64,000 bases of DNA from Candidatus Latescibacterota bacterium (GTDB lineage Bacteria > Latescibacterota > UBA2968 > GCA-2709665): positions 192,001 to 256,000 of the forward strand of contig CAXXXF010000015.1 of assembly GCA_963667175.2 (NCBI GenBank). Direction: 5' to 3'. Shown in pieces: positions 1 through 64,000 of the stretch (position 1 is its first letter; the number at the start of each line of letters is the position of its first letter). The position numbers and the translations under genes were made by a program. A model generated the notes under the pieces. The model made no database searches and was not told where the DNA came from. It saw only the letters and a program-made list of their open reading frames with translations.

Positions 1-220
1 CCATCTGGGCGCCCATGTTCTCATAGGGATCGGGCAGCTCGATCTCTTTGGCCACCGTCACACCGTCCTTTGTAACCGTTGGCGAGCCCCATTTCTTGCC
101 GAGAACGACGTTCCGGCCGCGCGGGCCCAGCGTCGCTTTAACGGCTTTGCTCAGGATGTCCACGCCGTCGAGAACCTTTGACCGGGCGTCTATCCCGTAG
201 CTCAGTTGCTTGGCTGGCAT
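1..220 (-). CDS. groEL: Chaperonin GroEL, N-terminal part (runs off window start)
   Basis: Manual translation from ATG at 220: [73 protein letters not shown]; GGAGG RBS upstream; follows groES. Confidence 0.97.
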
Positions 221-360
221 TATGACCCTCCTGTTTTCGGTTGAGTTCGAACGCGCTAACGATTCGATGCCGGGGAGGCCGCGCCACCTTGCCCATTGGA
301 CCTCCCATTCGTGCCCCGTTCGCCTCAGGACACGCAAAAACGCGGCGTTCCCGGCTCCTG

Positions 361-522
361 GTGTTCTGTCCCGGAAATAAGTTGCCTGAATTCGGCCGTC
401 GAGTCGCCCGGCTCGCAAGGCGCCAGAGCGCAGGCGACCTGGCCAGGTCGGCAAGCGTTGGCAACGCAGCGAGACGGGATGAATCGACGGAAGAATGGTG
501 AGGTATTTTTGGGACAGGACAC
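361..522. mobile_element. MITE-like element in the groES-groEL spacer
   Basis: Imperfect terminal inverted repeats GTGTTCTGTCCCGGAAATA (361-379) and revcomp of 504-522 GTGTCCTGTCCCAAAAATA; no credible ORF inside. Confidence 0.6.
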
Positions 523-525
523 TCG

Positions 526-816
526 TTATTCCAGGATTCCCAGAATATCGTCTTCGGATGCAATGACGAGTTCCTCTCCGCCCACCTCCACCTCGGTCCC
601 TGCAAATTGTCCGATCAGGACGCGGTTGCCCACGCTTACCGCAACCGGTACCGGATCGCCGGTCTTTTCGTTGACTTTGCCCGACCCCACCGCGACGACC
701 TCGGCTTCGAGTGGTTTCTCCTTGGCTGTATCGGGAATAATGATGCCGCCCTGGACCTGTTCATCGGCTTCAATCCGCCGGAGAAGTACCCGGTCGGCCA
801 GAGGCTTCACTGTCAT
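526..816 (-). CDS. groES: Co-chaperonin GroES
   Basis: KPLADRVLL...[13 protein letters not shown]...VVAVGSG motifs; upstream of groEL. Confidence 0.98.
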
Positions 817-882
817 CAGGCCCTCCTTTGCAAGTATGCCGTTTACGTTAACCCCTTTATTAATATATGTTTTTTCGGATTA

Positions 883-909
883 TTAGCACTCAGTACGGAA
901 GAGTGCCAA
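883..909. promoter_or_regulatory. CIRCE element (HrcA operator)
   Basis: TTAGCACTC-N9-GAGTGCCAA, one mismatch to the CIRCE consensus, upstream of groES. Confidence 0.93.
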
Positions 910-966
910 CACAACAAATATACATGCTTTGATTTTGTCACGCAAGGATAAATTCTCTGAAAGCAC

Positions 967-995
967 AAAAAAGCGCATTACGTATCGCAATGCGC
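967..995 (-). terminator. Intrinsic terminator after secA/rhodanese
   Basis: Minus strand GCGCATTGCG-ATA-CGTAATGCGC followed by T6. Confidence 0.75.
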
Positions 996-1044
996 CCGGG
1001 ACCGAATTCCTGTTGCCGCCTGGTGACCGTCCGCGGTACACCTT

Positions 1045-1521
1045 CTACTGTATCGACCGACCCAGCAGCTTTTTCTTCCGGGCAATCCGTTTCTGCAGGT
1101 GTTCAATCTCAGCTTCCAGCAGTTCAGGACGGTCCATATCGTGGGTCTCTTCCGGCGGAGGCGGCTGTTCCGACGGGAGGGATGCATCTGCCCAGTCGTC
1201 GTACCCACCCGCCATTGAAATCACCCGCTCGTAGCCCAGTTCCTTCAGAGACTCCGCGGCCAGCAGAGAACGGACACCTCCGGCGCAATACACCACCACT
1301 TCCCGAAATTTGTCGGGGATCCTGGATTCGGCCTCGGCTTCAAGGCGTCCTCTGGGAATATGGACGGCCCCGTGCAAATGTCCGGACTCCCACTCGTCAA
1401 GGGCGCGCACGTCCAGCAGGACGGGGCTTTCGCCGCTATTCAGATGATGATGCACCTCCTGAACGCTCATTTCCGGAATCTCCCTGCGGGCTTCACTCAA
1501 CAGGTCATCTCGGGACTTCAT
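1045..1521 (-). CDS. Rhodanese-domain sulfurtransferase with short C-terminal coiled coil
   Basis: LLDVR...GHLHGAVHIP...VYCAGGVRS active-site loop; start taken at MKSRDD with AGGAG RBS. Confidence 0.88.
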   Translation of the reverse strand: MKSRDDLLSEARREIPEMSVQEVHHHLNSGESPVLLDVRALDEWESGHLHGAVHIPRGRLEAEAESRIPDKFREVVVYCAGGVRSLLAAESLKELGYERVISMAGGYDDWADASLPSEQPPPPEETHDMDRPELLEAEIEHLQKRIARKKKLLGRSIQ

Positions 1522-1593
1522 TGCCTCTGAGCTCCTATTCTCGTTCGGGTGTGATTTCGTGCCGGGCTGCAACGGCGCCGCCGCCGTGGTTCC

Positions 1594-4500
1594 TCAGGCG
1601 GGTACCCGACCCGGCTGACCGTGACATTTCTTGTATTTCTTTCCGCTTCCGCACGGACATGGGCTGTTCCTGCCCACCTTCTGCACCCGTACCGGACGCT
1701 GTCTGGGCGGCCCCCCTTCCGACGCGCTGGTGGCGGTATCGGCCACCGGCGACGCCGCGACGCCAACGTCAAACCCCATGCCGGTGGCATCCCGATGCAC
1801 GAGCGAGACCTGCTGTGGCTGGCGGCTTCCGGGCCTTGTCATTTCCTCTTCGACGGGGATTCGAAACAGCGTTTTCAGTGTTTCCCGGTTGATCTCGTCC
1901 AGGAGATCGATGAACATCTGAAACCCTTCACGCTTGTATTCGATCAGCGGGTCCTTCTGACCGTATCCGCGCAGGCCGATGCCCTCCTTAAGGTCGTCCA
2001 TTTCCCTGAGGTGGTCCTTCCACTTTTCGTCGGTTACCCCCAGGTAGACCATCCGCTCGATTTCCCGCATCCTTCCAGTGCCAATCAGGCTCTCGCGTCG
2101 CCGATATGACGCCCTGATCCCATCGAACAACCTCTCCCGGAATCCGTCTTCTTTAAGCTCGGGCAACGTCTCCGGTGGCACTTCCGGGACCTGAAGGAAT
2201 ATCTGGCGCAGGTCGCGATAGAGTCCGTCAAGGTCCCAGTCATCCTGGGTGCCTTCATCCGGAAGATGGCTCCCGAAAGAGGCGTTTACCACCTCCTCCA
2301 TCTCTTCCTCGATCTGTTCGTAGATATTGTGTTGCTCCAGCGCGTGGCGCCGCCGGTCATATACGACCTCCCGCTGCTGGTTCATCACGTCGTCGTATTC
2401 GAGCAGATGTTTGCGTACCTCGAAGTTCCGCGCTTCCACGCGTTTCTGCGCCCGCTCAATGGATCGGGTGACCATCCGGTGTTCGATCACCTCGCCCTCT
2501 TCAGCTCCCAGCCGGTCCATGATCCGGGCGATCCGTTCGGATCCGAAGAGCCGCATCAGATCGTCTTCCAATGAAATGAAAAACCGGGAATTTCCGGGGT
2601 CGCCCTGTCGCCCCGCACGCCCCCTGAGCTGCCGGTCTATTCGCCGCGCCTCGTGTCGCTCGGTTCCAATGATGTGTAATCCGCAGGGCACTTCCTCCCG
2701 GCAACGATATTCCTCCAGGTGCGGGCACAGCGTGCCGTCGCCATCGGCGCCCGGTATCAGCGCGCATTGATGGTCTTCCGGCGCCTTGACGACGCCGTCA
2801 CCCAGCTTGATGTCCGTCCCACGACCCGCCATATTGGTCGCAATGGTCACCGCTCCCGGCTGTCCGGCCCTTGCGACGATCTGGGCCTCCTGCTGGTTGT
2901 GGCGGGCGTTGAGCACCGAATGTCTGATGCCCTTGCGTTTCAACATGCGCGACAACAGTTCAGACACTTCGACGCTGATCGTGCCGACCAAAACGGGCAG
3001 GTTCTTGTGATTCAACCGCTCGATCTCATCCACGATGGCGTTGTATTTCTCCCGTTTGGTCCTGAAGATCAAGTCCTCCGAGTCGATCCGCCGCACGGGT
3101 TCGTTCGTGGGCATCACCACAACGTCGAGCTTGTAGATCTGGAACAGTTCCGCCGCCTCGGTCTCGGCGGTTCCGGTCATCCCCGCCAGCTTGTAGTACA
3201 GGCGGAAGTAGTTCTGCAAGGTGATCGTGGCAATCGTCTGGGTGTCCCGTTCCACCTTGACCCGCTCTTTCGCCTCCAGAGCCTGGTGCAGCCCGTCCGC
3301 GAACCGTCGACCCGGCTGGGGGCGTCCGGTGAATTCGTCCACAATAATCACCTGGCCGCCGTCCACGATATACCTTACATCCTTTTCGTATAGCGAATAG
3401 GCGACCAGTAGCTGCTGCACACTGTGAATCGCTTCGCTCTTGCGGGCGTAGTCCTGGTACGCGTCGTCCTGGGCTCTGGCCTTTTCGTCCGGCGGCTTCG
3501 AGTCGTCGGCTTCGATTTCGTGAAGGACTTCATCCAGATCGGGCAGAACAAAGTCGTCCGGCTTTCTGCTGATCTCAACGCGCCCCTTATCGGTCAGATC
3601 GATCACATGGCTCTTCTCGTCCACGCTGAAGTAGAGGTCCTCGTCAATCTCGCCCATTCGCTTGTCTCGAAGATAGTCCGCCTCAACCCGGCCGATGAGG
3701 CGTTTGATTCCCTCTTCCTGTAACAGCTTCATGAACCGGCGGTTCTTAGGCATGCCCCGCTGGACCTGAAGCAGCCGGATGCCGGCCTCGTATTCCTCCT
3801 CTTCGAGACGTTCCTCCGCTTCGTTCAACGTCCCTGTCACCACCCGCGTCTGCGCCCTGACCAGCCGCTCCACCAGCGGCCGCATCTCGTCGAACCGCTG
3901 GTTGTCGGCCTCCGCCACCGCGCCGGAGATGATCAGCGGCGTCCTCGCTTCGTCGATCAGGATGCTGTCGGCCTCGTCGATGATCGCGAAATAGTGTTCG
4001 CGCTGCATCAGATCTTCCGGGCGAACCGACATATTGTCATAGAGGTAGTCGAACCCGAACTGGTCCTTCGTGCCATAGATGATATCGGCCCGATAGGCTT
4101 CCTGGTGATCGCATTCCCGCAACCGGTACCCGCTCTGTCCATCCTCCTCCAGGCGATACGCCTCCGCCTCCATGGAGCGGTCCTGAATGATGCCCACGCT
4201 CATCCCGAGAAAGAGATACACGGGGCCAAGCCACATGGCGTCTCTCTTTGCCAGATAGGAGTTCACCGTTACGAGATGCGCGCCCCGTCCCGTCAATCCG
4301 TTCAGATAAAGCGGCAAACCCGCCACCAGCGTCTTGCCCTCGCCAGTGGCCATTTCTGCGATCTTTCCCTGGTGCAGCACGATGCCGCCGAGCAACTGCA
4401 CGTCGTAAGGCGCCATATCCCAGACGATGGTTTCCCCGGCCCGCTCCCACTGCTTTCCCTCCGCCTTGAAACGGCGGCACGTCTCTTTATAGACCGCATA

Positions 4501-4824
4501 TGCTTCAGGCAGTACTTCCTCCAGAGCCTCCGCCTCGACTTCCCTGGCTTCCTCCTCCAGTTCCGAGACTTCGTCCAGCAGCGAGGAACGATCCACTTCG
4601 TCCTCGCTCTTCAACTCCTCGCGCAGCCGATTCAGCCGTTCCGTATATTCGGCTGTCTCCTCGGTCAACCATTGTTTGAACTCAGCCGTCTTTTCGCGGA
4701 GATCCGCATCCGAAAGCGCGGCCAGAGACTCGCAATGCCCGTTTATCACTTCGACCGTCGGCCAGAGCTTCTTCAGGTCTCGATCGTACTTGGTCCCGAA
4801 AACTTTTTTGATCACACCCATCAT
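1594..4824 (-). CDS. secA: Preprotein translocase ATPase SecA
   Basis: MATGEGKT Walker A, DEADSILIDEARTPLIIS, QLRGRAGRQGDPG, C-terminal SEC-C CPCGSGKKYKKCHG. Confidence 0.99.
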   Translation of the reverse strand: MMGVIKKVFGTKYDRDLKKLWPTVEVINGHCESLAALSDADLREKTAEFKQWLTEETAEYTERLNRLREELKSEDEVDRSSLLDEVSELEEEAREVEAEALEEVLPEAYAVYKETCRRFKAEGKQWERAGETIVWDMAPYDVQLLGGIVLHQGKIAEMATGEGKTLVAGLPLYLNGLTGRGAHLVTVNSYLAKRDAMWLGPVYLFLGMSVGIIQDRSMEAEAYRLEEDGQSGYRLRECDHQEAYRADIIYGTKDQFGFDYLYDNMSVRPEDLMQREHYFAIIDEADSILIDEARTPLIISGAVAEADNQRFDEMRPLVERLVRAQTRVVTGTLNEAEERLEEEEYEAGIRLLQVQRGMPKNRRFMKLLQEEGIKRLIGRVEADYLRDKRMGEIDEDLYFSVDEKSHVIDLTDKGRVEISRKPDDFVLPDLDEVLHEIEADDSKPPDEKARAQDDAYQDYARKSEAIHSVQQLLVAYSLYEKDVRYIVDGGQVIIVDEFTGRPQPGRRFADGLHQALEAKERVKVERDTQTIATITLQNYFRLYYKLAGMTGTAETEAAELFQIYKLDVVVMPTNEPVRRIDSEDLIFRTKREKYNAIVDEIERLNHKNLPVLVGTISVEVSELLSRMLKRKGIRHSVLNARHNQQEAQIVARAGQPGAVTIATNMAGRGTDIKLGDGVVKAPEDHQCALIPGADGDGTLCPHLEEYRCREEVPCGLHIIGTERHEARRIDRQLRGRAGRQGDPGNSRFFISLEDDLMRLFGSERIARIMDRLGAEEGEVIEHRMVTRSIERAQKRVEARNFEVRKHLLEYDDVMNQQREVVYDRRRHALEQHNIYEQIEEEMEEVVNASFGSHLPDEGTQDDWDLDGLYRDLRQIFLQVPEVPPETLPELKEDGFRERLFDGIRASYRRRESLIGTGRMREIERMVYLGVTDEKWKDHLREMDDLKEGIGLRGYGQKDPLIEYKREGFQMFIDLLDEINRETLKTLFRIPVEEEMTRPGSRQPQQVSLVHRDATGMGFDVGVAASPVADTATSASEGGPPRQRPVRVQKVGRNSPCPCGSGKKYKKCHGQPGRVPA

Positions 4825-4842
4825 AGCCGGTTATCCACCGTT

Positions 4843-5002
4843 TAGCAGCCCGTTGAAAAACTCCATCCGGTTTGCGTCCGGCCCCTGTGACCGAAAAACG
4901 GCGTTGCCTGCCTGTGCGTGTCCGCACGCAGACAGGCGCGCCTTGTCTTCGGCCACAATGGCTCGGCCTCGCCTGCAGAGCGACTTCCTCAACGGACTGT
5001 TA
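4843..5002. mobile_element. 160-bp MITE-like element between nusB and secA
   Basis: Ends TAGCAGCCCGTTGAAAAA and (revcomp) TAACAGTCCGTTGAGGAA; related copies at 31696-31758, 57783-57799 and 16945-16972. Confidence 0.75.
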
Positions 5003-5434
5003 GCGACAATCCGCGTTCTCTGCCGTAATTCCCTGTTGCCTGACCAGCGCATCGAGAATGCCGTTGATAAACGTCGGCGCCTTCTCGACACTGTACCGCT
5101 TCGCGAGTTCAATGGCTTCGTTTATCGAGACCCTGAAGGGGATATTGTCGAATGCCAGCATTTCCGTAAGCGCCATCCACAACAGGATCCGATCGATTCT
5201 CGAGATGCGTTCCAACGCCCAGTTTCTGGATATCCCCTCGACCATCCGGTTCAGTTCTTCTTTTCTCGCCCAGGCCTCCCGGCCCAGCGCCCGCGCGAAT
5301 TCTGCCGCGTCGTCCGACAGTTCCGCGCGAAGCGCCATGGTATGAAGCGTCCGGTGCACGGGGTCCCCGGAACTCTCGCTCCAATATAGCGCCTGCAGCG
5401 CAACTTCACGGGCCTTTCGGCGCGAACCCGTCAT
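5000..5434 (-). CDS. nusB: Transcription antitermination factor NusB
   Basis: [13 protein letters not shown]...[12 protein letters not shown]...[12 protein letters not shown]...FINGILD; canonical ribH-nusB order. Confidence 0.96.
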
Positions 5435-5910
5435 TCCTGGTCGTCGTCCCAGGACGCCAGCAGATTCGCCATCTCCAAGGCGCCCATGGCGGCCTCCCAC
5501 CCCTTGTTACCGGCCTTGTTTCCCGCCCTTTCGATTGCCTGTTCGACAGTGTCGGTGGTCAACACGCCGAAAAGACACGGCACGCCGGATTCCAGCCCTA
5601 CCGACGCGATCCCCCTCGAGACCCCGTTGGCCACGTAATCGAAATGGGGCGTACTCCCGCGAATCACGGCGCCCAGACAGATCACCGCGTCGTAACGTCC
5701 GCTGAGCGCCATTTTCTTTGCGATCAGCGGAATCTCGAAGGCGCCCGGAACCCAGGCCACGTCCACGTTTTCCGGATCGCCCCCGTGACGCGCCAGACAA
5801 TCCCTTGCGCCTTCCAGCAACTGCTTGCTGATCAGCGCATTAAAGCGACTCACCACAATACCGATGCGTTTGCCGCCCGCATGCAATCCACCATCAAGCA
5901 CTCTCGCCAT
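5431..5910 (-). CDS. ribH: 6,7-dimethyl-8-ribityllumazine synthase
   Basis: [36 protein letters not shown]. Confidence 0.98.
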
Positions 5911-7168
5911 ACGTTTCCTCCGGGCCGCCGTCGACCAACTTCAGATCTTCTTCACTGAACATGTGTCCCATTTTCTTCTTCTTGGTGCGCAAATACCGAA
6001 TGTTCCACGGCGTTGGATCGATTCTCACCGGTACCCGTTCCACAATCTCGATTCCATACGCCTCCAGTCCCACCCGCTTGGCCGGGTTGTTGGTGATCAA
6101 CCGCGCCTTCCTGATGCCCAGATCCAGCAGGATCTGGGCGCCGATGCCGTAATCGCGCTCGTCCATCTTGAATCCCAATTTCAGATTCGCCTCCACGGTA
6201 TCGTAGCCCTCTTCCTGCAGCTGGTACGCGTTGATCTTTTCGCGCAGGCCGATACCCCGGCCCTCCTGCCGCATGTAGACAACGGCGCCGCGACCCTCCC
6301 GCTCAATCAACTCGATCGCCGAGTGGAGGTTTGTGTTGCAGTCGCACCTGAGGGATCCGAAGGTGTCTCCCGTAAGGCACTCGGAGTGCATCCGCACCAG
6401 CACGGGATCGGCTGCCAAGAGGTCTCCCTTGGTCAGAGCCACGTGTTCACGCTGGTCGACTTCACTATCGTAGAGGCAAAGGTTGAAATCACCGAACTGC
6501 GTGGGGAGGCGCACGGTCCCCAGGCGTTCGACCAGTTTTTCCGATCGGCGGCGATACGCGATCAGATCGCGAATGGTAATAATCTTGAGGTCGAACTGCC
6601 GGGCCATTTCCGTCAGTTGCGGCAGCCGGGCCATCGTCCCGTCCGGATTCAATATTTCGCACAGTACGCCCGCGGGATAGAGGCCGGCCAACCTTGCCAG
6701 ATCCACGGTTGCCTCCGTGTGGCCCGCCCGGCGCAACACACCTCCGGGACGTGCAGACAGTGGGAAGACGTGTCCGGGTCTGGCGAAATCGGGCGCCCGG
6801 GCGTCCGCGTCGACAAACCGCCGTATGGTGACGGCTCGATCCTGCGCCGAAATCCCGGTGGTGGTGCCCTCGACCGCGTCGATACTCACCGTGAACGGCG
6901 TACCGTGCAACGCGGTGTTCCTGCCCACCATCATATCCAGTTCCAACTCCCGCAAACGCTCGGGCGTTGCCGGCAGGCAGACCAGACCACGCCCGTGAAG
7001 GGCCATGAAATTGATAATCTCGGGCGTGACCTTTTCCGCCGCGGCGATCAGGTCCCCTTCGTTTTCCCGGTCCTCATCGTCCACGACGATCACCAGTCTA
7101 CCCGCCCGAATATCGTCCAGCGCCTCTTCGATGGACGCAATTTGGAACCCGTTGTCGGTTTCAGACAT
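5894..7168 (-). CDS. ribBA: Bifunctional DHBP synthase / GTP cyclohydrolase II
   Basis: [47 protein letters not shown]; start at MSETDN is inferred. Confidence 0.97.
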
Positions 7169-7202
7169 TGAATGCTGCTCCGGGAAAAAAGACGTTGAGA
7201 TA

Positions 7203-7874
7203 TCAAGTTCTGGGATTGTCGTCAAACCCTTCTCTTTCAGCAACGTATCCAATGGCCGGTACCGCGGGCAATTCGCCGTTATCCACGTGAGTTCCTGTTA
7301 GCCTCTCCAGGTACCGCGCAACCATGTCGACCTCCAGATTCACCGCGTCGCCGACCCGGCGTTCGCCGATCGTCGTCGCTTCCATCGTGTGCGGAATCAC
7401 CGCTACCGTGAAGTCACGCGCGCCCGCGGACACAACCGTCAGGCTGATTCCGTCCACGGCTATCGAACCTTTTCCGGCCACGAACCGGGCGAGTTCCGCC
7501 GGCATCCCGATCCGGAACGTGACGTTGTCCGCCCATCGCCGCCGCTCCTGCACCCGGCCCACGCCATCCACGTGTCCGGCCACCAGATGCCCGCCAAGCC
7601 GATCCGACAGCTTCAGCGACCGTTCCAGATTCACCCTGTCACCCGCTCTCAACCTCCCCAGGGTCGTTCGCTCCAGGGTCTCCTGGACGGACTCGAACGA
7701 GAACCCCCGCCGCCCCAGGTCGACAACCGTGTGGCAGGCGCCGTCGATCGAAATGCTATCGCCGATGGCGACGTCCGCCGGAACGCGGCTCGCTTCCAGC
7801 GCCGTGAGCTGATACCCCGCCCGTCTTCGAACGTCGCAAACCAGCCCCACTTCCTCGACGATCCCCGTAAACAT
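7203..7874 (-). CDS. ribE: Riboflavin synthase (alpha type)
   Basis: N-terminal [24 protein letters not shown]. Confidence 0.97.
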
Positions 7875-7887
7875 CGACCCCTTCCTT

Positions 7888-8997
7888 TCACGGGCCTCGG
7901 GTTCCCGGTACCACGGCATCCTTCACCCGTGCCGTGTAGAACAGATCCGGTCCGCACCAATCCACGTCCACGTCATGCAGAAGAATCGCATCGGCCATTC
8001 TTGTTATCCCCAGATCGCCAACCGAATCAATCCCTCTACCGAGAATCGCGGGGGCGATAAACACGGCCAGCCGGTCGATCAACCGGTCCCGCATCGCGGA
8101 CGCCGCCACGGAACCGCCGCCTTCGATCAACACGTGCGTGATTCCTTCGCCGCCCGCGCGGGAAAGCACTTCTCGCAGCCGGGGCCTGCCATCCAGGTGC
8201 GAACAGACCCAGACGCGAGCGCCGCGTTCCTTCATCGCTTCGACTCTTTTTTTTGAAACCCCTTGCGCCGCGGCAAGAATCAGCGGCGCCCCTTCGAATA
8301 CCCTTGCGTCCCGTGACGTCTCGAGGCGGCCGTCCAGCACGATTTTCATCGGATCGGGGCCGTCCAGGTGACGAACCGACAGCAGCGGATCGTCCGCGTC
8401 GACCGTTCGCCGCCCTACGATCACCGCCGTTGCCTCAGCACGCAACCCGTGAGCGCGGATTCGGGACACGTCGGAGGAAATCCATCTTGATTCGCGCGTA
8501 GCGGTCGCGATCCGGCCATCGAGGGTCTGCGCCAGCTTCAGGGTAACGAAAGGCAACCCCGTCGTCCGGTGTTTGACGAAAGCCTCGTTCAGTCGCCGCG
8601 CCTCGTCCTCGAGCACGCCGACTTCCACCCGTATGCCCGCCTCGCGCAAGCGGCGGATTCCTCTGCCCGACGTCCGTTTATCCGGATCCACCATCCCACA
8701 CACGACCCGCGCCACTCCCTTTCGGATCAACAGATCGACGCACGGCGGCGTTCGGCCTGTATGAGCGCACGGCTCAAGCGTCACGTAGAGCGTGACGTCC
8801 GGCGTTCCGGCGGCGACGTCTTCGAGCGCATACACCTCCGCGTGCGGTTTCCCGGACTCCGGATAGTGCCCCTTTCCGACAACCTGCCCGTTCCTGACGG
8901 CCACCGCGCCCACCAGGGCGCCGTCCCGAACCCGACCGCGTCCTTTCTCGGCCAGCGACAATGCCAGCCGCATATAATCCGCATCCGTCATCACCAT
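7888..8997 (-). CDS. ribD: Riboflavin deaminase/reductase RibD
   Basis: HAE and LEPCAHTGRTPPC zinc motifs, KLAQTLDGRIA, LIEGG. Confidence 0.97.
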   Translation of the reverse strand: MVMTDADYMRLALSLAEKGRGRVRDGALVGAVAVRNGQVVGKGHYPESGKPHAEVYALEDVAAGTPDVTLYVTLEPCAHTGRTPPCVDLLIRKGVARVVCGMVDPDKRTSGRGIRRLREAGIRVEVGVLEDEARRLNEAFVKHRTTGLPFVTLKLAQTLDGRIATATRESRWISSDVSRIRAHGLRAEATAVIVGRRTVDADDPLLSVRHLDGPDPMKIVLDGRLETSRDARVFEGAPLILAAAQGVSKKRVEAMKERGARVWVCSHLDGRPRLREVLSRAGGEGITHVLIEGGGSVAASAMRDRLIDRLAVFIAPAILGRGIDSVGDLGITRMADAILLHDVDVDWCGPDLFYTARVKDAVVPGTRGP

Positions 8998-9003
8998 CCC
9001 GTG

Positions 9004-11076
9004 TTACTTCACGTCCACCATCGCCTTGCCGACCCCCACGTTGCCAAGCGCATCGGTCGCGCGGACCACCACCGTATGTTCTCCCGAGGTTAGCTCCCGA
9101 AGTTCGAAACGCAGGGTTTCCGTCCTGGAATCGAAGATCCGATCAACCGGAAAAACCACCTTCCAGTCACCCGAATTCACCGCGTAGTCCGCCTTCCACA
9201 GCGGGCTCGCATCGTCATTCAGCGTTCCCTCGACGAGTACGGTCCCCCCCGCAACGGCCTGTATCTGAAGCCGGACCGTGGGCGGGGTGTGGTCAAGATC
9301 GAACGGCTCACTGATCTTCTCACCCGCCATTGCCAGTTCTTCCGGGTTCGCCAGCCGGTCCGACGCCACCACCCGGACCAGCATCGTACCCTCGGGGGCA
9401 GACTCGGTATGCCAGTCGTAGGCATTTGCAAGCAGGTCTTCCTCCAGGAGTTTCCAGGTTTTCTCGGAGCGACCCCTGTAATATAACGCGTACACCAGCC
9501 GGTCGTCATTTGCGTCTTCGGCCTTCCAGGAGATTCGCCAGACGCCTCTGGCGTACCCCTGCGCCTGCCTGCCGTTCCCGGCGTCATTCGGCGCGGCGCC
9601 GTTACCCTGGGCGTCAAGGGGTGAAACGGCGAGCGCAGTCACCCGCGGGCCCATGTTTTCCTGGAGGCCCACCAGACTCACCTCTCGAATCATCGGCGTC
9701 GCCGCGCCCGCCGCCGAACTCAACTCGGCACGATACTGCAGGAATCGGGCGGGCGGGCTGGATATCTGACCGCCCTGGTCGACTGTAGACCACCCACTCC
9801 ATGTATCGTCCGGTTTCTTGCTGTTTCCCGAACGGGTCCGGAATTGAATCGACGCGCCCCTGGCGGTCTCAGAATTCCACCTCATCCTGCCCCATTTCGA
9901 AACCAGATAGAAATCTCTCGCCCGGGATTCCAGGCTGCCTTCGCGCGCGTATGACGTACCCAACCGGTACACTCTCCCGGCGCCCGCGGTTCCCACCCAA
10001 ACCTCGCCGGTCGCGGACCTGCAGAATGCCCATGGTTGTACGTCTTTAAGTCGGGTCAACAGCGTGGCACGACCGCTAAGGTCCACGCGATAAATGCTCC
10101 CGCTGTCACCCGTGAGCGCGGTAATCTCTGCATCGTCTGCATGTAACGCCAGGAGCATCGGCTCTTCCACGTCCCAGAGACGAACCGTCGCGCCCGATGG
10201 CCGTATGGCGTACAACACGGAACCCTGTTGCGAGGCAGACGATCCCTGACCCTTGGCGGCCTGCTGCGACCCAGCCTTTCCGCCCCCCTTGGAACGCCTG
10301 GACATCGCGCCCGCAAACAGGATCCCGTCCGGTCCCATCGCCAGCGCATGGATCTCATCTTCCTCCGCGTCGTACAACACTTCCACTCGTCCCTGCGCGT
10401 TGACCCGGTAGACCAGCCCGCTCTGATCCGTACCCGCGTACACCCGGCCGTCGGCGTCCCGAATCAGCGAAACCACGTTGTGGTCTTCGCTCTGATAGAT
10501 CTCGTCGACCTTTCCGGCCGAAGAGATTCGCAGGATGCGTCCGTGTCGCCCGCCGGTGGCCGCGTACAGGCCTCCCCGTCCATCCGGCGCCAGCGCCCAG
10601 ACGTGCTCATTTCCCGTCCGACAGAACAGTTCCGGCTCTTTGCCCGGAACAACCCTGTACACAATACCGTCCGGGGAGGAGCCGGCATAGAGCGTCCCGT
10701 CCGTTCCTACGGCGAGACTGAAAATGGCCACTTCGGGAGAGTCGAACAGGAGCGTCGGCGCCTCCGAGCCGTTGGACGCAAAGATCCTTCCGCGATTGCC
10801 CGTGGCGATATACAACCGACCGTCTCTCGCTTCGGCGAGCGCCCAGACGAAATCTTCGCCCGTATCCGCTACGACCTCCACCTCGGGAGCCAGTAACACC
10901 GTGCCGTCTCTGGTTATTGAGACGCCGTCGGCTTCGCCACTGTAAAAGGCTTTATGCGACTGGTCGCGCCAGACAATCGGTTCAACGCCGTCTGCTGAGC
11001 CCGGCGGGAAGTTCAGCACGAACCAGAGGCACGCCAACAATACACGAACCTTCGGACGTCCGTTTCCCCTTTCCAA
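9004..11076 (-). CDS. Secreted beta-propeller repeat protein with C-terminal Ig/FN3-like domains
   Basis: Signal peptide; repeated VWALA..DG.LYAGT..G.VYRV blades; RFLQYRAEL; C-terminal beta-sandwich pattern. Confidence 0.8.
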   Translation of the reverse strand: MERGNGRPKVRVLLACLWFVLNFPPGSADGVEPIVWRDQSHKAFYSGEADGVSITRDGTVLLAPEVEVVADTGEDFVWALAEARDGRLYIATGNRGRIFASNGSEAPTLLFDSPEVAIFSLAVGTDGTLYAGSSPDGIVYRVVPGKEPELFCRTGNEHVWALAPDGRGGLYAATGGRHGRILRISSAGKVDEIYQSEDHNVVSLIRDADGRVYAGTDQSGLVYRVNAQGRVEVLYDAEEDEIHALAMGPDGILFAGAMSRRSKGGGKAGSQQAAKGQGSSASQQGSVLYAIRPSGATVRLWDVEEPMLLALHADDAEITALTGDSGSIYRVDLSGRATLLTRLKDVQPWAFCRSATGEVWVGTAGAGRVYRLGTSYAREGSLESRARDFYLVSKWGRMRWNSETARGASIQFRTRSGNSKKPDDTWSGWSTVDQGGQISSPPARFLQYRAELSSAAGAATPMIREVSLVGLQENMGPRVTALAVSPLDAQGNGAAPNDAGNGRQAQGYARGVWRISWKAEDANDDRLVYALYYRGRSEKTWKLLEEDLLANAYDWHTESAPEGTMLVRVVASDRLANPEELAMAGEKISEPFDLDHTPPTVRLQIQAVAGGTVLVEGTLNDDASPLWKADYAVNSGDWKVVFPVDRIFDSRTETLRFELRELTSGEHTVVVRATDALGNVGVGKAMVDVK

Positions 11077-11147
11077 CGACCTCTCCTCCTGCTATTTGCA
11101 GTCTCTCTCCGCTGCCTGTCGCCCGCAACGGGCGCGACTGTGCCGGA

Positions 11148-12953
11148 CTACTTCCCTTTTCCGCCGCCGCCCTCGGTGAAAATGACGCCGTTTCGTTTTC
11201 TGTTCACGTCCAGGACAACGACCTGACTTCCAGACAACACATAGGCCGTGGGAATCCGGGTCCTTTGTACAACGGTCTGCCGAACCGGTTTTACCGCATC
11301 CGAGGAGCGGGAAAACTTAAGCGCCGAAAGTACCGAGGAAGGCAGCCTTGACAATTCGCGTCCCTCAATCGTCACGCCGGGGGCGCCGGACAGCAACTCA
11401 ACGACCAGTTCATTGTTTCGGCTGACCTGCCCCAGCAGGCGGATGAGATGATCCAGGTTTCCGGCGTTATGTTCACCCGGCGCCCGCTTGGCTTCCTGTT
11501 TGCCGTGGGCCGATGCGCTGGAAACCCGAAGAATCAGCCGACCGCCGGGCGCCCGACCAGGAATGACCAGCGCCTCCCGAATATGCTCCAGGCCGCCCCA
11601 ATAGGGCCTCAGGGAAACCGTGACGTGCACCGTATCGCCGGGCTGGTACGACGTCTTCTGCAGACCGACCGAATTGACGTGGGCGGTATGTGCCCGCTCG
11701 GCTTCAACGTCCAGGTCGAAGGTGACCCTCTCGATCTGAACGGGCTCAAAAGGATTCCGGATCAGTTGCGTCAGTGGCATCGTGACACCCGTCACAGCCT
11801 GTCCGAGGCCCAGCGGGCCGGCATAGACGTTTTCGGCCTCTATAGACGGACGCCCGCTCAGTTCAATTCTCACGCGGGACGTTACCGTCACCTCTCCAGT
11901 CAACTTCTCGGACGAAACCATCGCGCTGAATACGGCAATCCTCAAGAGCGCGGGGGTGAGGTCACGGTTTCGCAGGACCTCCATTCGGAACCGCGCCTGC
12001 TTTCCCGGGGAACGCAGATTGATCTGCGCAGGCATCATGTCCACGTCGAGCCCGACGGTTCCCGCGATGCCCGGAGCACGGTCCTGAACGATGGCGCCCA
12101 TGGTTTCACCGGCCACGCCCAGCTTGAATGACGCGTATTGGCTGGGCAATACTTCGTGAATATAGGCAGCCGTCATCGGCAACGCCGTGGCGCCGCCAAA
12201 AATCATGGAATGCCCGAAACCGACCACCCGGTCGCCGTCGCGATGGGTCAGCGTTCCGATTCCCGTAACGCTGAGATCGCCACGTACGAGTTGTACGCCA
12301 AGGGCGGCGCCGGGTTCGAATGCGCCCGAAGGCAGGCCGGGGTCCGCGCTGCCGCCACCTTGAACCGGCATCCATCCCAGTTCAGAGAATTCCCTTCGGA
12401 ATTCAGCCACCGCACGTTGCGCGAAGCCGGAGACAACGATCGGCAGGCTGATCGGCGTCAGCTCAGCTGCATCGATCCCCGTCAGATCAAGCAGTCGGCG
12501 CGCGCCGGCTTCCGGCGATCGGGCTGCCGAACGGACGCCATCCGGCGCGGACGGCCGGTTGAACAGATCAACCATGGCCGCAATTGGCGTGATCCCGGCG
12601 ATGGGTTCCTTGGCAAAAGCGCCAACCCGGTAAGACACCGCGCCGATCAGCTTTCCATCGACGTAAACCGGGCTGCCGCTCATCCCCAGGATCACCCCCG
12701 TATTTGACAGGGGGCCGCCGGACAACCGGGCGAGAATCAAGTCGCTGCGGGGCCCGATCGCGTTGTGCAGCACACCCAGGATTTCGACCTGAAACGTATC
12801 GATCCGCGTGCCCTGGAAGACCGTCCGTCCGAACCCCCGCATCCCCCTGCGAAGTTCATTTACGGGAAGGGTCGCCACAGTTCCCCAGGAATTGGCGACA
12901 ATTGCGCACCACAGCAATGCGGGAAGCGTTGTTTTCAGAAGACGCGCCAACAC
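11148..12953 (-). CDS. SpoIVB-like peptidase S55 family protein (secreted)
   Basis: GMRGFGRTVFQG, GVILGMSGSPVYVDGKLIGAVS (S55 serine motif), signal peptide. Confidence 0.88.
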   Translation of the reverse strand: MLARLLKTTLPALLWCAIVANSWGTVATLPVNELRRGMRGFGRTVFQGTRIDTFQVEILGVLHNAIGPRSDLILARLSGGPLSNTGVILGMSGSPVYVDGKLIGAVSYRVGAFAKEPIAGITPIAAMVDLFNRPSAPDGVRSAARSPEAGARRLLDLTGIDAAELTPISLPIVVSGFAQRAVAEFRREFSELGWMPVQGGGSADPGLPSGAFEPGAALGVQLVRGDLSVTGIGTLTHRDGDRVVGFGHSMIFGGATALPMTAAYIHEVLPSQYASFKLGVAGETMGAIVQDRAPGIAGTVGLDVDMMPAQINLRSPGKQARFRMEVLRNRDLTPALLRIAVFSAMVSSEKLTGEVTVTSRVRIELSGRPSIEAENVYAGPLGLGQAVTGVTMPLTQLIRNPFEPVQIERVTFDLDVEAERAHTAHVNSVGLQKTSYQPGDTVHVTVSLRPYWGGLEHIREALVIPGRAPGGRLILRVSSASAHGKQEAKRAPGEHNAGNLDHLIRLLGQVSRNNELVVELLSGAPGVTIEGRELSRLPSSVLSALKFSRSSDAVKPVRQTVVQRTRIPTAYVLSGSQVVVLDVNRKRNGVIFTEGGGGKGK

Positions 12954-12990
12954 TCAGACCCTTTCGCGTCAAACGGTACGGGAGCCACGA

Positions 12991-13019
12991 AATCTACGTT
13001 GCGCCTGCGGGAATGTCAA
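12991..13019 (-). promoter_or_regulatory. Sigma70-type promoter for the S55-rib-nusB-secA run
   Basis: TTGACA-17-TAGATT on minus strand upstream of the S55 start. Confidence 0.65.
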
Positions 13020-13212
13020 GCGTTGCAAGGTCCTAATTTCCTGTCCCGGAAACAGATTGCCGAGACTTGTCCGGCCGGTCGCCCTGCAGATACCAGATCG
13101 CGGTCCTTCGCGGCCTACGTCTCGCCCATCCGGTGGGATTGCAGATCATCGTCGGAGACCGGGTTCAATCACGCAGATATTATACCCGTTTTTGGAGAGT
13201 GGAACAAGCCCC

Positions 13213-13241
13213 TTGTGAAATCCCGATCTTATCCGTATCAT
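13213..13241 (+). promoter_or_regulatory. Sigma70-type promoter for rlmH (possibly leaderless)
   Basis: TTGTGA-17-TATCAT, with ATG 6 nt after the -10 box. Confidence 0.5.
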
Positions 13242-13247
13242 AATCCC

Positions 13248-13718
13248 ATGCAGATCATGTTGATTGCGGTTGGCAGATGCCGCAAACCGTACCTGAGAGA
13301 AGGCGTATCGGACTATATCGAACGCATCGGAAGATACGCCAGCCTGGAGCATATCGAACTGAGAGAGGAACGGACCCCGAAGAAGGGCGCGGCGCAAGGC
13401 AGTCTTAACGTCGAGGCCGAACGCATTCTCCGCAACGTACCGGAGAGGGCCTATCTTGTCGCTCTGGATCCTGCCGGAGACGTTTGCACTTCCGACGCCC
13501 TCGCAAGCCGTATAGGAAGAATCGGTATTGACGGCACAAGCCGAATCGCGTTTGTCATTGGCGGCCCTACCGGCCTTTCTTCCCGGGTGACCCGGCGCGC
13601 CGACTGGCGACTTTCGCTTTCTTCCTTTACCTTTCCGCACGAAATCACCCGTCTGGTGCTTCTCGAACAGATCTACAGGGCATTTACCATCATACGCGGC
13701 GAACCGTATCACAGGTAG
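13248..13718 (+). CDS. rlmH: 23S rRNA pseudouridine-1915 N3-methyltransferase
   Basis: AFVIGGPTG, LSLSSFTFPHEITRLVLLEQIYRAFTIIRGEPYH. Confidence 0.97.
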   Translation: MQIMLIAVGRCRKPYLREGVSDYIERIGRYASLEHIELREERTPKKGAAQGSLNVEAERILRNVPERAYLVALDPAGDVCTSDALASRIGRIGIDGTSRIAFVIGGPTGLSSRVTRRADWRLSLSSFTFPHEITRLVLLEQIYRAFTIIRGEPYHR

Positions 13719-13741
13719 GCGCCGCCACGGGCAATCCCCAA

Positions 13742-13981
13742 TAAAAAGCCCGGAAAACAGGTCCATCCGACAGCCGTGGAGAGATGATTCCGCCACTGGA
13801 ATCCGGCTGCCGCGAACGTCTCCTGTTTCCGGGCTTTTTAATTCAGACCGATTTGCCTGGACATACAGTTTCGGGGGAACGGAAGAAATCCGGATCCGAC
13901 AACCACGGTGAACGGCCGGAGGGGTATCGGCCAGGGGTGCGCCGGAAGATGGGTTGTCTCAATCGCATGCTCCTTGAGAGC
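13742..13981 (-). ncRNA. Candidate sRNA or small-ORF transcript ending in a 99-nt branched hairpin
   Basis: Minus-strand TTGACT-17-TATCTT (13988-14016); 15-bp perfect stem 13742-13756/13826-13840 with T-runs on both strands. Confidence 0.35.
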
Positions 13982-14255
13982 AACTGAAAGATAAGCCATA
14001 GTTTTTTCCCAGTCAAGGGTAAGTTTGTCGTAATATACTGTTTTACATTATCTTGTGGTCTGCACGCTGAGGTATACCTTATATGGAATTTCACGTGGCG
14101 AAGCCCGGAAACCTGGTGAAGAGGCCGAACGTCCCCGCCTCCGGCGATATCTCTGGACAGGTTTCACGTCCGGCGCTATCTTCGACGTTCAGTCATGCGA
14201 GCCGGGTCTGTAGAGACCGAACTCACAAGCGTTCGTGGTTCGACACGATTCCACC

Positions 14256-15608
14256 ATGCCGCATACCCTTACGATAACCCGCGCCGCGGCGGAAATCCGG
14301 GCGGGCCGTCTTTCTCCCCGGGAACTGCTGCAGGCCTGTCTTGCGCAGATCGACGCTCTCGACGGCGGCCTGCGCGCCTGGGTCCACGTGGACAGGGAAG
14401 GGGCCCAACGTCAGGCACGGGGTCTCCAGGAGGAACTCGCCCGCGGCCGGTACCGCGGTCCCCTGCACGGAATCCCTTTGGGAATTAAGGACATCATCAA
14501 CGTGAAAGGGCTGCCTGCCACGGCTGGCGCAAGCCATCTCTACAACCTGGTACCGGAAGAAGACGCAACGGTGGTTGCCCGTTTGCGCAGGTCCGGCGCC
14601 GTCATCCTCGGCAAGACGGTGACCACGCCGTTTGCATGTTTCGACCCGGCCGAAACCAGGAACCCCTGGAAGCCCGATCATACGCCCGGCGGTTCCAGCA
14701 GCGGTTCCGCCGCAGCCGTAGCCTCGCGCATGTGTCCGGCCGCTCTCGGCTCCCAGACCGGCGGCTCCATCAGTCGTCCGGCCGCGTACTGCGGACTCGT
14801 GGGTCTCAAACCCACCTTCGGCCGTATCAGCCTGCGCGGAATCCTGCCCGTCAGCTGCGAACTCGACCATCCCGGTCCCATCACACGTTCAGTCGTCGAC
14901 GCCGCTCTGATCCTCGAAAGTCTGGCCGGCAAAGATCCGCTGGATGCGCTCAGCGCCGACGTCCCCGCCGGAGAATACCGCATCAACCCGTTGACCCGTC
15001 CGCCCCGCATCGGCGTTGTCCGTACTTATTTCCCTGAGCACGCTGACGAAACCATGCGTGCGGCAACCGACGACGCCAGACAGCGACTCGACGCCGCGGG
15101 CGCCGAATTCATCGACGTGCACATGCCGGAATCCTTCGCGGAACTGCACGAAAGTCATGCCCTGCTGCTCGCGGTTGGCGCGGCGAGCGTTCACGGGGAC
15201 AGGTATGACGCACACCGCGACCGATTTCCGCCCGGCCTGTGCGAAATCATCGAAAAGGGTCGCGCCGCCGGCGCCGTGGACTACGCCAAGGCACGACGCC
15301 ACCAGATTGCGTTCAAATCGGAGGTCCTCTCCGCTTTCGAAGGCGTGGACCTGCTCCTCACCCCCGCAACCCCCACGCCGGCGCCATCGGGCCTGGAGTC
15401 GACCGGCAACCCCGGCTTCAACAGCCCCTGGAGCTACGCCGGCCTGCCCACGACGGTCCTTCCCGTCACGTGTACCTCCCGTGGACTGCCCGCCGGCATC
15501 CAGCTGGTTGCCCGCCCCTTCGCCGAGTCCCGCCTGCTGGCCATCTCCGCCTGGTGCGAAACCCACCTCGAGTGGAACCGCGTCCCATCGATTCTCGCGG
15601 GCAATTAG
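14256..15608 (+). CDS. Amidase signature family enzyme
   Basis: GIPLGIKD, PGGSSSGS, LGSQTGGSISRPAAYCG (Ser-cisSer-Lys triad). Confidence 0.93.
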   Translation: MPHTLTITRAAAEIRAGRLSPRELLQACLAQIDALDGGLRAWVHVDREGAQRQARGLQEELARGRYRGPLHGIPLGIKDIINVKGLPATAGASHLYNLVPEEDATVVARLRRSGAVILGKTVTTPFACFDPAETRNPWKPDHTPGGSSSGSAAAVASRMCPAALGSQTGGSISRPAAYCGLVGLKPTFGRISLRGILPVSCELDHPGPITRSVVDAALILESLAGKDPLDALSADVPAGEYRINPLTRPPRIGVVRTYFPEHADETMRAATDDARQRLDAAGAEFIDVHMPESFAELHESHALLLAVGAASVHGDRYDAHRDRFPPGLCEIIEKGRAAGAVDYAKARRHQIAFKSEVLSAFEGVDLLLTPATPTPAPSGLESTGNPGFNSPWSYAGLPTTVLPVTCTSRGLPAGIQLVARPFAESRLLAISAWCETHLEWNRVPSILAGN

Positions 15609-15612
15609 ATCC

Positions 15613-16830
15613 ATGAATCCGTATCGGGTCCTCAGGTGTCTCGCGTGGCTGCCGCTCGTTTTCCTTCCTTCCGGCGTATTTCCAGCTTCGCGCGAGGACG
15701 TCCCCAGGCACCACGCCGTCCGCCGGGGGATTGACTATATGCTCGACGAGCGGTACGCCCTGTCCCACGCCATTTTCGATTCACTCATCTCCGTGGAGCC
15801 TGAACGCCCGGAGGGCTATCTGGGCAAGGCCCTTTCGTTCTGGAACGAAAGCATGCTACTGGCGGACGGCGAACGGTTTGTCGACTCCGTCGACCACCTG
15901 ACCGGGCACGCGATCAAACTCGCCGAACGCGCGCTCAAGCGCGACGATAACAACGCGGAGATGGTCTTTCTTCTCGGCAAAGCCTACGGACTTCGCGCGG
16001 GCCTGGCGCTTATCCACGGCAGCCCCATCGACGGCGTGCTTCACGGCTTGAAATGCCGCGATTACCTGACGGAAACCATTCGTCTGGATCCGGACATGGC
16101 AGACGCCAATTTCGGACTGGGCCTCGCAGAATACGTCGCCGCCCGCCAGCCTCGATTCCTCAGGATGGTGAGCCGGCTCCTGTCGCTTCCAGACGGCAAT
16201 CGAAAACGCGGGCTCGAGCGCCTGGAGCGGGTCGCCCGGGAGGGGATCTACACGCAACGGCACGCCGTTTCGAGCCGCGCCTACATCGCCCTGTATTACG
16301 AGAAGGACTATAGCGACGCCCGCCTTCGTTTTCAGGATCTGCACCGGCGCTATCCCTACAGCCTGGATTACCGTATTCGCTTCCTGGACGCGCTCTTCGG
16401 GCTCACGATTCGAGGAAGGCGGGACTACCAACAAGCCCTGATCGACTCCGCGCGATCGATCCGTCGCCTGGCTGAATCGCGCGATTGGGACCTGAACCGC
16501 TGGTCGCGTACCAAGCTGGACTTTATCGAAGGCTTTGGTCACTATCTCACCGGCAACGCGGACGCAGCTCGCGAACGACTGGAAATCTACATCGCGGAAG
16601 CGGCCAAAAAGAGCTGGCTGCTGGGCCCCTCGCATCTCATTCTGGGCAAACTGGCCGACGTGCGAAACGACCGGGAAACCGCGATCCGCCATTACCGCCG
16701 TGCGCGAAAATACGAAGACGTATGGGGCGTCCACGACGAAGCCGCGGCCTACCTTCGGCAACCCTTCACCGGCGAGGAGCCCGTCCGGCGCCCTCCGGAC
16801 ACGGTCCGGCGATATCCCGAGAAACCTTGA
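15613..16830 (+). CDS. Secreted tetratricopeptide-repeat protein
   Basis: Signal peptide after MNPYRV; TPR-like helices (FLLGKAYG, LDPDMADANFGLG, HLILGKLAD). Confidence 0.78.
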   Translation: MNPYRVLRCLAWLPLVFLPSGVFPASREDVPRHHAVRRGIDYMLDERYALSHAIFDSLISVEPERPEGYLGKALSFWNESMLLADGERFVDSVDHLTGHAIKLAERALKRDDNNAEMVFLLGKAYGLRAGLALIHGSPIDGVLHGLKCRDYLTETIRLDPDMADANFGLGLAEYVAARQPRFLRMVSRLLSLPDGNRKRGLERLERVAREGIYTQRHAVSSRAYIALYYEKDYSDARLRFQDLHRRYPYSLDYRIRFLDALFGLTIRGRRDYQQALIDSARSIRRLAESRDWDLNRWSRTKLDFIEGFGHYLTGNADAARERLEIYIAEAAKKSWLLGPSHLILGKLADVRNDRETAIRHYRRARKYEDVWGVHDEAAAYLRQPFTGEEPVRRPPDTVRRYPEKP

Positions 16831-17003
16831 GACCTTATCAAAGCCGTCTGCTGACCGCCCGGCAAAGCCGGTTGCGAGATCACGATCAAATCCGTATATT
16901 ACATCAGGCGCATTCAACGGCACGCTTATCACCACGCTGACGCTTGGCAGCCCGTCGATAAGGTCTATCCGGGCTGCAATCAGGCTTCTTGTGGCGATTG
17001 ATT

Positions 17004-17053
17004 TCAGCCATGGATTTTTCGTTGTTTTCGCGTGTTTCGTAGTTTCTGACGTT
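17004..17053. repeat. 50-bp dispersed repeat, copy 1
   Basis: 46/50 identical to 52772-52821. Confidence 0.85.
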
Positions 17054-17095
17054 GCCTTCCAAGTAGCTTCTTAGCGTTCGTTCGAGTGGCGGAAC

Positions 17096-17389
17096 ATGGC
17101 CGAAACGACCGATCCTCAAGCGGCTTCAACCCCGGATAACACCCATTGGGGAGTTGCCTATCTGCGCGAAGATCTGCAGGACCTGCGCCTCCAGATGCGC
17201 GAAGACGTCAAAGACCTCCGCCAGCAGATCGCCGAAACCAACAGGCGCATCGACGAGACCAATAGGCGCATCGACGAGATGAATAAGCGAATCGACCGGA
17301 CAAATGAACTCATCGGCTCCCGTTTCACCTGGCTCATTACGACCATGGTGGCGCTGGCGGGCATTCTCGCCGCCCTGATCAAACTGTGA
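17096..17389 (+). CDS. Small coiled-coil protein with C-terminal TM helix (DUF1640/CCDC90-like architecture)
   Basis: Heptads ETNRRID x3 encoded by 21-nt tandem repeats (17234-17296); hydrophobic tail FTWLITTMVALAGILAALIKL. Confidence 0.8.
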   Translation: MAETTDPQAASTPDNTHWGVAYLREDLQDLRLQMREDVKDLRQQIAETNRRIDETNRRIDEMNKRIDRTNELIGSRFTWLITTMVALAGILAALIKL

Positions 17390-17438
17390 GATCCGTCTCA
17401 TACCGGGCGCACGCATGCTCGCCGAGTCGCCCCCGGCC

Positions 17439-18443
17439 TCAATCCCCACGGCCGCGACCGACCGCCCCGCCGGAATAAATCACCTCCATCAATCGATCCC
17501 GTTCATCCAGCCGAACGCGCAGGGTGAACGCCCGCCTGTTCAGAAATTGCGGGTTATGGTCCAGCGCCATGCCCAGGACCAGCGAACCCAGCCACCCAAG
17601 GGCGTCTGCCCGGACTCCAAACCGTAGATCGTGGATCAGGAACGTCCGAGCGCTTTCGTCCGACTCGATCACTGCCGGGAAGCGGGCGAACCAGCGATAG
17701 ATCCGCCCGTCCCGCCGTTCCCACAGGCGTTCCAGACGGGGTTCTTCAAGCGCCGATCGGTACGACTTCGGCGACCCGGCAACCCCTGAAAACAGAGATA
17801 CGGGCGCCTCGTGCCATTTCCCTTTGCCGGACGCGATTCCACGCCGGTGCAAAGGAGAAAAGGGCACTGGAACCGCCGCCACCGCCGTCAGACCCTTTTC
17901 GGTCGCCCAGCGGTCCATATGATGGAAGGTGATACCCGATACGGTGATATTGAATGCCATGTAGACGACGAGCGCCGCCGCGCCCAGACGGTACCCATCC
18001 GGCCGCCGTACCTTCCACCCGAGAACCAGGCCGCCGATCAGAATCAGATCCAGGTACGGGTCGATAACAAACAGCACGTCGAACAACGCCCGGTACCTGG
18101 AAAAAGGCATAAGGACCATGGTCCCGTATGAGGTTACCAGGTCGAACAGTATATGCAGCAACAGACCGGTAAGAGCGACAGCATACAGCTTTGTGAACGG
18201 GACGTCCTTGAGTATGAAACGCCGCACGACCCACGCCACGGCGACCGCGCCGATTGCGGCGCCGAACAGCGAATGCGTCATCCCCCGATGCGTCTGCAGG
18301 CTGTCGAGCGCGTCGCTGGAAAGGAATACATCCACGTCCGGCAATATACTGGTCACGGTCACCAGATTCACAAGTCCCCGTTCCCGGGGCCAGACGGATC
18401 GCGCGACGAGGCGGCCAACCAGGCCATGTGTGGGGGTGTCCAT
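17439..18443 (-). CDS. Membrane-bound metal-dependent hydrolase (YdjM/DUF457-like)
   Basis: MDTPTHG, LPDVD, HRGMTHS, HILFDLVTSYGT motifs. Confidence 0.88.
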   Translation of the reverse strand: MDTPTHGLVGRLVARSVWPRERGLVNLVTVTSILPDVDVFLSSDALDSLQTHRGMTHSLFGAAIGAVAVAWVVRRFILKDVPFTKLYAVALTGLLLHILFDLVTSYGTMVLMPFSRYRALFDVLFVIDPYLDLILIGGLVLGWKVRRPDGYRLGAAALVVYMAFNITVSGITFHHMDRWATEKGLTAVAAVPVPFSPLHRRGIASGKGKWHEAPVSLFSGVAGSPKSYRSALEEPRLERLWERRDGRIYRWFARFPAVIESDESARTFLIHDLRFGVRADALGWLGSLVLGMALDHNPQFLNRRAFTLRVRLDERDRLMEVIYSGGAVGRGRGD

Positions 18444-18726
18444 TGCGTTCACCTCATTACGGGAAACGAAAACGCGCGCCAACATTCTCCCGTTCCGGCT
18501 TTGCCCGTGCGGCGATTTCGGAAACGGTCGTCTGACGCCGGAGAACCACAACTATCGCATGAATGGCCGCACACACGGAATATACCCAATGACCGGGCTG
18601 AATCAACCCCGCGCAATCGATGCTTGACAGCGTGCGTCCCGTCGATTGAACATAGTTGCGGATTCCGGGCCAGAACGTTAATTCGCCGTTCTTTTCGTGA
18701 GGAATCAACGGTGGGAGGCTGACAGG

Positions 18727-19458
18727 ATGTCCAGACTCGAAGGCAAGGTCGCCCTGATAACCGGCGGAAATCAGGGCATCGGAAAGGGAATCGCGCGCGC
18801 GCTGGCCAGAGAGGGCGCGAACGTCGTGCTGACCGCCAGAACGGGCGGGAAGCTTGAATCGGCGGCGGCGGAGATCCGGGCGGAAGGCGTGGAGGCGCTG
18901 GTCGCGCCCGCGGACGTCACCGACGAATCCCAGGTGGAGGCCGTGTTCGCGCAAACGATGGAACGGTTCGGAAGGCTGGACGTGCTGGTGAACAACGCGG
19001 CTGCTTTTGACGGCGGAAGAATCGACGAGCTTTCCGCGTCGTCCTGGGACTGGGCAATGGCGGTGAATCTGCGCGGACCCTTCCTGTGCACACGGGCGGC
19101 GTTCCGCATTATGAAAAAACAGGGCGGAGGTCGGATAATCAATATAGGCAGCATTTCCGCGCAACGGGTCCGCCCGAATTCGGCGCCTTACAGCACGAGC
19201 AAGTTCGGCATCACCGGCCTGACGCATGCCACGGCGCTGGACGGCAGGGACTACGGGATCGTCTGCTCCTGCCTGCACCCCGGCAACACGCTGGTGGAAC
19301 GACGCGAGGAATCCGACGCGCCAACGGACGACGAACCGATGATGACGGTGGATGAACTGGCGCAGGCCGCGCTGACCATGGCGACGCTGCCGCTTCACGT
19401 CAACATGCTGGAGGCGATCGTGTTGCCCGTCGGACAGCTGTACGTTGGCAGAGGTTGA
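18727..19458 (+). CDS. SDR family oxidoreductase
   Basis: TGGNQGIG, LDVLVNNA, YSTSK catalytic motif. Confidence 0.93.
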   Translation: MSRLEGKVALITGGNQGIGKGIARALAREGANVVLTARTGGKLESAAAEIRAEGVEALVAPADVTDESQVEAVFAQTMERFGRLDVLVNNAAAFDGGRIDELSASSWDWAMAVNLRGPFLCTRAAFRIMKKQGGGRIINIGSISAQRVRPNSAPYSTSKFGITGLTHATALDGRDYGIVCSCLHPGNTLVERREESDAPTDDEPMMTVDELAQAALTMATLPLHVNMLEAIVLPVGQLYVGRG

Positions 19459-19510
19459 ATGGGCAACGTATTTCCGGGTTGGCAAAACAGGCATTTCCTC
19501 CGGCCTTCCG

Positions 19511-19556
19511 GTTCTAATCCTGTTCATTCTGTTCATCCATCTAATCCTGATCGGAT
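19511..19556. repeat. ATCCTGTTC-type 9-mer repeat patch
   Basis: TTCTAATCCTGTTCATTCTGTTCATCCATCTAATCCTGATCGG; shares motifs with 52690-52895. Confidence 0.6.
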
Positions 19557-19561
19557 TTAAC

Positions 19562-19590
19562 TTGACACTCTCGATATGATTGTTTAACGT
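19562..19590 (+). promoter_or_regulatory. Sigma70 promoter of the aromatic amino-acid cluster
   Basis: TTGACA-17-TAACGT upstream of the leader ORF. Confidence 0.65.
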
Positions 19591-19655
19591 TAGACCGTTC
19601 CTGTTGGAAAGGCGGGTTGCCGCAACCCGGCGCGAGACCGGCAGGACGCTGGATC

Positions 19656-19778
19656 ATGCGAGGATCGAACGTGACGGATCGTGGCCGGAACAGGCTTGCC
19701 TGGCGTGGGTATTTTTATCGCTCCTACCGGTGGTACTACCGGGAGGCCGCGGAACGTCATATCTGCCCACGCGAGTAA
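19656..19778 (+). CDS. Trp/Tyr/Phe-rich attenuator leader peptide (below ORF-track cutoff)
   Basis: MRGSNVTDRGRNRLAWRGYFYRSYRWYYREAAERHICPRE*; 2 W, 5 Y and 1 F within 13 codons; AGGA RBS; alternative GTG start at 19671. Confidence 0.8.
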   Translation: MRGSNVTDRGRNRLAWRGYFYRSYRWYYREAAERHICPRE

Positions 19779-19801
19779 ACCGTTGACAAGTCCGGAAATC
19801 T

Positions 19802-19831
19802 GGCCGTGGGCATCTGCTCACGGTTTTTTTT
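19802..19831 (+). terminator. Attenuator terminator upstream of trpE
   Basis: CCGTGGGCA-TC-TGCTCACGG plus T8; 5' arm can alternatively pair with TGCCCACG (19764-19771). Confidence 0.85.
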
Positions 19832-19919
19832 GTCCCGTACGGGATGGGGACATCTGACCGTTCGCTGTCCGGCAAAACACGACGTGGCTATCAGGTTCAC
19901 GAATTCTGATGGCAGGCAG

Positions 19920-21410
19920 GTGAACTTTGTGAGTACGCCCGACCTGGAAACGCTGAAGACGCTGGCTGAAGGCCGGGGACTGGTTCCAATATCCCGAGAG
20001 ATCCTCGGGGATACGGAAACGCCGGTGTCCGCCTATCTCAAGCTGCGGCCCGGGAGTCCCTACAGCTTTCTCTTCGAAAGCGTGGAAGGAGGAGAGAAGA
20101 TCGGGCGCTATTCGTTCCTGGGTGTGGCGCCTTTTCTCGCGTTCAGGTCGTGGAAATCCCGGATCGAGGTGGAGGATCTGAAGCGAGGCGGCATTCGCAG
20201 ATTCGAGGGTTCGCCCATTGCCGAGCTCAGGCTTTTGCTGAAGCAATATCGTTCAGCGCACCTGGAGGGTCTGCCCAGGTTCACCGGCGGGGCCGTGGGA
20301 TACGTGGGCTACGATGCGGTCCGGCTGATTGAAGATATCCCCGACCGAACGGATGACGACCACGGTCTTCCCGACGTTGCGCTGCTGTTCTACGATACGC
20401 TTCTTTGCTTCGACAACGCGCGGCAGAAGATTCATCTGATTTCCAACGTGCACACCTCCGGCGATATCGAGAACAACTTTCGTGAGGCGGAGGCGAGGAT
20501 CGATTCGCTGGAAGGGGCCTTGCGCGCGGCGATTCCCGCGAACGGTGTTTCCCGGGAATCGCCGCGCCGCAAAGCGCGCGAGATCCGGTCCAACACGGAG
20601 AGATCGGTCTTTCTGGACAAGGTGCGGCGCTGCAGGGAGTATATCGTGGCGGGCGATATCTTTCAGGTCGTACTTTCCCAGCGCTTCGAGACGGAGGTAT
20701 CCGCCGGCTCGCTGGACATTTACCGGGCGCTTCGGACGGTAAATCCGTCGCCATACATGTTCCATCTGGATCTGAAAGACGCGCAACTCGTCGGGGCATC
20801 GCCCGAACTGCTGGTGCGTGTCGAAAACGGCGTCGTGCAGGTGCGACCGATCGCGGGTACGCGCTGGAGGGGCGCCACGGAAGAGGAGGACGCCGCCCTG
20901 GAAGCGGACTTGCTGGCCGACGAAAAGGAACGCGCGGAGCACATCATGCTCCTCGATCTCGGCCGGAACGACGTGGGGCGGGTATCCCGATACGACACGG
21001 TACGGGTCACGGAACAGATGGCGATTGAGCGGTATTCTCACGTCATGCATATTGTTTCGAACGTTCAGGGGCATCTCAAAGACGGCGTGGATGCGCTGGA
21101 CGCGCTCTATGCGTGTTACCCGGCGGGCACGGTTTCCGGCGCGCCCAAGATCCGCGCGATGGAGATCATCGACGAACTGGAGCCGACTCGCCGAGGACCT
21201 TACTCGGGGGCAGTGGGCTATATTGACTTTTCCGGCAATATGGATACGTGCATTGCCATACGCACGATGGTGCTGCAGGGACGGAAGGCGTACGTCCAGG
21301 CGGGCGGGGGCATCGTGTTCGATTCCGTACCGGAATACGAGCACCAGGAAACGCTAAACAAGGCGAAGGCGCTGTTCAAGGCGGTCGAGTTGGCGGAAGG
21401 CGCGTTGTAG
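19920..21410 (+). CDS. trpE: Anthranilate synthase component I
   Basis: DTETPVSAYLKL, FLFESVEGGEKIGRYS, GDIFQVVLSQR, NPSPYM, PAGTVSGAPK; GTG start inferred. Confidence 0.96.
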   Translation: MNFVSTPDLETLKTLAEGRGLVPISREILGDTETPVSAYLKLRPGSPYSFLFESVEGGEKIGRYSFLGVAPFLAFRSWKSRIEVEDLKRGGIRRFEGSPIAELRLLLKQYRSAHLEGLPRFTGGAVGYVGYDAVRLIEDIPDRTDDDHGLPDVALLFYDTLLCFDNARQKIHLISNVHTSGDIENNFREAEARIDSLEGALRAAIPANGVSRESPRRKAREIRSNTERSVFLDKVRRCREYIVAGDIFQVVLSQRFETEVSAGSLDIYRALRTVNPSPYMFHLDLKDAQLVGASPELLVRVENGVVQVRPIAGTRWRGATEEEDAALEADLLADEKERAEHIMLLDLGRNDVGRVSRYDTVRVTEQMAIERYSHVMHIVSNVQGHLKDGVDALDALYACYPAGTVSGAPKIRAMEIIDELEPTRRGPYSGAVGYIDFSGNMDTCIAIRTMVLQGRKAYVQAGGGIVFDSVPEYEHQETLNKAKALFKAVELAEGAL

Positions 21411-21459
21411 CGGCAACCGTGGATGACGCGATTCCTCAGCAGTCACGATTGGTTGGCCT

Positions 21460-22023
21460 ATGATTCTGGTAATCGACAATTACGACTCGTTCACGTACAA
21501 TCTGGTTCAGTACCTGGGTGAGTTGGGCGCGCGGATGGAAGTATTCCGGAACGACCGGATTGCAATGGACCGGATTGACGCGTCCCAGCCCGAGAAGGTG
21601 GTGATTTCACCCGGTCCTTGTACGCCGAACGAGGCGGGAATCTCCGTGGACCTGATCCGGCGTTTTAGCGGGCGGATTCCGATGCTGGGGGTCTGTCTCG
21701 GACATCAGTGCATCGGGCAGGCCTTCGGAGGCAAGGTCGTTCGGGCGCCTGCGATTCTTCATGGAAAGGTGTCCGAAATCCATCACGACGGTCGTTCGAT
21801 TTTCAGGGGGTTGTCACAGCCCTTTATTGCGACGCGATACCATTCGCTGATTGTCGAACGGGAGAGCCTTCCGGACTGCCTCGAGGTATCCGCACAGACT
21901 CACGACGGTATCATCATGGGACTGCGGCACAGGGACTACCCTGTTGAAGGCGTGCAGTTTCATCCGGAGTCGATATTAACGGCCGAAGGCAAAGTACTGT
22001 TGAAGAATTTCCTGGATGGATGA
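21460..22023 (+). CDS. trpG: Anthranilate synthase component II (glutamine amidotransferase)
   Basis: [28 protein letters not shown]. Confidence 0.96.
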
Positions 22024-22077
22024 AATCGGGGACAGGGAACCGGGTTCCGGCCCCCGTTTGCAAGTTGGGAGACGGCT

Positions 22078-23091
22078 ATGTCGATACAGGATGCGATTTC
22101 GAGACTGATTGAGGGGCAGGATCTGACCCGTGACCGGACGATCGGTTCGATGAACCAGATCATGTCCGGTGAGGCGACAGACGCGCAGATCGGCGCCTAT
22201 CTGGTGGCCCTGCGAGTGAAGGGCGAGACCGTCGAAGAGATCGCGGGCGCCGCGGAGGTGATGAGGGAAAAGGCGACGCGCGTCGTCACGCGGCACGCGA
22301 CGGTGGTGGATACGTGCGGTACCGGGGGTGACGGGGCGGGAACGTTCAATATATCGACGGCGGCGGCTTTTGTGGCGGCCGGCGCCGGGCTGTGTGTTGC
22401 CAAACATGGAAACCGCGCCGCGAGCAGCCTGTGCGGCAGTGCCGACGTCCTGAATGAACTGGGGGTGAATATCGAAGCGTCGCCGAAGACGATGGGTCGG
22501 TGTCTGGATGAGGTTGGCATCGGATTCCTGTTTGCGCCCGCTCTGCACGGCGCCATGAAGTTCGCAATCGGTCCCAGACGCGAGGTCGGCGTGCGTACGA
22601 TTTTCAACGCTCTGGGGCCGCTGACGAATCCCGCGGGCGCAACCCGGCACCTGATCGGCGTCTACAGTCGACCGCTGACCGGCAGGCTTGCCGAGGTGTT
22701 ACGCACGTTGAAATCGGAACGCGCGTTTGTTGTGCACGGGTTGGACGGGCTGGATGAAATCACCACGACCGGACCGACGCAGGTGAGCGAGCTGAACGAT
22801 GGCGCCGTGACATCGTACGAGATCCGACCTGAGGATCTTGGCATCCAAAGGTCGACGCCCGGTGATCTGGCGGGGGGCAACGCCGAAACCAATGCGTCGA
22901 TCCTGCGCAGGGTGCTCAATGGTGAGCCCGGTCCGCGGCGGGACGTCGTCGTTTTGAACGCGGCAGCCGCCATCGTAGCCGGTGGCGCCGCGGTCGATCT
23001 GCAGGCGGGTATTGAACTTGCCGGCGAGACGGTGGATTCGGGGCGGGCAATGGATAAGCTGGAAGAACTGAAACGGGTTTCGGCCGGATGA
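22078..23091 (+). CDS. trpD: Anthranilate phosphoribosyltransferase
   Basis: DTCGTGGDG, NISTA, AKHGNR, GLDE. Confidence 0.97.
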   Translation: MSIQDAISRLIEGQDLTRDRTIGSMNQIMSGEATDAQIGAYLVALRVKGETVEEIAGAAEVMREKATRVVTRHATVVDTCGTGGDGAGTFNISTAAAFVAAGAGLCVAKHGNRAASSLCGSADVLNELGVNIEASPKTMGRCLDEVGIGFLFAPALHGAMKFAIGPRREVGVRTIFNALGPLTNPAGATRHLIGVYSRPLTGRLAEVLRTLKSERAFVVHGLDGLDEITTTGPTQVSELNDGAVTSYEIRPEDLGIQRSTPGDLAGGNAETNASILRRVLNGEPGPRRDVVVLNAAAAIVAGGAAVDLQAGIELAGETVDSGRAMDKLEELKRVSAG

Positions 23092-23184
23092 AGCCGGCGC
23101 CGAACCTTTACGATATCCTCGCCCTCGATTTACGCCAGGGACGGGACTGGCGCCTGTTGGCGCGCGGAAACGAAGAAGGGGAAC

Positions 23185-23976
23185 ATGGCTACGATTCTGG
23201 ATGAGATCATCGCATATAAACGCCGCGTTGTGGCCGAGGCAAAGCGGCAGGTATCCCCTGAGGCGTTGCGGAAGCAGGCAGACCTGGTTCGTCAGCCGGA
23301 CTCGCTGATGGACAGCTTGACTGCCGGGGAGGATATCGCGCTGATTGCGGAGATAAAAAAGGCATCTCCGTCCAAAGGGATAATCAGGGAGAGTTTCGAT
23401 CCTGTTGAAATCGGCCGGTCTTACGAGAAAAACGGCGCGGCGGCCATTTCCGTGCTGACGGATGTAAAGTATTTCCGGGGCTCCGATGCCAGTCTGAAGG
23501 CCGTGAGCGAGGCCGTGGAATTGCCGGTGCTCCGGAAGGATTTCGTGGTTGATCCGTATCAGATCCACGAGGCCAGGACAATCGGCGCGTCCGCGGTTTT
23601 GCTCATTGTTTCAGCGCTTTCCCCGCGCAAATTGTCAGAGATGCTCAGCGTTTGCAGGGAGTCGCAACTGGACGCCCTGGTGGAAGTGCACACTCCGGAT
23701 GAAGCGAGGATGGCGCTGGACGCGGGCGCGGATCTCGTGGGGGTGAATAACCGCGACTTGAAGACGTTTGCTACGGATTTGCAGACCACGTTCGATCTGC
23801 TTGAACATCTGCCGGACGATCTTGTCGTTGTAAGCGAGAGCGGCATCAGGAACAGAGACCACGTCGTCCGGTTGAGGGATGGCGGTGTGGACGCGGTACT
23901 GGTCGGGGAACATCTGATGCGCCAACCCGACGTGGGTCGGGAGCTTCGAGCGTTGTTGGGCGTGGAAGGCGGCTGA
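23185..23976 (+). CDS. trpC: Indole-3-glycerol phosphate synthase
   Basis: IAEIKKASPSKG, ISVLTD, LRKDF, GVNNRDL, SESGI. Confidence 0.97.
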   Translation: MATILDEIIAYKRRVVAEAKRQVSPEALRKQADLVRQPDSLMDSLTAGEDIALIAEIKKASPSKGIIRESFDPVEIGRSYEKNGAAAISVLTDVKYFRGSDASLKAVSEAVELPVLRKDFVVDPYQIHEARTIGASAVLLIVSALSPRKLSEMLSVCRESQLDALVEVHTPDEARMALDAGADLVGVNNRDLKTFATDLQTTFDLLEHLPDDLVVVSESGIRNRDHVVRLRDGGVDAVLVGEHLMRQPDVGRELRALLGVEGG

Positions 23977-23984
23977 TTCAACCT

Positions 23985-24617
23985 ATGGTTCGGGTGAAGA
24001 TTTGCGGAATTACGAATCCGGAGGATGCGCTCTTTGCGGTCGCACAGGGTGTGGACGCCCTGGGGTTCATCTTCTACGAGCGCAGCCCGCGTTACGTGCA
24101 TCCGGAACGCGTCGGCAGGATCGTGTCGGCGTTGCCGCCCTTCGTGACGCCCGTAGGGGTTTTCGTGAACACGGCCAGGGAGGACGTCCTGGCGATCGCA
24201 CGGTTGACAGGGCTGCGAGCGGTCCAACTGCACGGCGACGAGACGCCCGCCGAATGTCTTGGATATCCGATTCCGGTCATCCGGGCATTGCGGGTCGGCG
24301 ACGGTTTCGACCCCGCTTCTCTGAGCGACTTTCCGGTAGACACGTTTCTGCTGGATACGGCCAAAAAGGGATGGTACGGCGGCACCGGAGAGTCTTTTGA
24401 CTGGCGGGTCGCATCGGCGGCCGCGGCACACGGACGGATCATTCTCTCGGGGGGAATCAATCCGTCGAACGTGGCAGACGCGGTGCGGACGGTGAATCCG
24501 TACGCGGTGGACTGCGGCAGCGGCGTCGAGGCCGCGCCGGGACGGAAGGACCCCGACAGAATCGCGGAATTCTTCGAAGCGCTTCGCTCGGTAACCCGAG
24601 GAAACCGGAATTCCTGA
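23985..24617 (+). CDS. trpF: Phosphoribosylanthranilate isomerase
   Basis: VKICGIT, VQLHGDE, GGTG..FDW, VDCGSGVE. Confidence 0.96.
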   Translation: MVRVKICGITNPEDALFAVAQGVDALGFIFYERSPRYVHPERVGRIVSALPPFVTPVGVFVNTAREDVLAIARLTGLRAVQLHGDETPAECLGYPIPVIRALRVGDGFDPASLSDFPVDTFLLDTAKKGWYGGTGESFDWRVASAAAAHGRIILSGGINPSNVADAVRTVNPYAVDCGSGVEAAPGRKDPDRIAEFFEALRSVTRGNRNS

Positions 24618-24651
24618 ACCCATCGTTCGAATTGAATCGGAGCCTGAACCC

Positions 24652-25914
24652 GTGGACGTCATGAAGGATCTGGATTTTCGGGGATACGTCTTTCAGGTAA
24701 CGGACCCCGGCGGCCTTGAAACGCGACTCGACCGGGGGCCGATCACGCTATACTCGGGATTCGACCCCACGGCAGAGAGCTTGCACGTCGGCAACCTGAT
24801 TCCCATACTGGGACTGCGGCGGTTTCAATTGGCGGGGCATCATGCAATCGGGCTTATCGGCGGTGGCACGGGTTTGATTGGCGACCCGAGCGGCAGCAAG
24901 GAAGAACGCCCGTTGAACCCGCCCGAGCTGATCGCGGAATATACCCGGAAGCTCACGGAGCAACTGGCCAGATTCCTGGATTTCGAATCGGGAACCAATC
25001 CCGCCCGCGTGGTCAGCAATCTGGGCTGGCTTTCCAAATTGAAGGCGATTGACTTCCTGAGAGACACGGGCAAGCACTTCTCCGTGGGCTATATGCTGGC
25101 GAAAGAGTCCGTGGCATCGCGGCTGGAGTCCGGGATCTCTTTCACCGAGTTCAGTTACATGGTCATTCAGGCCTATGATTTCATGGAGTTGTTTCGGACA
25201 CATGGGTGTGAACTCCAGATCGGCGGAAGCGATCAATGGGGAAATATAACAGCGGGAATCGAGTTGATCCGACGGCGGCTGGGAGGGCAGGCCCACGGCC
25301 TGACGTTTCCGCTGCTGCAGAAAGCCGACGGCGCCAAGTTCGGCAAGACCGCGTCGGGCGCCGTCTGGCTGGACGCGGAAAAGACGTCGCCGTACCAGCT
25401 GTACCAGCACATGATAAATACAGGCGACCGGGACGTGGTGACGTTTCTCAAGCTGTTTACCTTTCTATCCGAGGATGAGATCGGAAATCTGGAACTGGAG
25501 GTGTCACAACACCCTGAGAAGCGGGAAGCGCAGCGCGTGCTGGCCGAGGAGGTCACCACCCTCGTTCACGACAGCGCCGCCGCCGGGCGCGCGCACAGGA
25601 TTTCCGAGGCGTTGTTCTACGGTGATCTGCGCAATCTGAGTGCGAGAGAGATCGAGGAAGGGTTCAGCGACGTGCCGTCTCACGCGCTCAACGGCGTGGC
25701 AGAAGCGGGTCTGGTCAATCTTCTGGTGGATGCGGGCATTTCATCTTCGATGCGCCAGGCCCGCGAAGACGTCAGGTCCGGCGCCGTATATCTCAATGGA
25801 CTGCGTTGCGTCGACGTGGGCCGGACCCTGGACCCTGACGACAGGCTCGCAGGCAGATACCTTATCGTACGACGCGGCAAACGCCGCTACTTTCTGGTAC
25901 GCTGGAACCTTTGA
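24652..25914 (+). CDS. tyrS: Tyrosine--tRNA ligase
   Basis: YSGFDPTAESLHVGN, QIGGSDQWGNI, KFGKT, C-terminal S4-like RRGKR. Confidence 0.97.
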   Translation: MDVMKDLDFRGYVFQVTDPGGLETRLDRGPITLYSGFDPTAESLHVGNLIPILGLRRFQLAGHHAIGLIGGGTGLIGDPSGSKEERPLNPPELIAEYTRKLTEQLARFLDFESGTNPARVVSNLGWLSKLKAIDFLRDTGKHFSVGYMLAKESVASRLESGISFTEFSYMVIQAYDFMELFRTHGCELQIGGSDQWGNITAGIELIRRRLGGQAHGLTFPLLQKADGAKFGKTASGAVWLDAEKTSPYQLYQHMINTGDRDVVTFLKLFTFLSEDEIGNLELEVSQHPEKREAQRVLAEEVTTLVHDSAAAGRAHRISEALFYGDLRNLSAREIEEGFSDVPSHALNGVAEAGLVNLLVDAGISSSMRQAREDVRSGAVYLNGLRCVDVGRTLDPDDRLAGRYLIVRRGKRRYFLVRWNL

Positions 25915-26010
25915 CGGGCGATCGTGCGACCGCTCTTGCGTATGGATGCAATGATCCGGTTTTGAATGTTCGAAGCTCGGCAGGAAAATCAAAAAGAGAG
26001 GATTCATTCG

Positions 26011-26988
26011 ATGAAAGCACCGTGGATAACCTACCGGCCGGAACTGAAAGTACTTGATTGTACGATTCGTGACGGCGGATTGATGAACGACCACCAGTTC
26101 TCCGATGATTTCGTGAAGGCGGTATATGAAACCTGCGTCAACGCGGGTGTCGATTATATGGAAATCGGTTACCGGAACTCCAAGGAGATGTTTCCCAAAG
26201 ACCAGTTCGGGGCTTTCCGACATAGCGACGAAGAAGACATCCGGAAGATTACCGGCGACCACGACCCGGAAACGACCGGCCTGAAGCTCGCCGTCATGGC
26301 GGACGCGGGCAAGAGTGACTGGGCGGAAGACGTCCTGCCGGCCAGCGACAGCGTCGTCAGTATGGTACGGGTCGCCTGTTACGTCGAGCAGATTCCCGAG
26401 ACCGTCGAAATGCTCTGCGACGCCCATGAGAAAGGATATGAAACCAGCTGCAACATAATGGCCGTCTCCACCGTGCAGGAGGTCGAGATCGACCAGGCGC
26501 TGGAAGTGCTTGTACAGACGCCCGTCGGAACGATCTGCGTCGTAGACAGTTTTGGCGCATTGTACCGCGAGCAGGTGGATATGCTGATCCGGAAGTACAT
26601 GGACGCCGTCAGCGGGACGGGGAAAGAAGTGGGCATTCACGCGCACAACAACCAGCAACTTGCATTTGCCAATACCATCGAAGCGCTCATTCTCGGCGCA
26701 AACCGCGTGGATGCCACGGTGGACGGCCTTGGAAGGGGCGCGGGGAACTGCCCCCTGGAACTGCTCCTCGGATTCCTCCGAAATCCCAAGTTCAAGATCC
26801 GTCCCGTCTACAAGCTGCTGGAAGACCATTTTGTCAAACTGCGCGGTGAATTGACGTGGGGCCCTCTCGTTCCGTATAATATCACGGGGCAGCACAATCA
26901 GCATCCCCGCTCGGCAATGGCGCTGCTGGACGGGAAGGACCGCGATCGCTACCTGGCATTCTACGATCAGGTGATGAGGGACATCTGA
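26011..26988 (+). CDS. DRE-TIM (HMGL/DmpG-like) aldolase-domain protein
   Basis: LDCTIRDGG, HAHNN metal motif, GLGRGAGN; no acylating aldehyde dehydrogenase partner nearby. Confidence 0.85.
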   Translation: MKAPWITYRPELKVLDCTIRDGGLMNDHQFSDDFVKAVYETCVNAGVDYMEIGYRNSKEMFPKDQFGAFRHSDEEDIRKITGDHDPETTGLKLAVMADAGKSDWAEDVLPASDSVVSMVRVACYVEQIPETVEMLCDAHEKGYETSCNIMAVSTVQEVEIDQALEVLVQTPVGTICVVDSFGALYREQVDMLIRKYMDAVSGTGKEVGIHAHNNQQLAFANTIEALILGANRVDATVDGLGRGAGNCPLELLLGFLRNPKFKIRPVYKLLEDHFVKLRGELTWGPLVPYNITGQHNQHPRSAMALLDGKDRDRYLAFYDQVMRDI

Positions 26989-27056
26989 TCGGGCGACTCC
27001 CTGCCCCGGCGAGGGGCTGAATCCGCCCGGGGACCACACCTTTACAGGATAGGGAA

Positions 27057-28268
27057 ATGGCGCTACCGAGAGCAGATGGACCATCCCGTACATTGCCGGA
27101 TTCCGGGGGGCATTTCGGTCCCTACGGCGGGCGATACGTGCCGGAGACGTTGATGCCGTTGCTGGAGGACCTGGAGGCAGCCTATCGCGAAGCGAAGGAC
27201 CGTCCGGATTTTCAGGAGGAACTGAACCGGTATCTCAGGGAGTTTGTGGGCAGGCCCACGCCGCTCACCTTCGCGCAACGACTGACATCGGAACTGGGTG
27301 GGGCGAGAATCTATCTGAAGCGAGAGGACCTCGCCCACACCGGCGCGCACAAGATCAACCACGCTATGGGTCAGATTCTGCTTGCCCGGCGGATGGGCAA
27401 GACGCGGATCATCGCGGAAACCGGCGCCGGGCAGCACGGTGTGGCAACGGCAACCGTGGCTGCGATGTTCGGACTGGACTGCGAGGTTTACATGGGCACG
27501 GAAGACATGGAGCGGCAGGCGCTGAACGTGTTTCGGATGCGGCTCCTCGGCGCAAAGGTGACGGGTGTGGATTCGGGCAGCAGGACGCTGAAGGATGCGA
27601 TTAACGAAGCCATTCGCGATTGGGTGACGAACGTGGACGATACGTTCTACATTTTCGGATCCGTCCTGGGACCTCACCCGTATCCGATGATCGTACGCGA
27701 TTTTCAGCGCGTCATCGGAGTGGAGACTCGAAAGCAGATCCTGCGGGCCGAGGGCCGGCTGCCGGAATGTCTTATCGCGTGCGTCGGCGGCGGCAGCAAT
27801 TCCATCGGTCTGTTTCACGCATTTCTCGAGGACGCGGACGTCCGGATGATCGGTGTCGAAGCGGGCGGGCATGGAATCGCCTCGGGCGATCACGCGGCGC
27901 GATTTCAGGGTGGGGATCTGGGCGTGCTGCACGGCGCCAGGATATATCTCCTGCAGGACGAGGACGGGCAGATCGCGCTGACCCATTCCGTTTCCGCCGG
28001 CCTGGATTATTCCGGAGTCGGCCCTGAACACTGCCATCTGCGCGACGCGGGACGGATCGAATATGCCTATGCAACCGATGACGAGACACTGAAGGCCTTC
28101 CAACTGCTGAGCCGCACCGAGGGGATCATCCCCGCACTCGAAAGCGCGCATGCGATCGCGTACGTGTCAAAAGCCGCACCTGAGATGGACAGGGATGCCG
28201 TCATTGTGGCGAATCTCTCAGGCAGGGGAGACAAAGACGTGCAGCAGGCGGCGAAGTTCCTGGACTAG
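27057..28268 (+). CDS. trpB: Tryptophan synthase beta subunit
   Basis: [42 protein letters not shown]. Confidence 0.98.
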
Positions 28269-28308
28269 TCCTGTCCCAGGGATGCGTTCGACACAAGGGA
28301 TTGTTCGG

Positions 28309-29121
28309 ATGACAAGAATCGGAAAGCGGTTCGCACTGTTGAAGAAAACGAGAAGGACCGGATTCGTCGCATATATCACTGCCGGAGATCCGGACCTGGA
28401 AACCACCCGCAAACTGGCGCCGGAGCTCGAACGGCGCGGGGTGGACGTTCTCGAACTGGGGGTGCCGTTCTCCGACCCGCTGGCGGACGGACCGGAGATC
28501 CAGCGGGCGTCACAGCGGGCCCTTCGGCATCGGGTGTCGATCGGCGACGTACTGGATCTGGTATCGGACCTGCGGCGCGAGACGGAATTGCCCATCGTGC
28601 TCTTTACGTATTTCAATCCTATGCATCGCTTCGGTCTTGAACGGCTTGTCGACAGGGCGGCCGAAGCGGGGGTGGACGGCTTTCTGGCATTGGATCTTCC
28701 GCCTGAGGAGGCGGCCGAGTACAGGAGTCTGATGGGGGAACGGGGATTGGACACGGTTTTCCTGATCGCGCCGACGAGCCGCGAGGATCGCATCCGGCGG
28801 ATCGCGTCATACACCAGCGGCTTTGTGTATTACGTGTCGCGTACGGGCGTTACGGGGGAGCGGGACAGCCTGGAGGAGACTCTCGGCGCCAGGGTGGCGA
28901 CCATCAGACGACATACCTCTCTACCGGTTGCGGTGGGATTCGGTATTTCAACCCCGGAACAGTCCAGGGAGATTGCGGGATACGCGGATGCCGTCGTTGT
29001 CGGCAGCGCAATCGTCCGGCGAATCGCCGAGCGGCAGACGGACCCGGATCTCGTTTTACACGTCGGGGCATTCGTGGAGGAACTGGCGCAACCCCTGAAG
29101 GGAACATCCGATGGATCTTGA
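28309..29121 (+). CDS. trpA: Tryptophan synthase alpha subunit
   Basis: YITAGDP, ELGVPFSDPLADGP.IQ, VSRTGVTG, VGFGIS. Confidence 0.97.
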   Translation: MTRIGKRFALLKKTRRTGFVAYITAGDPDLETTRKLAPELERRGVDVLELGVPFSDPLADGPEIQRASQRALRHRVSIGDVLDLVSDLRRETELPIVLFTYFNPMHRFGLERLVDRAAEAGVDGFLALDLPPEEAAEYRSLMGERGLDTVFLIAPTSREDRIRRIASYTSGFVYYVSRTGVTGERDSLEETLGARVATIRRHTSLPVAVGFGISTPEQSREIAGYADAVVVGSAIVRRIAERQTDPDLVLHVGAFVEELAQPLKGTSDGS

Positions 29122-29404
29122 AGACTGGCGGAAGGAAATCGACGCCCTGGATCAACAGCTTCTGGCGCTTCTGAAACGACGAGCCGAATGTGCGCTTCAA
29201 ATTGGCATGATCAAACAGACGATCGAACAGCCGATTTACGCGCCGGAACGCGAGACGTCGATCCTGAACCGAATTCGCGAACTGAACGCCGGACCCCTGA
29301 CCGACGAAGCGGTGCAACGAATATTTCAGCAGATTATCGATGAATCCAGGCGGCTCGAACAGGAGCACGGCGAACGGCAGTCGGGAGACGTGAAACACCC
29401 CTGA
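29111..29404 (+). CDS. Chorismate mutase (type II, monofunctional)
   Basis: LEDWRKEIDALD...LKRRAE..IG.IK...PERE...IIDESR. Confidence 0.9.
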   Translation: MDLEDWRKEIDALDQQLLALLKRRAECALQIGMIKQTIEQPIYAPERETSILNRIRELNAGPLTDEAVQRIFQQIIDESRRLEQEHGERQSGDVKHP

Positions 29405-29427
29405 TTCATAAGCGGAGCATCCAGCGG

Positions 29428-30456
29428 ATGGCTTTTACGAAAAACATGAAGATTCCCACACCGGAAGCCGTGCTGGAAGAAATGCCGCTTCCGAAGAGAC
29501 TGAAGGACGTAAAGGAGCAGCGGGATGCGCAGATCAGGGACATCTTCGCACGCACGAGCCGTAAATTTCTACTGGTGATCGGCCCCTGTTCAGCGCACGA
29601 TGAAGATGCCGTATGCGAATACGTCTCCAGGCTGGCGAAACTGCAGGAGGCAGTCCGTGAAACGCTGGTTCTGGTGCCTCGAATCTATACCAACAAACCC
29701 CGCACGACCGGCGAAGGGTACAAGGGCATGGGGCATCAGCCGGACCCCCGAAAGGCGCCGGACCTGTCCGAAGGCATTTACGCGGTTCGTCAGATGCACA
29801 TCCGCGCGGTCAGGGAGTCCCACCTGACGGCGGCCGACGAAATGCTGTATCCGGGCAATCTGCCGTACGTCGAAGATCTGCTGAGTTATATCGCCGTGGG
29901 CGCCCGGTCGGTGGAAAACCAACAGCACCGACTAACCTGCAGCGGCGTCGACGTCCCCGTTGGAATGAAGAACCCGACGGCGGGCGACCTGTCTGTGACG
30001 TTGAATGCGATTCACGCCTCGCAGATCCCACACGTCTTCATCTATAACGGATGGGAAGTCAGCACCAGCGGCAATTCCCTGACACACGCCGTGCTTCGCG
30101 GCGCCGTGGACGTGAACGGGCGAAGTATGCCGAACTATCATTTCGAAGACCTCATGTACGCGGCGGCACTCTACGGGCAAAGGCAGCTTGCCAACGCCAC
30201 AATCGTCGTGGATACGAATCACGACAATTCCGGCAAGCAGTTCAGCGAACAACCCAGGATCGGATTGGACGTGGTCCGCAGCCGGCGGAGTTCAACGATA
30301 TTACACGGCATGATCCGCGGGTTGATGGTTGAGAGCTATCTGGAAGAAGGCGCCCAGAACGTCAATGAAGGCGTGTTCGGCAAGTCCATTACCGATCCGT
30401 GCCTGGGTTGGGAAGATACCGAGGCGTTCGTAAAGGAACTGGCGGAGGGGATATGA
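29428..30456 (+). CDS. DAHP synthase (class I-alpha)
   Basis: IGPCSAH, KPRTTG, GARS, GMKN, DTNHDNS, SITDPCLGWE. Confidence 0.95.
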   Translation: MAFTKNMKIPTPEAVLEEMPLPKRLKDVKEQRDAQIRDIFARTSRKFLLVIGPCSAHDEDAVCEYVSRLAKLQEAVRETLVLVPRIYTNKPRTTGEGYKGMGHQPDPRKAPDLSEGIYAVRQMHIRAVRESHLTAADEMLYPGNLPYVEDLLSYIAVGARSVENQQHRLTCSGVDVPVGMKNPTAGDLSVTLNAIHASQIPHVFIYNGWEVSTSGNSLTHAVLRGAVDVNGRSMPNYHFEDLMYAAALYGQRQLANATIVVDTNHDNSGKQFSEQPRIGLDVVRSRRSSTILHGMIRGLMVESYLEEGAQNVNEGVFGKSITDPCLGWEDTEAFVKELAEGI

Positions 30457-30534
30457 TAACGAACGGAATCGGAAAACAGGAACGGAGCCGGACGTTCCGC
30501 AGGCGCTCTGGCCTCCGTTTCCGAGGATGACTGC

Positions 30535-31647
30535 ATGGCCATCGATCCTCCGTTTGCGCGTGAGACCATTGCGATTGTGGGTGTCGGGCTGATTGGCGGT
30601 TCTCTTGGCGTGGGGTTCAAGAGTCTGGGCATCGGGCGACGCGTCATTGGCATCGGCAGGCAGGAGACGCTGGAGGCGGCAGGCAATCTGAACGTAATCG
30701 ACGCGGGCTATCGTTACGAGGAACTCGCATCCGGGATTCGCGAAGCCGCGCTCGTTTTCCTGTGCACCCCCATTGTGCGTATTCTTGACCTGCTGCCGGA
30801 GGTGCTGGCGGCGGCGCGCCAGAATGCGGTCGTGACCGACGTGGGCAGCACCAAGCACGCGATTGTTTCCGCCGCGGCGGCCCATCGACGGGGCGGCGTG
30901 CATTTCGTGGGCGGGCACCCGATGGCGGGTTCCGAGCACCGCGGGGTTGGCGCGGCGGATCCGTTCCTGTTTCAGAATGCGATCTACGTACTGACACCCT
31001 CGCCGGGCACGCCCGATTTCGTGGTCGATAAGCTCTCACGCCTCGTCAGGAGGCTCGGGGCGAGACCGATGAGGATGACGCCCCGGGAACACGACCGCGC
31101 GGCGGCGGCGGTAAGTCACCTTCCGCAGATGATGGCCACAACCCTGGTATCCATGATCGGACGGATGACCGAGACCGAAGGCCTGCCGATTCGAATGACG
31201 GCGGGCGGGTTTCGGGATCTGACGCGCATTGCATCCAGCCCGTATGAGATGTGGCGGGACATCTGCCGAACAAACGCGGCCCCGATCCGCGAGATGATCG
31301 ATCTGTATATCGAGTCGCTGGCGGCGATTCGCGGCGCCGTGGACGACGACCGGCTGGAGCAGGCGTTTGCCGTTGCGAACCGGGTACGCGGGCAGATCCC
31401 GAAGGACTCCAAGGGGTTCTTGCATCCGCTGCACGAGATACTCCTGGTGGCGGAAGACAGGCCGGGCGTGATCGCCGACGTCGCCCGGAAGCTGGCTGCG
31501 GAGAAAATCAACATCAACGACATCGAGGTGTTGAACGTCCGTGAGGGAGAAGGAGGCACCATCCGGATGGGTTTCGATTCACGTCCTTGCGCGGAACAGG
31601 CCGTAGACGTGTTGGGGAAGGCGGGATACAGCGTCAGATTGAGGTAA
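30535..31647 (+). CDS. tyrA: Prephenate/arogenate dehydrogenase with C-terminal ACT domain
   Basis: GVGLIGGS, DVGSTK, GGHPMAGSE, HD..SHLP, GFRDLTRIASS, ACT DRPGVIA. Confidence 0.94.
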   Translation: MAIDPPFARETIAIVGVGLIGGSLGVGFKSLGIGRRVIGIGRQETLEAAGNLNVIDAGYRYEELASGIREAALVFLCTPIVRILDLLPEVLAAARQNAVVTDVGSTKHAIVSAAAAHRRGGVHFVGGHPMAGSEHRGVGAADPFLFQNAIYVLTPSPGTPDFVVDKLSRLVRRLGARPMRMTPREHDRAAAAVSHLPQMMATTLVSMIGRMTETEGLPIRMTAGGFRDLTRIASSPYEMWRDICRTNAAPIREMIDLYIESLAAIRGAVDDDRLEQAFAVANRVRGQIPKDSKGFLHPLHEILLVAEDRPGVIADVARKLAAEKININDIEVLNVREGEGGTIRMGFDSRPCAEQAVDVLGKAGYSVRLR

Positions 31648-31695
31648 ATGGACGAATCCCGGGACCATGAATAGATTGGCTGCGGTTTTGTGGGA

Positions 31696-31758
31696 TAACG
31701 GTCCGTTGAAAAAGTCGCTCTGCAGGCGAGCCGGATGGACTTTATCGACGGACTGATA
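31696..31758. mobile_element. Internally deleted 63-bp copy of the 4843-5002 MITE (inverted)
   Basis: First 35 nt match revcomp of 4968-5002 with 3 mismatches; last 28 nt match revcomp of 4843-4870 with 5 mismatches. Confidence 0.75.
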
Positions 31759-31840
31759 CCGCGCAGGTCGTCCAATTGCCCGCGACGGATCGTCAATGCA
31801 CGATACGGTGTGGGTTAATCATCAGTGCGAGGAGAGTCTT

Positions 31841-31981
31841 ATGAGACTGGTCTTCAGGTTATTTCTTCTGGCGTTGTTGGTGTTTCTGGGTGGCGTCGTA
31901 TATATCCGGTTCACCTACAACTGCTCCTGGAAGGAGAGTTTCGCCATTGCCGACCAGTTCGTGTCTGACCTGACCGGTTGA
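31841..31981 (+). CDS. Small single-pass membrane protein
   Basis: GAGGAG RBS; MRLVFRLFLLALLVFLGGVVYIRF hydrophobic helix. Confidence 0.6.
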   Translation: MRLVFRLFLLALLVFLGGVVYIRFTYNCSWKESFAIADQFVSDLTG

Positions 31982-32895
31982 GCGACGTGTTGAAATCGGG
32001 ACAGGGCGCCAGGTCGGAGGAGCCTCGCGTGGGTATTGTCTCAACCACGCGGCTGCTGGGAGTGATTGGCGACCCGATTGCCCATTCGCTGTCGCCGGAC
32101 ATGCACAATGCGGCCATCCGCGTTCTTGATATAGACTACTGTTACGTGGCGTTCCACGTTTTGCCGGCCAGGGTTGAATCGGCGCTTCGGGGTATGCGCG
32201 CATTGCAGATCCGGGGATTGAACGTCACCCTTCCCCACAAGACCGCGGTGATGGCGCACCTTGACCGGATTTCGGAAGAAGCGCTGGCCGTAGGCGCGGT
32301 GAATACGATTTCTTTCGAGGAGGGCGACCTCGTCGGCCACAATACCGACGTGTACGGGCTGGCCACGGCGCTGGAGCGGACCGCGGGCCTCGCGGGTTTG
32401 CCGGAGCACTGCGTGATTCTCGGCGCGGGCGGCGTCGCGAGGGCCGCCGTTTACGCGCTGGCAACCAATGACGAAGTGCGCCGCGTGAGCATACTCAATC
32501 GGACCGTTTCCCGGGCGGAATCGCTTGCGCATGACATGGAAAGGATCACGGGAAAGACGATAGACGCAGGCGAACTGACGGCAGACACCCAGTTTAGAGT
32601 CTTCGCGGATGCCGGCCTGGTTGTAAACGGGACGTCGCTGGGGATGGTTCCGGACGTGGAGCGGACGCCGCTGGCCGACACCTCTGCGCTTCACTCTGAG
32701 CTTGTTCTGTACGATACGGTTTTCAACCCGCTGGACACGCTGCTGATGCGGCAGTTCCGGTCCGCGGGCGCGCCGGCGTTTGGAGGACTGGATATGCTCG
32801 TGCACCAGGGAGCGCGTTCGTTTGCCATCTGGACGGGTGTCGAGCCGCCCGTCGACGTGATGAAGCGGGCGATTATCGGACGGTTTCGGGCGTAA
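31978..32895 (+). CDS. aroE: Shikimate dehydrogenase
   Basis: HSLSPDMHN, NVTLPHK, GAVNT, GHNTD, GAGGVA, GLDMLVHQG. Confidence 0.96.
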   Translation: MSDVLKSGQGARSEEPRVGIVSTTRLLGVIGDPIAHSLSPDMHNAAIRVLDIDYCYVAFHVLPARVESALRGMRALQIRGLNVTLPHKTAVMAHLDRISEEALAVGAVNTISFEEGDLVGHNTDVYGLATALERTAGLAGLPEHCVILGAGGVARAAVYALATNDEVRRVSILNRTVSRAESLAHDMERITGKTIDAGELTADTQFRVFADAGLVVNGTSLGMVPDVERTPLADTSALHSELVLYDTVFNPLDTLLMRQFRSAGAPAFGGLDMLVHQGARSFAIWTGVEPPVDVMKRAIIGRFRA

Positions 32896-32897
32896 CG

Positions 32898-33626
32898 GTG
32901 GCGAGTTCCTATCTTCAGGAACGCAATGCCAGGCGGGCCTTTGTGCGCCAGACGTTCGACGGCATTGCGAGCACCTACGATCTGTTGAACCACCTGTTGA
33001 GCGCCGGCGCGGATATCCTCTGGCGGCGATGGACCATCGACGCGCTGGCATTGGAAACGGGCTGGTGGATCCTGGACCTTGCAACCGGTACGGGCGACCT
33101 GGGTCTCGAAGCGGCTGCGCGCGATCCGGGGGCGCGGGTTGTGGGCGCCGACCTTTCCCGGCCGATGCTGCGGCTGGGAAACAAGAAACAGGAGAAGAGA
33201 TCCGGTCGGCTTTTTTTTCTTTGCGGAGACGCGGAGCGGCTGCCGTTTCCCGATGCGCGGTTTCATGCCGTAACCATTGGCTTCGGGGTACGGAACTTTT
33301 CGGACCTGGCGACTGGATTGCGGGAAATACACCGGGTGATGCGTCCCGGGGGCCGGCTGGCAATCCTGGAGTTCTCCCGGCCCAGGGCGTTTCTGTTGCG
33401 CAGGGTCTACTTCTTCTATTTCAGATATATTCTGCCCGGGATCGGCCGGGTTGTTTCCCGGAATCCCCGGGCGTATCGGTATCTTTACGAATCTGTAATG
33501 GGTTTTCCTGAAGGGGACGCATTCCTGAGACGTCTGGCGCGGGCCGGTTTTGTGGAACCTGAGGAACGCCGGTTCTCCTTTGGCATCGCCACACTTTACC
33601 TGGCGCGAAAACCTCAAATGTCCTAG
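32898..33626 (+). CDS. ubiE: UbiE/MenG family quinone C-methyltransferase
   Basis: FDGIASTYDLLN, LDLATGTGD, DAERLPF, GFGVRN, LEFSRP, YLYES. Confidence 0.9.
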   Translation: MASSYLQERNARRAFVRQTFDGIASTYDLLNHLLSAGADILWRRWTIDALALETGWWILDLATGTGDLGLEAAARDPGARVVGADLSRPMLRLGNKKQEKRSGRLFFLCGDAERLPFPDARFHAVTIGFGVRNFSDLATGLREIHRVMRPGGRLAILEFSRPRAFLLRRVYFFYFRYILPGIGRVVSRNPRAYRYLYESVMGFPEGDAFLRRLARAGFVEPEERRFSFGIATLYLARKPQMS

Positions 33627-33663
33627 TCAGGCAGCATAGGGAGCCGGGGGCGGCAGTCACCGG

Positions 33664-33717
33664 AGCGAGGGCATCTTGCCCTCGCTGCGCCTCGCGGGCG
33701 GTTCACGAACCGCCCCT
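33664..33717. repeat. Two adjacent REP-like palindromes
   Basis: AGCGAGGGCA-TCT-TGCCCTCGCT and GGGCGGTTC-AC-GAACCGCCC. Confidence 0.6.
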
Positions 33718-33801
33718 GCACGAACGCGGACGTCCGTAAATTGACGTTGATATCTGTTTTTCCTGCTGCTTCTCGATTGCCGCGAGAAGAGGTCCTCGTT
33801 C

Positions 33802-35505
33802 ATGAACAATCCATTCATTGATGAAATCGTATCGCAGGTCTCAAAAGCGACTGACGCGCGTCCCGATGAGGTGAGGCCGCTGATCGAAGTCCCTCCCAAA
33901 CCCGAGATGGGGGATTACGCGCTGCCGTGTTTCGGGCTTGCGAGAACGCTTCGGAAGGCGCCGAATCAGATCGCGAAGGATCTTGAAGCGCGAGTGCGCA
34001 CGGGCGCGCGTATTGCCCGGGTGAGCGCCGTGGGCCCGTATCTCAATATCTTCCTGAGCCAGGCCGAATTCGTCCGGGAAACGCTTTCGCAGATTCTCGC
34101 CAGTGGCAGGCAGTTCGGACACAGCCGGGCGGGCGCCGGGAAAACGGTCGTGATCGATTTCTCGTCACCGAATATCTCCAAGCCGTTCACGATAGCCCAC
34201 GTCCGTTCGACGGCAATCGGGAATTCGCTCTGCAGGATTTACGGGGCGCTCGGCTGGAACGTGATCGGCATCAATCACCTCGGCGACTGGGGCGCCCCGC
34301 ACGGGATGAATATCGCGGCGTACAAGCGATGGGGAGATGAGAACGCGGTCCGCAGGAATCCTCCCTTCGAGCTGTTCAATCTGTACGTGAAGTTCAATGC
34401 CGAGATGGAAAGGGATCCGTCTCTCGGCGATGACGTCAAGCTCTGGACCAGGAAACTGGAGGCGGGCGACGCCGAGGCGCTGCGGCTGTGGAAATGGTTC
34501 CGGGAAGAGACCATAAGCGACTTCAAACGAATTTACGAATTGTTGGACGTGACATTTACCGAATACACGGGTGAGAGTTTTTTTCATGACAAGGTGGGGC
34601 CGGTTGTCGACGAATTGAAGGAAAAAGGGCTTGCCGTGGAGAGTGAGGGCGCCCTCGTTGTCATGCTGGACGACGACGACAAGCCGCCGGCCATCATCCA
34701 GACGGGACACGACACCAGCGTCTATCTCACGCGGGACCTGGCCGCTGCGATTTACCGCAAGGAAACCTACGACTTCGATAAGTTGATCTACGCGACCGAC
34801 GCCGGACAGTCCCTGCATTTCCGGCAGCTATTCAAGATACTCGAACGGATGGGCTATGAATGGGCGAAAGACTGTGTTCACGTCCCGTTCGGCATTATTT
34901 CCTTTAAAGAGGGAAGGATGTCGAGCCGCAGGGGCAACGTGATTTTCCTGGAGCACGTGCTGAACCGGGCGGTTGAGTTGACGCGGGAAATCATCGAGAA
35001 CAAGAATCCGGATCTTCCCGAAAGGGACGCGATCGCCCGGGACGTGGGCATCGGCGCGGTGGTCTACGCGGACCTGGACTCGCGCCGGACGCGGGACGTG
35101 GTATTCGACTGGGATGAGATTCTGAATTTCAACGGCGAGACCGGCCCATACGTTCAATATACCCATGCCCGCTATTGCAGTGTGCTGCGCAGGTACGGAG
35201 GTCCGGCGCCGCCGGCCGGGGCAGACCTTTCTCTGCTGAGCGAACCCGAGACCGTGGCCGTTGTCAAGTGCCTGGAGCGGTTTCCGCAGCGTATCCGGAA
35301 CGCGGCCGAGGCCTGTGAGCCGTCTCTGATTGCCGGGTTCCTGATCGAACTCTGCGCAGAGGCAAACCGGTTTTACAACGCCCACCGGGTCATTTCGGAA
35401 GACGCGACCCTGACACGGGCGCGTGTCGCCCTCGTTTATTCGATCACCGCCGTGCTGGCCGCCGGACTCCATCTGCTGGGCCTGAAGGCGCCGGAGGAAA
35501 TGTGA
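33802..35505 (+). CDS. argS: Arginine--tRNA ligase
   Basis: GDYALPCF, DFSSPNISKPF, NHLGDWG, YLTRDLAAA, MSSRRG, GETGPYVQYTHAR. Confidence 0.96.
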   Translation: MNNPFIDEIVSQVSKATDARPDEVRPLIEVPPKPEMGDYALPCFGLARTLRKAPNQIAKDLEARVRTGARIARVSAVGPYLNIFLSQAEFVRETLSQILASGRQFGHSRAGAGKTVVIDFSSPNISKPFTIAHVRSTAIGNSLCRIYGALGWNVIGINHLGDWGAPHGMNIAAYKRWGDENAVRRNPPFELFNLYVKFNAEMERDPSLGDDVKLWTRKLEAGDAEALRLWKWFREETISDFKRIYELLDVTFTEYTGESFFHDKVGPVVDELKEKGLAVESEGALVVMLDDDDKPPAIIQTGHDTSVYLTRDLAAAIYRKETYDFDKLIYATDAGQSLHFRQLFKILERMGYEWAKDCVHVPFGIISFKEGRMSSRRGNVIFLEHVLNRAVELTREIIENKNPDLPERDAIARDVGIGAVVYADLDSRRTRDVVFDWDEILNFNGETGPYVQYTHARYCSVLRRYGGPAPPAGADLSLLSEPETVAVVKCLERFPQRIRNAAEACEPSLIAGFLIELCAEANRFYNAHRVISEDATLTRARVALVYSITAVLAAGLHLLGLKAPEEM

Positions 35506-36065
35506 GTCGGACCGCGCATGGTTCTCTGCTGCGGGGCAGACAGATTTTCCTGACCGGTTTCATGGCGACCGGAAAGAGCAAGGTCGGCCCGATTCTGGCG
35601 CGGCGCCTGGATCGGGTATTCGTGGATACGGACGAGTTGATCGTGGAGAAGGCCGGGAAGTCGATCCCGCGGATCTTCGCTGAAGACGGAGAAGGCGCAT
35701 TCCGTCGCATCGAGCGCGAATGCGTGTCACGCGCGGCCGGAATGCCCCATGCCGTCATTGCGCTGGGTGGCGGCGCCGTAACGCAGGAAGGCAACTGGGT
35801 CACGATTCGGGCATCCGGAGTCTGCCTGTGTCTTCGGGCATCGGCGGAGACCATTTTCAAGCGCTTGCGCAGGACCGAGGGAGAACGGCCGCTGATGGCA
35901 GGTGTGACCGATGAAGGCCGGATGGCGAAGATCCGGTCGATGCTGGCGGCCCGGGCGCCGTTTTACGAACGTGCGGACGCGTTCGTGGAGTCGACGGAGT
36001 CTCGCACGCCGGAAGAGACGGTTCAGCTGGCGGTGTCGGCATTGGAAGGCCTGCAATCGCGATAA
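35502..36065 (+). CDS. aroK: Shikimate kinase
   Basis: GFMATGKS, FVDTD, GEGAFR, GGGAV, RPL. Confidence 0.95.
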   Translation: MSRTAHGSLLRGRQIFLTGFMATGKSKVGPILARRLDRVFVDTDELIVEKAGKSIPRIFAEDGEGAFRRIERECVSRAAGMPHAVIALGGGAVTQEGNWVTIRASGVCLCLRASAETIFKRLRRTEGERPLMAGVTDEGRMAKIRSMLAARAPFYERADAFVESTESRTPEETVQLAVSALEGLQSR

Positions 36066-36076
36066 GAGAGCTGCTT

Positions 36077-37225
36077 ATGGAATTTGAGGGCGATCAGAGC
36101 GGAATGGAAACCGTACAGGTCGATCTGGGCAGCCGCAGCTATCCGATCCTGATCGGACACGGGACATTGTCCGACTTCGGCAGCGCGTACGCGGCGAGGG
36201 GGCTGGGGTCGGCCGCGGCGATCGTGACCAACCATACCGTGGCGCCGCTCTACCTGGATCCGGTCAGGGCCGGTCTCGAGGCTCAGGGTGTGGCGGTAAC
36301 GGTGGTTGAGGTCCCCGATGGAGAAGAATACAAGACACTGGAGACAGCCGGCCGGATATACGGCGAACTGATTCAGGCGGGCCTGGACAGGCGCAGCTGC
36401 ATCGTCACGCTGGGCGGCGGCGTCGTGGGCGACGTGGCCGGATTCGTGGCGGCCACCTATCTGCGCGCTATCGATTTCGTACAGGTACCCACCACCCTCG
36501 AAGCGCAGGTCGACGCCAGCGTGGGCGGAAAGACCGGGGTCGACCACCCGCTCGGCAAGAATATGATCGGAGCGTTCTATCAGCCGAAGCTGGTATATAT
36601 CGACGTGGAAACGCTGATGACGCTGCCAAGGCGGGAGGTGGTTGCCGGGATGGCGGAGGTGATCAAGCACGGACTGATCCGTGATGGAGACCTCGTGCAA
36701 TTCCTGGAGCGCGAGATCGAACGCGTGGCGGATCTGGCGGTTGTACCGGAAAAGCTGGTGGGCCTGATCGCTCGAAATTGCCGGATTAAAGCGGACGTCG
36801 TGGCGGCGGACGAGACCGAAGCGGGATTGAGGGAGATTCTGAACTACGGCCATACGGTTGGACACGCCATTGAGGCGGTGACGAATTACACGGATTACAA
36901 ACACGGAGAGGCCGTTATGCTGGGCATGCTGGCCGCCGGCAGAATCGGCGTCATCAAGGGGTTCTGGAAACCGTCGGAACTGGAACGCCAGAACGCGCTG
37001 ATCGAAAGACTCGGGATCCCGCCCGGCGCCCGCGCACTTGAAGCGGACGAACTGATGGGGCGTATGGCGAGCGACAAGAAAGCGCGGGACGGGGTGATCC
37101 GGTTTGTCCTGCCGGAGGCGATCGGCCGTGCCACGTCGTGCGACACCGTGACGCGGGAAGAGATCGGAGAGGGAATCCGGTATATGCAGAAACGCTCACC
37201 CGAATCGGGTTGCGGGTCGTTGTGA
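36077..37225 (+). CDS. aroB: 3-dehydroquinate synthase
   Basis: DGEEYK, GGGVVGD, VDASVGGKT, KNMIGAF, LNYGHT.GHA.E, HGEAV (start may be 36104). Confidence 0.96.
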   Translation: MEFEGDQSGMETVQVDLGSRSYPILIGHGTLSDFGSAYAARGLGSAAAIVTNHTVAPLYLDPVRAGLEAQGVAVTVVEVPDGEEYKTLETAGRIYGELIQAGLDRRSCIVTLGGGVVGDVAGFVAATYLRAIDFVQVPTTLEAQVDASVGGKTGVDHPLGKNMIGAFYQPKLVYIDVETLMTLPRREVVAGMAEVIKHGLIRDGDLVQFLEREIERVADLAVVPEKLVGLIARNCRIKADVVAADETEAGLREILNYGHTVGHAIEAVTNYTDYKHGEAVMLGMLAAGRIGVIKGFWKPSELERQNALIERLGIPPGARALEADELMGRMASDKKARDGVIRFVLPEAIGRATSCDTVTREEIGEGIRYMQKRSPESGCGSL

Positions 37226-37242
37226 GCAGGCGGCCGTCGGCT

Positions 37243-37746
37243 TCAACGCGTCAACCGCTCGATGACGGCGTTCTGTTCGGGAAAGCTCCGGATCAGGTCG
37301 GCCCGATTCGCCAGCTCGAAGTCTTCGAATTCGAATCCGGGAGCGACCGTACCGCCCACAAGGGCGTATGAGTCGTACTCGTTCACCGTAGCGCCGTACC
37401 AGCAGCCGGCGTTGATGACCGTTGCGAACGATTCGTTGTTGTCGGGATCGTTGCCGAGCAGGATGCGGTTGTATCCGCCGCTTCGATCGATCGTATGGAT
37501 GGTGATGGGCGATCCGGCATAGAAGTGCCAGATTTCATCGGACTGAATCCGGTGAAGCGCGGAAAAGTCGTTGCCCTCAAGGAGGAAGTAAATTGCGGTT
37601 GAGAATGTCCGCGGGCCGTTAAACCTCTCCGGCAGGACCTCAGCCGGGACGGTCTCATCCGAGCGGTATATTTCCCGATAGTAGCCGCCTTCGGGATGCG
37701 GCCTGAGATTCAGTCTTGAGATCCAGTAATCCGCATTTCGGTCCAT
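37243..37746 (-). CDS. Cupin domain protein (DUF985/Cupin_5)
   Basis: HPEGGYYRE, TAIYFLL, HRIQSDEIWHFYAG, VAPGFEFEDFE. Confidence 0.93.
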   Translation of the reverse strand: MDRNADYWISRLNLRPHPEGGYYREIYRSDETVPAEVLPERFNGPRTFSTAIYFLLEGNDFSALHRIQSDEIWHFYAGSPITIHTIDRSGGYNRILLGNDPDNNESFATVINAGCWYGATVNEYDSYALVGGTVAPGFEFEDFELANRADLIRSFPEQNAVIERLTR

Positions 37747-37766
37747 GGCAATTGGACAACCCCGCG

Positions 37767-37803
37767 GAACAGGGGCGAGAAAACCTCGCCCCTGTTCTTT
37801 TTT
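37767..37803 (+). terminator. Strong hairpin with plus-strand T-tract
   Basis: GAACAGGGGCGAG-AAAAC-CTCGCCCCTGTTC followed by T6. Confidence 0.6.
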
Positions 37804-37861
37804 CGTGACGACGCGCTTCCGGTTTCAGGTCAGGAACGGGAACGATACGCCACGAATTCGG

Positions 37862-38926
37862 CTACGCAATAACACCGCCCCCCAGACACACTTCGCCATC
37901 GTAGAAGACGGCCGATTGTCCTGGCGCCACGCCCGGGTCCGCTTCCGCCATCTGCACGGCAAGGCCGTGATTCCCGGCGGACGCGATGCGGCACCGGACG
38001 AATTGCGGACCGTGTCGGATCTTGACCTGAACGTCGTGCCGATCGGGGACGCCGGAGATCCAGTTCGGACTCGACACCGTGAAACGGCTCAACGCCCGTT
38101 CGTCCCGGTGGGTCTTGTGGGACACGTAGACCGTGTTGCCGCAGACGTCTTTCCTGACCACGTACCAGGGGCCCGCGGCCATGCCCAGCCCTTCGCGCTG
38201 TCCGATGGTGTGGAACCAGTAGCCCCGGTGGCGGCCGAGCCGGGCGCCGGTCTCCAATTCGACGATGTCGCCGGGCTGTTCTCCCAGGTGCGCCCTGACG
38301 AAATCGGGGTAGCTTATCTTGCCCAGAAAACAAATGCCCTGGCTGTCTTTGCGGTCCCGGTTCGGCAGGCCGAAGCTCCGGGCGTATTCCCGGACCTGCT
38401 TCTTGGTGAGATGCCCGATGGGGAAACGCGCGCGTTGGAGCTGGGCCTGGCTGAGTCCGGAAAGAAAATAGGTCTGGTCCTTAACGGGATCCGGCGCCCG
38501 CTTTAAATAACGGGTACCGCTGATTTCCTCGATCCGGGCATAGTGCCCGGAAGCGACGCTGTCGAAACTGCCGCCGATCCGGGCGGGGAACTCGCCGAAT
38601 TTGATGTGCCGGTTGCAGACAATGTCCGGGCTGGGAGTACGACCGGCTCTCAGTTCGGACACGGCGTGCGAGACCACCCGTTCCAGGTATGCCGCCTGAA
38701 GGGGGATGATTTGAAGCGGTACCCCCGCCTGTTCGCAGACGGCGCGTGCGTACTTGAGGTCTTCCTCCCAGGGGCAGTCGCCCAGAAAGGCAAGTTCGTC
38801 TTCAAGCCAGACCTTGAGATAGAAGGCCGTGATTTCGTGCCGGTCTTCCCGGCACAGCAGATGAAGGGCAACGGAACTGTCGACGCCGCCGGAGAGCAGA
38901 AGGGCGATTTTCATGGCTCGCTTCAA
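37862..38926 (-). CDS. mnmA: tRNA 2-thiouridylase MnmA
   Basis: SGGVDS, TPSPDIVCNRHIKF, GHYAR, KDQTYFL, DSQGICF, HTIGQR, APGQ. Confidence 0.97.
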   Translation of the reverse strand: MKRAMKIALLLSGGVDSSVALHLLCREDRHEITAFYLKVWLEDELAFLGDCPWEEDLKYARAVCEQAGVPLQIIPLQAAYLERVVSHAVSELRAGRTPSPDIVCNRHIKFGEFPARIGGSFDSVASGHYARIEEISGTRYLKRAPDPVKDQTYFLSGLSQAQLQRARFPIGHLTKKQVREYARSFGLPNRDRKDSQGICFLGKISYPDFVRAHLGEQPGDIVELETGARLGRHRGYWFHTIGQREGLGMAAGPWYVVRKDVCGNTVYVSHKTHRDERALSRFTVSSPNWISGVPDRHDVQVKIRHGPQFVRCRIASAGNHGLAVQMAEADPGVAPGQSAVFYDGEVCLGGGVIA

Positions 38927-39837
38927 TCGCTTAGGATCTGACTTTCGACGTCCAGCCCCACCCGGTTGCTCCAGGCGGTCATTATCTCTCTGAATAGCGG
39001 TCCGGGTTCACCGCTGCCAACGGGTACGTTGTTGAATTTCGTACAGGGAGCGATGCAATAGGGCGTGGTGGTGAGCCACGCTTCGTCGGCGTTCACGACG
39101 TCGTATGGTTGAAGGTCCTTTTCAATCCAGCTGAGACCGAGATCCGCCGCGAATTCTTTCACCGTGAGCAGGCTGACGCCCTGGAGGATGTTCCGTGTGG
39201 TGGGGGAGTAGACGGTTCGGTCCGAAACGATGACAAAGTTGGAACCCGCGCATTCCGTGACGTTGCCGTCGAGGTCGAGAAGCAGCGTAATCGCTTCCGG
39301 GTCGACCGTGTGGGTCTGCCGGTCGGCAAGCCACCAGTGCAGGCGGGACCGGTTCTTGGATTTCGGGTCCAGGCACTGGGGCGGGACGTGGCGCACAGCC
39401 GGCGTGACCACGTGGGCGCCGGCCTCGAAGAGATGACGCCAGACACGGAAGGGAAGCGGAAAGGAGTGGATACAGACTGTTGGCGTGAGACGGACGCCGG
39501 CGGCGGCGCTGCCGGCGTAGATTTCGTTTTCACCCGGGGTGATGAAGTGAACGATGCCAAGGTCGGCTTCGGGTTCGATCAAGTCCCGGTTCGCCTGTAT
39601 GAGTTCGTGCGTCCTGTCCCGCATCTCGTCGCAAGTGAGGCCGGGATGAATGCCGGCGTACTTGCACGATCTGTAGAGCCGGTCCAGGTGATCGTCCAGG
39701 CGAAACGGCGCATGGGCGAAGGTTCGGGTCATTTCGGTTAACGTGGCGCCCAGAATGATGCCCAGGTCGTAGATCCTGATTGCGGCCTGAGAGGCAGGCA
39801 CGAAATCTCCATTCAGATAGACGATAGGTTCCTTCAT
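38923..39837 (-). CDS. PLP-dependent aminotransferase class IV (BCAT/D-AAT/ADC-lyase family)
   Basis: YLNGDFV, FRLDDHLDRL, ECAGSNF, ILQGVS, ADEAW. Confidence 0.9.
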   Translation of the reverse strand: MKEPIVYLNGDFVPASQAAIRIYDLGIILGATLTEMTRTFAHAPFRLDDHLDRLYRSCKYAGIHPGLTCDEMRDRTHELIQANRDLIEPEADLGIVHFITPGENEIYAGSAAAGVRLTPTVCIHSFPLPFRVWRHLFEAGAHVVTPAVRHVPPQCLDPKSKNRSRLHWWLADRQTHTVDPEAITLLLDLDGNVTECAGSNFVIVSDRTVYSPTTRNILQGVSLLTVKEFAADLGLSWIEKDLQPYDVVNADEAWLTTTPYCIAPCTKFNNVPVGSGEPGPLFREIMTAWSNRVGLDVESQILSD

Positions 39838-40168
39838 ATACTCGCTCCAACCGTCGGGTTACCGGAGTGACGTCGAAATGGGTTGACAACCCGTCCATAA
39901 TATAGCGGCCGGGTGACGTCAGGACAAACGGAAAGGGATTTTGCGGAGGCAGGAGGGAAAGGCTACCATCTGGGTAAGGGCTCTGGTGCGCGCCATGCCG
40001 TGAAAGGCGCTACCGCATATAAAGATGATGCCTCAGCCCGAGGAGGGATTCGAGACGTGAGGCATTGGAGGGTAAAGACGATGATTGTGCGGGAGTGGGT
40101 TGACTCTCGCCGGTTTCCGCTGAGCGCTTGATTTCTGCTTGCGCCTCTTGCTGTACGCTTCCAATTGT

Positions 40169-40408
40169 CTAACCAGTTCCAGGTGGCGCGTCAAGAAAGA
40201 GCCACCGAACAATAACACCAAACCAACCAACGATGGCAATAATGATAAGACCCCAAACGATCCTGTACATTCTATCAAAATTGGACGAAGAGTTGGTCAG
40301 CGAAAGTTGAAACTGATAGAAGCCTGCCTCAAGACCTGCCAGGCGTTCTCTAATATCCCGGATATCTTTGCGCAGTTCGGGTTCGCTAATTTGATCCACG
40401 TCGGTCAC
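40169..40408 (-). CDS. Small coiled-coil + C-terminal TM protein, putative toxin partner
   Basis: AAGGAG RBS, GTG start overlapping the Panacea gene by 23 nt; LRKDIRDIRERLAGLE coil then IVWGLIIIAIVGWFGVIV. Confidence 0.7.
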   Translation of the reverse strand: MTDVDQISEPELRKDIRDIRERLAGLEAGFYQFQLSLTNSSSNFDRMYRIVWGLIIIAIVGWFGVIVRWLFLDAPPGTG

Positions 40409-40907
40409 GGCTTCTCCTTTGCTTTTCCCTAAAATGTTTTTTTATTTCTTCGCTATCGATAACAAGATCAGACGGGAAGTGATCGCCGTATCGATCGTAA
40501 AGTTTCCTCCAGGGCGTTCCGGGTAGATGCGTAACTTCTGATAATTTAAAGGCAGATACCGAACCATAGATCTCCCACACTTTTTCCAACAGCGGACCGA
40601 TTTCCTCTTCTTCCCTTTGCGAAAGAACAGGAAAACGTTGCGTATTATCCACCCGTTCACAAACATCGTGGTCTATGGGTGAGTTGCGATATTGCTTGAA
40701 TTCATGATATACGGAAACGACAACAGGACCGTATTTCCATGCCACGATATCTTCATCCAATAAAGGTTCTCCGCCTGGATGTAGCGCCAGGTGCCAGCCA
40801 TGTGCAAAATAAAGCAATTTCTGCAATTTCAGCGGTGAAATGTCAACTTCATTCTCCCGCCCCAATCTTAAAAAGTAACTCACTATCTTTCCTACTTGAT
40901 ACGGCAT
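40386..40907 (-). CDS. Panacea-domain (DUF4065/SocA/GepA-like) antitoxin
   Basis: ISPLKLQKLLYFAHG, AWKYGPVV..VY, LSEVTH...PW signature; visibly lower GC than flanks. Confidence 0.9.
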   Translation of the reverse strand: MPYQVGKIVSYFLRLGRENEVDISPLKLQKLLYFAHGWHLALHPGGEPLLDEDIVAWKYGPVVVSVYHEFKQYRNSPIDHDVCERVDNTQRFPVLSQREEEEIGPLLEKVWEIYGSVSAFKLSEVTHLPGTPWRKLYDRYGDHFPSDLVIDSEEIKKHFREKQRRSRDRRGSN

Positions 40908-41039
40908 CCCGGCGCCCCTCACGACAAAAGCGGCGCATTTCCAGTGTAATCTGAAAACGCGCCATTTACAAACAGCGTCATCCCCAAATCCTCCATGACT
41001 TGCCCTTCACGGAGCGATTTTTGCGTAAACATCCATTTT

Positions 41040-41068
41040 AATTTATGCTCGATTAAACACAAAGTCAA
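41040..41068 (-). promoter_or_regulatory. Sigma70 promoter of the Panacea locus
   Basis: TTGACT-17-TAAATT on minus strand. Confidence 0.6.
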
Positions 41069-41100
41069 GTACCTATGCCGTGCACGGCCCTCGACGGAGG

Positions 41101-42636
41101 TTACATCCAGAGATTCCGGTCGAGGCTGCGGTACTGAATGGCCTCTCCGACGTGCTGGGGTTTGATTTCCTGTTCTTCTTCCAGGTCGGCGATGGTGCGG
41201 CTGACTTTCAGGATGCGGTCGTAGGCGCGCGCGGAAAGGCCGAGTTTCGTGATGGCCATCTTGAGCAGTTCCTCGCCCTTCCCGTCGATTCGGCAGTATT
41301 CCCGGATTTCCGCGGCGCCCATGTGCGCATTGCAGAACAGGTGTTGTTTCTCACTGAAGCGACGAAGTTGCACCGCTCGTGCGGCGTTGACCCCTTCTCG
41401 GATGGCATCGGACGATTCTCCTCCGGGATCATCGGCAAGCTCAGTGTAGTCGACCCCGGGTACTTCGATGTGAATGTCGATACGGTCGAGAAGCGGCCCG
41501 GAAATTCGGGCCATATACCGCTGGATCATGGGTGGGGAACACGTGCATTCGTTCCGGGAATCGCCGAAATATCCGCAAGGGCACGGGTTCAGGGCGCAGG
41601 CCAGCATGAACTGGGCGGGATAGGTCAGAGAGACCAGGGCACGGGCAATGGTGACAAATCCGTCCTCGACCGGTTGGCGCAGAACTTCGAGAACGTGCTT
41701 TTTGAACTCCGGCAGTTCGTCCAGGAAGAGAACGCCGTGGTGAGCGAGAGAGACTTCGCCGGGACGCGGATGAGGTCCGCCGCCGATCAGACCCGCGTCG
41801 GAAATGGTGTGGTGAGGGGAGCGAAAGGGTCGGATCGCCACCAGGGTGGTGTCCGGAGGGAGCAGCCCGGCCACAGAGTGGATTTTGGTGGCTTCGATCG
41901 CTTCATCCAGGGTCAGGTCGGGTAGGATGGTGGGCAGGCGGCGCGTGAGCATGGTTTTGCCGGAGCCTGGCGGGCCGATCATGATGATGTTGTGGCCGCC
42001 GCTGGCGGCCACCTCCAGCGCACGCTTGGCGTGCACCTGGCCCCGGACGTCGCGGAAATCAATCCTGTAGTCCAGGGCCTGGCTGAATATCCGGTCGACG
42101 TCGACCTGGAGCGGCGGCACCGTCCGATAGCCTTCCAGGAAGTCCAGTGTCTCCATCAGGTCCTCGACCGGATGGACGTCAATACCGCCCGCAATGGCGG
42201 CTTCGCGCGCGTTCTCCCTGGGGAGAATCATGCCTTTGAGGCCTGTCTGACGGGCCTCCACCGCCATCGGCAGGACGCCGCGGACGGGCCGGACGGCCCC
42301 GTCGAGAGCGAGTTCGCCGAGAATCGCGTATTGGGAGAGGATTTCAGGCGAGATGTCACCCGCCGCGGCCAGAATCCCCACGGCAATGGGCAGGTCGAAG
42401 GCCGAGCCCTCCTTGCGGATATCCGCGGGAGCGAGATTGACGGTGACGCGCCGAACGGGAAAGGGTCGACCGGTGTTCTTGATGGCGGCGGTCACGCGAT
42501 CCCGGCTTTCCTTGACGGCGTTGTCCGGCAGACCCACCACGGAAAACGCGGGAAGCTGGTAATCCAGGTCCGTCTCGATGCGTACGATATACGCGTCAAT
42601 GCCCAGGGTGGCGCAGCTCAACACGCGGGACATCAT
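41101..42636 (-). CDS. comM: YifB/ComM Mg-chelatase-like AAA+ ATPase
   Basis: VGLPDNAVKES, NLAPADIRKEG, GPPGSGKT, RSPHHT, GVLFLDE, NPCPCG, SGPLLDRID. Confidence 0.95.
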   Translation of the reverse strand: MMSRVLSCATLGIDAYIVRIETDLDYQLPAFSVVGLPDNAVKESRDRVTAAIKNTGRPFPVRRVTVNLAPADIRKEGSAFDLPIAVGILAAAGDISPEILSQYAILGELALDGAVRPVRGVLPMAVEARQTGLKGMILPRENAREAAIAGGIDVHPVEDLMETLDFLEGYRTVPPLQVDVDRIFSQALDYRIDFRDVRGQVHAKRALEVAASGGHNIIMIGPPGSGKTMLTRRLPTILPDLTLDEAIEATKIHSVAGLLPPDTTLVAIRPFRSPHHTISDAGLIGGGPHPRPGEVSLAHHGVLFLDELPEFKKHVLEVLRQPVEDGFVTIARALVSLTYPAQFMLACALNPCPCGYFGDSRNECTCSPPMIQRYMARISGPLLDRIDIHIEVPGVDYTELADDPGGESSDAIREGVNAARAVQLRRFSEKQHLFCNAHMGAAEIREYCRIDGKGEELLKMAITKLGLSARAYDRILKVSRTIADLEEEQEIKPQHVGEAIQYRSLDRNLWM

Positions 42637-43071
42637 ACGGGCCTCCTCGGAACATGCCGGGAACGCGCCTGAACTCCGCTTCGTTTTGCAATGAGTCCGG
42701 TGTTGACAGAGCCCGTTCCAGACAGGCTCTCAAACTGCAAAGGGCGTGCCAGAGATACGGGAACTACCTAACCCGCTGTACGGAAAAGAGATGGAGACGG
42801 CGGCGGGAGAAGTGGAGGCGACGACGGGAAACGGATGTTCAATATTCGGGAAGGGATTGAACAATTCGTCGATGGACCTGCTGACGCCCGACGGCCCGGA
42901 TGGAATGATTCAACGGACTGCTAACCTTGATTCGTGGTTCTCATGGAACGTGAATTCGAATAAACGCAGGTGAATGAAGGCGATTTGACGTCGGATTTTC
43001 AGGAACCTTCAGGTCACTGGACGTGAACCGAGCATATGGACGACCTCTACACGCCGTTTCGCAGCCGTGCC

Positions 43072-43120
43072 CTTTGTGTCTTTTGTGCTTTTTGTGGCTG
43101 ATTTTTCGGTTGTCGTTTTT
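43072..43120. repeat. TTTGTG-type 9-mer repeat patch
   Basis: CTTTGTGTC TTTTGTGCT TTTTGTGGC just downstream of fabV. Confidence 0.5.
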
Positions 43121-43130
43121 CGAATTGAGG

Positions 43131-44309
43131 CTAAAGAGACAGATCCGGGTCAACGTCGGCCGCATAGTCGACAGACGGAAGACCGAAGCCGAACAGTTTG
43201 AGGAATTCTTCGCGATAGTTCTGCATGCCCGCTGCCGCTTCCAGGTTTTCGGTCGTTACGGATTCCCACAGGGATGCGATGCGTGACTGCACGTCTTCCC
43301 TGAGTTCAAGGTCATCGACGCGGATCCGACCCTCTTCGTCCGTGGGAACCGGCGTTCCCGCGTAGATGCGATCCTTCAGGAGCCGGTACATCTGTTGGAT
43401 ACAGCCTTCATGAAGTTTCATTTCCCTCATGACTTTGTAAAGCGTGGAAATATAGAGCGGTACGACGGGAATGGCCGCGCTGGATTGGGTGACCACGGCC
43501 TTGTTTACCGAGACGTGAGCGCTCCCGGTTTTCTCTTTCAGCCGGGCGTCCAATTCCCTGGCCGTGGCCTCCAGGTGCGTTTTCGCTTTCCCGATGGCGC
43601 CCTCCCTGTAGAGCGGCCGGGTCAACTCCGGGCCGACATAGGTGAAGGCGACCGTTCGCACGCCTTCCGAAAGCACGTCGGCCGCTTCAAGTGCTCGAAT
43701 CCACAGGTCCCAGTCTTCGCCTCCCATTACGGCCACGGTATTGTCGATCTCGTCCGCATTGGCCGGCTCGATGGCAACCTCCGAGACGACGCCTGTGCGG
43801 ACGTCGACCGTTTTGCCCGTGTAGGGTTCGCCCACAGGTTTCAGTACGGAGGTGTGTTGGGCTCCTGTCCGGGGGTGGGTGCGCCGCGGCGACGCCAGGC
43901 TGTATATCACGAGGTCGACCGCTCCCAGGTCTTCCTTGATGGCGGAGATGGTCTGTTCTTTGATTTCATCGGAAAACGCGTCACCGTTGATGCTCTTCGA
44001 ATAGTAACCCGCGTCTTTCGAGGCGCTTTCGAAGGCGACCGAATTGTACCATCCCGCCGAGGCCGTGCGATTCCTCAAGGCCGGCCTTTCAAAGAAAACA
44101 CCCACGGTCCCGGCGCCTCCACCAAAGCAGGCGGCAATCCGGGAGGCCAGACCGTAACCGGTCGATGCGCCGACAACCAGGACGTTCCGGATGCCTTCCA
44201 CGGGAGGCTGCTGCCTGACCCAGTCGATTTGTTCCTGAACATGCCGCGCGCATCCGACAGGGTGTGCGGTCGTGCAGATGAAGCCTCGAATTTTGGGTTT
44301 GATGACCAT
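43131..44309 (-). CDS. fabV: Enoyl-ACP reductase FabV / trans-2-enoyl-CoA reductase
   Basis: IKPKIRGFICTTAHP.GC, GASTGYGLASR, AGWYN, NGDAFS, YSLASPRR, VMGGEDW. Confidence 0.95.
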   Translation of the reverse strand: MVIKPKIRGFICTTAHPVGCARHVQEQIDWVRQQPPVEGIRNVLVVGASTGYGLASRIAACFGGGAGTVGVFFERPALRNRTASAGWYNSVAFESASKDAGYYSKSINGDAFSDEIKEQTISAIKEDLGAVDLVIYSLASPRRTHPRTGAQHTSVLKPVGEPYTGKTVDVRTGVVSEVAIEPANADEIDNTVAVMGGEDWDLWIRALEAADVLSEGVRTVAFTYVGPELTRPLYREGAIGKAKTHLEATARELDARLKEKTGSAHVSVNKAVVTQSSAAIPVVPLYISTLYKVMREMKLHEGCIQQMYRLLKDRIYAGTPVPTDEEGRIRVDDLELREDVQSRIASLWESVTTENLEAAAGMQNYREEFLKLFGFGLPSVDYAADVDPDLSL

Positions 44310-44338
44310 GGAACCGTCCTTTTTCGTCTATCAGGTTG

Positions 44339-45739
44339 TTACGTGGCGGGTCTTGTCTCTGTCCAGGGCGCGATGTTCTCAAGGGCGGCCGAGGCGCGCA
44401 GCACGCCCGCGTCGTCGCGCCAGCGCCCGACAATCTGCAGTCCAACCGGCAGTCCGTCGCCTGCAAAGCCGGCCGGAACGGTGGCCGCCGGCTGGCCCGT
44501 GATATTGAACGGATACGTGAAAGCCGTCCAGCCGAGATAGCTGGTCGGATGCCCCGCGATATCACCGGGATGGTCGTTACCCGCGTTAAAGGCGGTGACG
44601 GGAAGCGTTGGGCTGAGAAACAGGTCGTAGGCGTCCATGAATTCACGCCAGCCGTGGTAGTAGTCGTTGCGCCGCGCGTACGCGGTTGCCAGTTCGGCGC
44701 CGGAGACGCCCCGGCCTCTATCGATCACGGCGACGAGGCCGGCGTCCAGGAGGTCGCGGACTTCGTTCAGGTTGTCCTTGAATACCCCGGCGAAAGAGGC
44801 GGCCCAGATCACGTCGGCGATTTCCCAGGGGTCGGACAGACCGGGATGGGCCTCTTCGACGTTGCAGCCCAGTTCCTGAAACCGGGCCGCCGCTGCCGCT
44901 GCGACCCTTTGGACGTCGGGGTCGATCCGGGCGTACCCGAGATCCGGAGACCACGCAATGCGCAGGCCGTCGATGCCGCCTTCCATCTCGGCGAGGTAGT
45001 CGGTGGAATCGGGCAGTGAAAGGCGGTCCATTGGGTGGGCGCCGGCCATGGCCGTGAGCATCATCGCGGCATCCTTCACGGTGCGGGTAATCGGACCCGC
45101 GTGGGAGAGCAATTCGACCACACTGGCGGGATATTGTGGAACACGCCCCCAGGACGGTTTGAGACCGTAGAGACCGCAAAATCCGCACGGGATGCGGATC
45201 GAGCCGGCGCCGTCCGTTCCCTGTGCGATCGGACCCAATCCCAGGGCGACGGCTGCCGCCGCGCCCCCGCTGGACCCGCCAGCCGTACGGCCGACCATCC
45301 AGGGATTGTGCACCGGACCGTTCACGCGGTTTCCGGAGTCTCCCTTCCAGCCCAGTTCGGGGGTGGTGGTCTTGCCAAGCAGGACCATCCCGGCATCGTC
45401 GAGGCGTTCCGCAATCGGCGCGTCGTAATCCGGCGCCCAGTTCCTGTAGAGCAGGGACCCCCGGGCGGTGAGGATGCCCTTTGTGGGGGTGAGATCCTTG
45501 AGCGATCCGGGGATGCCGGCCAGAGTCCCGGCGTTTCCCGCCATATATGCGCGTTCGGCGCGAACTGCCTGTTCGAGGGCGTGTTCGTGAGTGACGGTGA
45601 CGTAGGGATTGAAGACGGGATTGAGCCGTTCAATCCGGTGCAGAAGCGCCTTGGTGACTTCGACGGGCGAGAGTTCTCGCTTCAGATACAGATCGCGCAG
45701 TTCGTATGCCGAAAGATAGCAGAGATCGTCTGAACTCAT
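44339..45739 (-). CDS. Amidase signature family enzyme
   Basis: GIPGSLKD, AGGSSGG, GTDGAGSIRIP. Confidence 0.93.
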   Translation of the reverse strand: MSSDDLCYLSAYELRDLYLKRELSPVEVTKALLHRIERLNPVFNPYVTVTHEHALEQAVRAERAYMAGNAGTLAGIPGSLKDLTPTKGILTARGSLLYRNWAPDYDAPIAERLDDAGMVLLGKTTTPELGWKGDSGNRVNGPVHNPWMVGRTAGGSSGGAAAAVALGLGPIAQGTDGAGSIRIPCGFCGLYGLKPSWGRVPQYPASVVELLSHAGPITRTVKDAAMMLTAMAGAHPMDRLSLPDSTDYLAEMEGGIDGLRIAWSPDLGYARIDPDVQRVAAAAAARFQELGCNVEEAHPGLSDPWEIADVIWAASFAGVFKDNLNEVRDLLDAGLVAVIDRGRGVSGAELATAYARRNDYYHGWREFMDAYDLFLSPTLPVTAFNAGNDHPGDIAGHPTSYLGWTAFTYPFNITGQPAATVPAGFAGDGLPVGLQIVGRWRDDAGVLRASAALENIAPWTETRPAT

Positions 45740-46365
45740 CCAGCCGCTCCGGATTCTCTACAACGCAGGTCCGGGGCTGTCGGCGTTGCAGGGAAAGGGA
45801 TTCCCGCAAGCGCGAATAATTGCGCCACCAGGCGGTACGAAATGCCCCAGAGGACACGCCGGCCGGGACCCGGGAGATCGACGGTGGAAAAGCGGCGTTC
45901 CGCGTCGTCGATCCGGAACCTGCGCCTATGGTGTCGTCTGGCGACGACGAGTTCGCTCAGCCGGACCCAGAAAGCCTGTTTCACTTCGTCGTTCGGATGA
46001 AGCCGGCCGGCGGATCGGACGTTGTAGACGAAACCCGACACGAGGACGGGGAGGGTGGCGCCGGTGACGTCATCCAGTCGTCCGAGGTATTCGGCAGGTC
46101 CGAGATCCAGCCCGACTTCCTCCCGTGTCTCGCGCTCGGCGGCAAGACGCGGGCTCCCGTCCAGGCGGTCCACCCTGCCGCCGGGGAACGCGACGTGGCC
46201 CGACCACGGATCGTCATCGCGTTGCGACCGCTCAATAAAGAGAAGTTGTACCGCTTCCTCCTGTTGATGCAGTACCATTGCGACGGCGGCGCGGGTCCCG
46301 TCTCGTGACGAAAGACACGGCTTGTGTCCGGCCAGGACCCGGCGGATGTCAGCAATCGAAGTCAT
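45736..46365 (-). CDS. Nudix CoA pyrophosphatase
   Basis: PWSGHVAFPGG, AAERETREEVG Nudix box, LWGISY. Confidence 0.9.
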   Translation of the reverse strand: MTSIADIRRVLAGHKPCLSSRDGTRAAVAMVLHQQEEAVQLLFIERSQRDDDPWSGHVAFPGGRVDRLDGSPRLAAERETREEVGLDLGPAEYLGRLDDVTGATLPVLVSGFVYNVRSAGRLHPNDEVKQAFWVRLSELVVARRHHRRRFRIDDAERRFSTVDLPGPGRRVLWGISYRLVAQLFALAGIPFPATPTAPDLRCRESGAAG

Positions 46366-46796
46366 GAGGGCCTGGACTTCCGAACCTGGTAGTATATGAG
46401 AAATCCAAGGCCGAAGCCCGCGTTGACCAGCACCGGGATGCGGTAACCGCTGACCACGTCGTACCTGAACACGGCGCCCGATGCGCCCGCGGAGACGATC
46501 AGAAACGACAGGACGATCAGGGGCTTGCAGATTGCCGGCGGTACAAACGCCGCCGTTACGATAGACATGAGCGCCGAGTGGAAGATAAGGAACCCGGCGT
46601 AGCCGTTTCGGACCGCCATCGCGATCTGCCAGTCGTACCGGTACGCCCAGACCAGGGTTACGTGGGCGACGGCAACCAGCGCAACCAGCGCGATGGCCGG
46701 GCGGTTGCAGGCGCCTCTGGCGACGAGTACCAGATTCACCGAAAGGCCGAGATACCCGAGAAAAGCGAGAAGAAACGTGACGTTTTCAAGCGTCAA
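46362..46796 (-). CDS. Hypothetical multi-pass membrane protein
   Basis: About 5 hydrophobic segments; TTG start; 4-nt overlap with the Nudix gene. Confidence 0.7.
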   Translation of the reverse strand: MTLENVTFLLAFLGYLGLSVNLVLVARGACNRPAIALVALVAVAHVTLVWAYRYDWQIAMAVRNGYAGFLIFHSALMSIVTAAFVPPAICKPLIVLSFLIVSAGASGAVFRYDVVSGYRIPVLVNAGFGLGFLIYYQVRKSRPS

Positions 46797-47043
46797 GACG
46801 AGGTCTTTGCCGGAAACGGTGAGGCAGGGAACAGAACCCCGGACCGGTGGAGAGCGAACCGGGACGGCGCGCGGAAACCGCGAACGGACGTCGTACGCCG
46901 GGACGGTCTGGTCGGGAGTACGGGAAGGCCGCCTGCCCTGAGCAGACGATCGGGACGTGAATTCGTAACTTCAGGGAATGGGGCTGAATCCGGGCGCGCG
47001 CCGGCGCAGGGAGGTTTCCTACCGGGACTTTCGATTCGTGCAG

Positions 47044-48258
47044 TTATTCTCCTGTATCGACCGGGTTCTTGATCCGGTCGATCTTGTCCTCGCAGTACTT
47101 TTTGAATTTCCGATCTCCAAGGCCCTTCTGATAGCTCCGGATGGCTTTTTCCTTCCAGCCCTGCGGCCGCCAGGCGTCGTACACGTCGCCGATAATAACA
47201 TGCGCCGGCACACCGAATGTTCGGCTCGACGTGGCTCTTCGGGCGTTGTTCAGTGCGTTCTGGTACTGTTTGAGTTCGAAATAGGCATCCGCCGCCCGGT
47301 ACTGGGCTTCGCTGTCTCTGGAATTCAGCGCGAGCGCCTGCCGATAGGCCGAGACCGCACTCTTATAGTTCCTCCCCAATGCGTGCGAGTATCCCAGCGC
47401 CGTGTAGATTCTGACTTTGTCTCTATTGGTAGGCGCAACCGCAACGGCTTTTCTCAGCGTAGCGACGGCTTTCGAATGTTGTTTTGTCCGATTGTATACG
47501 ACCGCCAGGCTGCGATAGGCGTTGATGTTCTTCCTGTCCTTGCAGTTCGGATCGCTGTCGATCGCCCGATTGTAACTCCGGATTGCCCGGCTGTTTCTCT
47601 TGGTTACCCGATACAGGTCGCCAAGCTGTCTATGGGCCTTGGCGTATCGGGGGTTGAGCTCGACGGCCGTACCAAAGGCGTTCTCGGCCTGTTTGATCTT
47701 GCGCGCGTTTCTGGCGGCCAGCCCCAGATTGTAGTAATTGGTGGCGTCCGTAGGGTCGAGCTGCGTGGCGTTTTCGTACTCCTCGATGGCCTTCCGGTAA
47801 TTCTTGCGGATGAGGAACGCCCTTCCCTGCTGCGCATAGGCCGCTTTCAGAAGTTGCCTGGCGCGGCCGTCCTGAAAATTGCCGTCCAGGTTCAGGACCG
47901 CTTTAAACGCCGACTGCGCTTCCTTGTATTTCTTCAGGTTGTAATAAAGGTTGCCCAATTCATAATGGGCCTCTACGTAGTCCGGCTTTACCGAAGTCGC
48001 CATCCTGAAATTGCTGACGGCCTTGTCGGTATCCTTCAGCTTCTGGTAGGTCTTGGCGATGCCGCGATAGGCCTGGGCGTTGTCGCCGTCGAGTTTGACG
48101 GCATCTTCGAACGCCTGGAGGGCCTGCTGATATCGCCTTTTTTCGAAGAGGGCCTGACCGGCGTTGTATTTTTCCGCCGATTCGGGCGCCACCTGAGCCC
48201 ACGCCGGCTGACAGAATAGAAGACACAGAAGCAGGGGTAACGACTGTCGACAACGCAT
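47044..48258 (-). CDS. Secreted TPR protein
   Basis: Signal peptide; many TPR units (AHYELGNLYY, YYNLGLA, AHRQLGDLY). Confidence 0.9.
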   Translation of the reverse strand: MRCRQSLPLLLCLLFCQPAWAQVAPESAEKYNAGQALFEKRRYQQALQAFEDAVKLDGDNAQAYRGIAKTYQKLKDTDKAVSNFRMATSVKPDYVEAHYELGNLYYNLKKYKEAQSAFKAVLNLDGNFQDGRARQLLKAAYAQQGRAFLIRKNYRKAIEEYENATQLDPTDATNYYNLGLAARNARKIKQAENAFGTAVELNPRYAKAHRQLGDLYRVTKRNSRAIRSYNRAIDSDPNCKDRKNINAYRSLAVVYNRTKQHSKAVATLRKAVAVAPTNRDKVRIYTALGYSHALGRNYKSAVSAYRQALALNSRDSEAQYRAADAYFELKQYQNALNNARRATSSRTFGVPAHVIIGDVYDAWRPQGWKEKAIRSYQKGLGDRKFKKYCEDKIDRIKNPVDTGE

Positions 48259-48367
48259 ATCCGGTGATCCTCTCGATAATGCAGGTTAAGAATAACAGAA
48301 ACGCGATTTACAGGCTGATAATATTGCCAATTACCAGGTTGATGTCAACCGTTTTGGACATGCGGAA

Positions 48368-48394
48368 AGGCCACCACCGGTTGTGTGATGGCCT
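48368..48394 (-). terminator. Possible terminator after tonB
   Basis: Minus strand AGGCCATCAC-N7-GTGGTGGCCT with a short T tail. Confidence 0.45.
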
Positions 48395-48424
48395 CCGTGG
48401 AACGGATAACTGCTTGAGTTGAGG

Positions 48425-49096
48425 TCAATTGTGCAGCTTGAATCGGATGCGTTGGGTCATCCAGACGTTGACGGGCTTGTCGTTCTGGATGGCCGGCTTG
48501 AAAACGAACTGTCTGACCGCATCGATGGCTGCCTGCCTGAATATCTCCTGGCCCTTCAATACCGAGACCCGGTCCGTACGCCCGTCTCTGCGCACCATGA
48601 ACTTGACGAAAACATTGCCCTCCAGTCCGGCCTTCCGCGCTATTTCGGGGTACTTGGGGCTGACCGCCCTGATCTGCACCGGCTTCTCCTCCACGCTCCA
48701 GAACTCCATCACTTCTTCTTCCATCGGCGCTTCGGTAGCGCCCGGCGGCGGGGGCGGAAGGTCGACCGGGGCCTGATCCAGGTCGAGGTCGGTCGTTTCG
48801 ATGGTCACGTCGTCCGGTACGTCTTCGCTCTCGGTTTCAATCGGCATGGCCGGCCTCGGCGGCGGCGGCGGGCGCTGAATCTGCCGGGTCTCCGGAATTT
48901 CTTCCATCTGGATGATGATCTGGTCTTTCTTTCCCGCCGAGGCCCGTATATCGAACGTGGGGAAAAGGATAGCCATGAAAAGGTGCAGGGCGCAGGAAAT
49001 GCCGACAGACGTCCAGAAGACTTTGGGATAACGACGTCTGAGGTCGTGCTCCGGGTGTTTCCGGCGGACGATGTCCTTTCCTTTGATATAGGCCAT
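48425..49096 (-). CDS. tonB: Energy transducer TonB
   Basis: N-terminal TM, Pro-rich linker, PKYPEIARKAGLEGNV.V.F. Confidence 0.93.
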   Translation of the reverse strand: MAYIKGKDIVRRKHPEHDLRRRYPKVFWTSVGISCALHLFMAILFPTFDIRASAGKKDQIIIQMEEIPETRQIQRPPPPPRPAMPIETESEDVPDDVTIETTDLDLDQAPVDLPPPPPGATEAPMEEEVMEFWSVEEKPVQIRAVSPKYPEIARKAGLEGNVFVKFMVRRDGRTDRVSVLKGQEIFRQAAIDAVRQFVFKPAIQNDKPVNVWMTQRIRFKLHN

Positions 49097-49101
49097 ATGC
49101 G

Positions 49102-49512
49102 TTACCTTTCCCGATCCGTGGCAAAGTTGACGCGCAGGGCGTCGGCCTTGCGAAGTTCCTCGATCACTTCGGATACCAGCCCGTAGGGCGCCCGCGTATC
49201 GCACTTCAGGGAAACGATAAGACGCGGGTTCTGTACCCGGCGTTCGTAGAAAATGGGCGCAACCTGGTTTACCTGGGCAATTTTGTCATCGATATAGACC
49301 TTCCGGTCCGCGGAGATCCAGACGTAGGAAATATGGCGGCGCGTCTTGATTTCCTCGACCTTTTCAGCCCTGGGCAGCACGATACCGGTGACCCGATAGC
49401 GGACGAAAACCGTCGTAACCATGAAAAAGATCAGGAGGAGAAAGGCGATATCCGCCATTGAACCGGTCGGAATGGACGTATGTACCCCTGATTTTTTTGA
49501 AAAATCCGCCAT
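49102..49512 (-). CDS. exbD: ExbD/TolR biopolymer transport protein
   Basis: SMADIAFLLLIFFMVTT, LKCD..APYG. Confidence 0.93.
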   Translation of the reverse strand: MADFSKKSGVHTSIPTGSMADIAFLLLIFFMVTTVFVRYRVTGIVLPRAEKVEEIKTRRHISYVWISADRKVYIDDKIAQVNQVAPIFYERRVQNPRLIVSLKCDTRAPYGLVSEVIEELRKADALRVNFATDRER

Positions 49513-49539
49513 GCTGAGAACTCCTGTTGCCGGACGAAC

Positions 49540-49956
49540 CTACTTTTCCGGGGATGCTAGTGAGATCCGGGTTGCGCCGGAAAGCTTGATCTCATCCAGA
49601 ACGTCGATGAACGCGTTATAGGGCGTTTCCTCGTCGGCCTTGAGTGAGACGATCAGCTTGTCGTTTTCGCTCAGGCGCCGCTCGACGTCGGCGCGGAGCT
49701 GGCTCAGAGGCACTTCCTGTTCCAGGTTGATCAGGATATCCCCGGCGGCATTCACCCAGACGTTGCAGATATTCTTCTTCTGGATCTTCTTGTTTTCTCC
49801 GGCGGGCGGAAGCTGCATGCCGATGCCCTTGTCCTGGTTCATTGTGGTGGTCACCAGGAAGAACACGATCAGCAGAAAGGCGATATCCGCCATGGACGAA
49901 GTCGGGATTTCGGGATTGGATTTGTTCCGCCTTGCCAATTCTGGCTTGCCTGCCAT
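49540..49956 (-). CDS. exbD: ExbD/TolR biopolymer transport protein
   Basis: SMADIAFLLIVFFLVTT, LKADEETPY. Confidence 0.93.
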   Translation of the reverse strand: MAGKPELARRNKSNPEIPTSSMADIAFLLIVFFLVTTTMNQDKGIGMQLPPAGENKKIQKKNICNVWVNAAGDILINLEQEVPLSQLRADVERRLSENDKLIVSLKADEETPYNAFIDVLDEIKLSGATRISLASPEK

Positions 49957-49959
49957 GAC

Positions 49960-50586
49960 TCACTCTCCCGCGGGCGTATCGTAGCCGGCCTGGATCAGTT
50001 CGTCGATGAACTGAGAGGAACTCTCCTGCATATCGATGATGATCTTATCGATCTTGGAGACGAAGAGGTTGTGAAGTGCCTGGATCGGAATGGCGATCAC
50101 CAGACCGGACGCCGTGGTGATGAGCGCTTCGGAAATACCCGCGGCCACGATACTGGGCTCGACGTCGCCAGCCTTCGCGATGGCGTCGAAGGCGCTGATC
50201 ATACCGCTCACCGTACCGAGGAATCCGAGCAGCGGCGCGATATTGGCCACGGTGGATAACCAGACCATGCCTTTTTCCAGGAATGCCATTTCGATGGCGC
50301 CGGATTCTTCAATGGCCTTTTCGACGTGTTCAATCCCCCGATCAAGGCGAAGAAGACCGGCATGGAGAACCGAGGCGACGGGGCCGCGGTGACTCGCGCA
50401 AACCTCGGCGACGCCTTCCGGCCCCCGTTGCTTCAGCGCCTCCTGAACCGCAGTGAAGAATTCCCGGGTGTTAATTGAAGACCGCCACAACGACCAGAAT
50501 CGTTCGATACTGACCGCGATACCGAAAAGCAACATCAGCAGAAGCGGGTGCATAAAGGGCCCGCCATTGACGTAAAGTTCAACCAT
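49960..50586 (-). CDS. exbB: MotA/TolQ/ExbB proton channel
   Basis: APLLGFLGTVSGMI.AF, GISEALITTASGL. Confidence 0.95.
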   Translation of the reverse strand: MVELYVNGGPFMHPLLLMLLFGIAVSIERFWSLWRSSINTREFFTAVQEALKQRGPEGVAEVCASHRGPVASVLHAGLLRLDRGIEHVEKAIEESGAIEMAFLEKGMVWLSTVANIAPLLGFLGTVSGMISAFDAIAKAGDVEPSIVAAGISEALITTASGLVIAIPIQALHNLFVSKIDKIIIDMQESSSQFIDELIQAGYDTPAGE

Positions 50587-50775
50587 AACTTCAATCCCCC
50601 AGTTGATGATGTGAATGCTCGCTGCGGTGGAATCGTGCGCGCCGGAAGCGCAGGTCCGGACGTCTGTCCAGCGGTTTCGAGATGGATCGAGGATCGTCGG
50701 AAGGCATCGGTTTTCTCAGTTCTGCCGCGACGGAAGAAAGGAAGAAACGTCGCATATCCAGAGACCAAGCTCCCC

Positions 50776-51978
50776 TTACTTTTTCCCTTCGATATCTACC
50801 TCCTCCTCTTTCTTCTTTTTGAAGAACTCCAGTCTCTTTTTCTCTTCTTCCGACATCGGCGGGTCGATTTCGTCGATCATCCGCCTGGCGTTTCCCGCCC
50901 AGAGCGGATCCTTACCGGCCTTCTTGAACCATCTCAGCGCGTTGACGGAATCCCGGGCGGCATTGGACTTCTTCCACCTCTTATAATGGTACTCTCCCCG
51001 CATGTAGTTGAATTTTCCGTTTCCCGGATCCAGTCTGAGACCTCTGTCGACCAGGCCGATATCGCCGGTCAGGTCGGCCAGTTGCTCGACGACGCTCAGG
51101 TTGTCGGGCTGAATCCTGATCATCTTTCTCAGCAGGCCGATCTGAAACCGCCTGGATTTTCCGAGCTGTTTACCCAGTGTGAGCAACTGGTCCAGATAGA
51201 GAAAATCCTCCGGGCTGTGGGCGTGGAGTTTCTCGTATGCGCTGAACGCCTTCCGGTCCATGCCCAGCCGGCTGTACATCCTGGCGAGATTGTCCAGAGT
51301 CTTGAAATCGTCGGGGTTTATTTCGAGAAGACGCTCCATCTCCTTCAGGGCTTCGTCTTCATCGCCCATATGCAGCGTCAGCTTGGCGATCGCATCCTGG
51401 ACGTCGGGGTTATTCGGTTCCAGTTCGCCCCAGCTGCGTGTGTGCTTCAACGCCGATTCGTAATCCTCTATTTCAATATACAGCGCGACCAGCTGATGCA
51501 GGTATTGAATCTTCTGTTCCGGTTTTTTGGCTATGGCCAGAAGCTTTTCGTAGACATCGATGGCCTTCTCGGGCATCTGTTCCAATACGTAAAGCTGGCC
51601 GAGGTAATAGAGCGCGTTTCGCGCATTGGGACCCGTTGGATTCAGCTCGATCGCTTTCTCGAACCAGTCGATGGCGTCCCGGGGCTCTTCCGTCTCATTG
51701 TACAGCTTGCCCAGATAGTACGCGGTCTGGGCGTTCCGGGAATTGAAGTCCCAGGATTTCGTCAGCTGCAGAAGCGCGTCTTCGTACTGTTTGTTATCCA
51801 GATATCGCTTGCCGAAATAAACGTGTTTCCTCGACATGGCGCCGGAGTCGACGGGCGCCTCTCGCGCCTTGTGATCATCCTTCTTCGACTTTCTTCTGGC
51901 ATCGACCGGCGAAAACAGACCCAGGATCAGGAAGCCGCAGAGAAAGATGGTGACGCCGTCCGCAAGCCTGTATTTCAT
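50776..51978 (-). CDS. Secreted TPR protein
   Basis: Signal peptide after MKYRL (GAGGAG RBS); TPR repeats. Confidence 0.85.
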   Translation of the reverse strand: MKYRLADGVTIFLCGFLILGLFSPVDARRKSKKDDHKAREAPVDSGAMSRKHVYFGKRYLDNKQYEDALLQLTKSWDFNSRNAQTAYYLGKLYNETEEPRDAIDWFEKAIELNPTGPNARNALYYLGQLYVLEQMPEKAIDVYEKLLAIAKKPEQKIQYLHQLVALYIEIEDYESALKHTRSWGELEPNNPDVQDAIAKLTLHMGDEDEALKEMERLLEINPDDFKTLDNLARMYSRLGMDRKAFSAYEKLHAHSPEDFLYLDQLLTLGKQLGKSRRFQIGLLRKMIRIQPDNLSVVEQLADLTGDIGLVDRGLRLDPGNGKFNYMRGEYHYKRWKKSNAARDSVNALRWFKKAGKDPLWAGNARRMIDEIDPPMSEEEKKRLEFFKKKKEEEVDIEGKK

Positions 51979-52079
51979 GACGTAACACTCCTCGGCGGGA
52001 CAACCGCACACTTCCGCCGATTTTTCGTAAATCGCTGGCATCAAGACGCATAGACACCTGTAGCACTTAGAAACATAGA

Positions 52080-52108
52080 AATCTAACGAATCGGAAATTG
52101 GATGTCAA
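52080..52108 (-). promoter_or_regulatory. Sigma70 promoter of TPR-exbBDD-tonB
   Basis: TTGACA-17-TAGATT on minus strand. Confidence 0.6.
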
Positions 52109-52237
52109 GGCAAAATCCATACCTGTTTATTGCGATTCTGTTACGAATCGAAATTGCGACACGTCAGGGAAATGTACCCGCGTCAGAACGGTGGACGGGC
52201 CGACGGCCGCTTGCCGGCCATGGGCGCCAGTTGCGTG

Positions 52238-52462
52238 TTGACACAACCCGGCGAATCCGGTATATTCGGTCACGATTCCCATCAGGATGTGCGTATCGTA
52301 TCTGTCACACCCGGGAGTTTCGCATGCGCAATACAATCCGGGCGTTGGGGCCTGCCATTAGGGACAGGTCTTCTCCGCCCCTGGTCGCCTCCGCACCGAG
52401 GAGGCGTCCGGCCTTGTAACGGGCGGTTGTGCAAACCCCTTGACACGTGTGTCAAGGGGTTT
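52238..52462 (+). ncRNA. Candidate sRNA/leader unit: promoter, ~190-nt structured RNA, 14-bp perfect inverted repeat
   Basis: TTGACA-17-TATATT (52238-52266); AAACCCCTTGACAC-GT-GTGTCAAGGGGTTT (52433-52462); contains a 31-codon ORF at 52324-52419. Confidence 0.35.
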
Positions 52463-52653
52463 CCTGTATCCGGCTACGTTGTGAAGGAAAGCGTATCGCG
52501 TGAATCATTCACGAGAATTCTCCGTTTTCTTGAATAACCTGTTGTTTTTCTGAATATTCAGTGTATGACATAAGAAAAACCGTAAAAGTTCAGGGATCGC
52601 GGTGGTCGTTGCGACGACGTGCGGTCTATGGTGAATCGACTCACTGCCGCAAC

Positions 52654-52920
52654 TCGTTTTCTCGTGCTTTTGTCGCGCTTTTTGGTCTTTATCCTGTTCA
52701 TCCTGCTTTATCCTGTTCATCCTGTTCATCCATGTAAATTCATGTTTCGCGGACGATTCAGAGAAAACGGGTCAGCTATGGATTTTTCGTTTTTTTCGCG
52801 CGTTTCGTAGTTTCTGATGTTCGTTTTCTCGTGATTTTCGGCTTTCATCCTGCTCCTGGTTTCTAATCCTGTTAATCCGGTAAATCCTGATCGGTTTTCA
52901 TCACTGTCCATCCATGTAAG
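52654..52920. repeat. Composite repeat patch (ATCCTGTTC 9-mers plus 50-bp repeat copy 2 at 52772-52821)
   Basis: Tandem ATCCTG(T/C)T(C/T) units; CGTTTTCTCGTG twice; 46/50 match to 17004-17053. Confidence 0.75.
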
Positions 52921-52989
52921 TTCTGTTTTGGTGAATTAATAGGGGTTGTGCTTTTTTCGAATTGAGATCAATAAACCGGGGAGACATTT

Positions 52990-54462
52990 ATGGACAGATC
53001 CACGGAAAAAATCGCCAAAGAGGGACTGACGTATGACGATGTGTTGCTGATTCCCGGAAAATCCGAGGTATTGCCCGGCCAGGTGGATCTGACCACGCAA
53101 CTCACCCGCGGGATCAGGTTGAATATCCCTCTGGTCAGCGCCGCCATGGATACCGTTACCGAGGCCCGGCTCGCAATCGCACTCGCCCAGGAGGGCGGTA
53201 TCGGAATCGTCCATCGGAATCTGTCCGTGGAGGAGCAGGCCGAAGAGGTGGCCAAGGTCAAGCGGTCGGAAAGCGGCATGATCGTCGATCCGCTGACGCT
53301 TTCGCCGGACAATTATATCCGGGAAGCGCTGGAGATGATGTCCAAGTATCGAATTTCCGGCGTGCCCATCGTCGACGAGAGCAGGAGGCTGGTGGGCATC
53401 CTGACCAACCGGGACCTCAGGTTCGAGAAAAACGTACACCGCAAGGTGTCCGAGGTCATGACGCACAAGGGGCTGGTGACGGCCCGGCTGGGAATCTCGC
53501 TTGAGGAAGCACAGGAAATCCTGCAGGAGCATCGCATCGAAAAGCTTCCCGTCGTCGACGATAAGGGCGTGCTGAAGGGTCTGATCACCGTGAAGGATAT
53601 CGAGAAGAAAATCCAGTATCCGCACGCGTGCAAAGACGGGCTGGGAAGGCTCCGCGTCGGCGCCGCCGTAGGGGTCGGCAATGACCTGGAAGCCCGCGTC
53701 GGGACGCTGGTCGACCGGGACGTGGACGTGATTGTCGTGGATACGGCGCACGGCCATTCGCGCGGCGTTCTCGAAGCGGTCGAACGGATCAAGAATGCCT
53801 TTCCCGAAACCGAAGTGATTGCCGGCAACATCGTAACCGCCGAAGCGGCGCGGGATCTGATTCTGGCCGGAACGGATGCCGTCAAGGTGGGTATGGGCCC
53901 GTCGGCGAGTTGCACCACCCGGGTCATCGCCGGCGCCGGCGTGCCGCAGATATCGGCGATCATGGACTGCGCGGAGGTCGCGGAGAAGGCAGGCGTCCCC
54001 GCGATTGCGGACGGAGGAGTCACCCAGTCGGGAGATATCACCAAAGCCCTCGCGGCGGGCGCGAATTCCGTAATGATCGGGTTCCTGTTCGCCGGGACGG
54101 ACGAGAGTCCCGGAGAAACGGTCATTTACCAGGGACGGACGTTCAAGGTGTATCGGGGTATGGGTTCGCTGGGGGCGATGCAGCGCGGGAGCAGGGACAG
54201 ATATTTCCAGGGAGGCGTTGAAGCCAATAAGCTGGTCCCGGAAGGAATCGAAGGGCAGGTGCCATACAAGGGATCGATCTCGGGATTCATCTATCAGCTC
54301 ATTGGCGGTCTGAGAGCCGGCATGGGCTATTGCGGGACGAGAACCATCGCGGAGCTCAGGAGGAACGGTCGATTCGTGAAGGTGTCGTCCGCGGGTTTCC
54401 GGGAAAGCCACGCGCACGACGTATCGGTGACGAAAGAGGCGCCAAACTACCGGCTCGAGTAA
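52990..54462 (+). CDS. guaB: IMP dehydrogenase
   Basis: [19 protein letters not shown] pair, [30 protein letters not shown]. Confidence 0.97.
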
Positions 54463-54539
54463 AACGCCGACCCCCGGAAGGCACACGGCAGATGCTAATG
54501 TACATCTGCCGTTTCACATGCACATCAGGGACCGGGGAG

Positions 54540-55673
54540 ATGAGCGCAAGGTTCGATATCGAGGAGATTCGGACGCGGTTTCCGGTGACGCGGAACTGGA
54601 TATACATGAATCACGCCGGAATCGCGCCCATCTCCGAGTGCGTCTATCGGGCGATGGACGGCATGCTGCGGGACCTGACCCGCAACGGCATGGCAAACCT
54701 CCCGGAATGGGACGACGTATGCATGCGGACGCGGGCATCGGCCGCCCGCCTGGTCGGCGCGAACGCTGCGGATATCGCCTTCGTCAAGAATACGTCCGAA
54801 GGCATCCTGACCGTTGCAAACGGATTAACGTGGCGGGAGGGCGACAACGTCGTGATCCCCGACCGGGGGTTTCCGGCCAACGTCTACCCGTGGATCAATC
54901 TGGGGTCATCGGGCGTCGAGGTGAGGCGCGTCCCCGAGGTTGACGGGCGTATCCCGCTGGACGGTCTGTTGAATGCCGTCGACGCCCGGACACGCGTGCT
55001 GTCGGTGAGTTCGGTGGAATTCGCGAGCGGATTCCGTCACGACCTCCGGGAGATCGGCAGATTCTGCAAAGCGCGGGACGTTCTCTTCTTCGCGGACGTC
55101 ATTCAGAGCCTGGGCGCGCTTGCCCTGGACGCGGAGGACGCCGGGATCGATTTTCTTTCGGCCGACGCCCACAAGTGGCTTCTGGGTCCGGAGGGAATTG
55201 GCGTCTTCTATTGCTCGCCCCGCGCCAGGCAGCGCCTGCGAGTGATGAATCTGGGATGGGCGAACGTCGTGGATCCCAGGGACTTTCTGTCGTACAATAC
55301 CACGCTGTTGCCCGACGCCCGCCGGTTTGAATGCGGCACGTTGAATACGGTTGGCATCCACGGGCTGAGCGCCGGTCTCGAACTCCTTCATCGCGTTGGC
55401 ATCGATCGGATCGAAGCGAGAGTGCTTTCGCTGACCGATCGACTCTGTGCCGGCCTCGAGGAAAAAGGCTATGCCGTGCTCAGTTCGAGGGCGCCCGGCG
55501 AAAAGTCGGGCATCGTCGTCTTCCGTCACCCCCGCATCGACACGGAAGCGGTTTTTAAGACGCTGTCCGACGCTCGGGTCGTTTGCGCGATCCGTGGGGG
55601 TCGCGTCCGGCTCTCGCCGCATTTCTACAATACCGAAGAGGAAGTCGATCGTGTGCTGGGAGCGATTCCGTGA
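54540..55673 (+). CDS. Aminotransferase class V / cysteine desulfurase-like PLP enzyme
   Basis: YMNHAG, NTSEG, DVIQSLG, DAHKWLLGP, RLSPHFYN. Confidence 0.9.
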   Translation: MSARFDIEEIRTRFPVTRNWIYMNHAGIAPISECVYRAMDGMLRDLTRNGMANLPEWDDVCMRTRASAARLVGANAADIAFVKNTSEGILTVANGLTWREGDNVVIPDRGFPANVYPWINLGSSGVEVRRVPEVDGRIPLDGLLNAVDARTRVLSVSSVEFASGFRHDLREIGRFCKARDVLFFADVIQSLGALALDAEDAGIDFLSADAHKWLLGPEGIGVFYCSPRARQRLRVMNLGWANVVDPRDFLSYNTTLLPDARRFECGTLNTVGIHGLSAGLELLHRVGIDRIEARVLSLTDRLCAGLEEKGYAVLSSRAPGEKSGIVVFRHPRIDTEAVFKTLSDARVVCAIRGGRVRLSPHFYNTEEEVDRVLGAIP

Positions 55674-55684
55674 AGAGGGGAAAG

Positions 55685-56004
55685 CAGCTTTCAGCCATTA
55701 GCTCTCAGCACTCACCTTAAACCCGTTTACGATACGGCATCGCATTATGAGTCAGGGATAACTGCGACGGGAGGTGGGAAACCCCAGGAGTTTGGGAGAC
55801 GATAGAGAGAAACGGTTAGACTGGCAAGAAGAGACAAATGGTCGGGAGATGTGAGAAAGTAGACGGGAGAAGGCCACACGACCTGGCAACGGCATTGCGG
55901 TGTTGTGTTTGCAAGGTTTGCGGTGTTTGGTCTTCGGTCTTTGTTTCAAGCTGATTGCCGACGGCTGACTGCTGATTGCTGCTCTTTCTGACGGCTGATC
56001 GCCG
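55685..56004. repeat. Inverted heptamer arrays (CAGCnnT at 55685-55709; GCTGAnn at 55950-56004)
   Basis: CAGCTTT CAGCCAT TAGCTCT CAGC ... GCTGATT GCCGACG GCTGACT GCTGATT. Confidence 0.6.
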
Positions 56005-56038
56005 CTTTTCCTGGTGATAGGGGAGACAGGACACGACG

Positions 56039-56458
56039 ATGACGGGGAATGCCGCGGCGGCGGTCGAGGATGTTCTGGACGCATTGGAAAACGCCGTGGT
56101 CGGCGGGGATTCCGATGCATTGGGAGAAATCCTGGATGAGGACGTCTGCGCGTTTTTTTCGGGTGGAGATACGCCGGTACGGGGACGGCAGGCCGTCCTT
56201 GCGACCTGGATACGACACTTCAAGCGCTGGTCTGACGTACGAATACTGCGACGAAAGACGGTGATGGAAACCCATGGAAACGTGGCGTGGGTACACTTTC
56301 TGTGGGACGGCGAAGGCAGGACGGGCGCGCAACGCTACAGGCTGGAAGGCGAGCGGTGGACCGTGGTTCTGCGATTCGAGGACGGTTGCTGGCGGTTTGT
56401 ACAGATGCATTCGTCGATGCCTTACAGAGATTGGGAAGCGCACAGGGTCAGTGGATGA
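56039..56458 (+). CDS. NTF2/SnoaL-like protein
   Basis: GDSDAL..ILDED, GRQAV, GNVAWV, RWTVVLRFEDGCWRFVQMHSS. Confidence 0.85.
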   Translation: MTGNAAAAVEDVLDALENAVVGGDSDALGEILDEDVCAFFSGGDTPVRGRQAVLATWIRHFKRWSDVRILRRKTVMETHGNVAWVHFLWDGEGRTGAQRYRLEGERWTVVLRFEDGCWRFVQMHSSMPYRDWEAHRVSG

Positions 56459-56463
56459 AAAAG

Positions 56464-56504
56464 CAGTGGTCGGTGGATAGTGGTCAGTGGCCGGTGGATA
56501 GCAG
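56464..56504. repeat. Heptamer tandem repeat (Y-R-GTGG-n x5-6)
   Basis: CAGTGGT CGGTGGA TAGTGGT CAGTGGC CGGTGGA TAGCAG. Confidence 0.7.
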
Positions 56505-56654
56505 AAACCTCGCCACACCGCCCCGACCTATCCCCCCTGCCTGCCGAGAAACCACCGTCAGGCAGGGATCCTTTCCTGAAGGAACGGGAGAGGCGTCGTT
56601 AGCCTGGCAGCTTCCTCAGGATGTCAGCTACGGCGAGACGGTGGAAACCGGCGG

Positions 56655-57785
56655 ATGAAGAGGGTCGCGGTGGAGGAATTGCCGGAGACGATTCTGCAAT
56701 TTGGCGGAGGCAGCTTTCTCCGGGCGTTCGCCGATGTATTCGTACATGAAGCGAATGCCGGCGGTCACGCCGTGGGGCGGATTGTGGTGGTGCAGTCCAC
56801 CTCGGGCAACCGCGCGGCGCTGCTGAACGCGCAGGGCGGGCGCTATCACGTGGTCGTGAGGGGGTTGGCGGACGGCGTCGAAGTCGACAAGACCCTCGCG
56901 GTCCGGAGTATCAGCAGGGCGCTGCCGGCGAAATCGGAATGGGCCCGGGTGATCGACGTCGCCCGGACGCCGGCTCTGCGCATGGTGATCTCCAATACGA
57001 CGGAAGCGGGGTACGCGCTCGTCGATAACGATCGACCCGAAGTGCCCCGTTCGTTCCCCGCCCGGCTGCTCTGCGTTCTTCAGGCGCGGTACAGAGCCGG
57101 GTTGCCCGGGCTGGCGGTGCTGCCCTGCGAACTGGTGGCGCCGAACGGCGAGTTGCTTCGGGACCTGGTGCTTTCCCAGGCCGAAGCCTGGCGTCTGGAT
57201 TCAGGACTGAAGGACTGGATCCGGCGGGACGTGCGATGGGTGAACACGCTGGTGGATCGTATCGTCAGCGGCAGGCCGGCAGCGCATCCGCTCCTGGAAT
57301 CAGACGGGTTGCTGACGGCAGCGGAGCCGTTTGCGCTCTGGGTGGTCGAGGCGGAACCTGGCGATCTTTTCCCGCATCCCTGCGTCCGCTTCGTCCGCGA
57401 CGTGCGACCGTACGCATTGCGGAAGGTGCGCATCCTGAACGGCGCGCATACGGCGCTGGTGTGCAGGGCGCTGCCGGAGGGGTTGCGGACGGTCCGGGAG
57501 GCGGTCGGGAACCCGGTGGTCGGGCGGTGGCTGAGGCGCCTGGTTTTCGAGGAAATCGTACCCACGCTTCAGGACGTGGTGGAAGATGCGGGCGGGTTTG
57601 CCGAACAGGTGATGGAGCGATTCGCCAATCCCTTCCTGGACCACCGGCTCGAGGATATCGCGCTGCATCACGAAGAGAAAGTCCGCGTCCGCCTGACGCC
57701 GACCTATCAGGCGTTTCTGAAGGCATTCGGGCGGCCGCCGGAGTTGCTGTGGAACATCATCGCCCCGTACCTGGAGGAAAGTTAA
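56655..57785 (+). CDS. Altronate oxidoreductase-like (UxaB / mannitol dehydrogenase family)
   Basis: LQFGGGSFLRAF, SNTTEAG, SFPARL, PCEL..NG, NTLVDRIV, KVRILNGAHT, RFANPFLDH. Confidence 0.85.
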   Translation: MKRVAVEELPETILQFGGGSFLRAFADVFVHEANAGGHAVGRIVVVQSTSGNRAALLNAQGGRYHVVVRGLADGVEVDKTLAVRSISRALPAKSEWARVIDVARTPALRMVISNTTEAGYALVDNDRPEVPRSFPARLLCVLQARYRAGLPGLAVLPCELVAPNGELLRDLVLSQAEAWRLDSGLKDWIRRDVRWVNTLVDRIVSGRPAAHPLLESDGLLTAAEPFALWVVEAEPGDLFPHPCVRFVRDVRPYALRKVRILNGAHTALVCRALPEGLRTVREAVGNPVVGRWLRRLVFEEIVPTLQDVVEDAGGFAEQVMERFANPFLDHRLEDIALHHEEKVRVRLTPTYQAFLKAFGRPPELLWNIIAPYLEES

Positions 57786-57799
57786 CAGTCCGTTGAGGA
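57783..57799. mobile_element. Solo MITE end of the 4843-5002 family
   Basis: TAACAGTCCGTTGAGGA, 17/17 identical to revcomp of 4986-5002. Confidence 0.6.
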
Positions 57800-57806
57800 G
57801 GTGTTA

Positions 57807-59036
57807 ATGGATAACGCGGCGCTCCTGGGCGGGACCCCCGTCCGATCCGAACCGTTTCCGTCCTGGCCGCAGTCGGACGGACGCGACCTGGATCATTTGC
57901 GCGAGGTCCTGAAAACCAGCCTCTGGGGAGGCACGATTCATGGTCCGAGGGTAACGGCGTTCTGCGATGCTTTCGCAGAGTATTCGGATGCGCGGCGCGG
58001 CGTGGGGATGGGCAGCTGTACGGCCGGGCTGGAGTTGTCCCTCCGGGCATTCGGCGTCGGTCCGGGGGACGAAGTCATCGTCCCGGCCTACACGTTCATC
58101 GCAACGGCGCTGGCGCCGCTGGCAGCGGGCGCGGACGTCGTCTTCGTGGATATCGATCCCCGGACGTTCTGCGCAACGCCGGAGACCATCGAAAGCGCGA
58201 TTTCCTCCCGCACCAAAGCGGTGATTCCCGTTCATTTCGCCGGTCACGCCGCGGACGTGGAAGGCATCCGGGCACTGGCCGACAGGCACGGGCTGAAGGT
58301 CGTATGGGACGCGGCCCATGCCCACACCTCCGGATGGCGGGGCCGGATGCTGGGCGGTCCGGGCGACGTGGCGGTTTACAGTTTCAACCACGCAAAGAAC
58401 CTGACCTGCGGCGAGGGCGGGATTGTGACCACGAACGACGAGGAACTGGCGGACTTCCTGAAGTATACGCTTTCGACGTTCGGAAGGAAAAAGGGCCGTC
58501 CATGGTACGAACATCACCATCTGGGGTTTTCCGACCCACTGACCGAGTTTCAGGGCGCGATTCTGCAGGCGCAGTTCGAGCGGCTGGAGGAGCAGAGTCT
58601 CAAGCGCGAGGAGAACGCCAGGCTGCTGATACGCGGTCTGACGGAGGTTGACGGCGTCGATCCGCCGTACCTCTCTCCGGACGTCACCCGCCACGGTTGG
58701 CACTTGTTTGTAATGAGGTATGACGCGGACGCCTTTGGGGGGCTTCCGAAGGAGACCTTTCGCAGGGCGCTCGAAGCGGAGGGCATACCCAACGGCGGGT
58801 ATACCTATCCTCTATACGACAATCCCATGTTCAACCTGGAAACGGGGGAGGTCGCCGGCGCACAGGGCAGGTGCCGCGCGATGCCCTGTCCGGTGAGCGA
58901 ATGGGCGTGCCGGGACGGCGTATTCAATATCGCGCAATCGGTGCTGCTGGATGAGCCCGACGGCATGAACGATATCGTGACCGCGATCGAGAAGGTGAAA
59001 GCGAATGCCGGCGAGCTTCTGGACCGGAAGGAGTGA
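57807..59036 (+). CDS. DegT/DnrJ/EryC1/StrS PLP aminotransferase
   Basis: GVGPGDEVIVPAYTFIAT, PVHFAG, DAAHAH, SFNHAKNLTCGEGG. Confidence 0.93.
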   Translation: MDNAALLGGTPVRSEPFPSWPQSDGRDLDHLREVLKTSLWGGTIHGPRVTAFCDAFAEYSDARRGVGMGSCTAGLELSLRAFGVGPGDEVIVPAYTFIATALAPLAAGADVVFVDIDPRTFCATPETIESAISSRTKAVIPVHFAGHAADVEGIRALADRHGLKVVWDAAHAHTSGWRGRMLGGPGDVAVYSFNHAKNLTCGEGGIVTTNDEELADFLKYTLSTFGRKKGRPWYEHHHLGFSDPLTEFQGAILQAQFERLEEQSLKREENARLLIRGLTEVDGVDPPYLSPDVTRHGWHLFVMRYDADAFGGLPKETFRRALEAEGIPNGGYTYPLYDNPMFNLETGEVAGAQGRCRAMPCPVSEWACRDGVFNIAQSVLLDEPDGMNDIVTAIEKVKANAGELLDRKE

Positions 59037-59039
59037 ACG

Positions 59040-59855
59040 ATGGCGGAGAAGGGTGCTCTGACGTTATCCCAGCGCTTTCATTTCGACACGTACGGATACG
59101 TCCTGCTGGAAGACGCGTTGACCGAGAACGAGGTGGAACGGATGAAAGCGGCTCTGTACCGCCTGAAAGCGAACCCCGCGGCCGCGCCGCAGGTCTATAC
59201 TCGACCGAGGGGCGACCATCACGTGCTGTTCGGGAATCTGGTGGAGTTCGACCCCGCCCTGCTGGCATATGCGGCCCATCCCGGGCTGGTTCCCCTGGTT
59301 GAAGAGGTGGTGGGCGGCGCCGTGCGGCTGGAGGAGACGGAGGCGATCATCAACCGGCGGGATCCGAACGCGGATCCGGACCAGCTTCGGAAACGCCGGA
59401 CCAATCCCACGGGTTTCCACAGGGGAACGACGGCGACCTGGGGCTGCTATACGGAGCAGGACCGGCATCACTGCGTCTTTGTGAAGACGCTTGCATACCT
59501 GACGGACGTGGGGCCGGACGACGGCGGCACCTGCCTGATTCCCGGCAGCCACCGGCTGACCTGGCCCCGAGAGGAAATGGTCCGGGCGGCCATGGACGAC
59601 GAGCGGCTGATCCATCAGGTCGAGGCCAGGGCCGGATCGGTACTCCTGTTCGGGGAGTCGTTGATTCACAGCACCACGGCGATTCGGAGCGACAAGGAAC
59701 GGGTGATTCTGGTTGCGGGGTACACGCCGCCAATGCTCCGGGAGTGGATGGGCAACGAAGTGAGTCCCGAATTCGTCGCGAGCCTGCCCGAAGCCATACG
59801 ACCGCTGATTTCGGGCAGCGACAGCTGGAACTGGCGGCGGAATTACGAACACTGA
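59040..59855 (+). CDS. PhyH-family Fe(II)/2OG dioxygenase
   Basis: FDTYGYVLLEDAL, YLTDVGPDDGGT.LIPGSH, AGSVLLF.ESLIH. Confidence 0.88.
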   Translation: MAEKGALTLSQRFHFDTYGYVLLEDALTENEVERMKAALYRLKANPAAAPQVYTRPRGDHHVLFGNLVEFDPALLAYAAHPGLVPLVEEVVGGAVRLEETEAIINRRDPNADPDQLRKRRTNPTGFHRGTTATWGCYTEQDRHHCVFVKTLAYLTDVGPDDGGTCLIPGSHRLTWPREEMVRAAMDDERLIHQVEARAGSVLLFGESLIHSTTAIRSDKERVILVAGYTPPMLREWMGNEVSPEFVASLPEAIRPLISGSDSWNWRRNYEH

Positions 59856-59882
59856 CATCGATTCTTTCGAGGAGTTCCCAAC

Positions 59883-60626
59883 ATGGCGGACGAGCGGGTA
59901 TTCGTAGGGGATTTGACCCGGACGGAATTTCGAGAGCGGATGGAATCGGGAACGATTGAAGCGGCGATCGTCCCGACCGGCGCCACCGAGCAGCACAACG
60001 AACACATGGAGATGATTCACGACGCGTTTCACGTGACCCACGTCGCGGAACAGGCCGCCAGGCGGCTTCATCCCCGGGTCGTGGTGGCGTCACCCGTGAG
60101 CATTGGCGTATCGGAGCAGTGGATGGCGCACATCGGGACGCTGACGGTTCGGCCGGAGGTCTTCTGCGAGTACGTTTACGACGTGTGCGATTCACTCCGG
60201 CGGGCGGGGATTCGGAATATCCTGATTCTGAACGGCCACGGGGGCAACGTGAAACCGATCATGCGCCGCATAGACGAGTACCGGGAGCGGCTGGGTGTGA
60301 ATCTCCGGTTTCAGTCGTACTGGGACGTGTACGATCCCGCGCTGGTTTTCTCGACCATGGAGGCCGGACGCCTTCCCGGACACGCCTGTGAATTCGAAAC
60401 GTCGACGATGATGGCGCTGGCGCCCGAACGGGTGCACGCGGCGGATATGGTCAATGAGGCGGCGGGGCTGGCAACGAAGGAAAAAGGAGAACGGCTGCTC
60501 GGACTGGCGATTGAGGGTGTGGCGGACGTGCTGAGCAGCATGATCGCGGGAGAAGCGGTGGACAAGCCCCCGGTCACGTACGTGGACGGGCAGCGCATTC
60601 ACATGGTAACCGGCGACCCGGTGTAG
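59883..60626 (+). CDS. Creatininase family amidohydrolase
   Basis: PTGATEQH..H, LNGHGGN, GHACEFETS, ATKEKG. Confidence 0.9.
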   Translation: MADERVFVGDLTRTEFRERMESGTIEAAIVPTGATEQHNEHMEMIHDAFHVTHVAEQAARRLHPRVVVASPVSIGVSEQWMAHIGTLTVRPEVFCEYVYDVCDSLRRAGIRNILILNGHGGNVKPIMRRIDEYRERLGVNLRFQSYWDVYDPALVFSTMEAGRLPGHACEFETSTMMALAPERVHAADMVNEAAGLATKEKGERLLGLAIEGVADVLSSMIAGEAVDKPPVTYVDGQRIHMVTGDPV

Positions 60627-60645
60627 TGTTCTGTCCAACAAAAAA

Positions 60646-60668
60646 TGGCGCCGCCCGGGGGACTCAAG
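60646..60668 (-). repeat. Degenerate copy of the tRNA-Thr 3' end (att-like)
   Basis: Minus strand CTTGAGTCCCCCGGGCGGCGCCA versus tRNA TTCGAACCCCCCGGGCGGCTCCA. Confidence 0.7.
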
Positions 60669-60903
60669 ATTTATTCAACGTCAGGATGATCGTGACAGCC
60701 GTTCCGATGTTGGCGATGAGAACCGTCGTCAGCAGGCCGACAAGCCATTTGAAGTTGCTGTTGATTCGATTTTCGATGTTCGTAAAACCGCCGTCCATGC
60801 GGTTGTCCATATTGTTCAATCGCCTGTCGATGCTAATCAATCGGTGGCTGATCTGTTCAACAATCGCTTCCATGGCGGCGACGAGGCTTTCAATAGAGGG
60901 CAT
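60664..60903 (-). CDS. Small coiled-coil + C-terminal TM protein
   Basis: IDRRLNNMDNRMDGGFTNIENRI coil, then FKWLVGLLTTVLIANIGTAVTIIL. Confidence 0.75.
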   Translation of the reverse strand: MPSIESLVAAMEAIVEQISHRLISIDRRLNNMDNRMDGGFTNIENRINSNFKWLVGLLTTVLIANIGTAVTIILTLNKS

Positions 60904-60959
60904 GTACTATGTGTTCTTTGTGCGGGCGATGGGCGGCCAGTGTATGACCGTCCAAAAAT

Positions 60960-61034
60960 TGGAGCCGCCCGGGGGGTTCGAACCCCCGACCTACGGATTA
61001 CAAATCCGTTGCTCTACCACTGAGCTAGGGCGGC
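60960..61034 (-). tRNA. tRNA-Thr(TGT)
   Basis: GCCGCCC TAGCTCAGTGGTAGAGC A ACGGATT-TGT-AATCCGT AGGTC GGGGG TTCGAAC CCCCC GGGCGGC TCCA cloverleaf with encoded CCA. Confidence 0.97.
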
Positions 61035-61114
61035 TTGAATTCACGACATGCTTCGCTCTATTCAATTAATGAATAACAGGGCGGCGATTCGGCCCGTGTG
61101 GCGCTCGCGGCCCG

Positions 61115-62527
61115 TCATGACCGCTTCCAGACCGTTCCTTCGGGCGTGTCCTCCAGCGTGTAGCCCGATTCGGTAAACCGGTCCCGAATCTCGTCCGCCC
61201 GAGCCCAGTTCCTCTCCTTCCTCGCCTGGTCGCGTTCCGCGATCAGCACCGCAAGATCCTCCGGAAGATCTTCCTCCCGGGCATCGTCGGCAGCCCCGTC
61301 GAAAACCCCCAGGACCTGATCGATCTCGTCCAGGAAGCCGTCGACCAGGCCGGCGCCGTCCCGATCCATCCGTCCGTCGCCGAGCAGGTCCTCCACCGCG
61401 TTGACCATCTCAAACACGGCGCTCATCGCGCGCGGCGTGTTCAAATCGTCATCCATGAATCCGACGAACCCGTGCCGGACCGAATCCACCAGCGGCGTTA
61501 CATCCTCCCCCCCGCCCGTCCGCGTGACCTCGCTCAGCCTGCGCCGGAAGTTGTCCAGCCTGCGCATGGTGTTCCGGGCGGCGTCGAGCACCTCACCGGA
61601 GAAATTAAACGCGGTACGATAGTGATTGCTCACCACCAGGTACCGGAAAGCCCGCGCGTCATCGGGCGTATTCACGATATCCCGCACGGTCAGGAAATTG
61701 CCCAGGCTCTTCGACATCTTTTCGTCGTCGACGTTGATATGCGCGCCGTGCAGCCAGTAATTGACGAAGCGCTTGCCCGTGACCGCCTCGCTTTGCGCGA
61801 TCTCGTTCTGATGGTGCGGAAAGATCAGGTCCACCGCCCCCGCGTGGATGTCGATGGTTTCGCCCAGATACTTGATGGCCATGCACGAGCACTCCATGTG
61901 CCAGCCCGGCCTACCCTTGCCCAGGTCCGTCTTCCAGAACACCTCTCCGTCTTCCGCTTTCCACGCCTTCCACAGCACGAAATCCCGCGCGTCTTCCTTG
62001 TCGTATTTGTCCGTGTCCACGCCGCTGGCCCCGGTCTGCAGCCCGGAAACGTCCAGCTGCGCCAGTTCGCCGTACGAAGGAAAGCGCCTTATTGAAAAAT
62101 ACACGGAGCCGTTGTGTACGTATGCGTAACCGTCTTCGATCATCCGCGAGATCATTTCCACCATTTCTGGTACGTGGTCCGTGGCCCTCGGCGTGTGATC
62201 GGCCGGGAGGATGTTCAACGTCTCCATATCCTCGAAAAACGCGGCCGCATACCGATCCGTGAGCGCCTTCAGCGTTGTCTTTGCGTCGCGCACTTTACCG
62301 ATAATATTGTCGTCCACGTCCGTAATGTTCATCACGTGGCAGACCCGATAACCCCGATAGGTCAGATAGCGCTTGATCAGGTCGAAAACGATGAATGTCT
62401 TGAAATTCCCGACGTGGGAATAGTCGTGAACCGTCGGCCCGCAGCTGTAGAACGTAACCCTGCCCGGACGGATCTCCTTGAACTCCTCTTTTTGCCGGGT
62501 CAGACTGTTGAATAGTCGAATGGCCAT
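61115..62527 (-). CDS. cysS: Cysteine--tRNA ligase
   Basis: CGPTV..YSHVGN, NITDVDD, DFVLWK, GRPGWHMECS, FPHHQNE, KMSKSLGN. Confidence 0.98.
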   Translation of the reverse strand: MAIRLFNSLTRQKEEFKEIRPGRVTFYSCGPTVHDYSHVGNFKTFIVFDLIKRYLTYRGYRVCHVMNITDVDDNIIGKVRDAKTTLKALTDRYAAAFFEDMETLNILPADHTPRATDHVPEMVEMISRMIEDGYAYVHNGSVYFSIRRFPSYGELAQLDVSGLQTGASGVDTDKYDKEDARDFVLWKAWKAEDGEVFWKTDLGKGRPGWHMECSCMAIKYLGETIDIHAGAVDLIFPHHQNEIAQSEAVTGKRFVNYWLHGAHINVDDEKMSKSLGNFLTVRDIVNTPDDARAFRYLVVSNHYRTAFNFSGEVLDAARNTMRRLDNFRRRLSEVTRTGGGEDVTPLVDSVRHGFVGFMDDDLNTPRAMSAVFEMVNAVEDLLGDGRMDRDGAGLVDGFLDEIDQVLGVFDGAADDAREEDLPEDLAVLIAERDQARKERNWARADEIRDRFTESGYTLEDTPEGTVWKRS

Positions 62528-62537
62528 TGACCTTCCC

Positions 62538-62584
62538 TCGTCCTTTCGTTCCCTCGTCTTCTCGTTCCCTCGTTCCCTCGTCCC
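62538..62584. repeat. Octamer tandem repeat TCGTYYYY x6 in the cysS 5' region
   Basis: TCGTCCTT TCGTTCCC TCGTCTTC TCGTTCCC TCGTTCCC TCGTCCC. Confidence 0.75.
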
Positions 62585-62603
62585 GGAACCCCGTCGCACG
62601 CGC

Positions 62604-63707
62604 CTATAGGGAGGTTTTCAGCCGCTGCTCCCGACGGCGCCTGTCAATAGCGAGTTGAATCAGGCGGTCGACCAGTTCCGTGTAGGATATCCCGCTCGCT
62701 TCCCACAGCTTCGGATACATGCTGATCCGCGTAAAGCCGGGTATGGTGTTGATTTCGTTGATCAGCACGTCGTCTTCTCCGCGCACAAAACAGTCCACGC
62801 GCGCCATTCCTTCGCAGCAGAGCACCTTGAAGGCCCGAATCGCCAGTTCCTGTACCTTGCGCACGGTCGCCTCGGGGAGGTCTGCAGGAATCGCCAGACC
62901 GGCGCCGTTCTCGTCTATATATTTCGCTTCGTACGTGTAGAAATCGTGATGCGGAATCACCTCACCCGGAACCGAAACGACGGGATCGTCGTTGCCCAGC
63001 ACCGAGACCTCGATCTCGCGGCCGTCCGCGTCGGCCTCGATCAGAATCTTGTGGTCGTACTGAAACGCCAGTTCGAGCGCGCCGGGAAACGCCTCCCGGC
63101 CGTCCACCCGGCTCACGCCCACCGACGAGCCCAGATTGGCCGGCTTTACATATACGGGCAATCCCAGCCGCGTCACAACCGCGTCGAAATCGACTTCGGC
63201 GCCGGGCCTGGAAAACGCCAGAAAATCAGGCGTCGGAACGCCGGCCTCGCGCAGCAGGCGTTTCATGACGTCTTTGTCCATCGCTACGGCCGAACCCAAA
63301 ACGCCGGCGCCCACGAAAGGAACATCCGCCAGTTTCAACATCCCCTGAACTGTGCCGTCTTCTCCGAATGGTCCGTGCAGAACGGGGAACACCACGTCCA
63401 GCGCCTCCAGCGGCCGGTGATCGGACGAACGTACGAGATGCGCGCCGCCGGTGTCCCGCGGCGCCAGCGTCACTCCCACGTCCGTATCCCCTGCCTTCAG
63501 CGCCGGAAGCGTGGAGCCGGCGGCCTCGACGCGCAGACGGGATGGAGCGCTCAGATGCCACTTTCCTCCCCGGTCGATTCCGATCAGAACAACCTCGTAT
63601 GTGTCCTTGTCGATTGCTTCTACGACGTTCCTGGCAGACTCCAGCGACACTTCATGTTCGGCGGATTTTCCGCCGAAAAGCACGCCGACGCGGATCTTCT
63701 TATCCAT
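62604..63707 (-). CDS. ddl: D-alanine--D-alanine ligase
   Basis: FGGKSAEHEVS, LHGPFGEDG, KPANLGSSVG, YTYEAKY, NEINTIPGFT. Confidence 0.97.
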   Translation of the reverse strand: MDKKIRVGVLFGGKSAEHEVSLESARNVVEAIDKDTYEVVLIGIDRGGKWHLSAPSRLRVEAAGSTLPALKAGDTDVGVTLAPRDTGGAHLVRSSDHRPLEALDVVFPVLHGPFGEDGTVQGMLKLADVPFVGAGVLGSAVAMDKDVMKRLLREAGVPTPDFLAFSRPGAEVDFDAVVTRLGLPVYVKPANLGSSVGVSRVDGREAFPGALELAFQYDHKILIEADADGREIEVSVLGNDDPVVSVPGEVIPHHDFYTYEAKYIDENGAGLAIPADLPEATVRKVQELAIRAFKVLCCEGMARVDCFVRGEDDVLINEINTIPGFTRISMYPKLWEASGISYTELVDRLIQLAIDRRRREQRLKTSL

Positions 63708-63779
63708 CGACGATACCTCGAGCGATTGTTGGGACCCTTTGTGCCCGAACCCGGGAGTCACATTCTACGAGGCGCGCCG

Positions 63780-64000
63780 TCACGACGCCCCGGCAGCAGG
63801 TGGTGTCGGATCCCCTGAATTCCCGGATTCTTTCCTTTTCTTCTTCCTTCGCCACAACCAATACCCGATCCCGCCCGCCACCATCAGCACGAGAATCACA
63901 CGGTTATAGGCCCGCAGCACGTCGACCACGAGCCCCCAGTTTTCGCCCACCTTCAGTCCGAAATACACCAGCAGGCTGTTCCAGAGCAGTGTGCTGAGAA
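63780..64000 (-). CDS. C-terminal part of a DedA-like membrane protein (runs off window end)
   Basis: LWNSLLVYFGLKVGENW...hydrophobic helix and basic tail, typical of DedA C-termini. Confidence 0.6.
   Translation of the reverse strand, partial: LSTLLWNSLLVYFGLKVGENWGLVVDVLRAYNRVILVLMVAGGIGYWLWRRKKKRKESGNSGDPTPPAAGAS

Follow-up and report, generated by a model that had tools for sequence, protein, structure and literature searches.

Attenuators of aromatic amino acid genes

Control of amino acid operons by the translation of a short leader peptide has been studied mainly in Proteobacteria and Actinobacteria, and a leader usually responds to one amino acid. The reference system is trpL, the attenuator of the E. 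coli trp operon, which follows the Yanofsky model and is represented in Rfam by the family RF00513 (Trp_leader). Leaders that read several amino acids are nevertheless known from E. coli, where the leader of ilvGMEDA reads Ile, Leu, and Val, and that of the thr operon reads Thr and Ile. For the aromatic amino acids, a review describes the trpL, pheL, and pheM-pheST leaders, together with the aroR leader of C. glutamicum, which carries a Phe-Tyr-Phe run before aroF and responds to Phe but not to Tyr (Neshat et al. 2014, as cited in PMC11802643). Aminoacyl-tRNA synthetase genes can be controlled in the same way, since trpS and leuS of Streptomyces are preceded by classical attenuators (PMC1262725). 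The same article reports none for Tyr or Phe genes of Actinobacteria (PMC1262725). A search of the full-text literature, with subscription papers and supplements outside its scope, turned up no trpE leader that combines Trp, Tyr, and Phe codons, and none from the lineage studied here.

The window, a stretch of 64,000 nucleotides from a Candidatus Latescibacterota genome, contains at positions 19562–19831 an element that is very probably a classical ribosome-mediated transcription attenuator of the trpL type. Comparison with related genomes gives good support to the view that it represents a new sequence family of a known mechanism, with codons for three amino acids in its leader peptide and an unusual operon context.

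Organization of the leader and of the downstream operon

The element lies between a short-chain dehydrogenase gene (18697–19458) and trpE, which starts with a GTG codon at 19929. Its features are as follows.

19564–19592, + strand: predicted promoter, with a −35 hexamer TTGACA (19564–19569), a 17-nt spacer, and a weak −10 hexamer TAACGT (19587–19592)
19595–19652, + strand: 5' stem-loop of the leader transcript, from the MFE fold; restricted to the genus
19660–19664, + strand: Shine-Dalgarno sequence GAGGA, 6 nt before the start codon; GGAGGA in most relatives
19671–19778, + strand: leader ORF of 35 codons plus TAA (MTDRGRNRLAWRGYFYRSYRWYYREAAERHICPRE and stop), with conserved Shine-Dalgarno sequence, start, and frame
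19701–19739, + strand: regulatory core W-R-G-Y-F-Y-R-S-Y-R-W-Y-Y, with 2 Trp, 5 Tyr, and 1 Phe codons in 13
19703–19711, + strand: segment 1 (GCGUGGGUA), the anti-antiterminator strand, forming 9 pairs with segment 2
19721–19746, + strand: inner hairpin (CUCC-UA-CCGG / CCGG-GAGG), inside 1:2; seen in folds, with codons 19–23 in and around its loop
19764–19772, + strand: segment 2 (UGCCCACGC), partner of segment 1 or of segment 3, with a conserved core column
19802–19831, + strand: intrinsic terminator, with 5' arm 19802–19811, loop AUCU, 3' arm 19816–19825, and U8 at 19824–19831
19804–19812, + strand: segment 3, within the 5' arm of the terminator
19815–19823, + strand: segment 4, in the 3' arm of the terminator, with T8/U8 next to it at 19824–19831

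The promoter lies where an initial annotation, made from the window alone, had placed it, and its layout, TTGAC(A/T)-17-TAA(C/T/A)GT, is found in 15/15 genomes of the genus. More broadly, a TTGAC(A/T) hexamer occurs at most 140 nt upstream of the leader in 45 of 50 cases. A scan for consensus promoters made no call at 19564–19592, because the −10 hexamer matches the consensus at only 3/6 positions. Downstream of the promoter, the base of the 5' stem-loop (10 pairs) is kept in the 15 sequences of the genus, with changes on both sides at 2 pairs, and other genera have a shorter 5' UTR that lacks this structure; that it stabilizes the leader transcript is a guess. The terminator was called independently by a pattern scan, as a 10-pair stem.

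Downstream of this terminator lies a long series of genes on the same strand.

19929–21410, + strand: trpE, the first gene of the operon, with a GTG start after AGGTGA and the Pfam domains Chorismate_bind and Anth_synt_I_N
21460–37225, + strand: trpG, trpD, trpC, trpF, tyrS, an HMGL-like gene, trpB, trpA, chorismate mutase, DAHP synthase, tyrA, aroE, a UbiE-type methyltransferase gene, argS, aroK, and aroB, assigned by Pfam
37766–37798, + strand: next strong terminator, a 14-pair stem found by pattern scan; likely end of the operon

These assignments agree with the initial proposal that the leader heads a mixed aromatic cluster, in which trp genes are found together with tyrS, tyrA, chorismate mutase, and shikimate genes. 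The chorismate mutase (29111–29404) is of type II, and tyrA encodes a prephenate dehydrogenase with an ACT domain. Since no strong internal terminator is found, the 17 genes probably form one transcript; the stem at 37766–37798 is the only other + strand terminator of comparable strength in the next 19 kb. All 10 related genomes that were examined share this gene order, and argS lies inside the operon in 16/16, including those of another family of the class (f4, see below). Both tyrS and argS are the sole copies found in the genome. The content of the operon thus matches the codons of the leader, with the trp genes, chorismate mutase, DAHP synthase, tyrA, the aro genes, and the only tyrS all being present. 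The gene for prephenate dehydratase (pheA), which belongs to the Phe branch, is located on another contig, and no leader ORF is evident upstream of it. There, pheA starts about 70–100 nt after a deacetylase-like gene.

A conserved leader ORF with an aromatic core

The leader peptide had initially been described as a 40-codon ORF (19656–19778). An ORF from ATG 19656 to TAA 19778 is indeed present, with 10 Arg codons in its 40-codon frame, and its core, with 8 aromatic codons in 13, is confirmed at 19701–19739, but the start has to be moved. The ATG at 19656 is not conserved among relatives, one of which (G009) has a 1-nt gap at this position. Instead, the conserved start is GTG 19671, located 6 nt after a Shine-Dalgarno sequence of the GGAGGA type, with an ATG one codon later in genome G002, and the leader ORF is therefore 35 codons long. 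Shine-Dalgarno sequence, start, and a frame of 34–35 codons are kept in 15/15 genomes of the genus, and homologous leader ORFs of 25–35 codons are found in all 50 assessable genomes of the order. From this conservation, the ORF at 19671–19778 is probably translated.

Several observations indicate that the aromatic codons are more than a matter of chance. Given the composition of 18 proteins of the cluster, at least 8 aromatic residues in 35 are expected with P = 0.002, and the other two frames of the leader contain 1 and 4 aromatic residues. The 13 ORFs of the genus that have an identical layout were compared codon by codon, those of G002 and G013 being excluded because their start or stop differs. 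In this set, core codons 12–20 and 22–25 show only synonymous changes (CGT/CGC, GGG/GGA, TAT/TAC) or replacement of Tyr by Phe, the latter at three codons and in one genome each, whereas the amino acid varies freely at the flanking codons 3–10 and 26–31. Trp is the least constant of the three aromatic residues in the genus: the first core Trp codon is replaced by Leu in 1/13 ORFs, and by Arg in G002, while the second is replaced by Arg, Leu, or Tyr in 5/13.

The aromatic cluster and its reading frame, first proposed from a single sequence, also proved to be conserved beyond the genus. Codons for Trp, Tyr, and Phe are all present in each of the 50 aligned leaders, which carry 5–13 aromatic codons apiece. 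Pooled over these leaders, Trp accounts for 5.3% of the residues, Tyr for 14.6%, and Phe for 9.9%, compared with 0.6, 2.5, and 3.6% in the 18 cluster proteins, which corresponds to enrichments of about 9-, 6-, and 2.7-fold, respectively.

Toward the end of the ORF the constraint is of another kind. The core of segment 2, UG(C/U)CC, occupies the same alignment column in 50/50 leaders. It is read as Cys-Pro in 41 of them; in 7, a different frame turns it into Met-Pro, Leu-Pro, or Val-Pro, and in the remaining 2 the stop codon precedes it. The aromatic core is thus constrained as codons and amino acids, and segment 2 as nucleotides, and it is this split between a coding constraint on the core and an RNA constraint on segment 2 that is expected of an attenuator.

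The same data bear on whether the nascent peptide itself could be the sensor, as in arrest peptides of the TnaC kind, which respond to a free amino acid; the ribosome would then pause on the stop codon or close to it, and not at hungry codons. Conservation of the core as amino acids would fit such a peptide, in particular that of W-R and Y-Y-R with synonymous Arg codons, as would the presence in most leaders of a Pro codon at most four codons from the stop. However, the terminal Cys-Pro is conserved as RNA, its letters being read differently or falling after the stop in 9/50 leaders. The peptide varies freely in length and in the stretch that separates the core from the stop, and the geometry of the leader is explained without an arrest peptide, all of which makes this mechanism very improbable.

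A switch made of RNA only, in which the ORF would be incidental, can be assessed from the same conservation. Candidates would be a T-box-like tRNA sensor, a metabolite riboswitch, or a leader bound by a protein such as TRAP. At about 240 nt the leader has the size of a T-box, it contains GGUGGUAC, which resembles the T-box core, and the genome does carry one T-box-like leader. The T-box reading suggested by GGUGGUAC was nevertheless ruled out, as the region 19000–20400 gave no match at E ≤ 1 to any of 4227 Rfam families, among them RF00513 (Trp_leader) and RF00230 (T-box). At gathering thresholds the whole window yields only a tRNA, and the single T-box-like match of the genome is on another contig (C17). 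TRAP-mediated attenuation was rejected as well: no TRAP gene (PF02081) was found in the genome, which is 95% complete, by a search that detected the B. subtilis control, and instead of an array of 9–11 (G/U)AG repeats the leader has only 4 GAG/TAG triplets, scattered 26–83 nt apart. Moreover, an RNA-only element needs none of the features that are conserved over two families, namely the Shine-Dalgarno sequence, the start, the frame, and the synonymous pattern of changes. Such a switch is therefore improbable in the extreme, and a ribosome-mediated attenuator remains the preferred reading.

Alternative RNA structures

Segments 1 to 4 and the T8 tract are all located where they had initially been reported, and the three pairings proposed between them are possible, with 9 pairs for 1:2, 8 for 2:3, and 8–10 for 3:4 when counted by hand. 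Folding of the sub-regions gives energies of −32.9 kcal/mol for 1:2 (with the inner hairpin), −20.7 kcal/mol for 2:3, and −15.6 kcal/mol for 3:4. The MFE structure of the full-length leader combines 1:2 and 3:4 (−67.3 kcal/mol), and the best fold of the RNA before segment 4 is made holds 2:3 (−60.2 kcal/mol). The stability of the leader as a whole is ordinary (z = −1.03), with 34 of 200 shuffled sequences folding as well.

The three helices differ in how well they are conserved. The terminator (3:4) is paired in 99.0% of 500 cells over 50 sequences, with compensatory changes at 3 pairs, whereas slid controls reach 32–50%. For the antiterminator (2:3), five core pairs are kept in 48–50 of the 50 leaders, and 75.4% of all cells are paired compared with 39–51% in slid controls. 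This helix extends on its 3' side in the family to which the genome belongs, and on its 5' side into the terminator loop in the sister family, where one flank pair appears as UA, AU, GU, or CG and constitutes its only compensatory pair. Covariation in 2:3 rests on this one pair because segments 2 to 4 are nearly invariant, and the antiterminator is accordingly supported by conservation more than by covariation. The stop codon begins 5–12 nt past the first base of the segment 2 core in 48/50 leaders (12 nt in the window), a position behind segment 2 that suits its masking by a ribosome that has not stalled.

The 1:2 helix, by contrast with the other two, is no better paired over the order than in shuffled alignments. 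As drawn, it is conserved only in the genus of the genome and in one other genus (g5), and over the order 53.4% of its cells are paired, compared with 53.2% in shuffles. Of the trpL-type architecture that was first put forward, the leader ORF, the terminator, the overlapping antiterminator, and the stop behind segment 2 thus stand throughout, but the 1:2 helix is limited to these two genera. In folds of other genera, segment 2 finds an alternative partner near codons 4–7. In this upstream helix, 61.6% of cells are paired and 42 cells show changes on both sides, whereas shuffles give 54.3% and 20.9, respectively; one slid control comes close, with 49.6% paired and a covariation score of 0.185 against 0.252. 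Support for an alternative upstream partner of segment 2 in other genera is therefore moderate, as judged from these alignments. Hairpins over the Tyr run that are comparable to the inner hairpin also occur in folds of other genera.

Distribution among relatives

Within the genus, the DNA of the leader is 80–92% identical over exactly 19561–19831 in 14/14 genomes. In the family, a leader ORF with its Shine-Dalgarno sequence and start, followed by a terminator 24–29 nt past the stop, is present in all 22 genomes; in the other four genera of the family, leader ORF and terminator are found before trpE in 7/7 genomes. The sister family has the leader in all 28 genomes that offer at least 300 nt of upstream sequence, two contigs being cut. 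A covariance model based on the alignment of the 50 leaders, which represent two families and 10 genera, detects one full-length copy upstream of trpE in 22/22 genomes of the family and in 30/31 of the sister family, where the one copy missed would lie on a contig with only 143 nt of sequence upstream of trpE. The two remaining families of the class give no credible full-length match to the model.

A second family of the class (f4) has trpE leaders of a different composition. Eight such leaders are Trp-dominated, with runs such as RYWWRF and RRWWWRF, and the seven that were counted contain 2–4 Trp, 0–2 Tyr, and 0–3 Phe residues. In the six operons examined from this family, tyrS, trpF, trpB, trpA, and DAHP synthase are absent from the locus, while tyrA, aroE, argS, aroK, and aroB are kept. 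A Tyr/Phe-rich leader thus appears to accompany an operon with tyrS and DAHP synthase, in what is a comparison of two clades and not a statistic.

Five metatranscriptomic RNA runs contained only 7–10% of the sampled sequence words, and contigs from three RNA runs and one run of unknown kind are 90–95% alike to the window, that is, they come from relatives. A 203-nt contig of one run (X1) corresponds to 19611–19811, and the same run has no contig over 19812–20221. As contigs lack RNA ends and DNA may be present in the libraries, this contig is not counted as evidence for termination or for transcription.

Proposed mechanism and amino acids sensed

The following working model is one in which we infer the masking of segments by the ribosome from their geometry, and stalling, the switch, the amino acids sensed, and the extent of the transcript from the sequence. 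Transcription would start near the promoter (19564–19592), and a ribosome would translate the 35-codon leader from GTG 19671 to TAA 19778. With an ample supply of charged tRNA-Tyr, tRNA-Phe, and tRNA-Trp, the ribosome would reach the TAA at 19776 and cover segment 2, so that segment 3 would pair with segment 4, and the resulting hairpin with its U8 tract (19802–19831) would end the transcript before trpE. If any of the three runs short, the ribosome would stall with its A site within 19701–19739, over segment 1 or the inner hairpin. Segment 2 would then be freed to pair with the 5' arm of the terminator, which would allow read-through into trpE and the later genes, including the only tyrS and argS of the cell. 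If the leader is not translated, 1:2 and 3:4 would form and transcription would terminate. Thermodynamic folds in which the ribosome footprint is masked do not tell positions of stalling from the others: when the RNA is full-length, the terminator prevails almost wherever the ribosome stalls (10 representatives), and with the RNA cut before the 3' arm of the terminator its 5' arm finds an upstream partner nearly everywhere (17 representatives). Nothing is drawn from these folds, because neither version discriminates.

That Trp, Tyr, and Phe are all sensed is a candidate reading of the codon content, as yet unproven. Of the residues of the leaders, Tyr is enriched the most and varies the least, Phe substitutes for Tyr, and at least one Trp is kept in 50/50 leaders. 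Codon content does not by itself prove what is sensed, since the Tyr codon of aroR gave no response to Tyr. The attenuator might thus in practice respond to a single amino acid, which would be Trp if it resembles trpL and Phe if it resembles aroR, and the remaining aromatic codons would be by-products of sequence history or of RNA pairing. The case of aroR points in this direction (PMC11802643), as do the Trp codon present in every leader, the Trp-dominated leaders of family f4, and the location of several aromatic codons within paired segments (segment 1 and the inner hairpin). Against it, the strongest excess is that of Tyr (14.6% versus 2.5%), with 2–6 residues per leader in all 10 genera, and in the 13 genus ORFs the Tyr codons vary synonymously or to Phe and to no other residue. 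In addition, the codons lost in the genus are those for Trp, and the operon contains tyrA, chorismate mutase, and the only tyrS. On balance, a response to one amino acid seems rather unlikely, though it deserves to be kept in mind, and the three-amino-acid reading is retained as the candidate.

Arg may be sensed as well. Arg codons had been pointed out initially as a hint, with GC bias as a possible explanation, and the comparison has strengthened this hint. Arg makes up 16.7% of the pooled leader residues and 8.6% of those of the cluster proteins, and it is encoded by the codon after the last aromatic run in 42/50 leaders, with synonymous use of CGG and CGC according to lineage. It also follows a Trp codon in 44 of 84 cases, and the single-copy argS belongs to the operon. 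Sensing of Arg is thus possible but unproven. A bolder and, in our view, doubtful proposal is that the leader responds to the pools of four tRNAs (Tyr, Phe, Trp, and Arg) and is the sole transcriptional sensor for the single tyrS and argS genes. If this were true, the leader peptide would do in this lineage the job that T-boxes do in Firmicutes.

Comparison with known systems

The significance of this element lies in the presence of one homologous leader, with codons for Trp, Tyr, and Phe, across a whole order of a poorly studied lineage. With a Trp-dominated family on one side and two Tyr/Phe-rich families on the other, the latter with operons that gained tyrS and DAHP synthase, it offers a natural series in which to ask how the specificity of an attenuator depends on its codons. 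There is also a gain for annotation, since neither gene callers nor Rfam pick up the small ORF and the RNA.

Like E. coli trpL, the leader combines an ORF located before trpE, the 1:2, 2:3, and 3:4 alternatives, and an intrinsic terminator, and its regulatory codons lie in or next to segment 1, with an Arg codon right after Trp. It differs from trpL in that it does not match RF00513, its ORF has 35 codons, and its stop follows segment 2; moreover, the regulatory codons are 5 Tyr, 1 Phe, and 2 Trp, compared with the two Trp codons of trpL. The operon differs as well, being made of 17 genes, among them genes of the common pathway and of the Tyr branch together with two tRNA synthetase genes.

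As with pheM-pheST of E. coli and trpS and leuS of Streptomyces, a synthetase gene would be placed under a leader rich in codons for its own amino acid: the 5 Tyr codons of the leader would go with tyrS, and its 9 Arg codons possibly with argS. Here, however, the synthetase genes lie within a biosynthetic operon, and one leader is common to both. The tyrS and trp T-boxes of Firmicutes (RF00230) would have the same task, that of raising tyrS and trp expression in response to uncharged tRNA, but they work by a different mechanism, and the T-box model has no match at this locus. With the ilvGMEDA and thr leaders, the element shares codons for several related amino acids in one leader, although the pathways are different.

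Finally, among the systems described in the literature searched, the closest printed precedent appears to be aroR of Corynebacterium. Both leaders carry mixed aromatic codons, and aroR controls a DAHP synthase gene by ribosome stalling. According to the review cited above (PMC11802643), aroR has no Trp codon and precedes a small aroF operon, whereas the leader described here has Trp, Tyr, and Phe codons and is followed by trp genes, tyrA, and tyrS.

Elements of the leader transcript and of the leader-trpE interval

The first stretch of the leader transcript can form a stable stem-loop that is confined to the window's genus, and two kinds of element lie between the terminator and trpE in related genomes:

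Window 19595-19652: stable 5' stem-loop, first stretch of the leader transcript
L034-L040 and L124-L152 (related loci, e.g. in genomes G015, G017, G041 and G044): second element between terminator and trpE
L137, L139, L142 and L147 (loci of genus g6): tandem short motif, CATCTGCG(T/G)CCATCTGCGGAT-like, between terminator and trpE

Within the genus, the base of the 5' stem-loop is kept, with 10 pairs, 2 of them compensatory, and its upper part varies, with 6-nt indels. The 5' UTR of other genera is shorter and does not harbor this stem-loop.

A 203-nt contig from the marine metatranscriptome run X1, about 91% alike, spans window positions 19611-19811, which is almost exactly the leader. This contig derives from a relative and is no evidence for termination.

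Most other genera have a second conserved element 3' of the leader terminator and before trpE. It reads CTTGACAAAT...CTTATTA...ATAGAAT/ATAAAATTT...ACAGTTA and resembles a second promoter or an operator; the window's genus lacks it. In some genomes of genus g6, the short motif is inserted in tandem copies between the attenuator and trpE.

Gene content of the operon

One gene of the operon differs from its neighbors in protein identity:

Window 25966-26988: HMGL-like gene, between tyrS and trpB

Its product shares 88-90% identity with the corresponding protein of two sister-family genomes, the flanking genes reaching 57-84%, and 7 of 10 examined relatives lack the gene at the tyrS-trpB position. 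This pattern suggests that it was recently transferred or is under unusually strong constraint.

The longest trpA ORF shares 119 nt with the end of trpB (28150-28268). Because the Pfam match begins only at residue 61 of this ORF, the true start of trpA is probably located further downstream.

Whereas the EPSP synthase gene (aroA, PF00275) sits between tyrA and aroE in relatives (L163, 12294-13601), the corresponding gap in the window is only about 330 nt (31648-31977). The genome of the window carries two PF00275 genes elsewhere, on contigs C3 and C12; one of the two is presumably murA.

The trpE leaders of a second family

A second family of the same class, f4, also carries leaders 5' of trpE:

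L194-L201 (family f4): Trp-dominated leader ORFs RYWWRF, RRWWWRF and HRWWRIW

In these leaders, segment 2 has a sequence of its own, GCGUCCAC, and the terminator is composed of CCGCGGACGC...GCGUCCGCGG followed by a U run. The Arg codon following WW can be CGA, CGC, CGT or CGG. The family f4 leader has the same design as that of the window, in different letters.
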